From positions 106,199,651 through 106,263,650 of the forward strand of contig NC_090376.1 in assembly GCF_036365525.1 (NCBI RefSeq): a DNA stretch of 64,000 bases, read 5' to 3'. The notes under the pieces are model-generated. The model searched no databases. It saw only the letters and a program-made list of their open reading frames with translations, and was not told the DNA's origin. Positions 1 to 64,000 of this stretch are shown here, piece by piece. The DNA is from Heterodontus francisci. Lineage: Eukaryota. Position 1 is the first letter of the stretch. The number at the start of each line of letters is the position of its first letter. Made by a program: the position numbers and the translations under genes.

Positions 1-3000
1 TCTGCATTTGTGTGTGGAGAAGGACAGGGTGGGGGGAAACGGGGCCACTCTGCATTTGTGTGTGGATAAGGGCAGGTTGGCGGGAAACGGGGCCACTCTG
101 CATTTGTGTGTGGAGAAGGACATCGTGGGGGGAAACGGGGCCACTCTGCATTTGTGTCTGGATAAGGACAGTGTGAAGGGAAACGGGGCAACTCTGCATT
201 TGTGTATGGATAAGGACAGGGTGGGGGGAAACGGGGCCGTTCTGCATTTGTGTATGGATAAGGACAGGGTGGGGGGAAATGGGGCCACTCTGCTATTGTG
301 TATGGATAAGGGAGCGGTGGGGGGAAATGGGGCCACTCTGTATTTGTGTGTGGATAAGGACAGGGTGGCGGGAAACGGGGCCACTCTGCATTTGTGCATG
401 GATAAGGACAGGGTGGGGGGAAACGGGGCCGTTCTGCATTTGTGTATGGATAAGGACAGATTGGGGGGAAATGGGGCCACTCTGCAATTGTGTATGGATA
501 AGGGAGCGGTGGGGGGAAATGGGGCCACTCTGTATTTGTGTGTGGATAAGGGCAGGGTGGGGGGAAACGGGGCCACTCTGCATTTGTGTGTGGATAAGGA
601 CAGGGTGGCGGGAAACGGGGCCACTCTGCATTTGTGTGTGGATAAGGGCAGGGTGGGGGGAAACGGGGCCACTCTGCATTTGTGTATGGATAAGGGCAGG
701 GTGGGGGGAAACGGGGCCACTCTGCATTTGTGTATGGATAAGGGCAGTGTGGGGGGAAACGGGGCCACTCTGCATTTGTGTATGGATAAGGGCAGGGTGG
801 GGGGAAACAGGGCCACTCTGCATTTGTATATGGATAAGGGCAGGGTGGGGGGAAACGGGGCCACTCTTTATTTGAATATGGATAAGGGCAGGGTGGGGGG
901 AAACGGGGCCACTCTGCATTTGTGTGTGGATAAGGGCAGGTTGGCGGGAAACGGGGCCACTCTGCATTTGTGTGTGGAGAAGGACAGGGTGTGGGGAAAC
1001 GGGGCCACTCTGCATTTGTGTCTGGATAAGGACAGCGTGGGGGGAAACGGGGCCACTCTTCATTTGTGTATGGATAAGGACAGGGTGGGGGGAAACGGGG
1101 CCACTCTGCATTTGTTTATGGATAAGGACAGGGTGGGGGGAAACGGGGCCGTTCTGCATTTGTGTATGGATAAGGACAGATTGGGGGGAAATGGGGCCAC
1201 TCTGCAATTGTGTATGGATAAGGGAGCGGTGGGGGGAAATGGGGCCACTCTGTATTTGTGTGTGGATAAGGGCAGGGTGGGGGGAAACGGGGCCACTCTG
1301 CATTTGTGTATGGATAAGGACAGGGTTCGGGGAAACGGGCCACTCTGCATTTGTGTTTGGATAAGGGCAGGGTGTGGGGAAACGAGGCCACTCTGCATTT
1401 GTGTATGGATAAGGGCAGGGTGTGGGGAAACGGGGCCACTCTGCATTTGTGTGTGGATAAGGACAGGGTGGGGGGAAACGGGGCCAGTCTGCATTTGTGT
1501 ATGGATAAGGGCAGGGTGGGGGGAAACGGGGCCACTCTGCATTTGTGTATGGATAAGGGCAGGGTGGGGGGAAACGGGGCCACTCTGCATTTGTGCATGG
1601 ATAAGGGCAGGGTGGGGGGAAACGGGGCCACTCTGCATTTGTGTATGGATAAGGGCAGGGTGGGGGGAAATGGGGCCACTCTGCATTTGTGTATGGATAA
1701 GGGCAGGGTTGGGGGAAACGGGGCCACTCTGCATTTGTGTATGGATAAGGGCAGGGTTGGGGGAAACGGGGCCACTCTGCATTTGTGTGTGGAGAAGGAC
1801 AGGGTGGGGGGAAAAGGGGCCACTCTGCATTTGTGTGTGGATAAGGGCAGGTTGGCGGGAAACGGGGCCACTCTGCATTTGTGTGTGGAGAAGGACAGGG
1901 TGGGGGGAAACGGGGCCACTCTGCATTTGTGTCTGGATAAGGACAGTGTGGGGGGAAACGGGGCCACTCTGCATTTGTGTATGGATAAGGACAGGGTGAG
2001 GGGAAACGGGGCCACTCTGCATTTGTGTATGGATAAGGACAGGGTGGGGGGAAACGGGGCCGTTCTGCATTTGTGTATGGATAAGGACAGGGTGGGGGGA
2101 AATGGGGCCACTCTGCAATTGTGTATGGATAAGGGAGCGGTGGGGGGAAATGGGGCCACTCTGTATTTGTGTGTGGATAAGGACAGGGTGGCGGGAAACG
2201 GGGCCACTCTGCATTTGTGCATGGATAAGGACAGGGTGGGGGGAAACGGGGCCGTTCTGCATTTGTGTATGGATAAGGACAGATTGGGGGGAAATGGGGC
2301 CACTCTGCAATTGTGTATGGATAAGGGAGCGGTGGGGGGAAATGGGGCCACTCTGTATTTGTGTGTGGATAAGGACAGGGTGGCGGGAAACGGGGCCACT
2401 CTGCATTTGTGTGTGGATAAGGGCAGGGTGGGGGGAAACGGGGCCACTCTGCATTTGTGTATGGATAAGGGCAGGGTGGGGGGAAACGGGGCCACTCTGC
2501 ATTTGTGTATGGATAAGGGCAGGGTGGGGGGAAACGGGGCCACTCTGCATTTGTGTATGGATAAGGGCAGGGTGGGGGGAAACAGGGCCACTCTGCATTT
2601 GTGTATGGATAAGGGCAGGGTGGGGGGAAACGGGGCCACTCTTTATTTGAATATGGATAAGGGCAGGGTGGGGGGAAACGGGGCCACTCTGCAATTGTGT
2701 GTGGATAAGGGCAGGTTGGCGGGAAACGGGGCCACTCTGCATTTGTGTGTGGAGAAGGACAGGGTGTGGGGAAACGGGGCCACTCTGCATTTGTGTCTGG
2801 ATAAGGACAGTGTGGGGGGAAACGGGGCCACTCTGCATTTGTGTATGGATAAGGACAGGGTGGGGGGAAATGGGGCCACTCTGCATTTGTGTATGGATAA
2901 GGACAGGGTGGGGGGAAATGGGGCCGTTCTGCATTTGTGTATGGATAAGGACAGATTGGGGGGAAATGGGGCCACTCTGCAATTGTGTATGGATAAGGGA

Positions 3001-6000
3001 GCGGTGGGGGGAAATGGGGCCACTCTGTATTTATGTGTGGATAAGGGCAGGGTGGGGGGAAACGGGGCCACTCTGCATTTGTGTCTGGATAAGGGAGTGG
3101 TGAGGGGAAACGGGGCCACTCTGCATTTGTGTCTGGTTAAGGGAGTGGTGAGGGGAAACGGGGCCACTCTGCATTTGTGTCTGGATAAGGGAGCGGTGAG
3201 GGGAAACGGGGCCACTCTGCATTTGTGTATGGATAAGGGCAGGGTGGGGGGAAACTTGGCAACTCTGTATTTATGTGTGGATAAGGGCAGGGTGGGGGCA
3301 AATGGGGCCACTGTGCATTTGTGTGTGGATAAGGACAGGTTGGGGGGGTAACGCTGCCACTGTGCATTTGTGTGTGGAGAAGGCCAGGGTGGGGGGAAAC
3401 GGGGCCACTGTGCATTTGTGTGTGGATAAGGACAGGTTGGGGGGTAACGCTGCCACTGTGCATTTGTGTATGGATAAGGGCAGGGTGGGGGGAAACGGGG
3501 CCACTCTGCATTTGTGTGTGGATAAGGGCAGGGTGGGGGTAAACGGGGCCACTCTGCATTTGTGTATGGATAAGGGCAGGGTGGGGGGAAATGGGGCCAA
3601 TCTGCATTTGTGTGTGGATAAGGACAGGGTGGGGGTAAACGGGGCCACTCACCATTTGTGTCTGGATAAGGGAGTGGTGAGGGGAAACGGGGCCACTCTG
3701 CATTTGTGTCTGGATAAGGGAGTGGTTAGGGGAAACGGGGCCACTCTGCATTTGTGTCTGGATAAGGGAGCGGTGAGGGGAAACGGGGCCACTCTGTATT
3801 TATGTGTGGATAAGGGCAGGGCGGGGGGAAACGGGGCCACTCTTTATTTGTGTATGGATAAGGACAGGGTGGGGGGAAACGGGGCCACTCTGCATTTATG
3901 TGTATGGATAAGGGCAGAGTGGGGGGAAACGGGGCCACTCTGCATTTGTGTATGGATAAGGGAGCGGTGGGGGGAAATGGGGTCACTCTGTATTTGTGTG
4001 TGGATCAGGACAGGGTGGGGGGAAACGGGGCCACTCTGCATTTGTGTATGGATAAGGACAGGGTGGGGGGAAATGGGGCCACTCTGCATTTGTGGATGGA
4101 AAAGGACAGGGTGGGGGGAAATGGGGCCACTCTGCATTTGTGTGTGGGTAAGGATAGGGTGGGGGGAAACGGGGCCACTCTGCATTTGTGTATGGATAAG
4201 GACAGGGTGGGGGGAAACGGGGCCACTCTGCATTTATGTGTATGGATAAGGGCAGAGTGGGGGGAAACGGGGCCACTCTGCATTTGTGTATGGATAAGGG
4301 AGCGGTGGGGGGAAATGGGGTCACTCTGTATTTGTGTGTGGATCAGGACAGGGTGGGGGGAAACGGGGCCACTCTGCATTTGTGTATGGATAAGGACAGG
4401 GTGGGGGGAAATGGGGCCACTCTGCATTTGTGGATGGAAAAGGACAGGGTGGGGGGAAATGGGGCCACTCTGCATTTGTGTGTGGGTAAGGATAGGGTGG
4501 GGGGAAACGGGGCCACTCTGCATTTGTGTATGGATAAGGACAGGGTTCGGGGAAACGGGGCCACTCTGCATTTGTGTTTGGATAAGGGCAGGGTGTGGGG
4601 AAACGAGGCCGCTCTGCATTTGTGTATGGATAAGGGCAGGGTGTGGGGAAACGGGGCCACTCTGCATTTGTGTGTGGATAAGGACAGGGTGGGGGGAAAC
4701 GGGGCCAGTCTGCATTTGTGTATGGATAAGGGCAGGGTGGGGGGAAACGGAGCCACTCTGCATTTGTGTATGGATAAGGGCAGGGTGGGGGGAAACGGGG
4801 CCACTCTGCATTTGTGCATGGATAAGGGCAGGGTGGGGGGGAAACGGGGCCACTCTGCATTTGTGTATGGATAAGGGCAGGGTGGGGGGAAACGGGGCCA
4901 CTCTGCATTTGTGTATGGATAAGGGCAGGGTTGGGGGAAACGTGGCCACTCTGCATTTGTGTATGGATAAGGGCAGGGTTGGGGGAAACGGGGCCACTCT
5001 GCATTTGTGTGTGGAGAAGGGCAGGGTGGGGGGAAATGGGGCCACTCTGCATTTGTGGATGGAAAAGGACAGGGTGGGGGGAAATGGGGCCACTCTGCAT
5101 TTGTGTGTGGGTAAGGATAGGGTGGGGGGAAACGGGGCCACTCTGCATTTGTGTATGGATAAGGACAGGGTTCGGGGAAACGGGGCCACTCTGCATTTGT
5201 GTTTGGATAAGGGCAGGGTGTGGGGAAACGAGGCCGCTCTGCATTTGTGTATGGATAAGGGCAGGGTGTGGGGAAACGGGGCCACTCTGCATTTGTGTGT
5301 GGATAAGGACAGGGTGGGGGGAAACGGGGCCAGTCTGCATTTGTGTATGGATAAGGGCAGGGTGGGGGGAAACGGAGCCACTCTGCATTTGTGTATGGAT
5401 AAGGGCAGGGTGGGGGGAAACGGGGCCACTCTGCATTTGTGCATGGATAAGGGCAGGGTGGGGGGAAACGGGGCCACTCTGCATTTGTGTATGGATAAGG
5501 GCAGGGTGGGGGGAAACGGGGCCACTCTGCATTTGTGTATGGATAAGGGCAGGGTTGGGGGAAACGTGGCCACTCTGCATTTGTGTATGGATAAGGGCAG
5601 GGTTGGGGGAAACGGGGCCACTCTGCATTTGTGTGTGGAGAAGGGCAGGGTGGGGGGAAACGGGGCCACTCTGCATTTGTGTGTGGATAAGGGCAGGTTG
5701 GGGGGAAACGGGGCCAATCTGCATTTGTGTGTGGAGAAGGACAGGGTGGGGGGAAACGGGGCCACTCTGCATTTGTGTCTGGATAAGGACAGTGTGGGGG
5801 GTAACGGGGCCACTCTGCATTTGTGTATGGATAAGGACAGGGTGGGGGAAACGGGGCCACTCTGCATTTGTGTATGGATAAGGACAGGGTGGGGGGAAAC
5901 GGGGCCGTTCTGCATTTGTGTATGGATAAGGACAGGGTGGGGGGAAATGGGGCCACTCTGCAATTGTGTATGGATAAGGGAGCGGTGGGGGGAAATGGGG

Positions 6001-9000
6001 CCACTCTGTATTTGTGTGTGGATAAGGACAGGGTGGCGGGAAACGGGGCCACTCTGCATTTGTGTATGGATAAGGACAGGGTGGGGGGGAAACGGGGCCG
6101 TTCTGCATTTGTGTATGGATAAGGACAGATTGGGGGGAAATGGGGCCACTCTGCAATTGTGTATGGATAAGGGAGCGGTGGGGGGAAATGGGGCCACTCT
6201 GTATTTGTGTGTGGATAAGGGCAGGGTGGGGGGAAACGGGGCCACTCTGCATTTGTGTGTGGATAAGGACAGGGTGGCGGGAAACGGGGCCACTCTGCAT
6301 TTGTGTGTGGATAAGGGCAGGGTGGGGGGAAACGGGGCCACTCTGCATTTGTGTATGGATAAGGGCAGGGTGGGGGGAAACGGGGCCACTCTGCATTTGT
6401 GTATGGATAAGGGCAGGGTTGGGGGAAACGGGGCCACTCTGCATTTGTGTATGGATAAGGGCAGGGTGGGGGGAAACGGGGCCACTCTGCATTTGTGTAT
6501 GGATAAGGGCAGGGTGGGGGGAAACGGGGCCACTCTTTATTTGAATATGGATAAGGGCAGGGTGGGGGGAAACGGGGCCACTCTGCATTTGTGTGTGGAT
6601 AAGGGCAGGTTGGCGGGAAACGGGGCCACTCTGCATTTGTGTATGGATAAGGACAGGGTGGGGGGAAACGGGGCAGTTCTGCATTTGTGTGTGGATAAGG
6701 ACAGATTGGGGGGAAATGGGGCCACTCTGCAATTGTGTATGGATAAGGGAGCGGTGGGGGGAAATGGGGCCACTCTGTATTTTTGTGTGGATAAGGGCAG
6801 GGTGGGGGGAAACGGGGCCGCTCTGCATTTGTGTGTAGATAAGGACAGGGTGGTGGGAAACGGGGCCACTCTGCATTTGTGTGTGGATAAGGGCAGGGTG
6901 GTGGGAAACGGGGCCACTCTGCTTTTGTGTATGGATCAGGGCAGGGTGGGGGGAAACGGGGCCACTCTGCATTTGTGTCTGGATAAGGGAGCGGTGAGGG
7001 GAAACGGGGCCACTCTGTATTTATGTGTGGATAAGGGGAGGGCGGGGGGAAACGGGGCCACTCTTTATTTGTGTATGGATAAGGACAGGGTGGGGGGAAA
7101 CGGGGCCACTCTGCATTTATGTGTATGGATAAGGGCAGAGTGGGGGGAAACGGGGCCACTCTGCATTTGTGTATGGATAAGGGCAGGGTGGGGGGAAACG
7201 GGGCCACTCTGCATTTGTGTATGGATAAGGACAGGGTGGGGGGGAAACGGGGCCGTTCTGCATTTGTGTATGGATAAGGACAGGGTGGGGGGAAATGGGG
7301 CCACTCTGCAATTGTGTATGGATAAGGGAGCGGTGGGGGGAAATGGGGCCACTCTATATTTGTGTGTGGATAAGGACAGGGTGGCGGGAAACGGGGCCAC
7401 TCTGCATTTGTGTATGGATAAGGACAGGGTGGGGGGAAACGGGGCCGTTCTGCATTTGTGTATGGATAAGGACAGATTGGGGGGAAATGGGGCCACTCTG
7501 CAATTGTGTATGGATAAGGGAGCGGTGGGGGGAAATGGGGCCACTCTGTATTTGTGTGTGGATAAGGACAGGGTGGGGGGAAACGGGGCCACTCTGCATT
7601 TGTGTGTGGATAAGGACAGGGTGGCGGGAAACGGGGCCACTCTGCATTTGTGTGTGGATAAGGGCAGGGTGGGGGGAAACGGGGCCACTCTGCATTTGTG
7701 TATGGATAAGGGCAGGGTGGGGGGAAACGGGGCCACTCTGCATTTGTGTATGGATAAGGGCAGGGTGGGGGGAAACGGGGCCACTCTGCATTTGTGTATG
7801 GATAAGGGCAGGGTGGGGGGAAACGGGGCCACTCTGCATTTGTGTATGGATAAGGGCAGGGTGGGGGGAAACGGGGCCACTCTTTATTTGAATATGGATA
7901 AGGGCAGGGTGGGGGGAAACGGGGCCACTCTGCATTTGTGTGTGGATAAGGGCAGGTTGGCGGGAAACGGGGCCACTCTGCATTTGTGTGTGGAGAAGGA
8001 CAGGGTGGGGGGAAACGGGGCCACTCTGCATTTCTGTCTGGATAAGGACAGTGTGGGGGGAAACGGGGCCACTCTGCATTTGTGTATGGATAAGGACAGG
8101 GTGGGGGGAAACGGGGCCACTCTGCATTTGTGTATGGATAAGGACAGAGTGGGGGGAAACGGGGCCGTTCTGCATTTGTGTATGGATAAGGACAGGGTGG
8201 GGGGAAATGGGGCCACTCTGCAATTGTGTATGGATAAGGGAGCTGTGGGGGGAAATGGGGCCACTCTGTATTTGTGTGTGGATAAGGACAGGCTGGCGGG
8301 AAATGGGGCCACTCTGCATTTGTGTATGGATAAGGACAGGGTGGGGGGAAACGGGGCAGTTCTGCATTTGTGTATGGATTAGGACAGATTGGGGGGAAAT
8401 GGGGCCACTCTGCAATTGTGTATGGATAAGGGAGCGGTGGGGGGAAATGGGGCCACTCTGTATTTTTGTGTGGATAAGGGCAGGGTGGGGGGAAACGGGG
8501 CCACTCTGCATTTGTGTGTGGATAAGGACAGGGTGGCGGGAAACGGGGCCACTCTGCATTTGTGTGTGGATAAGGGCAGGGTGGTGGGAAACGGGTCCAC
8601 TCTGCTTTTGTGTATGGATAAGGGCAGGGTGGGGGGAATGGGGGCCACTCTGCATTTGTGTATGGATAAGGGCAGGGTGGGGGGAAACGGGGCCAGTCTG
8701 CATTTGTGTATGGATAAGGGCAGGGTGGGGGGAAACGGGGCCACTCTGCATTTGTGTATGGATAAGGGCAGGGTGGGGGGAAACGGGGCCACTCTTTATT
8801 TGAATATGGATAAGGGCAGGGTGGGGGGAAACGGGGCCACTCTGCATTTGTGTGTGGATAAGGACAGGGTGGGGGGAAACGGGGCCACTCTGCATTTGTG
8901 TGTGGATAAGGGCAGTGTGGCGGGAAACGGGGCCACTCTTTATTTGTGTGTGGATAAGGGCTGGGTGGCGGGAAACGCGGCCACTCTTTATTTGTGTATG

Positions 9001-12000
9001 GATAAGGGCAGGGTGGGGGGAAACGGGGCCACTCTGCATTTGTGTGTGGATAAGGACAGGGTGGGGGGAAACGGGGCCACTCTGCATTTGTGTGTGGATA
9101 AGGACAGGGTGGGGGGAAACGGGGCCACTCTGCATTTGTTTGTGGATAAGGACAGGGTGGGGAGAAACGGGGCCACTCTGCATTTGCGTGTGGATAAGGA
9201 CAGGGTGGGGGGTAACGGTGCCACTCTGCATTTGTGTATAGATAAGGGCAGGGTGGGGGGAAACGGGGCCACTCTGCATTTGTGTGTTGCTAAGGACAGG
9301 GTGGGGGGAAACGGGGCCACTCTGCATTTGTGTGTGGATAAGGACAGGGTGGGGGGAAATGGGGCCACTCTGCATTTGTGTGTGGATAAGGACAGGGTGG
9401 GGGGAAATGGAGCCACTCTGTAATTGTGTATGGATAACGGCAGGGTGGGGGGAAACGGGGCCACTCTGCATTTGTGTGTGGATAAGGGCAGGGTGGTGCG
9501 AAATGGAGCCACTCTGTATTTGTGTATGGATAACGGCAGGGTGGGGGGAAACGGGGCCACTCTGCATTTGTGTCTGGATAAGGGAGCGGTGAGGGGAAAC
9601 GGGGCCACTGTGCATTTGTGTATGGATAATGGCAGGGTGGGGGGAAACTGGACCACTCTACATTTGTGTCTGGATAAGGGCAGGGTGGGGGGAAGCGGGG
9701 CCACTGTGCATTTGTGTGTGGATCAGGACAGGGTGGGGGGAAACGGGGCCACTGTGCATTTGTGTATGGATAAGGGCAGGGTGGGGATAAACGGGGCCAC
9801 TCTGCATTTGTGTGTGGATAAGGACAGGGTGGGGGGAAACGGGTTCACTCTGCATTTGTGTGTGGATAAGGGCCGGGTGGGGGGAAAGGGCGCCACTCTG
9901 CATTTGTGTATGGATAAGGGCAGGATGGGGGGAAACGGGGCCACTCTGCATTTGTGTATGGATAAGGGCAGGGTGGGGGGAAACGGGCCCACTCTGCATT
10001 TGTGTATGGATAAGGGCAGGGTGGGGGGAAACGGGGCCACTCTGTATTTATGTGTGGAGAAGGGCAGGGCGGGGGGAAACGGGGCCACTCTTTATTTGTG
10101 TATGGATAAGGTCAGGGTGGGGGGAAACGGGGCCACTCTGCATTTATGTGTGGATAAGGAAAGGGCGGGGGGAAACGGGGCCACTCTGCATTTATGTGTG
10201 GGGAAGGACAGGGCGGGGGGAAACGGGCCCACTCTGTATTTGTGTATGGATAAGGACAGGTTGGGTGGAAACGGCGCCACTCTGCATTTGTGTATGGATA
10301 AGGGCAGGGTGGGGGGAAATGGGGACACTCTGTATTTGTGTGTGGATAAGGACAGGGTGGGGGGAAATGGAGCCACTCTGCATTTGTGTATGGATAAGGA
10401 CAGGGTGGGCGGAAATCTGGACACTCTGTATTTGTGTGTGGATAAGGACAGGGTGGGGGGAAATGGAGCCACTCTGCATTTGTGTGTGGATAAGGACAGG
10501 GTGGGGGGAAATGGAGCCACTCTGTAATTGTGTATGGATAACGGCAGGGTGGGGGGAAATGGGGACACTCTGTAATTGTGTATGGATAACGGCAGGGTGG
10601 GGGGAAACGGGGCCACTCTGTATTTGTGTGTGGAGAAGGACAGGGTGGGGGGAAATGGAGCCACTCTGTAATTGTGTATGGATAACGGCAGGGTGGGGGG
10701 AAACGGGGCCACTCTGTATTTGTGTATGGATAACGGCAGGGTGGGGGGAAACGGGGCCACTCTGCATTTGTGTATGGATAAGGACAGGGTGGGGGGAAAT
10801 GGGGCCACTCTGCATTTGTTTATGGATAAGGACAGGGTGGGGGGAAATGGAGCCACTCTGTAATTGCGTATGGATAACGGCAGGGTGTGGGGAAACGGGG
10901 CCACTCTGCATTTGTGTCTAGATAAGGGAGCGGTGAGGGGAAACGGGGCCACTGTGCATTTGTGTATGGATAAGGGCAGGGTTGGTGGAAACGGGGCCAC
11001 TCTACATTTGTGTCTGGATAAGGGCAGGGTGGGGGGAAGCGGGGCCACTCTGCATTTGTGTGTGGATAAGGACAGGGTGGGGGGAAACGGGGCCACTCTG
11101 CATTTGTATGTGGATAAGGACAGGGTGGGGGGAAGCGGGGCCACTCTGCATTTGTGTGTGGATAAGGACAGGGTGGGGGGAAACGGGGCCACTCTGCCTT
11201 TGTGTGTGGATAAGGACAGGGTGTGGGGAAACGGGGCCACTCTGCATTTGTGTGTGGATAAGGACAGGGTGGGGGGAAACGGGGCCAGTCTGCATTTGTG
11301 TATGGATAAGGGCAGGGTGGGGGGAAATGGGGCCACTCTGCAATTGTGTATGGATAAGGGAGCGGTGGGGGGAAATGGGGCCACTCTGTATTTGTGTGTG
11401 GATAAGGGCAGGGTGGGGGGAAACGGGGCCACTCTGCATTTGTGTGTGGATAAGGACAGGGTGGCGGGAAACGGGGCCACTCTGCATTTGTGTGTGGATA
11501 AGGGCAGGGTGGCGGGAAACGGGGCCACTCTGCATTTGTGTATGGATAAGGGCAGGGTGGGGGGAAACGGGGCCACTCTGCATTTGTGTATGGATTAGGG
11601 CAGGGTGGGGGGAAACGGGGCCACTCTGCATTCGTGTATGGATAAGGGCAGGGTGGGGGGAAACGGGGCCACTCTGCATTTGTGTATGGATAAGGGCAGG
11701 GTGGGGGGAAACGGGGCCACTCTTTATTTGAATATGGATAAGGGCAGGGTGGGGGGAAACGGGGCCACTCTGCATTTGTGTGTGGATAAGGACAGGGTGG
11801 GGGGAAACGGGGCCACTCTGCATTTGTGTGTGGATAAGGGCAGGGTGGCGGGAAACGGGGCCACTCTTTATTTGTGTGTGGATAAGAGCTGGGTGGCGGG
11901 AAACGGGGCCACTATTTATTTGTGTATGGATAAGGGCAGGGTGGGGGGAAACGGGGCCACTCTGCATTTGTGTGTGGATAAGGACAGGGTGGGGGGAAAC

Positions 12001-15000
12001 GGGGCCACTCTGCATTTGTGTGTGGATAAGGACAGGGTGGGGGGGAAACGGGGCCACTCTGCATTTGTTTGTGGATAAGGACAGGGTGGGGAGAAACGGG
12101 GCCACTCTGCATTTGCGTGTGGATAAGGACAGGGTGGGGGGAAACGGGGCCACTCTGCATTTGTGTATAGATAAGGGCAGGGTGGGGGGAAATGGAGCCA
12201 CTCTGCATTTGTGTGTGGATAAGGGCAGGGTGGTGCGAAATGGAGCCACTCTGTATTTGTGTATGGATAACGGCAGGGTGGGGGGAAACGGGGCCACTCT
12301 GCATTTGTGTGTGGATAAGGGCAGGGTGGTTCGAAATGGAGCCACTCTGTATTTGTGTATGGATAACGGCAGGGTGGGTGGAAACGGGGCCACTCTGCAT
12401 TTGTGTCTGGATAAGGGAGCGGTGAGGGGAAACGGGGCCACTCTGCATTTGTGTATGGATAAGGGCAGGGTGGGGGGAAACGGGGCCACTCTACATTTGT
12501 GTCTGGATAAGGGCAAGGTGGGGGGAACGGGTGCCACACTGCATTTGTATGTGGATAAGGACAGGGTGGGGGGAAACGGGGCCACTCTGTATTTGTGTGA
12601 GGATAAGGGCAGGGTGGGGGGAAGCGGGGCCACTGTGCATTTGTGTGTGGATCAGGACAGGGTGGGGGGAAACGGGGCCACTGTGCATTTGTGTGTGGAT
12701 AAGGACAGGGTGGGGGGAAACGGGGCCACTCTGCATTTGTGTGTGGATAAGGACAGGGTGGGGGGAAACGGGGCCACTCTGCATTTGTGTGTGGATAAGG
12801 ACAGGGTGGGGGGAAACGGGGTCACTCTGCATTTGTGTGTGGATAAGGGCAGGGTGGGGGGAAAGGGGGCCACTCTGCATTTGTGTATGGATAAGGGCAG
12901 GATGGGGGGAAACGGGGCCACTCTGCATTTGTGTATGGATAAGGGCAGGGTGGGGGGAAACGGGCCCACTCTGCATTTGTGTATGGATAAGGGCAGGGTG
13001 GGGGGAAACGGGGCCACTCTGTATTTATGTGTGGAGAAGGGCAGGGCGGGGGGAAACGGGGCCACTCTTTATTTGTGTATGGATAAGGTCAGGGTGGGGG
13101 GAAACGGGGCCACTCTGCATTTATGTGTGGATAAGGAAAGGGCGGGGGGAAACGGGGCCACTCTGCATTTATGTGTGGGGAAGGACAGGGCGGGGGGAAA
13201 CGGGCCCACTCTGTATTTGTGTATGGATAAGGACAGGTTGGGGGGAAACGGCGCCACTCTGCATTTGTGTATGGATAAGGGCAGGGTGGGGGGAAATGGG
13301 GACACTCTGTATTTGTGTGTGGATAAGGACAGGGTGGGGGGAAATGGAGCCACTCTGCATTTGTGTATGGATAAGGACAGGGTGGGCGGAAATGGGGACA
13401 CTCTTTATTTGTGTGTGGATAAGGACAGGGTGGGGGGAAATGGAGCCACTCTGCATTTGTGTGTGGATAAGGACAGGGTGGGGGGAAATGGAGCCACTCT
13501 GTAATTGTGTATGGATAACGGCAGGGTGGGGGAAATGGGGACACACTGTAATTGTGTATGGATAACGGCAGGGTGGGGGGAAACGGGGCCACTCTGTATT
13601 TGTGTGTGGAGAAGGACAGGGTGGGGGGAAATGGAGCCACTCTGTAATTGTGTATGGATAACGGCAGGGTGGGGGGAAACGGGGCCACTCTGTATTTGTG
13701 TATGGATAACGGCAGGGTGGGGGGAAACGGGGCCACTCTGCATTTGTGTTTGGATAAGGACAGGGTGGGGGGAAATGGGGCCACTCTGCATTTGTTTATG
13801 GATAAGGACAGGGTGGGGGGAAATGGAGCCACTCTGTAATTGTGTATGGATAACGGCAGGGTGGGGGGAAACGTGGCCACTCTGCATTTGTGTCTAGATA
13901 AGGGAGCGGTGAGGGGAAACGGGGCCACTGTGCATTTGTGTATGGATAATGGCAGGGTGGGGGGAAACTGGACCACTCTACATTTGTGTCTGGATAAGGG
14001 CAGGGTGGGGGGAAGCGGGGCCACTCTGCATTTGTGTGTGGATAAGGACAGGGTGGGGGGAAACGGGGCCACTCTGCATTTGTATGTGGATAAGGACAGG
14101 GTGGGGGGAAGCGGGGCCACTCTGCATTTGTGTGTGGATAAGGACAGGGTGGGGGGAAACGGGGCCACTCTGCATTTGTGTGTGGATAAGGACAGGGTGG
14201 GGGGAAGCGGGGCCACTCTGCATGTGTGTATGGATAAGGACAGGGTGGGGGGAAACGGGGCCACTCTGCATTTGTGTGTGGATAAGGACAGGGTGGGGGG
14301 AAACGGGGCCACTCTGCATTTGTGTGTGGATAAGGACAGGGTGGGGGGAAACGGGGCCACTCTGCATTTGTGTATGGATAAGGGCAGGGTGGGGGGAAAC
14401 GGGGCCTCTCTGTATTTATGTGTGGAGAAGGACAGGGTGGGGGGAAATGGTGCCACTCTGCATTTATGTGTGGATACGGGCAGGTTGGGGGGAACCGGGG
14501 CCACTCTGTATTTGTGTATGGATAAGGGCAGGGTGGGGAGAAACGGGCCCACTGTGCATTTGTGTATGGATAAGGAAAGGGCGGGGGGAAACGGGGCCAC
14601 TCTGCATTTGTGTATGGATAAGGGCAGGGTGGGGAGAAACGGGCCCACTGTGCATTTGTGTATGGATAAGGGAGCGGTGGGGGGAAATGGGGACACTCTG
14701 TATTTGTTTGTGGATAAGGACAGGGTGGGGGGAAACGGGGCCACTCTGCATTTGTGTATGGATAAGGACAGGGTGGGGGGAAATGGGGCCACTCTGCATT
14801 TGTGTGTGGATAAGGACAGGGTGGGGGGAAACGGGGCCACTCTGCATTTGTGTGTGGATAAGGACAGGGTGGGGGGAAACGGGGCCACTCTGCATTTGTG
14901 TGTGGATAAGGGCAGGGTGGGGGGAAACGGGGCCACTCTGCATTTGTGTATGGATAAGGGCATGGTGGGGGGAAACGGGGCCACTCTGCATTTGTGTATG

Positions 15001-16775
15001 GATAAGGGCAGGTTGGGGGTAAACGGGGCCACTCTGCATTTGTGTATGGATAAGGGCAGGGTGGGGGGAAACGGGGCCACTCTTTATTTGATTATGGATA
15101 AGGGCAGGGTGGGGGGAAACGGGGCCACTCTGCATTTGTGTGTGGATAAGGACAGGGTGGGGGGAAACGGGGCCACTCTGCATTTGTGTGTGGATAAGGG
15201 CAGGGTGGCGGGAAACGGGGCAACTCTTTATTTGTGTATGGATAAGGGCAGGGTGGGGGGAAACGGGGCCACTCTGCATTTGTGTGTGGATAAGGACAGG
15301 GTGGGGGGAAACGGGGCCACTCTGCATTTGTGTGTGGATAAGGACAGGGTGGGGGGAAACGGGGCCACTCTGCATTTGTGTGTGGATAAGGACAGGGTGG
15401 GGAGAAACGGGGCCACTCTGCATTTGTGTATGGATAAGGGCAGGGTGGGGGAATACGGGGCCACTCTGCATTTGTGTGTGGATAACGGCAGGGTGGGGGG
15501 AAACGGGGCCACTCTGCATTTGTGTGTGGATAAGGACAGGGTGGGGGGAAACGGGGCCACTCTGCATTTGTGTGTGGATAAGGACAGGGTGGGGGGAAAC
15601 GGGGCCACTCTGTAATTGTGTATGGATAACGGCAGGGTGGGGGGAAACGGGCCCACTCTGCATTTGTGTGTGGATAAGGCCAGGGTGGTGCGAAATGGAG
15701 CCACTCTGTAATTGTGTATGGATAACGGCAGGGTGGGGGGAAACGGGGCCACTCTGCATTTGTGTGTGGATAAGGGCAGGGTGGTGCGAAATGGAGCCAC
15801 TCTGTATTTGTGTATGGATAAGGGCAGGGTGGGGGGAAACGGGGCCACTCTGCATTTGTGTCTGGATAAGGGAGTGGTGAGGGGAAACGGGGCCACTGTG
15901 CATTTGTGTGTGGATAAGGACAGGGTGGGGGGAAACGGGGCCACTCTGCATTTGTGTATGGATAAGGGCAGGGTGTGGGGAAACGGGGCCACTCTACATT
16001 TTTGTCGGGATAAGGGCAGGGTGGGGGGAAAGGGTGCCACTCTGCATTTGTATGTGGATAAGGACAGGGTGGGGTGAAACGGGGCCACTCTGTATTTGTG
16101 TGAGGATAAGGGCAGGGTGGGGGGAAGCGGGGCCACTGTGCATTTGTGTGTGGATAAGGACAGGGTGGGGGGAAACGGGACCACTGTGCATTTGTGTATG
16201 GATAAGGGCAGGGTTGGGGTAAACGGGGCCACTCTGCATTTGTGTGTGGATAAGGACAGGGTGGGGGGAAACGGGGCCACTCTGCATTTGTGTGTGGATA
16301 AGGACAGGGTGGGGTGTAACGGGGCCACTCTCCATTTGTGTATGGATAAGGGCGGGGTGGGGGGAAACGGGGCCACTCTGCATTTGTGTATATATAAAGG
16401 AGGGGTGGGGGGAAACGGGGCCACTCTGCATTTGTGTGTGGATAAGGACAGGGTGGGGGGAAACGGGGCCACTCTGCATTTGTGTATGGATAAGGGTGGG
16501 GTTGGGGGCAACGGGGCCACTTTGCATTTGTGTATGGATAAGTGGGGAGGGGAAGGTAGGAGGTCAATTCTGCATTCGTTTCTTGATAAAAGGGGGAAGT
16601 GGTCAACTCTGCATTTGTTTATCAATAAGGGAGGGAAGGGGGCCACTCTGCATTCGTTTATGAATAAGGCGGTGGGGGGTGGGTGTGGGGGAAGCCACTC
16701 TGCATTCGTGTACCATTGGTGGTGGGGCAAGGGGGCAACTCTGCAAATGGATACACTGTTTGTGAGGGGGGGGGC
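1..16775. repeat. 48-bp G-rich tandem minisatellite, ~345 units, continuing off the left edge of the window
   Basis: Consensus GGATAAGGGCAGGGTGGGGGGAAACGGGGCCACTCTGCATTTGTGTAT repeats continuously. Units degenerate over ~16500-16775. Confidence 0.99.
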
Positions 16776-16789
16776 ATAACTGGGTTTGC

Positions 16790-17410
16790 AGGCCAAGGCC
16801 CATCTGTGGAATGTGCCTCTCTATGAGAGTTGCCAACCTCTCCAAGGGTGAAGCCATGTGCTCACATGCCTGGGACATGGCACCATTCATGGCATGGATG
16901 GACTCCTCCACTGTCTGCGTAAGGCTGTACATGGCCTCTGGCATCTCCGCCAGATGTTGCCTTCCCAGAGACTCATCATCAGCCTAGGGCTCAGCATGGG
17001 CCTGGGCACAGACAGTCCTCTGACTGCCAGAGGCCTGGGCTGTCTCAGCCTCATCCAGCTGCTCGGGTGTGTATGTGGGGCTGTTACCACGTCGTGACCG
17101 TGAAACTAATGCCAACTGGATACCCACCAAGGTGAGAGTATCTGCGCTGGTGGAAGGTGCAGGAGTGTCATGGGACGGTGGATTCTCTGGCGTCACCAAT
17201 GCCACCCCCACCATGTGATTAGGAGGGGGATGAAGCTGCGTCATTATGCTAAGTGGCCGCCCGCCGCGTTAGTCACGTGCGGGATAGCCGCCATGTTCTG
17301 CACCCACTGTCACATCCTGTGTCGGGACTACATAATCCAGCCCATCATCCAAGGAGCCTGTTTTTGGTTCCCTGACCTTTCACTCTTGTTGAAATGTGCC
17401 TAGCCTGTAC
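16790..17410 (-). pseudogene. Remnant of the last exon of a Harbinger-type Myb/SANT accessory gene
   Basis: Translation MPEAMYSLTQTVEESIHAM..SPLERLATLIE resembles IPDALCMLAERLQESISSM (55.9 kb) and LPDSLLPLLRNLEESSCNM (61.2 kb). A splice-acceptor-like GTTTCAG sits on the minus strand at ~17411. Confidence 0.6.
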
Positions 17411-17424
17411 CTGAAACAACTCCT

Positions 17425-17793
17425 TCTTAAAGATCACCCATTGTTCTTTTACAGTTTTTCCTGTCAATCTTTGGTGCCATTTTACACTGGCTCGATCCCC
17501 TCTCATACCATTGATGTTCGCCCTCTTCCAATTTAGAAGTCCTACTTAAGTTCCAAGTTCGAGATTGTTCCTTGCTCCTTTCCATTATTAATCGAAACCT
17601 TATGAAACAATGATTGCTCTTACCCATGTGTTCTCCCATAGACACTTGGTACACTTGGCCCATTTGACCCACCTTATTTGCCAGCACCAGAATCAGCACT
17701 GCCTTCTTCCTAGTTGGACCAAAGACATACTGATCAAGGATGTTCTCCTGAACACATTTCAGAAATTCCTCCCCCTCCTTATCCTGTACTCTA
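17425..17793 (-). mobile_element. CR1 LINE ORF2 endonuclease fragment (degraded)
   Basis: Translation LILVLANKVGQM..VSMGEHMGKSNHCFIRFRL resembles the APE C-terminal 'LDLVL..SDH' motif. Confidence 0.8.
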
Positions 17794-19648
17794 TGTTATG
17801 GACAGATGGGAGATGATTGGGCCGGCTCCCCCTTTTCCACCTGTCAACATACTGAGGAGAGTTTTTTTCTTTTTGAAAAAAGTGTTTTAATTCCTGATTA
17901 CTGTAATTGTCAAGAACAGACAAATGATTGGTTTTCTCATAAGTTTTTAAAAAAGAAAGATAAATATTTATTGTGTAACACCCAAAATAAAATACAACTA
18001 CACCTACTCTCACACTCATACAACTCAAACACGCTCAAGAAAAGGTAGAGATTATAAACTAATATGCCTTTAGGTCTTATGACTTTAAGAGTTCTATGTT
18101 ATACTTGCTTTTCCCCGGGGTGAAAACTTGAAACATGGCAGGAATGTAATTTCTTTTCTTCTACACTAAAGAAAAAGTCTTTGAGTTTAGGAGGACAGAA
18201 ACAATGTTGCAAGTTTCTCTTGTTATGTTCCAGTCAAAGTTCCATGGCGAATCCCTGGTACGATTTCTCAGGTGGGGAGTTCAAGACCAACCCCAGTCTC
18301 TGCCTACATGTAGCTGAGAAGCTGGTGGTGTTAGTCAGGGTCCTTTCTGTTCAATGGCACAGATGTTTTTCTCTCTGCCTTTGACTGCCCAGAATATACC
18401 TTGACTAAAACTCCTTATCAGAAATCTAGGGCTGGATTTTGTGCAGGAGGCGGGGCTCCTGGCACCAGGTCAAAAAAGCAGGGTAATCCCCGCCTTTGCA
18501 TTTTTTCAGAACCCCAGAGCGATCATCTGGTCTTTTGTTGTCAAAGATTAAGGAGGCGGGATTCCCGACCCTTTAAAGTCTTAATAGGGATGGGGATCCC
18601 ACTCCCAAGGGCTGCCGGCCAATCAAGGGGTTGGCAGCTCAGCAGTATCAGCAGCATCACCAGGAGCGGTGGTGACTACCGGTACTGCAGAGGCCTTGGA
18701 CCAAGGCCCAGTACTGGAATCCCAGAGAAGAGATAGGTGAGGCGGGGTCACTGGGGCCAGTCCAGAAGGCCTGGCGAGGGGAGTGGGGGGTGGGCATTCA
18801 GTTCAGGAGAGGGGGTCCTGGCAGGTACAGTTGTTCCCAGTGGGGGTCCTCCATGGGCCACAGATTGCCCACAAAGGAGGGCCCCCCCAAAGCCTGCAGG
18901 GAGGGCGCCTCATTTTCCAAGGCATCCTCCTCATGCAGTGGAGGCCTCCCCGTCGCTGGCATGATCCCTGCAGTAGAAGGAGGAGGCCCTCAATAGGCCA
19001 CTTAAGGGCCTCAATTGGCCGCTGGGTGGCAAGGCCGTTGTCAGCATATCCCACCCCCAGGAGAATTGGAACTGGGAATCCCGGCATTGGCTTCTGTGGT
19101 GGGCAATTCTGCTCCAATTCTCTGCCCCCCCGCCACAAAACCTGCCATCGGGATGAGACCAAGATCCGGGCCCTAGATTCTGTCATTTGACCAAAGTTTA
19201 TCTTCCATTGAATTCATAAGTAGTTTCTGATGGTTAGGCCATTGTCAGACAATGGCGTTCAGGTGTCACTCAATCACATACCATCCTGATAAAGTAGAAC
19301 TTTTCACACCCGTTCTCTGGAGTTCAAGTTTGGAATCAAAAGTCTGCAACAGTATTGTTAATCCAGTTGGTTAGAGAGGTGCAGCCATAACCATAGAAAG
19401 GGCTGTTTGCATCTTAATGACTTCTCAAATATCTGGCCATAAAGATCATTTGTATTTTAATGACTTCACCAAGACTTATCCAGACATGAAAATTAGCTCA
19501 GGGTTCTTGCAGTTTCATGTGTATTTACAGGAATGAGAGGTAACTTGACCTCACAACTCCATTTTGTTTTACAGGAAAAGTGTCCATTTCGAGTTTATTT
19601 CATAAGTTCATTTTATGGTTCATAAGTTCTTATTGCATGAGTGTGACA
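17794..19648 (-). mobile_element. Solo LTR-like element carrying a nested MITE
   Basis: Starts TGTTA and ends GTGACA, interrupts CR1 sequence, and has a minus-strand AATAAA at ~17967. Loosely similar to the LTR at 38516. No matching short TSD. Confidence 0.55.
18429..19173. mobile_element. Non-autonomous PIF/Harbinger-like MITE (GGGCTG-type TIR)
   Basis: Ends are GGGCTGGATTTTG and CAAGATCCGGGCCC. Internal motifs GGCCAATCA and GGCCACTTAAGGGCCTC are shared with the 27393 and 28687 copies. Confidence 0.75.
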
Positions 19649-19649
19649 A

Positions 19650-21545
19650 ACACACTGATCAAGAAGATTCTCCTGAACACATTTCAGAAATTCCTCCCCC
19701 TCCTTACCCTTTGCTCTAACATTATCCCAATCAATATTTGGGTGATTAAAGTCCCCCAGTATCACCACTCTATCGTTCTTGTACATATCTGTGATTTCCC
19801 TGCTTCTCGAGCTTTGTCTCACTATTTGGAGGCCTACAGAATACCTCCAGTAGTGTGATCATGCCCTTTTTGCTGCTCAACTCTAACAAAATGGATTCTG
19901 TATTTGCCCCCTCAAAGATCTCCTCCCTTCCTTAATCCATACTGCCACCCCACCTGCCTTTTTTCCTTCCCTATCTTTTCTGAATACTTTGTATCTTTGA
20001 ATAGTAAGCACCCAGTAGTCACCATTTTAAAGCAATGTTTCCATTATTGCTACTACATCATATTCCCACATAGTTATTTGTGCTTGTAGCTCACCGACCT
20101 TATTCACCACATTTTGTGCATACATGCATCGTAAGCCCCGTTTTTGTACTCTTCGTAATCCTTTTTAGTTTGCTCCTATCTAATATGTTACTACTTCCTT
20201 CTCTAGTAATACCCAACACACTCACTATTCTATACACCTTATTTCCCTTTTCTACTTCTATATGCTGATGACCACCCTGCTGCCAATTTAAGTTAAATCC
20301 TCCCCAACCACACTAGTAAATCACCCCGTGAGGACATTGGTCCCAGTCCCTGTTGAGATCCAACCTATCCCTTTTGAATAGGTGCCTCCTGCCCCAGTAC
20401 TGGTCACAAGGTATCAAGAAACTAAAGCCTTCCCTCCTGCACCTTGCCTCAAGCCATGCATTCTATCTTCCTATCTTCCTATTTCTGCTGTCGCTAGTGG
20501 GTGGCACTGGGAATAATCCAAAGATTACTGCCTTTGAGGTCCTACTTCTTAACTTCCTCCCTAGCTCCTGAAACTCTGACTGTAGGACCTTAATACCGGC
20601 TCTCCCTATGTCGTTTATACCAACGTGTCACATAACTTCTGGCTCACTTCCTTCCCCCTGCAGAACATATTGCACGCTCTCTGTGATATTTATTTATTTA
20701 TTTATTTATATTTATTTATTTAGAGATACAGCACTGAAACAGTCCCTTCGGCCCACCGAGTCTGTGCCGACCAAGAACCACCCATTTATACTAACCCTAC
20801 AGTAATCCCATATTCCCTACCACCTACCTACACTGGGAGCAATTTACAATGGCCAATTTACCTATCACCTGCAAGTCTTTGGCTGTGGGAGGAAACCGGA
20901 GCATCCGGCGAAAACCCACGCGGTCACAGGGAGAACTTGCAAACTCCGCACAGGCAGTACCCAGAATTGAACCCGGGTCCCTGGAGCTGTGAGGCTGCGG
21001 TGCTACCCTTTATCCTGACGAGAGGGAGGCAACATCCCATGCAGGACTCATGATGACAGTTACAGAAATGTGTGTCTGTTCCTCTAACTATGGAATCTCC
21101 TACAATGACTGAATTTCTACTCTTTGCTGTTGTCTCCTGTGCAGTCCCTTGCCCATTGTTGCCATGGTCTGGTCTGCACTCTTTCAAGGTATTGTCACTC
21201 CCAGCGGTCTCCAAAGCTGAGTGCCGGTTTGAGAGTGGCACACACCCCAAGACTCCTGCACTCTCTGCCTCTTCCTACTCATGGCCATCCGTCTATTATC
21301 CTGAACTCTCACTTCCTGTGGGGTGACCACCTCCTTGAATATACAAACCAGGAAATTGTCATCCTTCCCGATGCACCCTAGCAACTCCAGCTATCCCTAA
21401 AGCTTGAAAATCCTGAGCTCGAGCTCAAATATCTGGAGACACTTCCGAAACATGTGGTCCCCCAAGACACACAAAGTGCCCTGAAGTTCCCACATGGACA
21501 GGAACTGCAAACAGCAGGCCTCAGCTGCCCATGCATGATCTAAAA
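19650..21545 (-). mobile_element. CR1 LINE 5' part: ORF1 esterase/SGNH-like region plus start of ORF2 endonuclease, degraded and interrupted by a SINE
   Basis: VIVGDSIVRGTD motif in ORF 20924..21250 and VVILGDFNHPNIDW..EGEEFLKCVQEN in ORF 19613..19822. Confidence 0.8.
20689..21005 (-). mobile_element. tRNA-derived V-SINE (HE1-like) with CR1-type 3' tail and (TAAA)n end
   Basis: Minus strand shows B-box GGTTCAATTC, V-domain GGAGTTTGCAAGTTCTCCCTGTGACCGCGTGGGTTT..CCGGTTTCCTCCCACAGCC, a CR1-like tail (GGGCCGAAGGGACTGTTTCAGTGCTGTA), and (TTTA)n at 20689-20722. Confidence 0.9.
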
Positions 21546-22579
21546 AAAATGAGCATCAAAGCTGGCACAAGGGAATCACACTGTTAAATGAATGCAGCAC
21601 CAACAAATTTCTAGGCCATTGAGTTTAATTTATTGTTGCAACTTCATTGTTAATATTATTCGTAAGTACATAATCTCTACAGCAATGTTATCTGGTATGC
21701 TAATGAATGACTTGAACTAAAATGTTTATAACTCCTATAGATTGATCATCACAAAATTATCTCTTGCCTCTGTATTTATGTGCATGGACAATAGAACTTA
21801 ATAAGCAGTATTTTCTCTTCACAAACTTTGCAGATAAAGTAGGATTTAATGAAATTTGATATTGAATGATTTAAGATAATGTTGGATTGACAGTTTTGGG
21901 ATTAAAATAATAAGAAAATGGATTTATTCTGCTGTAAAATCCAACTGTAATGTTATCCATTAGAAGCATACATTTTTGGAATTGTGTTTCATCCTTAGAA
22001 ATTTAATAGACCTAAAAATTACCAGGTAGTATAATTTCATAACCGCTGTTGCTATTTTTCTTCAATATTATTTTCATGTAGATTGGTAAAAGCAAACTTG
22101 TATGTATATAAAAATATTCCAGCACCGGCTGTATATCATTTGTGATGTGAGCTATTTGTTACAATGTAATACACATCATTGGTGAATCAAGACTCATCTG
22201 ACAGCTAGCTATTAGGTCATCTATCACTTGGTTCACTCAAAACTGACAAGTGCTACAATTCAGGCTTTAACAGATATCGTTTGTCGCAGGAGATGTGTCA
22301 GTTTACAGCACCAGCAAGATCTCCTTCAATTTTCTACTGGTCAAGCTACTGCTGAACTCATTAATGAGGCAGGAAAGCTGTGACAGTGTAAAGATGGGCA
22401 TTATTCTTCATGTCACACTCTAAATTGTTTCCTTATTCCTTATCCTTGTGACTTTGGCAAAAATCCAATAAAAACTTAATTAAATCCAATACTTTGGATT
22501 TAATAAAGTTACTCTTCTTACAGGAGCAAGTCCCACAAGTTAGAGGGTTTTCAATTGATATTGGGTCACATTGGGCCAT

Positions 22580-22880
22580 GAGTGGAAAGGGCTATCACCA
22601 GGGGGCATAATTTTAAGGTGATTGGAGGAAGGTTTCGGGGAGATGTCAGAGGTAGGTTCTTTACACAGAGAGTGGTGGGTGCATGGAATGCGCTGCCAGC
22701 GGAGGTAGTAGAAGCAGATACATTAGGGGCATTTAAGCGACTTTTGGATAGGTACATGGATGATAGTAGAATGAAGGGTAGGTAGTTAGTTTGATCTTAG
22801 AGTAGGTTAAAGGTTTGGCACAACATCGTGGGCCGAAGGGCCTGTACTGTGCTGTCCTGTTCTATGTTTTATGTTCTATG
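22580..22880 (+). mobile_element. CR1 LINE 3' end (5'-truncated)
   Basis: TRGHNFKVIGGRFRGDVRGRFFTQRVVGAWNALP motif; 3' UTR GGGCCGAAGGGCCTGT; ATGTTCT-like tail repeats. Confidence 0.92.
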
Positions 22881-22974
22881 AGTGCTAGTTAGAACAAAGA
22901 CAGCAGGAAAGGAAACAATCATTTCATTGTGTGGCACAGTTAATTGGCAACTTAGATATCATGGGAAGATAATG

Positions 22975-23440
22975 GACGGAATCTTCTGCACTTTCAAATA
23001 TTTCAGGTGGCAGGACTATTTCCGGCTCCCAAACCTGCATGGGTCAGAGGTGTGCTGACAAGGGTAATCTTCCAGGAGGTGGCCAATTAAGGGCAGCGGG
23101 TGAGTCTCCAAAGTGGGAAGTCCAATTAGAGATCCTGCAGCACTTGACAGATGGCAGCCCCACTGGGAGAGGTGAGCGCTGTTGAGGCAAATAAGGGAAC
23201 GTGAAAGCGCCGCAAAATGGAGGCGCCCTTGGAAGCCTGCCTAAGATTTGAAAATACGGAAGACCCACAACTCTTAGTGCTATCAGTGTGGAGGGAAAAC
23301 CCCTCCACAAGAATGATTATGGCCCAGGCTCCGCCCTTTGCAATCATGTGGCTTAATAATGGGAGAATCCTCGTGGCATCTGCCACTGCCAGGTGGGAGG
23401 CCGCTGCCAATTAGAGCCCACCTCTGGCAAGATCGCTTGG
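22975..23440. mobile_element. Degraded MITE-like element
   Basis: GC-rich island with a GGCCAATTAAGGG motif like the neighbouring Harbinger MITEs and weak inverted ends (GAATCTT/AAGATC). Confidence 0.4.
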
Positions 23441-24489
23441 AGACAGTAATGCATAGGGAAGTCGACCCAATGTGCGACTTCCGTAATTTGTTCTCGGGCC
23501 TTCCTCCACAGGGCTGTAGATTATGCACAATCTTATTCATAAACAGTATAATTTTTACCTAAAATATTTTTCTGTCCAAGATTGTATAAGTAACAGACAT
23601 ATCTTCCCAGCCTTTGTTGAAGTCTCAAGGAAATCAATGGATACAATAACATTCTTCTGTTATTGTTTAAGAATAGTAAGATGTATGGAAGTAGAAAAAA
23701 GCAGCTCAGCTTATTGAGCCTACTTCTTCCGAGGGATTAGGTACAATAAGCAGCAGCGTGGACTTCCTTCAATTTACTCAGTCTCCTAAGGAAGTAAAAT
23801 AGACAAAGGCAAAACCTCCGAGAAAAAACAGTGTGAAACACCTCCCTGACACACAGCAACCATTGAGCAAAGCCTCCAGGATATCAATCCAACAGTATAA
23901 TATACATTATTATCATTATTTAACCCTGTCTTGTTGTCTTCCGACATTCCCATGCTACCAAGATGATTGGACTTGTAATGCTCTATGGAGCATTTGGTAG
24001 TCGCTGTAGATGTGAACACAGTTTTTCTTATAATTTACAATCATTTTCAGAATCAGACAGCCATACAGATACTTTGAAAGGAATGAATTAACATATAATT
24101 AATTGAATTAGCGTAAGCTCATGGCTGTAAAAATTGTGTATGGTTGTTTTGAAGCAACGCGGACTAGGTAACCTTCTCATGAAATGCTTGCTTAAGTCCG
24201 GTAATGAAACGTTCATTTAAAGGGATGTTTGCTCAGGCATAAGTTCATTCTCTATACATTCTATAGTGTTTGCTTAATTTGCCAGGGGGTATTCCAATTA
24301 AAAAAGGGCTCGACAATACTAATCAGATATATATTGTGTAGGCTATTGGAAATTGGGAACTTGTGGCCCTCCCAGTGTTCCTTTTGGAGTTTGGTTGAAT
24401 AATCCTCTGTAAGGCTCTGTAGCTACAGCGGGACCTCATTAATTCAGACTTTGTTAAAACAAACCTCTCATTATAATGCTTTTTATTGA

Positions 24490-24800
24490 GGACAGTGTGT
24501 CATTGTGAGTTAGCATACTGTCCTTTCACCTCTGGGACCTGGATTTGAATCTACCCAAGGCCAAAGAGATGAAAGTTACCTCTAATTGTTAATAGTAAGA
24601 GCCCTGCATTCAAAGACCTTGGGCAGCCTCAACCCAATTTCTGGTGGATATGGCGCCGTGGCACAAAATACCACATTTTAGGATAAACAGTCTATTAAGA
24701 TGGTTGATGTGGGGCATGGAAATGTTGCATTGTGATAGGGATAAGAGGCGGAATTCAGCAGAACTTTACTCTGCATCTGGCTATCCTGTACCTGATTTAG
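24490..24800 (+). mobile_element. LF-SINE-like tRNA-derived SINE (old)
   Basis: Blocks CCTTTCACCTCTGGGACCTGGATTTGAATC, CTCAACCCAATTTCTGGTGGATA..CACAAAATACCAC, GGGCATGGA and CTGTACCTG are collinear with the LF-SINE consensus as I recall it. Confidence 0.6.
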
Positions 24801-24984
24801 TAATGCTCCATCCCTGCACGAACAAAGAAGATAAATAAAACATCTTTCCAACCATGATGGTGTACAATCCATTCTAGTTAAAAGAAGCTCAAACCTTGAT
24901 GAGAATAACAATATCCTGCCAAGGTAGTGTCCAATGCAGCTTCCTTGTTGAAGTGCTTACCTTTTTCACATTTTTCCTCCATCT

Positions 24985-25300
24985 TTCAGATGAGAATCTA
25001 AACCAAGACCCTGTCCTCTCAGGTGGACATAAAAGACCCCATGGTACTATAAGAAGAAGAAGGTGAGTTTTCCCTGGTGTCCTGACCAATATTGATCCCA
25101 CAAGCAACACTACTAAAAACAGATTATCTGGCCATTTATCTCATTGCTATTGGTGGGAGCTTGCCGTGTGCAAATTGGCTGCTGTGTTTCCACACATTAC
25201 AACAGTGACTATAATTCAAAAATAATTGCCTAGAAAATGCTTTGGGACATTCTGAGGTCATGAATGGTGCTATGTAGATGCAAGCTCTTCCCTCTTTTTC
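24985..25300 (+). mobile_element. Deu-domain SINE (SacSINE1/AmnSINE1-like), lacking its head
   Basis: Motifs AAAGACCCCATGG, GGTGTCCTGACCAATATT, GTGGGAGCTTGCCGTGTGCAAATTGGCTGC and GCTTTGGGACA..GGTGCTAT. Confidence 0.85.
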
Positions 25301-25765
25301 TTTTCATTAAGAAATTGATTTTTTTTAATGGAAGAATTTATGAATAAGCCTAATTTCTAAGTAAATTCTGTAACTTGATTTTTTTCATAAGTCGTAGTGG
25401 CAATGATATGCAGCAATGTAAAAGTTTTGTTATACAATTGTAACAGTTGTAGGAGCAAAAGACTGCAATTGTTCCTGTGTTACTTTGCTAACAGGAAACA
25501 AGCTACTTTGTTGGCCTCAAGAATTTTCAGCAAGATGCTGTATTTGGTGTTTGGCATTAATATTTGGTGCTGAAATGTATTATTTAGTAGGAGATAACAT
25601 ATAGTGGAATGTAACATTTTGGGATATATGAATAATTTGAGACATGACGTGGTCAGTGTAGTATTCTTCGAAGAAAAAGGTGATTTTAAACCATGGCTTC
25701 CAAAGGTCTTCATCACTGAGGTTTGAATACAGTTTTTCTAAAAGAAAATGAAACAAAGAGACGAT

Positions 25766-26567
25766 GGGCTGAATTTTATGAGCACGCTGCAAACTGCAGT
25801 GGTGCGCTCCGATCTCACCAGTCTCCCTGTGTGGATGCGCCGTCACTGAGCCCCCGCGATATTTTGCGCGGGGGCTCATTTAAATAGAGGGGCGGAGTGG
25901 CCCCCCCCCCGATGACATAGAGGGAGTGGTTGCTCCATCCCCAGCAATGGTGTCTGACGCCACCATGCAGGCGCTATTTTTAAAGCCCTCAGAAGAGATT
26001 TGAATTTTTAACGTAATAGGATGGTGAATTGTGTTGAACAAATAAAATGAAAGCTGGAGACCCTTCCCCCCCACCCCCCCCCCACCCAACACCACCCCCC
26101 CCCCGCCACCCCCCCCATCCCGTTTTCTGCTTTGGGGCTTATATCACCAAAAGTAACTTTATTCCCAACCTGAAAATTCCCTCCAATCTCATAACATTTG
26201 CCCTTCAACATCTTCCCACCAACCCACAGCCAGTAAAAAGTGTTTTCCCCGTTTACCCCCTGCCCTGATAATTTCACTCCTTCTCTCTCCCCACTCCGAA
26301 TGGAGTTCCGAAGGCGTGGGAGTTGCAGCCAGAATATCGGAGTGGGACAGCTGCTGGGGCACGGTAAGTTAATTTGCATGTATTAACCTTCATTACCATA
26401 TTGAAATGAAGGCCCCGCTGTAGGGGGCCGCACCAAGGCCTCGCCGTCACCAGTAAAATGCGGCGGGGCCTTCCCGGTGTCAGGGATCATGGCGGGTCTC
26501 TCCCAGAAGAATTTCCCGGGCCCCCTGCCACGATCCCTAACACCAGAGGGCGTGTAAAATTCAGCCT
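25766..26567. mobile_element. PIF/Harbinger-like MITE
   Basis: TIRs GGGCTGAATTTTA and TAAAATTCAGCCT, a 3-bp TSD (GAT) on both sides, and an internal C-rich tract at 26066-26117. Confidence 0.85.
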
Positions 26568-26574
26568 GATTTCA

Positions 26575-26841
26575 TTAAGTGTGACCATGAAGCTGCTGAA
26601 TTGTCATAAAAACCCAACTGGTTCACGAATTTCCTTTGCAGGCAGAAACTGGCTGTCTTTACCCTGTCCAACCTGTGTGTGATTCCCGTCCCACAGTAAC
26701 GTGGTTAACATTTAACTGCCCTCTGAAGTGGCCACATAAGCCATTCAGTTATATCATACCATCTGGCTCAGGGCAACAAGGGATAGAAAATAAATGTCAG
26801 ACTTGCCAGAGACATCCATATCCCAAGAATGAATAAAAAAT
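26575..26841 (+). mobile_element. SINE-like element: LINE 5'-UTR body joined to the 3' tail of the same LINE family
   Basis: GTGACCATGAA..AACTGGTTCAC..TGAAGTGGCC..CAGTTATATCA matches 48620-48800 (-). It is followed by GGGCAACAAGGGATAGAAAATAAATG..ATCCCAAGAATGAATAAAAAA, matching the LINE tail at 45665-45745 (-). Confidence 0.8.
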
Positions 26842-27392
26842 AGGTAACAAAATGCCCTGTCATAGACCTTCCCTGAAGTGATTCTCTAACATTCTTGTGC
26901 ATTTAGTTGCAGGGACTGGGTCATGCAGCCACTGATTTCCCATCCATTCATTTTACTTATGAGCTGTTCACTCACAAGGCCCTGAGAGAGGCACTTAGCA
27001 TGTGCCACTCCCTGTGAGAGGCCCAGAACACAAAATTGCCCCTCGTGTTATTTTTAAGTAAGATAGTAGAAAGTGCATCTTTGGTTAACATAAAAGCACT
27101 GATTTCGACGTCAGTGACATTAAAGCTGAAAGGTTTATGTTCAATCTTTCCAATTTAGTTATCTCCCCTGTGACCTCCTTCTGGAACATTCCTGTTTCAA
27201 GTAAGATAGTTAGTTACATTTGGTATACATACTGCATGATATTATTTATTCCCATTTGTTTTATTAACCCTGTGAGTTCTGTGATTTTTTTTTGTAAAGT
27301 CTAAGACTGTGTCTACATAGAGAGAGATCACAACTTATTGAGTCATTGCCCGATACGCACCTTTAGGATTCCAATCAAATAGTGGAAAATTT

Positions 27393-28158
27393 GGGCTGGA
27401 TTTTACCCTGATGGCAGGGGTCCTGGCCACAGGCTGGAAGGCAGGGGGCGACCCCACTTTGACCCTGTTTTGGATCCCCGACTGAATTCCACGGCGGGCA
27501 GTTAATTGGCTGTCCGCAGTTGGGGTCCCTGGCCCTTTAAGGATGGGGATTCCGCCCCCAAGAGCTGTCGGCCAATCAGAGGGCCAGCAACTTAGCAGTA
27601 CCAGTACCGGGAATGGTGCCCACTGCTGGTATGGCAGGAGGCCCGCGACCAGGAGCAGTGTGGGAACCCTGGATCTCAGGTAAGTGGGGTGGGCTCACTG
27701 TACTCAGTCCGACAGGCCCCAGTGAGGGGGATGAGGAGAATGATCCTCACTCTGGCAGGTGAGGTGGGAGTTTGTTTGCGGGAGGGTGACCCTTGCCGCG
27801 GGTAGCCCTCCTTAGTCCACAAATTGCCCACGCGGAGGAAGCTCCCCTCCCCACCCAGCCCACAGGGAGGCCACCTGGTTTTACTAGGTGACCTTCCCAT
27901 GTGGTAGAGAGACCGCCCCACCCCGCCACTAATAAAATGCCAGTGGCGGCAGAAAGAGGCCCTTAAGTGACCATTAATCGGCCACTTAAGGGCCTCAAAA
28001 CACCTCTGGGCAGGAAGGCAGTCTTCAGCGTTCCCCATCCCCGACAAAATTGAATGGCATCAGGAAGGCGATGGGCACTCCACTCCCCCCTTCCCTCGCT
28101 ATTTTATGGCTCCCCCAGCCTCCCACCCCGTCCTTAGAGGGCTGATAAAATTCAGCCC
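27393..28158. mobile_element. PIF/Harbinger-like MITE
   Basis: TIRs GGGCTGGATTTTA and TAAAATTCAGCCC; internal palindrome GAGGCCCTTAAGTGACC..GGCCACTTAAGGGCCTC. Confidence 0.85.
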
Positions 28159-28686
28159 TCTGTGTGAAGTTAATGGCTGCACTCCAAGTTAGTTCATTCT
28201 TATTTTGGCAGACAATCTGAGAGAACCCAGGGATGTTGCTGAACTATCCTGACCCTCCCACAAGTGCATGGTTCCTGTGAGTGCCCAACTTAATTGACAA
28301 CCTCAATGTGCCAATGCTTTGTTTTACAAATAGCGGGTTACTCAACGGCACAGTGTAATTACAAAATACATGCATGTTTTCCTTTTTCTGATTAAAAAGT
28401 CCAGGTTCGATACATAGAAGAGATACGTGCGAGTGACTGGCTATAGTCAGCTTGTTCATTGTAAGAGTAATAAAAACAGATCATGTCAGCAGGTAGAAAA
28501 AAGCAGCAAAATAAGGCAATGGGTTGCATTGTTGCATTCTTATTAACTCACAAGAATGCAAGATTAGCATTGGATTATGAGTTATCATACCTTAGGCCAT
28601 GTTTAGCACATGAAACAAACATTGGGTGGCAACCTCCTGTGTCAGCAAATCAAATGTGGTTAGGTTTCTGCACTTTTTGACTAATT

Positions 28687-29297
28687 GGGCTGAATTGTAC
28701 GCTGCCCCAGCGGGTTGGATGGTGACGTGGGGGGCGGCGTAAAATTGGGCGGGAGGCTCTGGGAGGCCTTCCTGCCCTGCTCCTGTCTCTGGCCAACTTT
28801 ACGGCGGTCGAGTGGAGGGGGAAAATGGCCCGCCCGCCCGCCCAAGGCCAATCAAGGCCCTTACTGGCCTCTTAACGGCCACTTAAAAGCCCTCGCCCAC
28901 CACCACGAGTATTTTACCCGTGGCAAGCGGGTGTGCTCCCCCAAAATGGCTACCCTTGCCTTGCCACCATGACTGATCACCCCCCCCCACCCCCTGCTGA
29001 GGCAAGCCCAACTTACCTGAAGTCCTGGCTCCATGGTGTCGGCTGGGCTACAGTCCCAGCAGTGGCCATCGCCCCTGGTGGCGCTGCTGGGACTAAGAGC
29101 TGCCAGCCCGCTGATTGGCCGGCAGCTCACTGAGCTGGGACCTCCTCCCTCAAGTGGGTGGAAGTCCCGCCTCGGGACAATTAAAGCCCGGGGACTCGTA
29201 AAATGCAGGTCGGATCCCCGGGCTAGGAGGAAGCAGGTTCGCTACCGACTTTTACATTGGTGGTGAAGTCCCATCTGCCTACGGTAAAATCCAGCCC
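28687..29297. mobile_element. PIF/Harbinger-like MITE, inverted relative to the 27393 copy
   Basis: TIRs GGGCTGAATTGTAC and GTAAAATCCAGCCC; CTGATTGGCC motif in the opposite orientation. Confidence 0.85.
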
Positions 29298-30399
29298 AAT
29301 GTGTTAGTTATTAGCAACTGCTCAGCACAGTACGACTGTCTCAACCTTAGCAGATCTCATTGCATCAATTGCAACATCATTTTCTTTCCCACTCCCCCCA
29401 ACACCTCCTCATCTCCATTTGTAGTTCCTCTCACGTATCTCAGACTGGTTAGTTCCAATCTATCTTGGGCCAATAGATTGATAGATAATCACATGTAATT
29501 CTTGCCTCAGTGTCTAGTGTCCTCTATAGCTCTTTTCTGGGCTGAAGTCAAACTTTGAGTTGAAGCAAAAGTCAATGTTTTAAATCACTATCTTCAGTCA
29601 GTAACTCACATTTCCACTTTATAAATATTAACAGTGAATTAAATATTAATATTTGAAAGAAGTTCACATAGAAAATAAGGACAAATCCTAATGTGGATAT
29701 TTATGGATACATATCCATTTATCTGAAGGCAGCTATATATCAGATGAGCAGAATATCATTAAAGCAACAGCATGACAGTGGAAGTAAGAGAATTCTGATC
29801 ATAAAATATAGATAGCAACATACATGATTTTGCTTTAACATTACCTTTTTGATTATGTAACCATTCATTAATTCACATCAGATGGAATCCATTAATCCCC
29901 TTTACAAGCATGAACCTAAATTTACATCTGACCACAATACAACCTGGATGGCATTAATCCCAGCAATGCAATTTCATACCAGATCTAAAGCTTGTTATAG
30001 TTTTCATCCACACTGCCCATCAAACCACTTAGCCTGTTCCTTCCATAGACAATCCATTCTGTCATAAATTCACTTTCCTTAACTCTCCTAAGGAAAGCTT
30101 TACAAAGTCTCTTATGCCTTGCATCTAAAGGTAATTGAAACAAACTTTAAAATATCTGTAACCTTAGGTCTCATTTTATATATCCTTCGCTTCCATGACA
30201 TGGCATTTCCATGTTCCCAGAAGCTCAAAAAGATCATGTACCACAAGATCTTTTGTCACCTCTAACTATACTTACCCATAAATTTTCAGTTCCTAAACAG
30301 ATATTTATTCAGCAAATTGATTTGCCAACTGTTATTTGAAAACCATAAGCTACATTATCTGGGAATCTATTTCACATATTTGCTACTCTGTTGGGGGCA

Positions 30400-30825
30400 A
30401 AAACTCATTCTGCTGTTAGCATGGCTCTTGCCTCTGATTGGAAGGTTATAGGTTCAAACCCCATGGGCATGTCATCTGAGCTGATATTTCAGTATGGTAT
30501 TGAGAGGTTGCTGCATTGTTGGAGGTGCCATGCTTTGATTAATAGAGGTCCCATCTTGCAGCTCAAGTGCAAATAAAAGACCACACAGTAAAGTTTGAAG
30601 TGGAGTATGGATTTTTGCTGTTTTCCAGGCCCCTTCTATAACCAACTCCACCAAAAACATATCATCTGATCATTCATTCATGCACTGTTTATAGGACATG
30701 TTACTGCAAATTGGCTGCTGTATTTGCCCACATAACAACAGTGGCTGCACTTCAAAATACTTATGAAATAGTTTGGGACATCTTCAGGACATGATATGGT
30801 GCTCTAAAAATGCATGTTCTTTCTG
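30400..30825 (+). mobile_element. Deu-domain SINE with tRNA-derived head (degraded)
   Basis: B-box GGTTCAAACCC at 30451, GCTGCATTGTTGGAGGTGCC, CAAATTGGCTGCTG, and a TTTGGGACA..GGTGCTCT tail. Confidence 0.8.
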
Positions 30826-31525
30826 CTAATCTCAAATCTTGCTTTAGGTTTTATGATTTTGTACTCATTTTCTAAGGTTGCCCTCATCATAGAAGTTAAA
30901 TAGCCTGGCTGTATCTACATTATTTATTCCTTCTACTCTTTTAAAAGCTTGCATTAAATATCCTCAATCTTATTTCCTGTAATGAAAATTAATTCAGATC
31001 TGGGAGCCTCACTTCATGACTTAAAGCTGAAATTATCCTTATCACTCTCTCTTCAGTCCTCTTAATGATATTCAACTGTATTTTCACAGCTAGCTTTATT
31101 TTTGGATCTGTCAATAACCTTTCATATCTGGAAACGAAGCATGTAAAACAAGTGGGAGATGCTTCTCTTTAAGTGCCCTTTATAAGCAATTTGACTACAG
31201 CATTTGAAAGTGTAGTGCTGCGACTGGTTGAATGTGGCACTTTCAAACTGAATAGAAGACAGCCAATGATCACTGTAGCATCTACTTGTCATGAGACACT
31301 TTATCATGCATCATGGCCTCACTAGCAATAACACAGCAGTCTCCAAGTGTTCAGCCCTTTACTGTATGTGTCAGGGAAGCATTGATTGAAGGAAGCCAAA
31401 TGCCCATTATAAGGGTATGAAATGTAGTCAGTCACAATGCTCCAAACAGAAGAAGTATTTGTTATTTTCACAAAGAATGAGAAATATTTATATAAAAGTT
31501 CCAGACATCAAACATAAAACCCTTT

Positions 31526-31712
31526 GGGATAGATTTTTGCTTTGTTTGATCGTGTAAAATGGATGATAGCGAGTTGGCAGCCTGATTTACATCTCTTTCC
31601 ATTTTTATTTTTATTGAAGTCAATGGAGATAAAACTCGGGTGAGATGTAACACTTGCTACTGAGTTGCTGTCATCTGGCTTTAAACTATCGCGCAAAATC
31701 AAAATATACTCC
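31526..31712. mobile_element. Fold-back (hairpin) MITE
   Basis: Imperfect palindrome centred on ATTGAAGTCAAT, with arms GATGATAGCGAGTTGGCAG and CTACTGAGTTGCTGTCATC, flanked by TTT on both sides. Confidence 0.7.
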
Positions 31713-31868
31713 TTTTGTTTCTGCTATCAGCTCCTCACTTTCTTGCTTACTATCCCTTTGATGTTAATGCTTTCATTCAGCATAGTTTTTTGAGCATGAC
31801 ATACTAAAAGTTTTCTCATTAAAATTCAAAGGCCGAAGCTACAATCAATTGGTTATAATTGACTTTTA

Positions 31869-32054
31869 GGGGAAGAAATTCTTCACGGGTGAATACACAA
31901 AACGGGTGCTATTGGATTGGCCACCTGTTATACGCAGCAGCCGATATTTAGTTCTATTGACTACAATGGAACTAAATATCTACCGCTGTGTATAACGGAC
32001 AGTAAATCCGATAGCGCCACTTTTGTGCCACCACCTGAGATAAATTTCTCGCCC
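31869..32054. mobile_element. Fold-back MITE, PIF/Harbinger type
   Basis: Ends GGGGAAGAAATT and AATTTCTCGCCC, TTA TSD on both sides, central palindrome GATATTTAGTTCTATTG-ACTA-CAATGGAACTAAATATC. Confidence 0.85.
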
Positions 32055-32167
32055 TTATTCTTTAGTACAGGAAACTGAGGATAGGAGATTGAATGAAAAA
32101 AACTTGATCTAAATTTTTATCCTGCAAATGACCTTCCTATCCACATTTCCCCTGTACATTTCAAGCA

Positions 32168-32268
32168 GTTTTTTTTCAATTCGTTCAAGGGATGTGGGTG
32201 TTGCTGGCTAGGCCAGCATTTATTGCCCATCCCTAATTGCCCTTGAGAAGGTGGTGGTGAGCTGCTGC
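32168..32268 (-). mobile_element. Short 3' tail fragment of the CR1-group LINE/SINE family seen at 45.7 kb
   Basis: GGGATGTGGGTGTTGCTGGCTAGGCCAGCATTTATTGCCCATCCCTAATTG is nearly identical to 45688-45740. Confidence 0.85.
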
Positions 32269-34288
32269 TCTAGACTTTGAGGGAGTTATGCATTAATACG
32301 TAAAGCTAAAAGAAACTTAGGGGAAAACATTCAGTACAAAATGGTCCCTCATCGGTAACTTAAAACATTTATTTTGTGGGGTGGGGAGGGGGGAGGGAGG
32401 GGTGCGGGGTGTTCTTGTTGGACCTCCAGACTAGTAGAAGCACAGACATCTGTGCAAATGAATGGAGTTGCTCTGGCACGCATGCAGCCGCCCTCCATGA
32501 TCTACATCAATGGAACAATTCTGCATGAGAGTTGACATTTGAAGTGACGGGGCTCGATAAGAGGGAAAGCGAAAAACTAAACTGAATACAATTCTATCTA
32601 GATCTCAGTCTGGGAGAATGGATCACTTTTTGACTTTGGGCTACAAATGTCAACATTGACCATTCACATCCTAGGTGTGGCATTGTTTGGGTGCACAGCA
32701 GATCTTCTGTTCAGCTCCCGTTTTCAGATTCTTTGACACTACATTCTGGACTTTGAGGAAGCGAGACAATGCAGACTTTGGGCTCTGAGTTGTGACACTT
32801 TTCTCCCATTCTCTGCACTTACTAGTTTCCTCTGCCCTATAAGCGAGCCACCTTGCTATCGCTTACTGTTGCACCTGCATGATCCAGCTAAGATGAAAAA
32901 CTCGCCAACTGTGGAGGGAGGGAGGGGTTGAGAGGTGTCGAATATGATTAGTTTCTGGTGGGGTTTGAACAAGTCTGTGATGCAGTGCCTCTTACATGGC
33001 CCATCACATTCTTCATATATTGTTGATTCAGTGACTGTGTTTCCACATTAAAGATGATGCACACTATAGTTTTTTAACAAGATGAAAGCAAAGTCTCATT
33101 TGTCAGAGGTTATTTCTTGTACTCCACTCTAAACTGAACGCAATGCCATGTATCATTTGTGTTCTTTGTCGGCTCAACAAATTAACTAGGTATCAGACCA
33201 ACATCTTTGTTGTGCTGCTGAATAGTCCTCATTATGTTTTAATATACATTTAGCTTTCTTTGATACATAATTGTAATATTTCATTCAGTGCCAGAGTTCC
33301 CAGTAGTGAGAGAGCAAAGGTTTGGCCTTGGTAGTAAAATGCTTTTCATGTTTCCAGATTAACAGATCAATTTGGGCTAAACTGTTACTTCCTCAGTATT
33401 ATTGTAAGATGTGTACTTTTATTGTTTGAAGCAGTATGTTAAATTGATCTTGTAAATTCAAGCTTTTAATTCTTCGTTGCCAGTAACCTTTAGACTATAT
33501 GTTACAGCGTGGGTTCCTATACAGCGTCTTTATATGACATCATGGGAGTGGCAATTCGAGCAGAAGCATTCTGCAGTTCCTTGCAATTAATTAGTTAATT
33601 AAACGACACTGCAGCTGCCTGTATGCCATGACACAACTCTATGGGAGTCCTCTCATTCAAAGAAACTAGAACAATTAGATCACATTTTCTCTAATCTCAC
33701 TAATCTGCTGTACTCCAGTTTTATAATCAGACAAATCCTTAATCAATTATGTCATTCCCCCTCCCACCCATAAAAGGCTACATTAGAATAGGGATTTTCC
33801 TTTTAATGAAAAGCCGTTATATATCTTCGGGCCTTGTCACACTACGTGTAAATGCAATGCTATTCTTCACCATCCTGCTAGTCATTTGTTTCCAATGTAA
33901 TGCCTGGAATTCTAGATGCTACTGCTGGTCACCCTGAATTATCCTCTATCTATCAATGACACTGTTTCATCTGGCCACTTGTTGATAGCTCACAGCAAGT
34001 TTATAACTTCCTACCAATTCGTACTTGTCAGAATCTTTAAGAAAATTATTTGAAAAAGACAGATTTAAAATAAGTCAATGTCCATAATGTTTGATGATAG
34101 CAAATGATTTTACTTAATAAAAAAATGGGGCATAAGAACTGACCAGTCCAGGGATTTTCAGCTGCATTCTAGAATATAGCAACTCGCTGAAGCTAGCGAT
34201 GGGAACAAAAGGAACAGAAGCTTCCTACAGCTGAGGAATTTTGACAGCCCCTAAAAACTTGACAACTGTAGCATTTTTGCCCATGTAA

Positions 34289-34935
34289 TTGACCCTCAAT
34301 ACCTTGCTCTACGGCAGCGAGGCCTGGGCAATGTATGTCAGCCAAAAGCGACGTCTCAATTCAATCCATCTTTGCTGCCTCCGGAGAATACTTGGCATCA
34401 GGTGGCAGGACTGTATCTCCAACACAGAAGTCCTCGAGGTGGCCAACATCCCCAGCATATACACCCAACTGAGCCAGCAGCGCTTGAGATGGCTTGTCCA
34501 TGTGAGCCGCATGGAAGATGGCAGGATCCCCAAGGAGACATTGTACAGCGAGCTCGCCATTGGTATCAGACCCACCGGACGTCCATGTCTCCGCTTTAAA
34601 GACATCTGCAAACGCGGCACAAAGTCCTGTGATATTGATCATAAGTCGTGGGAGTCAGTTGCCAGTGATCGCCAGAGCTGGCGGGCAGCCATAAAGGCGG
34701 GGCTAAAGTGTGGTGAGTCGAAGAGACTTAGCAGTTGGCAGGAAAAAAGACAGAAGCGCAAGGGGAGAGCCAACTGTGTAACAGCCCCGACAACCAATTT
34801 TATCTGCAGCACCTGTGGAAGAGTCTGTCACTCTAGAATTGGCCTTTATAGCCACTCCAGGCGCTGCTTCACAAACCACTGACCACCTCCAGGCGCTTAC
34901 CCATTGTCTCTTGAGACAAGGAGGCCAAAGAAGAG
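34289..34935 (+). mobile_element. RTE-clade LINE 3' end (5'-truncated ORF2 C-terminus)
   Basis: LLYGSEAW..CLRRILGIRWQD..LRWL.HVSRMEDGRIPK..LYSEL..RPTGRP motif, a C-terminal CxxC..HxxxC finger (CSTCGRVCHSRIGLYSHSRRC), and a GAAGA-type tail. Confidence 0.9.
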
Positions 34936-35029
34936 TTGACCACTATTGTGTCAAGAAGCATCACTGACCTGTGGTGACCTTTGATCTTCATTTCTGTACG
35001 CGCTGCTTGGCGTTGCAAGTCAAGCTAAT

Positions 35030-35140
35030 AATCTTATCTTGACTCTATGTCTTCTCCCCTGGTCCAGTCTCTTCCCACCTACATCCATGACTCTTCTGAC
35101 GCCCTAGGTCATTTTGACAATTTCCAGTTTCCTGGCCCTA
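35030..35140 (+). mobile_element. Penelope-like element RT fragment
   Basis: YLDSMSSPLVQSLPTYIHDSSDALGHFDNFQFPGP resembles the PLE RT 'LPTYI.D' segment. Confidence 0.65.
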
Positions 35141-35864
35141 GGTGTTGGCTGTTGACAAGAAGACACTTCACAAGGACGTACCTGAAGTTAACAGACCAAA
35201 CCATGCCATTTTTCCTCCCAAATATTCCTCCCCTATTCTCCTGAAGGCACTTAGGGTAGGGGTTCAGACTACTGGCAACCTGTGACACCTTCGTCAAATG
35301 GGCATTTTTTTGATAGGTGAGCCTTAGCAGTGAGTTTGGACAGATTATTCAATCAGGGAAGCATTATGCCTGAACTTGGCTGCATCCTCAAAAACGTTCA
35401 GACCTGTGCTTTCCAGCAAGGATGGCTGGATAGAAATCGAGAAGAGGAACGCTGGAGGATATATTTTTCCCACTCTAATTGGAAGAGCACTGAGGCCAAC
35501 AGTAACATCCTTATGCTGCCCTTGCTGAGGTCAGTTAACATCACCCTATCTGGGCTGCTAGTGTGACCCTGATGCAGCTCCATGACTCTGTAATAATGCT
35601 GTGGAAGCATTATTTAAGATCAGATTATCTTGACCTGTGTTTGATGGCCTGTTACTGAGGCTTGGACACAAATCATTACCCACCATTTACTCTTTCATGG
35701 CTGAACCCTATTAGAAATTTGAGGTACATGATGATAATTTTAACTGCCCATGGTTTATCACACCTGGATTATCATTTTTTATCCAGACTATCTTACTTCC
35801 TAAGTGAATTAAAGTAAATGATGAAAATGATCAGACTGACATGGTATGCAACAAAGAAAAGCCA

Positions 35865-35948
35865 CTGGAAATAAAAATCGTTCGGGATGAAAAGCAGGCT
35901 GCTGCTCACTGTCACTCATTTTACGCTTGTACAAAGTCAAAATCTACA
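35865..35948. mobile_element. Right arm of the same hairpin MITE family as 31526-31712
   Basis: GATGAAAAGCAGGCTGCTGCTCACTGTCACTCATTTTACG..CAAAGTCAAAATCTA resembles the reverse complement of 31530-31593. Confidence 0.55.
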
Positions 35949-37759
35949 TCTATGACTCAATATATAGCATTTGTATATTTAACCTGTATTTGATTTAATA
36001 TAAGGTCACATTTCTCACAAGTAAAAGCAAATAAAAACCTCGATCCAATTTTTGGTTTTAAACCAATGTGACATTTGTATCATAGAATGAGAATTGCTAG
36101 ATGAAATAACCAAGACGCGTCTAGTTCATGTTCTACCATCCTGGTACTCACATGATTACAACAATACTGGAAGGTTTAAAAGGCATGGTAATCATTCAGT
36201 TTAAAAAGTAGCAGACAGGAAGTTCCCAAGTTCAATCCCACTATTAATCTGCCCTAGGATGAGCAGTAGGAAGGGAACAAGTCAATCGTGTACAGGTGCC
36301 AGAAAGAAGAATGATACATGAAGGCAGGGCTGGGTTCTTTTGGACGATTCCCAAACTTGACACCCATTGCCTAACTTAATGGATGAAAAATGTCTCTCTC
36401 TCTGTTGCAAGGTGAAAGGAGGGCCCATCAGCCAAAGGAACTGCATCCCTATATGCGTCATTGCATTCAACAGAGATTGTTAATGAATGAAAATCAAATA
36501 TTAATTTTTAGTGTGTCATTTTCTAGCTGCCAAGAAATGGTTAGGGCAAGTAAATAATTGGATACATACAAGCCCTTACATGTATGAGTTGGCTAATGAA
36601 CAATAATAGACAGGTAATGGAATTACTGTCTGGTTTCGGTTCTTTCTCTAATTTTAAATGGAGACAGTTCCGTGTGTATTGTACTATTAATTTGGCGCCT
36701 TTGACTGTGCAATCAGAATTACTCTGTGGTCTGAGTATCTTATGAATACCAAAAATCATTCCATCATTAATCAGCCACCAGTCGAGTAATTAATGGACTG
36801 GCCAACTAACCACAGATATCTGTTAATTGTCACAGCTACAGGAATATAAATGTGCGGGGGAGGTGTTTTTAGAAATGTTCACATCAGGGGCGTGACCAAT
36901 TACAGGCTGTCACAGGCGATTAGACACAAAAATCTTTGTGTGTTTACAATGAAATAGCAGCACCTATCGGAACAATGGATTTACATTTTTATAGGCAATG
37001 TAAAACAAGGAGCTGTCTGGCTTCACAGAAATTGCACAATGTATCCCTAATGTGTCTAGCAGCAGTTATAATTTGGCTATGGGAGAAATCGTGAAACAAT
37101 AAAATGAGTAGCAGCTAACAGGAAAATGCATGACAAAAGGCCCAGCCCCCTAGGAGAAAATGATAAATAACTTGCCAGCTTCTCTATGATGGGAATATCT
37201 CTGGTATATTCATATGCTAACACGACCATTTTCTTTCAGACCATTTACTGTGCTTCTTTTATAATCTATCTTGCACTGTGTCTAATGATTCTCTTCTTTG
37301 GCAATGCACATTAATTTTAATGGGTACAGGTTCATTTACCAATACTTCATATTTTTGGTACAGGTTGCACTCCAGATTTATGTTCATTGGTTCTATGATC
37401 TGTTTAATATGGTTTAACTAATGCATATGTGCTTATTAGAAGATGCCAATCTCCTGTGGCATTGCTCTTAGTAATTTAAAGGGTGGACAAAAATGATGTC
37501 ATCAGTAAAGTATGCAGGGTAATGTGTTACAGGAAATAGGTGTGACTTGAACAGGAAGTGCATCTCTATGCAAGATGGATACAAAAATATACTAGTGGAT
37601 TTCCTCACAGCAAGTCAGATGATAAGGCTGCAAATAGGATTTTAAAGAAGATGCAGAATGGATAACAAATTGTGATTAAAAGGATACAACTGAAACAGGT
37701 AAAATAAATGGCAGGAAGGATTGATAGGCCAAACTGCACAATGATGCTTTGATTTTCAA

Positions 37760-38270
37760 AAATCATTTGATACAGGACCATTTATGCCTTTGAATTAACT
37801 TTTTATCCACATGACCATATTTCTCTTTAATTCATGAGCCAGTATCTTTGCCGTAAATGGTGTGGTATCAAGTTATTTTTGGAAATCCAAACTACATTTC
37901 CTTTCTCTACCTAGTCTGTTTCTTCAAAGAACTCTCTCAGATTTGTCGAATATGACTTGCATTTTAAAAATCTGTGTTGATTGACTGGATTAACTAATGT
38001 TTTTCCAAGTCCTTAGTAATTTTATCCCATATCATCAATGGACGTAATTTATTAATAAATAAAGCAACACTAATTGGTCTTCAATTTTTGCGTTGTCCTT
38101 GCCTCCTGTTTTAAAAGGTATCAAATTTGTCACTCTCTAATCCAGTGGCACAATTTATGTTGCTGTGGAATTGTAGAAATCTGGAGTTAAAACCTACACT
38201 ATTTCTTCCCTTGTATTCTTCAGGTTTGTCAAATTTAAACCATCTTGGGTGATAACCTATTTTAAGTTTG
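37760..38270 (-). mobile_element. Highly degraded CR1-group RT fragment
   Basis: Minus strand retains remnants of 'QHRF....SY.TNL..FFE' and 'VV.LDFQK..D..PH' (GTAGTTTGGATTTCCAAAAATAACTTGATACCACACC). Confidence 0.6.
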
Positions 38271-38515
38271 AATATGTTCTTTAGGAATAACTGGGGTTAT
38301 TTTGGGGAAAGGATGAAAACTAGTATTATGTGGGTGCTGTGCTAATAAACCTGTTTAAATGTTTGGTTTTAGCCTGCTATTTTGGGGTTACTTAAAGATT
38401 ACCATGATTGGAGATAGTAAAATAGACACCTGCATGTTTCGCACTCAATCATTGAAAAGGAGCAACTTTCATGGAGTAAATCTAGCCTTCACACTAGCAC
38501 TTTCCCTGAAGATGT

Positions 38516-39877
38516 TGTTACGACTGAGGTGGAAGGACTGCACTGTTTTTCTTTAGTTCCACTTCTCCACAGGTCACAACATATGTTTACCCAGTAACCG
38601 ATACGGCCAATTATATACTCTATTTTTATTTCAGGATAAAATCCACCAAATAGGTTTCTTTAATAAACAACAAAATTATAAATTTATTATAAAACAAGAC
38701 ATATTCAGTAAAGATGCAAAGCATTAACACACAGATTGAAATTTAAAAGTTCCCTTCTAACTTAGCCCAACACTCACACACATACACACACTGGTTAAAG
38801 AAAAAAATAGAGATTTTCTCTGCAGAGATACCTTTACAAAAATAAAAGGCAAAAAAAATACTTTGGCCAAATACTTGCTAATTCTTGAAGGAAAAGGATA
38901 AGATATGGAAGGATATCACTTGTCCCTTTTCTGGCATCCCAATTACGTGAAGACGGCTGTCACTGGGATCTTTTTGGAGCAGTTCGCTTCAGGAGAAGTT
39001 TAGGCTTTTACTCTCTAGAGTTTAGAAGAATGAGAGGATATCTAATTGAGGTATATAAGATGATTAAGGGGATTGACAAAGTAGATGTAGAGAGGATGTT
39101 TCCTCTTGTGGGGCAATCTAGAACGAGAGGTCATAGTTTTAGGATAAGTGGTCGCAGATTTAAAACAGAGATGAGGAGAAATTACTTCTCTCAAAGGGTC
39201 ATGAGTCTGTGGAATTCACTATCCCAATGTGCGGTGGATGCCAGGACATTGAGTAAATTTAAGGAGGAGATAGACAGATTTTTAATTAGTAATGGGTTGA
39301 AGGGTTATGGAGAACAGGCAGGAAAGTGGAGTTGAGGCCGAGATGAGATCAGTCATGATCTTATTGAATGGCGGAGCAGGCTCGAGGGTTGAATTGCCTA
39401 CTCCTGCTCCTAGTTCTTATGTTATTATGTTCTTATGTAACTTCGAGAATTAGTCTGGCAGGCTTTCCAGGAGAAATTCAGCATCAGGGGTTTTAGCTAT
39501 CACACACTGGATTCTCAGGGTTTCTCAGAGAGGTGGAGAAAGGATGAGCTGGGTGCTTCTCTCAGCAGGCTGAAAATCCAACTGACTCAAAACAATAGCT
39601 AAGCTGAAACCAAATCTTCACCACCAAAAATTTTGACATGTCACTTCTCCGTAAACAACTCCTATAGTCATAAGCCACCTACTGTTTATTTAGTTGAAGA
39701 CATGTGACTTCCAGTAACGGTTTTGAAACAAAGTCGAAAGTCCTTCTCATGACCTTTAAAAAAAAACAAAGTCTAGCATCCATGGAAACACTTCAGTCCT
39801 CCAAAGGAATCTATTTTCACAATTTTAAAACACAAGTCTTCATAAAAATATTTAAAAACGGAACTATTTTCATAACA
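38516..39877 (-). mobile_element. Solo LTR containing a CR1 insertion
   Basis: Termini TGTTACG and CATAACA, 4-bp TSD ATGT/GTGT (one mismatch). The first ~180 bp resemble the reverse complement of 41150-41331. Confidence 0.8.
39000..39438 (+). mobile_element. CR1 LINE 3' end
   Basis: MRGYLIEVYKMIKG..TRGHSFRI..YFSQRVMSLWNSL motif and (ATGTTCTT)n tail. Confidence 0.93.
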
Positions 39878-40158
39878 GTGTGGACTGCTTTGTGTATCAG
39901 GATGGCTCATGGACCGAGAGTGCTCACAGATTCTCAGTTGTGGCAGTGGAGGTCCTAGTGTAGTATTTAGAGAGGAGGATGGAAATCCAGTATCTGCAGT
40001 TAATCCATCCAACTAGTACAGCAGATGTAGGAGGTGCTCACCAACAAGGTCAAGCTGGGAGCCCCGCTCTCAGTACATGTCTCCAGTGCTGCCAAAAAAA
40101 AACAATATAACACAAATAGTCAATGTAAGCTCCCATTCTACCACACATTTCTCAATAC

Positions 40159-41331
40159 TGTTACAAGTGCTTTGTTTTGTTTAAAATAGGTGTGTGCCTT
40201 TAAGATTGAGAAAAAGATTTCTCTGAGAACAGTGAATGCTGAACTGGGTGGGGCACAGATTGAAAGGCAATCTGTTTTTCCAAGCCACTCAGCAGAGAGA
40301 AATGACTGTCTGCTGGGGAATTTTTTGTTTCCCTTTTGCAAGAAAAAAAATACTTTTGGCTGGAACCTGTTTTGGAGACCGGAAAAAGAGAATTCTCTCT
40401 GAAATAAATCAAAAGACCAGTTTACTGCTAGAAGGGGTAGGATGACAGCCCAGAAACGCTTTCTCTTGAAAAATAATTCCTGTATCAAGGGAAATTCTAA
40501 TCTCTTCATGAAGTTCAAAGATATTTGAAGGAATTGCAAAATTGAAGGTCTGGAAGCTAAAATGTTTGCCGCTGTTTATGCCTGAAGAGAGAGAGAAAAG
40601 ACCCAGGAAGAGGAGTTTCAACACTCTGTGGAGAATCACTGCTTTGCAGAAAGGCTCCTTTGCTGATAGGAAGCCTACATTGCTGAAGATAGTCTCCAGT
40701 CTCTGAAAAATCCCTACCTCAAGTGTGAGTCGTGTTGCATTGTTGTATTTTTTGGAAGCTCCTGAAATATCAAGCAAGTTTCTACTGTTGGATTGCTGCT
40801 TAGAAACCCAAGTAGACCTGTTGCTACACCTTTTGATGGGAGATCTGTGTGACACCTGCTGCAGACGAATTGCCTTGAATGCCTACCCACCATGGACTGT
40901 TCATTAACTTTACCTGGAAACTTTGAGTGGCATCTGACTATTCGACTCTGGGAAACATCACTGATCTGGAAATATTCTACCAGAAGTTACAACCCAGTTA
41001 TTTTATTATTCCTAAGAAACAGTTCTAACTTAAACCAATCTTTTAAAAACAGATTAACCAATCGGGTTTTGAATGTATGAGGGTTAGGAAGAATAAGAAG
41101 CCATAAAATCTGTTCATTTAAATTATCATTATCATTTAAAATTGGTTTATTAATAAATAGTTAATTTTTTGTTGTTTAAAGAAACCTGGTTTAGTGTGCT
41201 TTATTCTGGGGAATAAATACGGTGTTTAATTTGGCTAATTTCTAGTAGGCAGGAAATTTTATTTGATATTCTATGACCTGTGGAGTAGTGGGACTGAATT
41301 AACAGTGCATACGCCTGCCTTGGTTGTAACA
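40159..41331 (+). mobile_element. Solo LTR in intron 1 of the Myb/SANT remnant
   Basis: Inverted termini TGTTACA and TGTAACA, perfect 4-bp TSD (ATAC), AATAAA at ~41152. Confidence 0.88.
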
Positions 41332-43994
41332 ATACCTGTACCACCATATGTATTAAAACCTCAACACATTTACCTGCCATCTATCTATCCACTGACATTC
41401 ACACGCCCAATACTATAGCATCCCTTACAGGCACTTCAGACATATCACAATTCTGCAACCATGTGAGGCATCTCACACATGCACAAAAGACATGCCAATA
41501 CACTCATTCGCAATCACCACTATTTCTCTTCCAGGATGAGTTAGCACATAACAGGCAGCAACAGGTCCTGACCAGAAGAGGGGAAGCACAGCTGCTTGAC
41601 ATCACTTCCCTTGAGGAGGCAGTACTAGCATGACTGGGAAGAATGCGACAGATGCCTTGGCCACAGGCAGAACAGGGTCATTTGATTCAGAGGTATGTGG
41701 CCATGCCAGCTTTCACATATATCACAACTATTCCTGATCCCTAATCCCCAAACCTATCCTCACTCACAACCTCCATACGGTCTCATGCTCCTATAGTGGC
41801 CACACACACTGCACCCTAACCCTTCCAGCTTCATCATTGCAGGCGCCCAGGAGTAAGAGCCACTTCCCTTCTGGAAGAATTGGAAAAGGAGGAAGAGCCA
41901 CCTAGCCCCTCCCCCCACCCCCAGAGCAAAATAAGGAGGAAGAGGAAGGGCATTGCATCAATTGCTACCACTGTCATAGGCACTATCTTAGAGACTGGCA
42001 CCCCCTATAACTTAAAGGCTAGGTTAGAACTTGGATTGTCGCATGCAATAGTGGGTCACATCCATGTTGGGTGGAAGGGAAACCACAAATGTCACCTTGC
42101 CAGAGGGCAAGGTTCTATACTCGCTCTGTTGTAGAGGAGTCAGATGAGGACCTCGCAGGGCCAAGCTTCAGAAAAAGGCACATGGGTTTGACAAACCAAA
42201 AGCTTGGTGCACAGGAGAGCCTGTCTGAAACCTTACGAGTCATGGCTATGGGCTTGGAGGAGTTCGTCTCTAACCTAGTGGCTTGCGGAGCCAACATCGG
42301 CAGTATCTGATGACTGAGGTTGCAACTTCCACTGCAGTCATTGCAGCTTGCATGAAAGTCCAAACAGCTTCCATTGCATTGCTCGCATCTTCCACAGAAT
42401 GGCAAAGTACTGCCATGGAAGATTAGGCAGCTGTCATGGTGGCTTTGGGGTCCTTGGCTGAAAGGCAATTGCAGGGTAGCTCAACAGCCCAACATCTGTC
42501 CTCCTACAGATCACTGGGCTGGCTGAACAGAAGCTATGAGGTAGTGGCATAGGAATCATGGAGCAGGAGCCTCCTCATCTCTCTGGATGTCAGCATTCCT
42601 CCTCCCTCCCCTGCCACTCCATCTTTGCCCTTACAGTTACTTGTCAGCCAGGCAGCCCAGACTTCTCCAGCCATGCTGTGATGGTGCCATCTGTGGCAGG
42701 GCCATCACAGTCCACAGCCTCTTGAGGGTATCCCAGGAATACATCTGAATTGTCCTCTTCAAGTTCGTAGCAGCCATCCACCTCAAACAGTGCTGCCACT
42801 CGGGTTGCACATCATAGAAGCACCAGAGTAGGCAACAGCACTTATAAATAGTCACTAAGGGTAAGCACCAGGGTGAATAGTTTAATATTTGTAAATGCTG
42901 TTGGTCATATCATGTTTTCATTGTTTGTTTAAACTCTAGATAAAGAGTAATGATGGTAACCGGGCAGTAGCGGAATTGGTGGTCTTTACATGGGGGGTTG
43001 CAAGGATTGAGCGCAGATGGTGGACTTCTTGATAGATCCTCAGTTGTGGAGGTAAGGCATTTGGCAACAGTGCTCTGAAGTCTGATGCTGAAGGTCATCT
43101 CTCAAAACAGCCCATCAATTACATGGTGGTGGACATCCCTTCTAAGTGAGGGCTGTGCACCTGGAAACCTCTGGTGCTCCCTCTGGTCCTCCTTGTATTA
43201 CTTCTCCTCATCATCCTCCTCCTCTCTCTCCTCCTCCTCTTGTAGCTCCTAAGCTTGACTTTCTGGCACAATTACTGGGGGCAACGGCTAGCCTCTCATG
43301 ATCACCAGATTGTGGAGCATACAGCAAATCACCACATATCTGTAGCCCTCCTTTTCCTCATGTCTCTCTCTTCTCCAGCAGCTGGCGCTGTTCTGCCTGG
43401 CTCATCTCTTCCTTCCATTCCTCCTCATGACCAAGGGGGACCCCTAGTAAGATTCCATGACCATCTACTCCCTTTCTCCTGGTGACTCCTATACAGACTC
43501 CAATAATGTAAAGTAGCACAGCACTCACACTCTTTAGATGAAGTCCTCAGACAATTTCTGTAATAAATGTTAGTACAGTGTTGGTGATGTCTTGATAAAA
43601 TATCCCAGAAAGTCCTCTTAAAACGCAATGCAACCAGTCAATCTCCAGCAGCAAGTGAACAGTGAAAGCTGAGCGTGGCTTTAAGGGGTACTTGCAATTC
43701 GCTTCAATGACTTCTTTACTCCTGTTCAGCTGGTCGTGGTAAGGAGAGGTCGTTAATTGCAGTTCTAGCCAGAAAATGGTGTGCAGCCTCTTTGATGACC
43801 GTGGAGCCAAATTAATTGGTTACCAGTGCCTTAATTGTCCCCAGGGTGGCCGTTCCTAGCACACACTTCAACTCTTTTACCAAGATAGCGTTTTGGCTAA
43901 AGATGGCTAACCAGGTTTTATAGATCAGACTCCATCTTGGCCACCTCAAACACTCTTTAGTGCCTAAACTATCTGGGGAAAATAGTCCCCATTC

Positions 43995-44700
43995 TCTTTA
44001 ATAATCTCCACTTCACAATCCTATGCCCACTTTGGATTGTTCTACAATTTTAACAGCAACCTCCTCTTTGGAAAATGCAGTAAAATATATATTTAGTAAC
44101 TTTCCGATTCCCTCACTCGGCACTAAAAGCTTTCCTCCTTCAACACATGGTGGTCCTACCCAATCCTAGCCAGTACACTGACTGTGTACTCACCAAGTCT
44201 TTTTACTGCCTTTCTTTTTTTTTGTTGCTATTTTTGTCTCATTCTCCATCTTAGCCTTTCTAATCTCCGTTGTAGTTTCCTATATATTATTTACATTTGT
44301 ACAATCTTTTATTTTTATTATATGTTCTATAAGTGCTAAATATTTTTTCAGTTTCAAATTTGACGTAATAGCTCTATTCATGAATAGAATTCCAGCCTTT
44401 GATATACCACCTTTCTTCTTTACTAGCATATCTTTCATTTGCACCATTTCTGTCTCCTATTTAAAATATTTCCCATTTCAAATCTAAATTCTATCTTTCA
44501 GTTTTCTATTCTATTTTATCTTGGCAATGTCCCTGTTTTATCTTGCCAAAATTTAATTTTTTTTCCCCTTTCTTGTTAAGTATCCTTATCCTTACCTTTT
44601 CTTTTTCTGTTCTATTACGCTAAACTGATTTATATTTTATCATCATTACCCAAATGTGCCCTGACTTTTAGTTCCCTTACAAGCTCCACTTTATTATCTC
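43995..44700 (-). mobile_element. Highly degraded CR1-group LINE (EN/linker region)
   Basis: Minus-strand remnants resemble 'LLNIYFTAFSKEE' and 'HLG.DD' motifs, with an A-rich sense strand. Confidence 0.45.
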
Positions 44701-45069
44701 CAAGGTGTTTTTAACACTTTGATGATTATAAGATTATTGACTCAACTTCTATGCAACCTATCAAAAAAAAACACAAACATTTTGAAAACCAAACATGTTG
44801 GCGTCTAAATTTAATATCATTGTGCCTATCTATGTACCTCAAAGGGGAGCAACAATAAGCAATTCAGCAGTGCAGAGTCCCAAGGTCAAAATGCACAGGA
44901 GTTTAGACCATTGCTAAATTGATCGGGCATTTTTTTTTGACAGGCCTGGTTACTGTTTGAACATAACACAGGCCTCATTTCAAAACTCATGCGCTCATAA
45001 CAGACCTGGTTTGCTAAATACGTTTCTGCTGGATGGAACTTGCACTTCAGAAGATCTGACTTGCCTTTA

Positions 45070-45664
45070 ACTAAAAACGAGGTACCAAGCTGGTGAAGCT
45101 ACAACATGAGACTACAAATATGGTAAACACCAGAAGCAGCATACTAAAGACAGAATTAAGCAATCCCACAACCAAGGGATCAGATCAAAGATTTGCAATC
45201 TGCTACATTCAGTCTTGAATAGTGGTAGACAATTAAACAACTAACGGGAGAAGGAGGCTACACATACATTCCCATCCCGAATGATTGTGAAGCCCATCAT
45301 GTTGTGCAAAAGACAAGGGTGAAGTGTTTGCAACCATCTTATGTCAGAAGTGATGAGTAATCCAGCTTGGCCTCCTCCCGAGGGTCCCAGCATCAAAAAT
45401 GGTAGTCTTCAGCCAATTTGATTAACTCTATGTGATATCAAGAAAGGGTTCACCACACTGAAAACAGCAAAGGCTATGGGCCCCGATATCATCCCAGCTG
45501 TAGTGCTGAAGACCTGTGCTCCGTAACTAGTGGCATCCGTGGTCAAGCTGTTCAAGTACAGCTGCAATAGTGGCAACTACCTGACAATGTGAAAAATTGC
45601 CCAGGTATCTCTTGTCCACAAAAAGAGGGACAAATCCAATCTGGCCATTTACTGCCCTATCATT
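45070..45664 (+). mobile_element. CR1-group LINE ORF2, left part of an older host copy
   Basis: KAMGPDIIPAVVLKTCAP motif; homologous to 47030-47620 (-). Confidence 0.85.
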
Positions 45665-48600
45665 CTTCTTTTTTAAAATTCATTCATGGGATGTGGGCGT
45701 CGCTGGCCAGGCCAGCATTTATTGCCCATCCCTAATTGTCCTTGAAAAGGTGGTGGTGAGCTGCCTTCTTGAACCGCTGCAGTCCATGTGAGGTAGGTAC
45801 ACCCACAGTGCTGTTAGGAAGGGAGTTCCAGGATTTTGACCCAGTGACAGTGAAGGAACGGTGATATAGTTCCAAGTCAGCATGGTGTGTGACTTGGAGG
45901 GGAAGTTGCAGTTGGTGGTGTTCCCGTGCATTTGCTGCCCTTGTCATTCTAGTTGGTAGAGGTCATGGGTTTGGAAGGTGCTGTCCAAGGAACCTTGGTG
46001 TTGTTGTAGTGCATCTTGTAGATGGTACACACTCCTGCCACTGTGTGTCGGTGGTGGAGCGATTGAATGTTTGTGGATGGGATGCCAATCAAGCGGGCTG
46101 CTTTGTCCTGGATGGTGTTGAGTTTCTTGAGTGTTGTTGGAGCTGCAGCCATCCAGACAAGTGGAGAGTATTCCATCACATTCCTGACTTGTGCCTTGTA
46201 GATGGTGTACAGGCTTTGAGGAGTCAGAAGGTGAGTTACTCACCGCAGGATTCCTAGCCTCTGACCTGCTGTTGTAGCCACAGTATTTATATGGCTACTC
46301 CAGTTCAGTTTTTGGTCAATGGTAGCCCCTAGGATGTTGATAGTGGGGGATTCAGTGATGGTAATGCCATTGAATGTCAAGGGGAGATGGTTAGATTCTC
46401 TCTTGTTGGAGATGGTCATTGCGTGGTACTTGTGTGGGGCAAATGTTGCTTGCCTCTTATCAGCCCTAGCCTGGATATTGTCTGGGTCTTGCTGCATTTC
46501 TACATGGACTGCTTCAGTATCTGAGGAGTTGCGAATGGTGCTGAACATTGTGCAATCATCAGCGATCATCCCCAATTCTGAGCTTATAATTGAAGGAAAG
46601 TCATTAATGAAGCAGCTGAAGATGGTTGGGCCTAGGACACTACCCTGAGGAACTCCTGCAGTGATGTCTTGGAGCTCAGATGATTGACCTCCAACAACCA
46701 CAACCATCTTCCTTTGCGCAAGGTATGACTCCAACCAGTGGAGAGTTTTGCCCCTGATTCCCATTGACTTCAGTTTTGCTTGGGCTCTTTGATGCCATAC
46801 TCAGTCAAATGCTGCCTTAATGTCAAGGGCAGTCACTTTCACCTCACCTCTTGACTTCAGCTCTTTTGTCCGTGTTTGTACCAAGGCTGTAATGAGGTCA
46901 GGAGCTGAGGAGGAACACAAACTGAGCATCACTGAACAGGTTATTGCTAAGCAAGTGCCACTTGATGGCACTGTTGATGACACCTTCCATCACTTTGCTG
47001 ATGATTGGAGTAGGCTGCTGGGGTGGTAATTGGCCGGGTTGACCTTGTCCTGCGTTTTGTGTACAGGACATACCTGGTCAATTTTCCACATTGCAGGGTC
47101 GATGCCAGTGTTGTAGCTGTACTGGAGCAGCTTGGCTAGAGGCGCAGCAGGTTCTGGAGTACAGGTCTTCAGTACTATTGCTGGAATATTGTCAGGGCCC
47201 ATAGCCTTTGCAGTATCCAGTGACTTCAGTCGTTTCTTCATAACACGCGGAGTGAATCGAATTGGCCAAAGTCTGGCATCTGTGATATTGGGGAATTCAG
47301 GAGGAGGCTGAGATGGATCATCAACTCGGCACTTCTGGCTGAAGATTGTAGCAAATGCTTCAGCTTTGTCTTTTGCACTGATGTGCTGGGCTTCCCCATC
47401 GCTGAGGATGGGAATATTTCTGGAGCTTCCTCCTGTTAGTTGTTTTCTTGTCCACTACGATTCACGACTGGATGTGGCAGGGCTGCAGAGTTTTGATCTG
47501 ATCCATTGGTTGTGGGATCGCTTAGCTTTGTCTATCGCCTGCTGCTTCCACTGTATGGCATGCAAGTAGTGCTGTGCTGTAGTTTCACCAGGCTGACACC
47601 TCATTTTTAGGTATGCCTGGTGCTGTTCCTGGCTTTCCCTCCTGCACTCTTCATTGAACCCAGGTTGCTCCCCTGGCTTGATGGTAATGGTAGAGTGGGG
47701 GATATGCCATGCCATGAGGTTAGAGATTGTGGTTGAATACAGTTCGGTGCTGCTGATGGCCCACAGCACCTCATGGATGCTCAGTTTTGAGTTGCTAGAT
47801 CTGTATGAAGTCTATCCCATTTAACACGCTGGTAATGTTACACAATACGATGGTGGGTATCCTCAGTGTGAAGATGGGATTTTGTCTCCATAAGGACTGT
47901 GCGGTGGTCACTCCTACCCGTACTATCATGGACAGATTCATCTGCGACAGGCAGATTGGTGAGGACAAGGTCAAGTAGGTTTTTCCCTCTTCTTGATTCT
48001 CTCACCACCAGCCGGAGACACAGTTTAACAGCTATGTCTTCTAGGACTCGGCCAGCAGTGGTGCTCCTGAGCCACTCTTGCTGATGGACATTGAAGACCC
48101 CACCCAGAGTACATTCTGTGCCCTTGTTATCCTCAGTGCTTCTCCATGTTGAACACCAATTGGAAGAAGCACTGATTCATCAGCCGAGGTTAGGGGGGCG
48201 GGGGGCAGTAGGTGGTAATCAACAGGTGGTTTCCTTGCCCATTTTTGACCTGATACCATGAGACTTCATGGGGTCTCGGCTTAATATTGAGGACTCCCAG
48301 GGCAACTGCCTCCTGACTGTATAGCACTGTGCCGCCACCTCTGGTGGGTCTGTCCTACCGGTGGGACAGGACATACCCAGAGATGTTGATGTGGTTTCAG
48401 GGACATTGTAAGTTATGATTCCGTGAGTATGACTATGTCAGGCTGTTGCTTGACTAGTCTGTGGGACAGCCCTCCCAATTTTGGCACAAGTCCCCAGATG
48501 TTAATACGGAAGAATTTTCAGTATCGACAGGACTGGTTTTGCCATTGTCATTTCCAGGGCCTCGGTCAATGCCGGGTGGTCCATCCACTTTCATTCCTTT

Positions 48601-48935
48601 TCTTAAGCTTTGTAGCAGTTCTGATACAACTGAGTGGCTTGCTAGGCCATTTCAGTAGGCATTTAAGAGTCAACCACACTGCTGTGGGTCTGGAGTCACA
48701 TGTAGGCCAGACCAAGTAAGGACAGCAGATTTCCTTCCCTAAAGGACATTAGTGAACCAGATGGTTTTTTTGCAACAATCAACAATACATTCATGGTCAC
48801 CATTTGACTAGCTTTTCCAGATAATTCCAGATTCATTCATCTGGTGTGGTGGGATTTGAACCTATGTCCCCAGAGCATTAGCCTAGGCCTCTGGATTACT
48901 ATCCAGTGACATTACTATTGTGCCACCGCCTTGCC
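45665..48935 (-). mobile_element. Near full-length (~3.3 kb) single-ORF CR1-group LINE with tRNA/SINE-like 5' UTR; ORF disrupted
   Basis: APE N-terminus (NIWGLVPKLG.LSHRLVKQQPDIVILTES) at ~48515, RT motifs ALDIKAAFD, GVPQGSVLGP and ADDCT, 3' tail at 45665-45745, and Pol III boxes at the 5' end. Confidence 0.88.
48852..48925 (-). promoter_or_regulatory. Internal RNA polymerase III type-2 promoter (A and B boxes) at the LINE 5' end
   Basis: A-box-like TGGCACAATAG (48925-48915) and consensus B-box GGTTCAAATCC (48862-48852). Confidence 0.65.
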
Positions 48936-48944
48936 TGTAAACGC

Positions 48945-50245
48945 CTAGTACTATCAAGTGGCATTTACTTAGCAATAATTTACTCAACAATGCTCAGTTT
49001 GCATTCTGCCAGGGCCGCTTGGCCCCAGACCTCATTACAGCCTTTGCGCAAACGTGGATAAAAGAGCTGAATTCCAGAGATGAGGTGAGAGTGACTGCCT
49101 TTGACATCAAGGCAGCATTTGACCAAGCGTGGCATCAAGGAGCCAAAGTAAAATTGAAGTCAATGGGAATCGGGGGAAAATCTGCACTGGTTGGAGTCAC
49201 ATCCAGCCCAAAGAAAGATGGTTGTGATTGTTGAAGGCCAATTATCTCAGCCACAGGACAGTGCTGCAGGAGTTTCTCAGGGCTGTGAACTATGCAGAAT
49301 CTTCTTCAGGGGCTTCATGAATAACCTTCCCTCTACTATAATGTCAGAAGTGGGGACGCTCGCTGATGATTGCACAGTCCTCAGTGCCATTCGTAACTCC
49401 TCAGATACTGAAGCAGTCAATGCTTGCATGCAGCGAGACCTGGAGAACATTCTGCCTTTGACTGAGTAGTAGCAATTAACATTCATGCCACACAAGTGCC
49501 AGGCAATGACCATCTCCAACAAGAGAGAATCTAACCATTTCCCCTTGCCAGTTAATGGCATTACCATCACTGAAACCTCCACCATCAACATCCTGGAGGT
49601 TGCCATTTGGCCAGAAACTAAACTGAACCAGCCATATGAATACTGTGGCTACAAGAACTGGTCAGAGGCTAGGAATTCTGCAACAAGTGACTGACTTCCT
49701 GACTCCCCAAAGCCTGTCCACCATCTACAAGTCACAAGTCATGTGTGTGATGGAACACTTCCCACTTGCCTGGATGAGTGCAGCTCCAACAACACTCAAG
49801 AATCTCAATACCATCCAGTGCAAAGCATCCCGCTTGCTTGGCACCCCATCCACCATCTGAAGCATTCACTCCCTGCACCACTAGTACAGAGTGGCAGCAG
49901 TGTTTACCATCTACAAGATCCACTGCAGCAACATGGCAAGGCTTGTTCAACAGTGCCTTCTAAAAGCACAATCACTATCACCTGGAAGAACAAGAGCAGC
50001 AGACTCATGGGAACACCACCTACATGTTCCCTTCTAAGTCAGAAAACATCCTGACATGTAACATGTCACTGTCGCTGGGTCAAAATCTGAAACTCCCTAC
50101 TTAACAGCACTGTGGTTGTACCTACACCACATAGACTGCAGTCATTCAAGAAGGTGGCCACCACCTTCTCAATGGCAATAAAGGATGGACAATAAATGTT
50201 GGCCTTTCCAACGATGCCCACATCCCATGATTGAATAGAAAAAAA
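48945..50245 (+). mobile_element. CR1-group LINE RT and 3' end, right part of the older host copy
   Basis: APDLITA..AFDIKAAFDQAWHQG and ADDCT motifs; 3' tail CACATCCCATGATTGAATAGAAAAAA. Confidence 0.88.
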
Positions 50246-50409
50246 GTGGCGTGAGCAGCCTGACCAGTTGTCCTTAAAGCCCACTGGAGGCCACTGAAAT
50301 AAAATCTTGCAAAATTGTGTTTTTGTGGAGTCGAATCTCCTCCTGATTCCACAAAACACCTCAGCTTTCTACCATCGCACCATCACCCTCAGCCCTCTCG
50401 CTATCACAC

Positions 50410-53400
50410 TATAATAATCTGGATAACACAACTGAAAACAAGGCAGAATATCGAAGATTCAGAGGGGAAGTGAAAATGTAAAAAAGAGAAGCAAAGAGAG
50501 AGTATGGAAAGAGACTGGCAGCTAATAAAACAGGGAATGCAAAAGTCTTCGATGGGCATTTTAATAGTAAAAAAGTGCTGAAAGGAGGAGTGGGGTTGAT
50601 TAAGGAACAAAAAGGGGATTTACATGGAAGCAGGGGACATGGCTGAGGTATTAAATGAATACTTTGCAACTGTCTTTCCCAAGGAAGAAATGCTGTGCAG
50701 GTCATGGTGAAAGAGGAAGTAATTCAGACACTTGAAAGGTTTAAAATTGATAATGAGGAGGTATTGGATAGGCTCGCTGTATTTAAAGTTGATCAGGCAC
50801 CAGGACCAGATGAGATGCATCGAAGGATAATCAGGGATGTGAGAGTGGAAATTGTGAAAGGGCTGACCACAATTTTCCAGTCTTCCTTAGACTCAGGGGT
50901 GATGCTAGAGGACTGGAAAATTGCAAATGTTACACTCTTGTTCAAGAAAGGGTGTAAAGATAAGACCAGCAACTACAGGCCAGCCAGTTTAAACTCGATG
51001 GTGGGGAAGCTTCTAGAAATGATAATTCGGGACAAAATTAATAGTCACTTGGACAAATGCGGGATAATTAGGGAAAGGCAAAATGGATTTGTGAAGGGCA
51101 AATTGTGTTTAACTAACTTGCAGGAGTTTTTTGATGAAGTAACAAAGAAGGTTAATCAGGACAATGCTGATGATGAGGGGGGTCAGTGGATGTGGTTTAT
51201 TTGGACTTTCAGAAGGCTTTTGACAAAGTCTCAAATAAGAGATTAGAGTGTAAAATTAAAACGCACGGGATTGGTGGTAGTCTATTGCGATGGATCGAAA
51301 ATTGGTTGGCAGACAGGAAACAAAGAGTAGGGATAATTGGGTCTTTTTCCGAATGGCAGGCAGTGACTAGTGGGGTACCGCAGGGATCAGTGCTAGGACC
51401 CCAGCTATTCACAATATATATTAATGATTTAGATGAGGGAACTAAATGTAATATTTCCAAATTTGCAGATGACACAAAACTGGGTTGGAGGGTGATTTGT
51501 GAGGAAGATGCAGAGAGGCTTCAGGGTGATTTGGACAAGTTGAGTGAGTGGCAAATGCATGGCAGATGCAGTATAACGTGGATAAGTGTGAGGTTATCCA
51601 CTTTGGTAGCAAAAACAGGAAGGCAGATTATTAACTGAATGGCTATAAACTGAGAGAGGGGAATATGCAACGAGACCTGGGTGTTCTTGTACACAAGTCG
51701 CTGAAGGTAAGCATGCAGGTGCAACAGGCGATAAAAAAGGCAAATGGTATGTTGGCCTTCACAGTGAATGGATTCGAGTACAGGAGCAGGGATGTCTTGC
51801 TGCAATTATACAGGGCCTTGGTGAGGCCACACCTTGAATATTGTGTGCAATTTTGGTCTCCTTATCTGAGGAAGGATGTTCTTACTATAGAGGAAGTGCA
51901 GCGAAGGTTTACTAGACTGATTCCTGGGATGGCGGGACTGATGTGTGAGGAGAGATTGAGTCGGTTAGGATTATATTCACTGGAGTTCAGAAGAGTGAGA
52001 GATGATCTCATAGAAACCTATAAAATTCTAACAGAACTTGACAGGGTAGATGCAGGAAGGATGTTCCCGATGGGTGGGGGAGTGCAGAACCAGGGGTCAT
52101 AGTATAAGGATATGGGGTAAACAATTCAGGACTGAGATGAGGAGAAATTTCTTCACCCAGAGAGTGGTGAATCTGTGGAATTCGCTAACACATAAAGCAG
52201 TTGAGGACGAAACATTGTATGTTTTCAAGAAGGAGTTAGATATAGCTCTTAGGTTTAAAGGGATCAAAGGATATGGAGCGAAAGCAGGAACAGGTTACTG
52301 AGATGAATGATCAGCCATGATCACAATGAATGGTGAAGCATGCTCGAAGGGCCGAATGGCCTACTCCTGCTCCTATTTTCTATGTTTCTATGTTTCTATA
52401 CAGAGACTTCCAAAAAGCATTTGATAAAGTGCCACACAACAGACTTGTGAGCAAAGTTAGAGTTCCTGGGGAACAGTAGCAATATGGATATGAAATTGGC
52501 TGAGTGACAAGAAACCGAGAGTAGTGGTTAATGGATGGTTTTCGAATTGTAGGAAGGTTTGTAGTGGAGTTCCCCAAGGGCTGTTGCTCGGACCTTTGCT
52601 GTTCCTGATATATATTAACGATCTAGACCTTAATGTACAGTGCACAATTTCAAAATTTGCAGATGAGACAAAACTTGGAATCATTGTGAATTGTGAGGAG
52701 GATAGTGTAGAAGTACAAAAGGACATAGACAGGTTGGTGGAATGAGCGGACAAGTGGCAGATGAAATTTTATGCAGAGAAGTGTGAAGTGATTCATTTTG
52801 GTAGGAAGAATGCAGAGAGACAATAAAAAATTAAGGGTGGAATTGTAAAGGGGGTATAGGGGCAGAGGAACCTGGGTGTATATGTGTACAAATTATTGAA
52901 GATGGCAGGACAGGTTGAGAAAACAGTTAGTAGAGCATACAGCACTCTAGGTGTCATTAATAGTAGCAATGAGTGCAAAAGCAAGGAAGTTATGTTAAAC
53001 TTGTATCAAACACTGGTTCGGCCTCAACTGGAGTTATATGTCTAGTTCTGGGCGCCACACTTTAGCAAAGGTATGAAGGCATCGGACAGAGTGCAGAAAA
53101 GGTTGATGAGAATGGTTCTAGGGATCAGGAACTTCAGTTACATGGATAGATTGGAGAAGTTGGGACTGTTTTATTTGGAGAAGAGAAGGTTGAGAGGAGA
53201 TTTGATAGAGGTATGTAAAATCATGAGGGGTCTGCACATAGTAGATAGGGAAAAACTGTTCCCACTGGTGGAGGGATTGAGAACAAGAGGGGACAGATTT
53301 AGGGTAATTGGCAAAAGAAGAAATAGTGCCATGAGGAAAAACTGTTTCATGCAGCCAGTGGTTAGGATGTGGAATGCACTGCCTGAGAGTGTGTTGGAGG

Positions 53401-53575
53401 CAGGTTCAATCGAGACATTCAAAAGGGAATTGGATTGTTATCTGAAAGGAAGAATGTGCAGGACTACAGGGAGAAGGCCAGGGAGTGGCACTAGGTAAAT
53501 TGCTCTTTCGGACAGCCAGCGTAGACACGATGGGCTGAATGGCCTCCTTCTATGCTGTAACAGTTCTGTGATTCA
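50410..53575 (+). mobile_element. CR1 LINE ORF2 (RT to 3' UTR), degraded, interrupted at 51172-52399
   Basis: PGPDEMH, NYRP.SL..VGKLLE, GVPQG.LLGP, FADETK and WNALP motifs; 3' UTR GGGCTGAATGGCCT. Confidence 0.9.
51172..52399 (+). mobile_element. Nested 5'-truncated CR1 LINE
   Basis: DVVYLDFQKAFDKV, GVPQGSVLGP, FADDTK and RPHLEYCVQFWSP motifs, with an (ATGTTTCT)n tail. The host resumes at GACTTCCAAAAAGC. Confidence 0.9.
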
Positions 53576-53599
53576 GTGGTATTCTTTTCCACAATTGTA

Positions 53600-54010
53600 T
53601 CACCATCTTATTAAAAAAGTGTTTGTTAAATTGTCTATTTTCTTTTTACATCTCTAATTTTAAACTGCACTCCCCAATCCTAGATTCCGGTGCCTGACAG
53701 AAGCTTCCTGAATTAGTCAAGATCATAGAGACCTCAAGATTAAAAGGAGGATGATTGGAGACTTGGTAGAGCATGAGGTTGTGGGGCAATAACCTTTCCT
53801 CATAATTTAGCTCTTTAAATTCAGCATTGAGCCTTAGAACTCCCTTCAGGAGTTAGTTCCAGTAATATGGAAACCAAAACTCAACAGAGCACTCCAGATT
53901 TGGCCTATAAAGCCAGGTACAACTTCAATACCACCTCTGTAGCCATGTAAGTCATATCCTTAGCTATGCATCCAAGCACTTAATTTGCTTTCTTCACCAC
54001 CTGTGAGAAT
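53600..54010 (-). mobile_element. Degraded CR1-group ORF2 C-terminal fragment
   Basis: Minus strand shows remnants of 'KANQVLGCI..LYL..RPNLE.SV.FW.PY' and 'DL..VS'. Confidence 0.55.
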
Positions 54011-54497
54011 TGAATTGAGTTTTAATAACTTTCCCACCATACCTTTAAAAAAGCTCTAAGGTAGAAATTGGGTCCATCTGTAAAAAAAAAAATTGTGAAC
54101 GTCACAGAGATTATGAGACATGTCAGAGAAAAAAAGCAGAGACTTACTGAAAGGAAAAGAAAAGGTGTGCACAATTAGGGAGATACAGGGGTCATAAAGA
54201 GAAAACTGAGTGAAATTCATAAGAATAGAAAAAGACTGAAAGACAAATGGAAAGATAAAGAGAGGTACACAGGAAAATAATTAGTAAGTGGGACAAAAAA
54301 ACAAATGCAATTACAGCAAAAGTGCTGCAATTATTTTTGGTCAATGCATAATACTGTATTAAACCAATTAATATTGTTTATCAATGCAAATATATCAGGG
54401 TTGGTGTGTGCAGTGGTTAAACACAGTATCTTTCACCTCTTGGACCCAAGTTGCATGCAAACAGATAAGGTAAGTGTTTCCATGCTTCCTCCCTCTC

Positions 54498-56688
54498 GTG
54501 ACTAAATTTTAACTTAACGACGTGCTGGAAGTGGGGCGGGGGAGTGGTGCGGGGAATGGGTATCCATTAGCGCATGGCGAACCCAGAAGTAAGTGCAACA
54601 TATCTATCAGTGGTGTTTTAAGCCAGCCAATGAATGTCTTCTGGGTTTCCTGACTAATTAGCAGGAATGGGTGTGATGATGACCCAATGATGACCCGATT
54701 CCAGTATTGAAAGGGACTCTGCAAACATGACATCCGATGGATTGTGGAGGTGGGGGAAGAAAAGAAGCAAGTGTTGCAATGGAGTCCCAGCATGCCAAGT
54801 CTGCTTCATGCTTTACTGATGCCTCCTTGGATTTAATGCTGTGGTCTGTAAACATCGACAAGGAGATACTCTTCCCCACTGATAGGAGGAAGAAGCCTGC
54901 CATTGAAAGTATGAAGGCGTGGCTGGAGATTACTCAGGAGGTGAGAAGCAGGAGAATGGTGTCACACTCCTGGATTCAGTGCTGAAAGCTGTTTAATGAC
55001 CTATTCTAGGCAGTATAGGTGTGTATGCTGGCACATTCAACTACATCCTGCTGTGCGCATCATGCTAACTACCTCACTCAACTTTCCCTACCCTACCACA
55101 GCACATCGACCTCACACCAAATTACCTTACAGGTATACCCATTGCTCTTTGTCTGTGCACTTCCTCACATCTCCATCTGATCATCCACCACTGATAGTTA
55201 TCCTCATCTTAATGCAATGTCATGCCTCTCCCTCATAGTCACCCTCAACAAATGTTGTGCATCTATCCATTTAGCACATTATATTACTTTTACTCATACA
55301 TCTCTTCTTTCCCTCCTTGCAGGGGAAGAGAGCACAGAACACCAGGAAGAGGCAGAGAAGAGGAGGTGGTCCTCCATCAATCTGGCAATTAACATCTGCA
55401 GAAGAAGAGGCCCTAGAGGTCAGAGGAGTCTCCATGTAGTAGGCCATCAGAGATGGAGGCCTCCAGGTAATTGGTGACAGTATTAAATATTATACAGGCA
55501 CGTGAGATACAACACTCACTCATGTTGACTTGATGACAGCAGTCAGTGAAATATGATCATGTTCATAATGATCAACTAAATCATTCTTACCTTAACAGTT
55601 CTAATGCATGTCTTTAATCTCACATTGGGCCTTCAAACATCCCACAGGAGTTGGTCCAGGAGAATGACGATGACTCCTTGGAGGAGACCTCACACTCACA
55701 GGGCTCATGCAGATCATGCACCAGCTCAAATACTCACACTTTGGTGGGACCAGTAAGGAAGGTAGCTGAGTTTTCACCTGGTGTCTCACACATCACAAGT
55801 GAGCAAGAGCAGATGGCAGAGACAGGGACAGAAGTGGAGGGTCCATGTTGTAGAGCTCAGAACATTCCAAGCTCTGCTCAGGTGGATGAAGATGCTGAAC
55901 CTTGGGGGCCAATAACAGCAGAGCAATATAAACTACTGGCAGGCATTCCAGATGCGTTGTGCATGCTTGCTGAGCGATTGCAGGAGTCCATCTCAAGCAT
56001 GAGTGGCATGGTATTGCAAACCTTTGGATGATGTCTTCATTCATGGAAAGGGTGGCCACCAGCATGGAGCATCAAATGCTGTATTCGAATGAGAGTATGC
56101 AGCCCCCCCCCCCACTTGCTCATCATCTGAGGTCCAGGCTAAAACAGCATAAGTAACACCCATGCTGATCTGATATATCAAAGATAAAAAAGTTGTGATC
56201 AGATGCACAAACCTTCCAATTAGTGAAAGTGATCTCCAAAGTACTAGAAATCTCCTGTAAAGTAATGAAATTAACCTGTAAGGTAGGGAATATAAACTCT
56301 CAAACAAGTGCAGTTTCACACAATTAGACAATGCAGCAGCTGTGAGGTTTCAGTACTTATGGGAATTTTTGCCTGTCACTTCTTCAGCCCTCTCAATTGC
56401 CATTTTGTTCTCGCTTTGCTTTCACTGACGAGTTCCAAGAAGCTCAAGAAACCTATGCAACCACAGTTAAATTCCAAAACTCCTGGTAAGTTAGCGTTTA
56501 ATGAGCTTTTAACATATTTAAATAAACCCGCCTCTCCTGAGGGAGTTTCTCGAACACAGCCTAACATGCTGCAGCTAAATGTGGAAGTTGGCAGTTTGGA
56601 GCTGGTTTCCTGTCACATTGTCAATTTTAGCACTATTAATCCCCCACCTGCACTGACACACACTTGTTCTTGGAAGTTAAAGTTCCCC
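54498..56688 (+). mobile_element. Decayed Harbinger-type element with a 3-exon Myb/SANT gene remnant; no transposase seen
   Basis: Exon 1 (from 54779): FTDASL..LFPTDRRKKP..KAWLEI.QEV..SWIQC*KLFNDL. Exon 2 (55323-55466): GKRAQNTRKRQRRGGGPP. Exon 3 starts at 55648. Weak TIRs AATTTTAACTT and AAGTTAAAGTT. Confidence 0.7.
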
Positions 56689-57287
56689 CCGCTGCTTCAC
56701 TGGAAGTTGGCACAGATCCCTTTCCCAATGCCAGGACATTTGTCCTCAAGAAGGAAAAACAAATTATTTGTTGCTGATTTGTGGGAGACTTCATCTGCAC
56801 CCTTCACAGTGGGAAGATGCGCAATGAGAAGAAATTACAGGTAAGAACAGAAGGGCTCGATATATAAGTTTTCTTGCTTGGGATAAATGTAATACGTTGT
56901 AACAAATGCTATAAATAAAAAAAATGTAACTAAGCCTGGGACAAATATGTAGGCTGTGCAAGTAACTAAATTCGACTTAAATATGGAAGCAAAAGGAAAT
57001 GAAAGCCAATTTATAAGGGGCATTAAGGTATTTCCATGATCTTGATACTTTCAGCACAACACATTTTTTGCCTTTTGGGTAGGTTGGTGCAAGATTTGTG
57101 CAGGTCGTGGGCTGCATTATTGTATATGCTGTGAGTTTGTTCTATTCACATTTGGGTATTCCTGATCCAGTTGCTGCTTTTCCACCAATTGTTTCTATTT
57201 TGAATGCTAGTCTTTCAGCTTCAGACATTGCTGTTCCACTGGTAGCGCTTGCTGTACATTTGCACTTGCTTTCAATCCCTCTGTTTA

Positions 57288-58200
57288 CTTTTTTATTCTT
57301 TCATGGGATATGAGTGTTGTTTGCAAGGCCAGCATTGTTGCCCACCCCTAATTGCCCTTGAGAAGGTGGTGGTGAGCTGTTTTCTTGAACTGCTGCAGTC
57401 CATCTGGTGCGCATATGCCATAGTGCTGTTAGGAAGGGAGTTCCAGGATTTTGATCTATTGACAGTGAAGGAATGGCAATGCAGTTCCAAGTCAGGATGG
57501 TGTTTGACTTGAAAGGGAACTTGCAGATGGTGGTGTTCCTATGCGTCTGCTGTCCTTGTCCTTCTAGGTGGTAGAGGTTGCGGGTTTGGAAGGTGCTGTT
57601 GAAGGAGCCTTGGCGAGTTGCTGCAGTGCATCTTGTAGATGGTACACACTGCTGCCACTGTGTATTGATGGTGGAGGGAGTAAAATCAGTTGGTGGATGG
57701 GGTGCCGATAGAGCAGACTGCTTTGTCCCGGATGGTGTCAAGCTTCTTGAGTGTTGTTGGATTTGCACTCATTCAAGTCAAGGGGGGAGCATTCCTGCCT
57801 TGTGATTTGTAGATGGTGGACAAACTTTGGGGAGTCAGGAGGTGAGTTGCTCGCCTCAGAATTCCCAGTCTCTGACCTGCTCTTGTAGCCACAGTATCTA
57901 TATGGCTGGTCCAGATCAGCTTCTAGTCAATGGTAACCCCCAGGATGTTGATCGTAAAGCCATTGAGTGTCAAAGGGAGATGGTTAGATTCTCTCTTGTT
58001 TGAGATGATCGTTGCCTGGCACTTTTGTGGTGCAAATATTACTTGCCACTTATCAGCCCAAGCCTGGATGTTGTCCAGTTTCGTTGCATATGGACACAGT
58101 CTGCTTCAGTATCTGAGGAATTGCGAATGGTACTGAACATTGTGCAGTCATCAATGAGTATCCCCATTTCTGACCTTATGATGTAGGGAAGGTAATTGAT
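57288..58200 (-). mobile_element. 3' ~0.9 kb of the CR1-group LINE family at 45.7-48.9 kb
   Basis: Collinear with 45670-46610, including the tail and the DDCTMFSTIRNSSDTEA segment. Confidence 0.9.
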
Positions 58201-58569
58201 GGAAGCAGCTTCTGCTCCTGACCCCTTCTGTCGTACCATTTCACAAAATTTTTCCCTCCTTTTATTTGGACAAAGTTTTCAAGCCAAGTCACAAGCCATT
58301 ACAGTGGCTGAAGCAGTTAGCAGATGCATCTGTTTCAATTGGATGAACAGTGTTTCCTCTTTGAATAGTCCTTGGTATAAACCTGTGCCTGGTATTGAGA
58401 AGAGAAAATAGTCAAATGCCCCTAATATGACTGAGTGACATAATAGGAAACATTTTTTAAATGGTTGAAATGGTAATGAGGGGATGCTCAGTCTGGTGTG
58501 GATCTAACTGGTGCCTCTGTAATAATATCCCATCTCCCTCATCTACTGTCAAATTGGGCAACTTTGATT

Positions 58570-58850
58570 TCCTTTGAGGGCCCAGGACATATTGGCCATA
58601 CTGTCCTCTGGGGTGGTTGTAAAAGACCCTATGACACTGTTCGAAGCAAAGCAAGAAAGTTCTCCCAGTTTCTTGGCCAATCCTCAAGTAACTTCATTTA
58701 GCCAGATGATATGGTCAATACCTCCTTGTTATTTGCGGGACCTTGCCATACACAAATTGGCTATTTGCATTTCCCTGCATTGTAACAGTGACCACACTTC
58801 AAAAGTACTTCATTGGTTGCAAAGTGCTTTGGGACATTTTGAGATCACTA
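58570..58850 (+). mobile_element. Deu-domain SINE fragment
   Basis: Motifs GTAAAAGACCCTATGACACT, CAAATTGGCT and CTTCAAAAGTACTTCATTGG..GCTTTGGGACA. Confidence 0.8.
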
Positions 58851-59200
58851 TGTAATGGTAAAAGGATTTAGTAGGGGAGATAAAGAGAAGCTATTTCCTC
58901 TGATAGGGTAATCAAAAATGAGGGGACATAATCTTAAAATTAGAGTCAAGCCATTTACAAGGGAAATCCGGAAGCAAGTTTTCATACAAAGGGTAGTATG
59001 AATTATTTCTCTGAAAAGGGTGTGGATGCTGGGACAATTGAAGCTTACCATATTTTGTTAGGTAAAGGTATCAAAGGGGTATTGAGCTAAGGCAGTTAAA
59101 TGGACTCGGGTATAGATCAGCCATGATCTAATTGAAGGGCGAAGGAGGTTGAAGGTGCTGAATGGCCTGCTTCTCTTCCTAATATTCCCATGTTCCTATA
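58850..59200 (+). mobile_element. CR1 LINE 3' end (degraded)
   Basis: KLFPL..MRGHNLKI..F.QRVV motif; 3' UTR CAGCCATGATCTAATTGAA..TGAATGGCCT; ATGTTCCT tail. Confidence 0.85.
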
Positions 59201-59739
59201 TAAATCCAAACCCTTCCTTCCTTCTTTCCATCCCTCCCTCTAGTTATTATTGATATTTATGCTAGGATATATAGTTTTAGCAGATTTACATGTAAACAAT
59301 GACACTTTATGTTTCACTCATACCTTTGGTCAGTCATCTGTCTGCTATTTCCTCTCAGATGACTGTGTGTCTTTTATGTCTTTCCATTGCATCTTGGCAC
59401 ACCTCCAATTTGAGAGCGGACAAGGAGTTTCTGTATATTCTCACACTGTCTCTGAAGTGTCACTCATTTATCACTCATTATGCGAGTCGGGAATACCAGT
59501 TAGAATATTATGTAACTACATTGGCCCAACTCAAATAAACATACCATCAAATTAAAACACTATGACAGGCTCAAAGTAGATGCTGCAACTAGCAATAAAA
59601 ATGCAGTATAGTATTTGAAGAGCATTTGTAGCACTGGGCAGGAGGGAAAAATTATGAAGAGAATCAGACAAGAATTACAGATTGGCATTGTGTTCAGACA
59701 ATCCAGAAATCAGGGAAACACAGAACTGGACATAAACAG

Positions 59740-61945
59740 GCCATAAATCTGGTGCAAAAACTTTGTTTTTGCCTCTTTTTGGGCGTGGGGCTGGTGACTC
59801 ATTATCTGCCCAGGCCTAGTCCCATTGACACAGGCAACATGCAAACTTGATGCTGCCTCCTCATTTCCATGATTGTAGCATTCAGTTGAGTGCGACCCAC
59901 ATTATTGGCTGGCAGCATGCATCAGTTGTAGCTAGCCTTCAGCTCTTAAAGGCAGCCTGCCCCGCTTAAAGGGGAGCTGCACTCATTACAAATAAGCTGC
60001 TGTCGACTGCCTGAAGTTGAATTGGCTGCAAGTGGAAGGGAAAATGAAATGGAGCAGCAGGGAGAAGCAAGTGCTTCCAGGTTCACAGTTGTGGCAATGG
60101 GGGCCTTAATGATGAAGGTCAATGGAAGGAGAGAGACTATGTTTCCACATAAGAGCTAGGAGGCCCTCAAGGAATACCCTCTGAAGGGAATGGGGGTTGG
60201 ATGCAAGGGAAGTTAATTCCCAGAGTCTGGCCCTGAGGGCTTGGCCACAGTGCCGCAAGAAGTTCAATGGCATCACATGGGTGGTAATGGTCAATGAATG
60301 CATCTTCAAAGTGCATCACATATCCACTGCTCCACCAACCTCTCATGCTGCTCAATGCACCACAGTCCCATCTCTCCCCATCAACAGTTCCTAGCAGTCA
60401 GGACTCTGGCCTAGCATTCTGATGATACACTTCACCCTCACACACATTGTAATGATGCCAGCTCTCACCCACCTCTCACAGCCTCTGCCTACCTCCAGCT
60501 ATTCAGTTGTGGGAGACATTTCACCCAAATGCAGTGCAACACAATCACTGACATTCATTCCTCTGTCTTGCTGAACAAGGTAGCATACAATCATAGGGAG
60601 CAGAGCAGAAGTGGTGGGGGCCAGGGACGTCTGCAACTCCTGAGCCCTACGGAGCATCTTGGGGCTGGTTGTGATAGAGCCCATTGCATCTGGTATCACC
60701 GAAAGCATTGAAGATGATGGTATGTTCTTGCCTTATGTCCTTCTCACCTCCCACTTCACCCTCATCCAGCTATCTGGCATGAAGTGCACGATGCTGTTGG
60801 TGTGACCATGGACTTCTTACTTTTCACTGAACCCAGTTTATTTCATCCCCCTTCTGCTTTTCTACTTTCAGACCCCCAAGAACTGCTGCCTGGCCAGCCA
60901 GTGCAGCCTCATCATGAAGGGTGAGAGCAACACCACACCAGTGAGGAAGAATCACCATCATTTGATCTGACACTCACAGCCATCAGCTCAGATACTGGCA
61001 TTGTGTGAACTTTAGAAGGTAGTGTAGAGTCGGGATTTACACGTTGTGGATCACTGAGTATGAGTAGGTTGCAGCCAGTCTGGGGGAAAGGATAGCTTGC
61101 ATGCCAGCTAATCAGAGGGGAAGGTTGTATGTGAGTTCTGCTACATGGGATTCAGATGAAGGCTTCGATAGGACAACATACAGAAGAATGCTAATGAACA
61201 TGCACACCGAGATGCTTGGTGCATTGACAGGCCTGCCAGACAGCCTCTTGCCACTGTTAAGGAACCTGGAGGAGTCCAGCTGCAACATGGCACAGGGCAT
61301 CATGCAGAGCTTGGAGCCCATCCTTTCCAGCATGGAGGTGGTGGCCAACTCCATGACTGGACTTGTGGAACCAGCCGGGATGCAGTGTTTGGTGATCAGT
61401 GTCTCAGTTTCCACTGCAGGGCAGATGAAAGCCACCCAACATCTCAGTGCTGCAGTCGAAGCTCAGACTGGGGTCATGAGATTTGTGCATGCTGCTACAC
61501 AGGCTCAGACTGTAGCCATCATATCTGCAGATCTCAGTGCTCAAAGGGGCATGAAGGCTTTCACAGCAGTCCAACAACCTGTTCACCAGCAGGATGGATG
61601 AGGTGCTGTCTCGTGGGAGTGTCTGTGGCTACGTGGAGTATGAACCTGCTGTCCTCTTTCAGGATGTCAGCATTCATGCTCCCATCACTGCCACTCTGCA
61701 GTGACCTTGCTGTTGCCTCTCAGCAAGCCCAGACTACTGCCACTCATGCCGAGGTTGTGAGTCTGCAGCTGGACCCTCAAGGCTCAGAGCTGCCTGAGGT
61801 CATCCTGCAAGGCCATCTGCAGTCTCTCCCAGTGAAAGATTTCAGCCTGCCAACAGCCATTCTGCAGCCACTGGGATAGCATTGCGTAGGAGCACAAAAA
61901 CAGGTAAAGGCATCTGCAAGATAGGCACTAAGGAAATGCACTGGA
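59740..61945 (+). mobile_element. Decayed Harbinger-type element with a 3-exon Myb/SANT gene remnant, cut off by a CR1 insertion
   Basis: Exon 1 (from ~60049): MEQQG..ASRFT..; AREVNSQSLALRAWPQCRKKFN. Exon 2 (~60574-60719): KVAYNHREQSRSGGGQ..LSPTE. Exon 3 starts at 60872 and includes ORF 61101..61601. Confidence 0.72.
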
Positions 61946-61949
61946 GATC

Positions 61950-64000
61950 AAGGCGTAAAATCAGTCTGGGTAGAAATAAGAAACAGAAAGTCACTGGTGG
62001 GAGTAATCTATAGGCCCCCAAACAGTAGTTCCGCAGTGGGGCACAGTATAAACCAGGAAATACTGGGGGCTTGTAAGAAAGGTATGGCAATAATCATGGG
62101 TGATTTTTGTATGCATATAGACTGGATTGGTCAAATTGGCACGGGTAGCCTTGAGGGAGAGTTCATTGAATGTATTAGAGATTGTTTTTGGAGCAATATG
62201 TTGTGGAACCAACCAGGGAGCAGGCTATTCTAGATTTGGTGTTGTGTAATGAAGTGGGATTAATAAATGATCTCATTGTTAAGGATCCTCTAGGGAAAAG
62301 TGATCATAGCATCCTAGAATTTCAAATTCAGTTTGAGGACGAGAAGCTGGAGTCCCACACAAGCGTTCTGGTGTTAAACAAAGGTAATTATATAGGCATG
62401 GGGACAGATTTGGCCCTAGTGGACTGGGCAGGAAGACGATAAGGTAGGACAGTTGACGAGCAGTGACAGATGTTTAAGGAGATATTCAATTTATCCCAAC
62501 TAAAATATATTCCAGAGAGGAAGAAAGATTCTAGGAGGGGGAAAAGCATCCATGACTAAGCAAGGAAGTTAAGGAGAACATAAAGACAAAAACTAAAGCA
62601 TACCATATTGCAAAGGCCAGTGGAAGGCTGGAAGATTGGGAAACTTTTAAAGATCAACAAAGGGTTACTAAAAAAGTAATAAAAACAGCAAAGGTAAATT
62701 GTGAAAGAAAACTAGCGCTAAATATAAAAATGGATAGCAAAAGCTTCTATAAGTATATAAAAGGGAAGAGAGTAGCTAAAGTTGGTCCATTGGAGGATGA
62801 AACTGGGGAGTTAATAAAAGGGAACTCAGAAATGGCAGAGACACTAAATCAGTATTTTGCTTCAGTTTTCACGGTGGAGGACACTAGTACCATCCCAATA
62901 GTACCAGGTAATGCAGAGGTTATAGAAAGGGTGGCACTTAGAACAATCATCATCGCTAGGGAAAAAGTACTGAGCAAACTATTGGGGCTGAAGGCAGACA
63001 AGTCCCCAGGGCCTGATGGCCTACATCCTAGGGTCTTAAAGGAAGTGGCAGAGGAGTTACTGGATCCATTGGTTATAATATTCCAAAATTCTCTGGATAC
63101 GGGAAAGGTTCCAGTGGATTGGAAAAAAACTAATGTAACGCCCTTATTCAAAAAAGGGAGGGAGGCAGAAAGTAGGAAACTATAGACCAGTTAGTTTAAC
63201 ATCTGTCGTTGGGAAATTGTTAGAATCCATTATTAAGGAAGTAATAACAGGACATTTAGAAAGTCAAAATGCAATCCATCAGAGTCAGCATGGTTTTATG
63301 ACGGGTAAATCATATTTGACTAATTTGCTGGAGTTCTTCGAAGATGTAGCAAGTAAAGTGGATTATGGGGATCCTGTAGATGTAGTATATCTGGACTTCC
63401 AGAAGGCATTTGATAAGGTGCCGCACAAAAGGTTAATACACAAGGTAAGATCACATGGGGTTAGGGGTAATTTATTAGCTTGGATAGAGGATTGGCTAAC
63501 CAACAGAAAACAGAGAGTCGGGATAAATAGGTCTTTTTCTGGTTGGCACGATGTAACTAGTGGGGTGCCACAGGGTTCGGTCCTCGGGCCCCATCTATTT
63601 ACAATCTATATAAGTGACTTGGATCCAGGGATAGAAGGTACTATAGCCAAATTTGCAGATGACACTAAAATAGGTGGGATAGTAAATTGCAATAAAGAAA
63701 TAAGAACTCCACAAATGGATATGGATAGATGAGATAAATGGGCCAAAATTTGGCAGATGGATTTTAATGTGGATAAGTGTGAGGTTATCCATTTTGGTCA
63801 GAAAAATAGAAAGGCAAATTATTATCTAAATGGAGAGAAACTTCAGAGTGCTTCGGTGCAGAAGGATCTGAGTGTCCTCGTGCATGAATTGCAGAAAACT
63901 AGTTTGCAGGTACAGCAGGTGATGAGGAAGGCAAATGGAATTTTGGCAGTTATTTCTGAAGGAATAGAGTATAAAAGTAGGGAAGCGTTGCTGCAACAGC
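61950..64000 (+). mobile_element. CR1 LINE ORF2 (endonuclease + RT) with stops and frameshifts; runs off the right edge
   Basis: GVIYRPP, IIMGDF, LDLVL..SDH, SPGPDGLHPRVLKE, DFQKAFDKVPH, GVPQGSVLGP and FADDTK motifs. Confidence 0.95.

Follow-up and report, generated by a model that had tools for sequence, protein, structure and literature searches.

A tRNA-headed elasmobranch Zenon LINE as a candidate coding retrotransposon of RNA polymerase III

Layout of the element in the window

The window (the whole stretch of 64,000 nt from Heterodontus francisci that was analysed) contains on its minus strand a LINE that opens with a tRNA-like head and runs through a SINE-type body, an APE endonuclease (EN) and a reverse transcriptase (RT) to a 3′ tail. 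The features of this copy, and of an older copy that surrounds it, are as follows.

45669..48935, minus strand: decayed but full-length Zenon LINE copy of the tRNA-headed elasmobranch type, with 90.9% identity to the family majority; coding part with 13 frameshifting indels and 8 in-frame stops
48935-48932, minus strand: G-rich leader of 4-5 nt, ahead of the tRNA-like head
48841..48931, minus strand: head resembling tRNA-Thr(AGT), its variable arm carrying an additional hairpin, assigned by ARAGORN on better copies and by alignment with tRNA-Thr genes; lower edge approximate, placed by eye from better copies
48915..48925, minus strand: A box, decayed in this copy, with 4 of 11 letters unlike the family's
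48852..48862, minus strand: B box
48628..48840, minus strand: SINE-type body (~230 nt), common to the ~395-nt SINEs
from body to EN, minus strand: linker of 110 nt
48454..48594, minus strand: upstream frame of 46 codons that opens with an AUG, is out of frame with EN-RT and stops within the EN coding region
47838..48517, minus strand: APE endonuclease coding region, broken in this copy (Pfam PF14529 piece at 47838-48176)
45732..47837, minus strand: remainder of the single ORF (linker, reverse transcriptase, C-terminal region), likewise broken in this copy (Pfam PF00078 piece at 46240-46800)
45669..45745, minus strand: 3′ tail of ~78 nt, common to the SINEs, with an A-rich run at its end
45068..45669, plus strand: left half of an older family member lying on the opposite strand (family positions ~1340-1947)
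48947..50245, plus strand: right half of the older member, at family positions 1985-3298

The first EN codon (K of KVLLTN) is at 48517, the RT catalytic ADD at 46563-46553 and the stop at 45732, all on the minus strand. The window element sits inside an older opposite-strand copy of its own family and splits that copy in two. At the target site ~37 nt are missing and 11 extra nt are present at 48936-48946; no target-site duplication (TSD) was found at this insertion. ARAGORN and Rfam gave no tRNA call on the window copy, which is too decayed.

A 44-nt inverted repeat at 48132-48175, within the EN coding region, is present in most copies of the family. Elsewhere in the window, further 5′-truncated LINE pieces and a decayed head-plus-tail SINE occupy 57289-58210 (minus), 32169-32265 (minus) and 26600-26840 (plus). 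Other, distant LINE families are represented by fragments (26-34% protein identity) at 62550-63822 (plus) and 52485-53117 (plus), the former doubling as a control in the T-run analysis below. Positions 1-16542 hold a tandem array of a 48-nt unit (~344 copies, 90% matches) with strong G skew.

Recurrence of the head-to-EN junction

The first-pass annotation had described the locus as a single-ORF CR1-group LINE with a tRNA-derived, SINE-type 5′ leader, and recurrence of the junction establishes this as a real, replicating family. A junction query against the source genome (6.0 Gb) returned 13,345 first-look candidates. The head-to-EN junction was matched whole in 39 of 39 other top-scored places, all of which run on into coding DNA; 21 of them were full length in one alignment. 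Because such a query selects for the junction, coding-DNA-only and protein searches were added. With coding-only queries, head sequence was found upstream in 55 of 58 copies: 38 begin at most 40 nt from the 5′ end, 14 begin inside the body and 3 have the head upstream behind an insertion. The other 3 are truncated in the linker and have no common alternative leader. In an older subfamily (~80% to the young majority), retrieved with a diverged junction as query, this head was present in 29 of 29 copies. Contigs spanning body, linker and EN were also found in organisms C, D and E; among the matches listed for organism B, none joins body to EN.

Full copies start at a fixed point 4-5 nt ahead of the tRNA-like fold, and 22 full copies have A-rich runs at the 3′ end; in the family majority an AATAAA lies ~40 nt ahead of the A-tail. 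Copies differ from the majority by 3-5% or more. Shared TSDs had been expected of such a family, and this expectation failed: a match of at least 6 nt was seen in 0 of 22 copies, and the mean match was 3.1 nt vs 2.9 nt in mismatched pairs, so that nothing rose above control. An alternative 5′ end or a hidden ORF1 was considered and rejected, the flanks of 20 5′-shortened copies having in common only family pieces or short repeats in mixed positions and orientations.

The abundance of the family was estimated from 40 evenly placed 10-kb stretches of the source genome. The family and its SINEs made up 28,566 of 400,000 bases (7.1%) and were present in 21 of the 40 stretches. Contigs of RNA runs X17-X20 cover the element, and such contigs carry no start, strand or polymerase information; of these runs, X19 and X20 (small share) were left out as evidence. 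A PDB search gave L1 ORF2p as its sole match.

That the family might already be catalogued proved correct. By sequence comparison it is the published elasmobranch Zenon of the CR1 group (PMC13343379). That paper gives six elasmobranch Zenon consensuses, from five species including a ray; by eye, their first 400 nt agree with head, body and linker, and a 12-nt EN-start motif is present in one of the six (PMC13343379).

Coding content and start of translation

The majority of the 22 full copies has one 975-codon stop-to-stop frame without ORF1. Some 420-430 nt lie ahead of EN, in which the longest AUG-started frame has 46 codons; as the first-pass annotation had noted, there is no room for ORF1. 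A natural full-length copy, L161, has a 942-codon open frame with EN and RT (PF03372, PF14529, PF00078). In an RT tree of 140 RT rows, which held no named Zenon RT, the family groups with unnamed relatives of 35-44% identity, apart from other LINEs of the source genome.

The first-pass annotation had further supposed that ORF1 was lost when the SINE was captured. This is not supported: all Zenon elements described in PMC13343379 are without ORF1, including the headless ones of hagfish and coelacanth, so that ORF1 loss predates the fusion. ZfL2-2 (PMC2666801) likewise has a single ORF.

The first in-frame Met is codon 284, past EN. In 74 of 76 matched copies an upstream AUG lies 92 nt ahead of the AAC codon of EN, and it is out of frame in every one of the 76. 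Among young or middle-aged copies the triplet is ATG in 81 of 85, as it is in six of six published consensuses; in the matched old copies it is ATA (5 of 5). Leaving out 9 CpG-type codons, EN differs between the old and young subfamilies at 17 synonymous vs 9 replacement codons. Purifying selection acts on EN in the family; EN must therefore be translated, and its start is unusual.

The 46-codon upstream frame was rejected as a mini-ORF1 or a fused N-terminus, with 1 synonymous vs 7 replacement changes between the subfamilies. In the ORF frame of the linker the corresponding counts are 1 and 4, and neither linker frame is clearly selected. The frame ahead of EN is rich in Arg, like the N-terminus of P0070, which at 41% identity is the closest full-length relative. 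This likeness hints at a real N-terminal extension, though the linker is without clear coding constraint.

tRNA-like head and SINE-type body

ARAGORN called the head as tRNA-Thr(AGT) in 6 of 12 better-kept copies, and the head aligns with tRNA-Thr genes of the source genome save for a ~19-nt hairpin in the variable arm. Among 106 LINE heads, the A-box pattern was found in 75 and the B-box pattern in 79. The boxes are retained in sharks and a ray, the ray consensus being one B-box letter short.

The 3′ part of the body (family positions ~175-330, window 48770-48620) is almost constant between the old and young subfamilies and across the published shark and ray consensuses; these ~150 nt are better conserved than the boxes. 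The conserved part is a candidate RNA element for translation or RT binding. An Rfam search of head and body returned no match. Known identities for the body were considered. For a Deu domain, as in SacSINE1, comparison by eye with the five Deu domains printed in PMC7245038 gave no clear match, only short common words. LF-SINE was dropped because no source stood behind it and Rfam had no match.

In metagenome relatives the head was matched by BLAST in 0 of 80 loci, where many contigs may stop short of the 5′ end; one unrelated tRNA-Ala call occurred among these 80 loci.

Short head-plus-tail derivatives

Of 29 places found with a head-only query, 8 run into the LINE, 20 consist of head plus tail and 1 is head only. 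The common SINE is ~395 nt long, with junction 321|3222, and these derivatives are short and non-coding, as in a tRNA-derived SINE (SINE2). At least seven other junctions were found, including 335|3155, 342|3163, 346|3152, 350|3154, 354|3138 and 424|3102. Several of them keep linker or coding DNA; the short copies concerned must therefore derive from the LINE.

SINE and LINE heads are interleaved on the head tree, with 11 label changes, 3 of them forced by starred branches. In AU tests on a tree from which 54 of 79 young LINE heads were left out, a single SINE origin gave p 0.061 (38 SINE heads) and 0.031 (29 heads with the main junction). These findings are suggestive of several SINE origins, or of head exchange. 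Either the LINE may have taken the head of a SINE, or a tRNA head may have joined the LINE and the SINEs have arisen later.

Depletion of T-runs on the sense strand

Pol III terminates at four or more T on the sense strand. The majority of the 22 copies (3289 nt) contains no TTTT and 7 TTT on this strand, the TTT count being about one third of expectation. In the ORF, 4 TTT were observed vs 12.9 ± 2.5 with synonymous shuffling, 18.3 with base shuffling and 21.6 ± 3.7 from composition; under each of these models a count that low occurred in 0 of 2000 shuffles. A dinucleotide model predicted 9.3 (P 0.038), and this weaker deficit shows that part of the T-run signal is low TT content. Taken alone, the absence of TTTT had P 0.007-0.075, and 0.29 under the dinucleotide model. 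Eight natural copies had 6-10 TTT vs 20-25 expected, and 0-1 TTTT vs 4-5.

Spans of five nucleotides with four T numbered 1-7 on the sense strand vs 13-16 expected, and 40 on the antisense strand vs 43. The old subfamily majority had 0 such sense spans vs 8.7 expected. The T-run purge is thus strand-specific and is kept in the old subfamily. In 15 stretches of other LINEs of the source genome, which represent a handful of LINE lineages only, there were 97 TTTT vs 66 expected, and TTT reached or exceeded expectation in 13 of 15; six metagenome relatives had 7-36 TTTT per ORF.

The first-pass annotation had proposed that the SINE head serves as promoter and leader. Fusion of the head to EN is a fact of structure; promoter use draws indirect support from the T-run purge, which is the strongest sign, if an indirect one, that the boxes may have been a working promoter of the whole element.

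Proposed mechanism and rival explanations

On the sequence patterns described above, active Zenon copies were probably transcribed end to end by Pol III from their internal A and B boxes, as autonomous LINEs. TFIIIC would bind the two boxes, and Pol III would start at the G-rich leader. The 3.3-kb RNA would survive because T4 terminators have been selected against; as with SINEs, Pol III would continue past the encoded A-tail and end at a flanking T-run. Translation of this RNA would do without a cap, beginning either at a non-AUG codon of the Arg-rich leader or, with a −1 shift, at the conserved AUG. Its product would bind to the 3′ tail, and insertion would proceed by target-primed reverse transcription. 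Promoter and tail would lie at opposite ends, so that internal deletion would give a ready SINE. The fuller picture, of an autonomous coding LINE transcribed by Pol III since before the shark/ray split, translated without a cap or an in-frame AUG and producing tRNA-SINEs through a single step of internal deletion, so that it would amount to an autonomous SINE, has by our estimate about an even chance of being right.

The foremost rival is transcription by Pol II, with either the conserved body or host read-through as its source. The tRNA head would then ride along as a passenger leader, or act as a signal for processing or structure, and something else, for example a low TT content or the avoidance of signals for splicing or decay, would have made the sense strand poor in T. 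LINEs are established Pol II elements, the dinucleotide model accounts for much of the T-run deficit, an AATAAA ahead of the A-tail fits Pol II too, and the 3′ part of the body has been better preserved than the boxes. Against it, neither the other LINEs of the source genome nor the nearest headless relatives have a T-run deficit, the boxes have been kept in sharks and a ray, and full copies start at a fixed point just before the tRNA-like fold. We regard Pol II transcription as unlikely, though it is the most credible of the rivals.

Somewhat less probable again is a division of labour, in which the RNA template, a 3.3-kb "long SINE", is the work of Pol III and the protein comes from separate capped Pol II transcripts, read-through or spliced, of a few copies that supply a start codon. 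This would account for both the T-run purge and the missing in-frame AUG. Pieces of the ORF do occur inside annotated shark and ray gene models (P0002, P0018, P0027, P0028, P0032, P0034, P0039, P0048 and P0064) and may reflect exonisation or annotation error. They would fit such transcripts, but they are internal fragments and maybe annotation artefacts; moreover, purifying selection on EN and RT between the subfamilies is easier to understand if the copied RNA is the translated RNA. The last rival, that a SINE happened to insert next to a truncated LINE at this single locus, might draw on the abundance of both SINE and LINE in the source genome, but it is refuted by the same junction in every set examined and in other species and has next to no probability left.

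Transcription of active Zenon copies by Pol III would bear on a textbook division, which assigns LINEs to Pol II, as mRNAs, and SINEs to Pol III, as non-coding RNAs. If it is true, a 3.3-kb coding retrotransposon selected against Pol III terminators crosses this split, and it offers a natural case of a translated Pol III transcript as well as a one-step route of SINE birth. With near-intact natural copies, and a family that makes up ~7% of the sampled DNA, a promoter test is practical. With the L1 machinery, Pol III transcripts are reported not to need ORF1p (PMC2666806); the link between polymerase and ORF1 need raised by that work would become testable in a self-mobilising element.

Comparison with known systems

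Zenon elements of elasmobranchs, coelacanth and hagfish are all described as lacking ORF1 and ending in a poly-A tail, and the elasmobranch ones as absent from repeat repositories (Stuart et al. 2026, PMC13343379). The CarCar, HypSab, RhiTyp, ScyCan and SquAca Zenon of that paper measure 3244-3314 nt (one 2886) and have one EN-RT ORF, no ORF1 and a poly-A tail, as here. In contrast, the first 400 nt of its hagfish Zenon-1 and coelacanth Zenon-1 are T-rich, unrelated DNA with no such head (PMC13343379). The main text of PMC13343379 has zero matches for tRNA, promoter, start codon, Pol III and polymerase III, and the only SINE match listed falls in its references. The sequence family is in print and the promoter reading is not; the head, the T-run purge, the missing AUG and the derived SINEs go unremarked in that main text.

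The literature searched, from which Repbase, Dfam and most subscription journals were outside, yielded no description of a Pol III-headed shark LINE. The accessible parts of PMC4824008, PMC5753468, PMC9004415, PMC4255032, PMC2000970, PMC5804259 and bioRxiv 349290 contained nothing specific to the element.

ZfL2-2 (PMC2666801) is a CR1-group element that has a single ORF and retrotransposes; it belongs to the L2 clade, and no tRNA head is mentioned in the available text of that paper. RTE-1_DAn and related elements, and Ingi-3_AC (PMC5786205), are LINEs that hold tRNA-like or SINE-like sequence, as here. They belong to other clades and receive passing mention, RTE-1_DAn without position, promoter role or terminator analysis in the available text (PMC5786205). 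In the SINEs with bipartite RTE or Vingi parts of the same source (PMC5786205), a head was joined to LINE ends after deletion, whereas here the LINE itself bears the head.

The Persaeus SIDEs of lepidopteran Zenon (PMC6740152) consist of 5′ and 3′ LINE ends and arose several times by internal deletion, like the SINEs described here. Persaeus is described as having no tRNA homology or Pol III promoter (PMC6740152), whereas the deletion products here are tRNA-headed SINEs. TRNA-derived SINEs (SINE2), including shark SacSINE1 (PMC5499810), have a tRNA head, A and B boxes, a central body and a LINE-type 3′ tail, as does the element here, which also shares with SINE2 the lack of an internal Pol III terminator on the sense strand. 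SINE2 encode no protein, whereas this element is 3.3 kb long and carries an EN-RT frame under selection.
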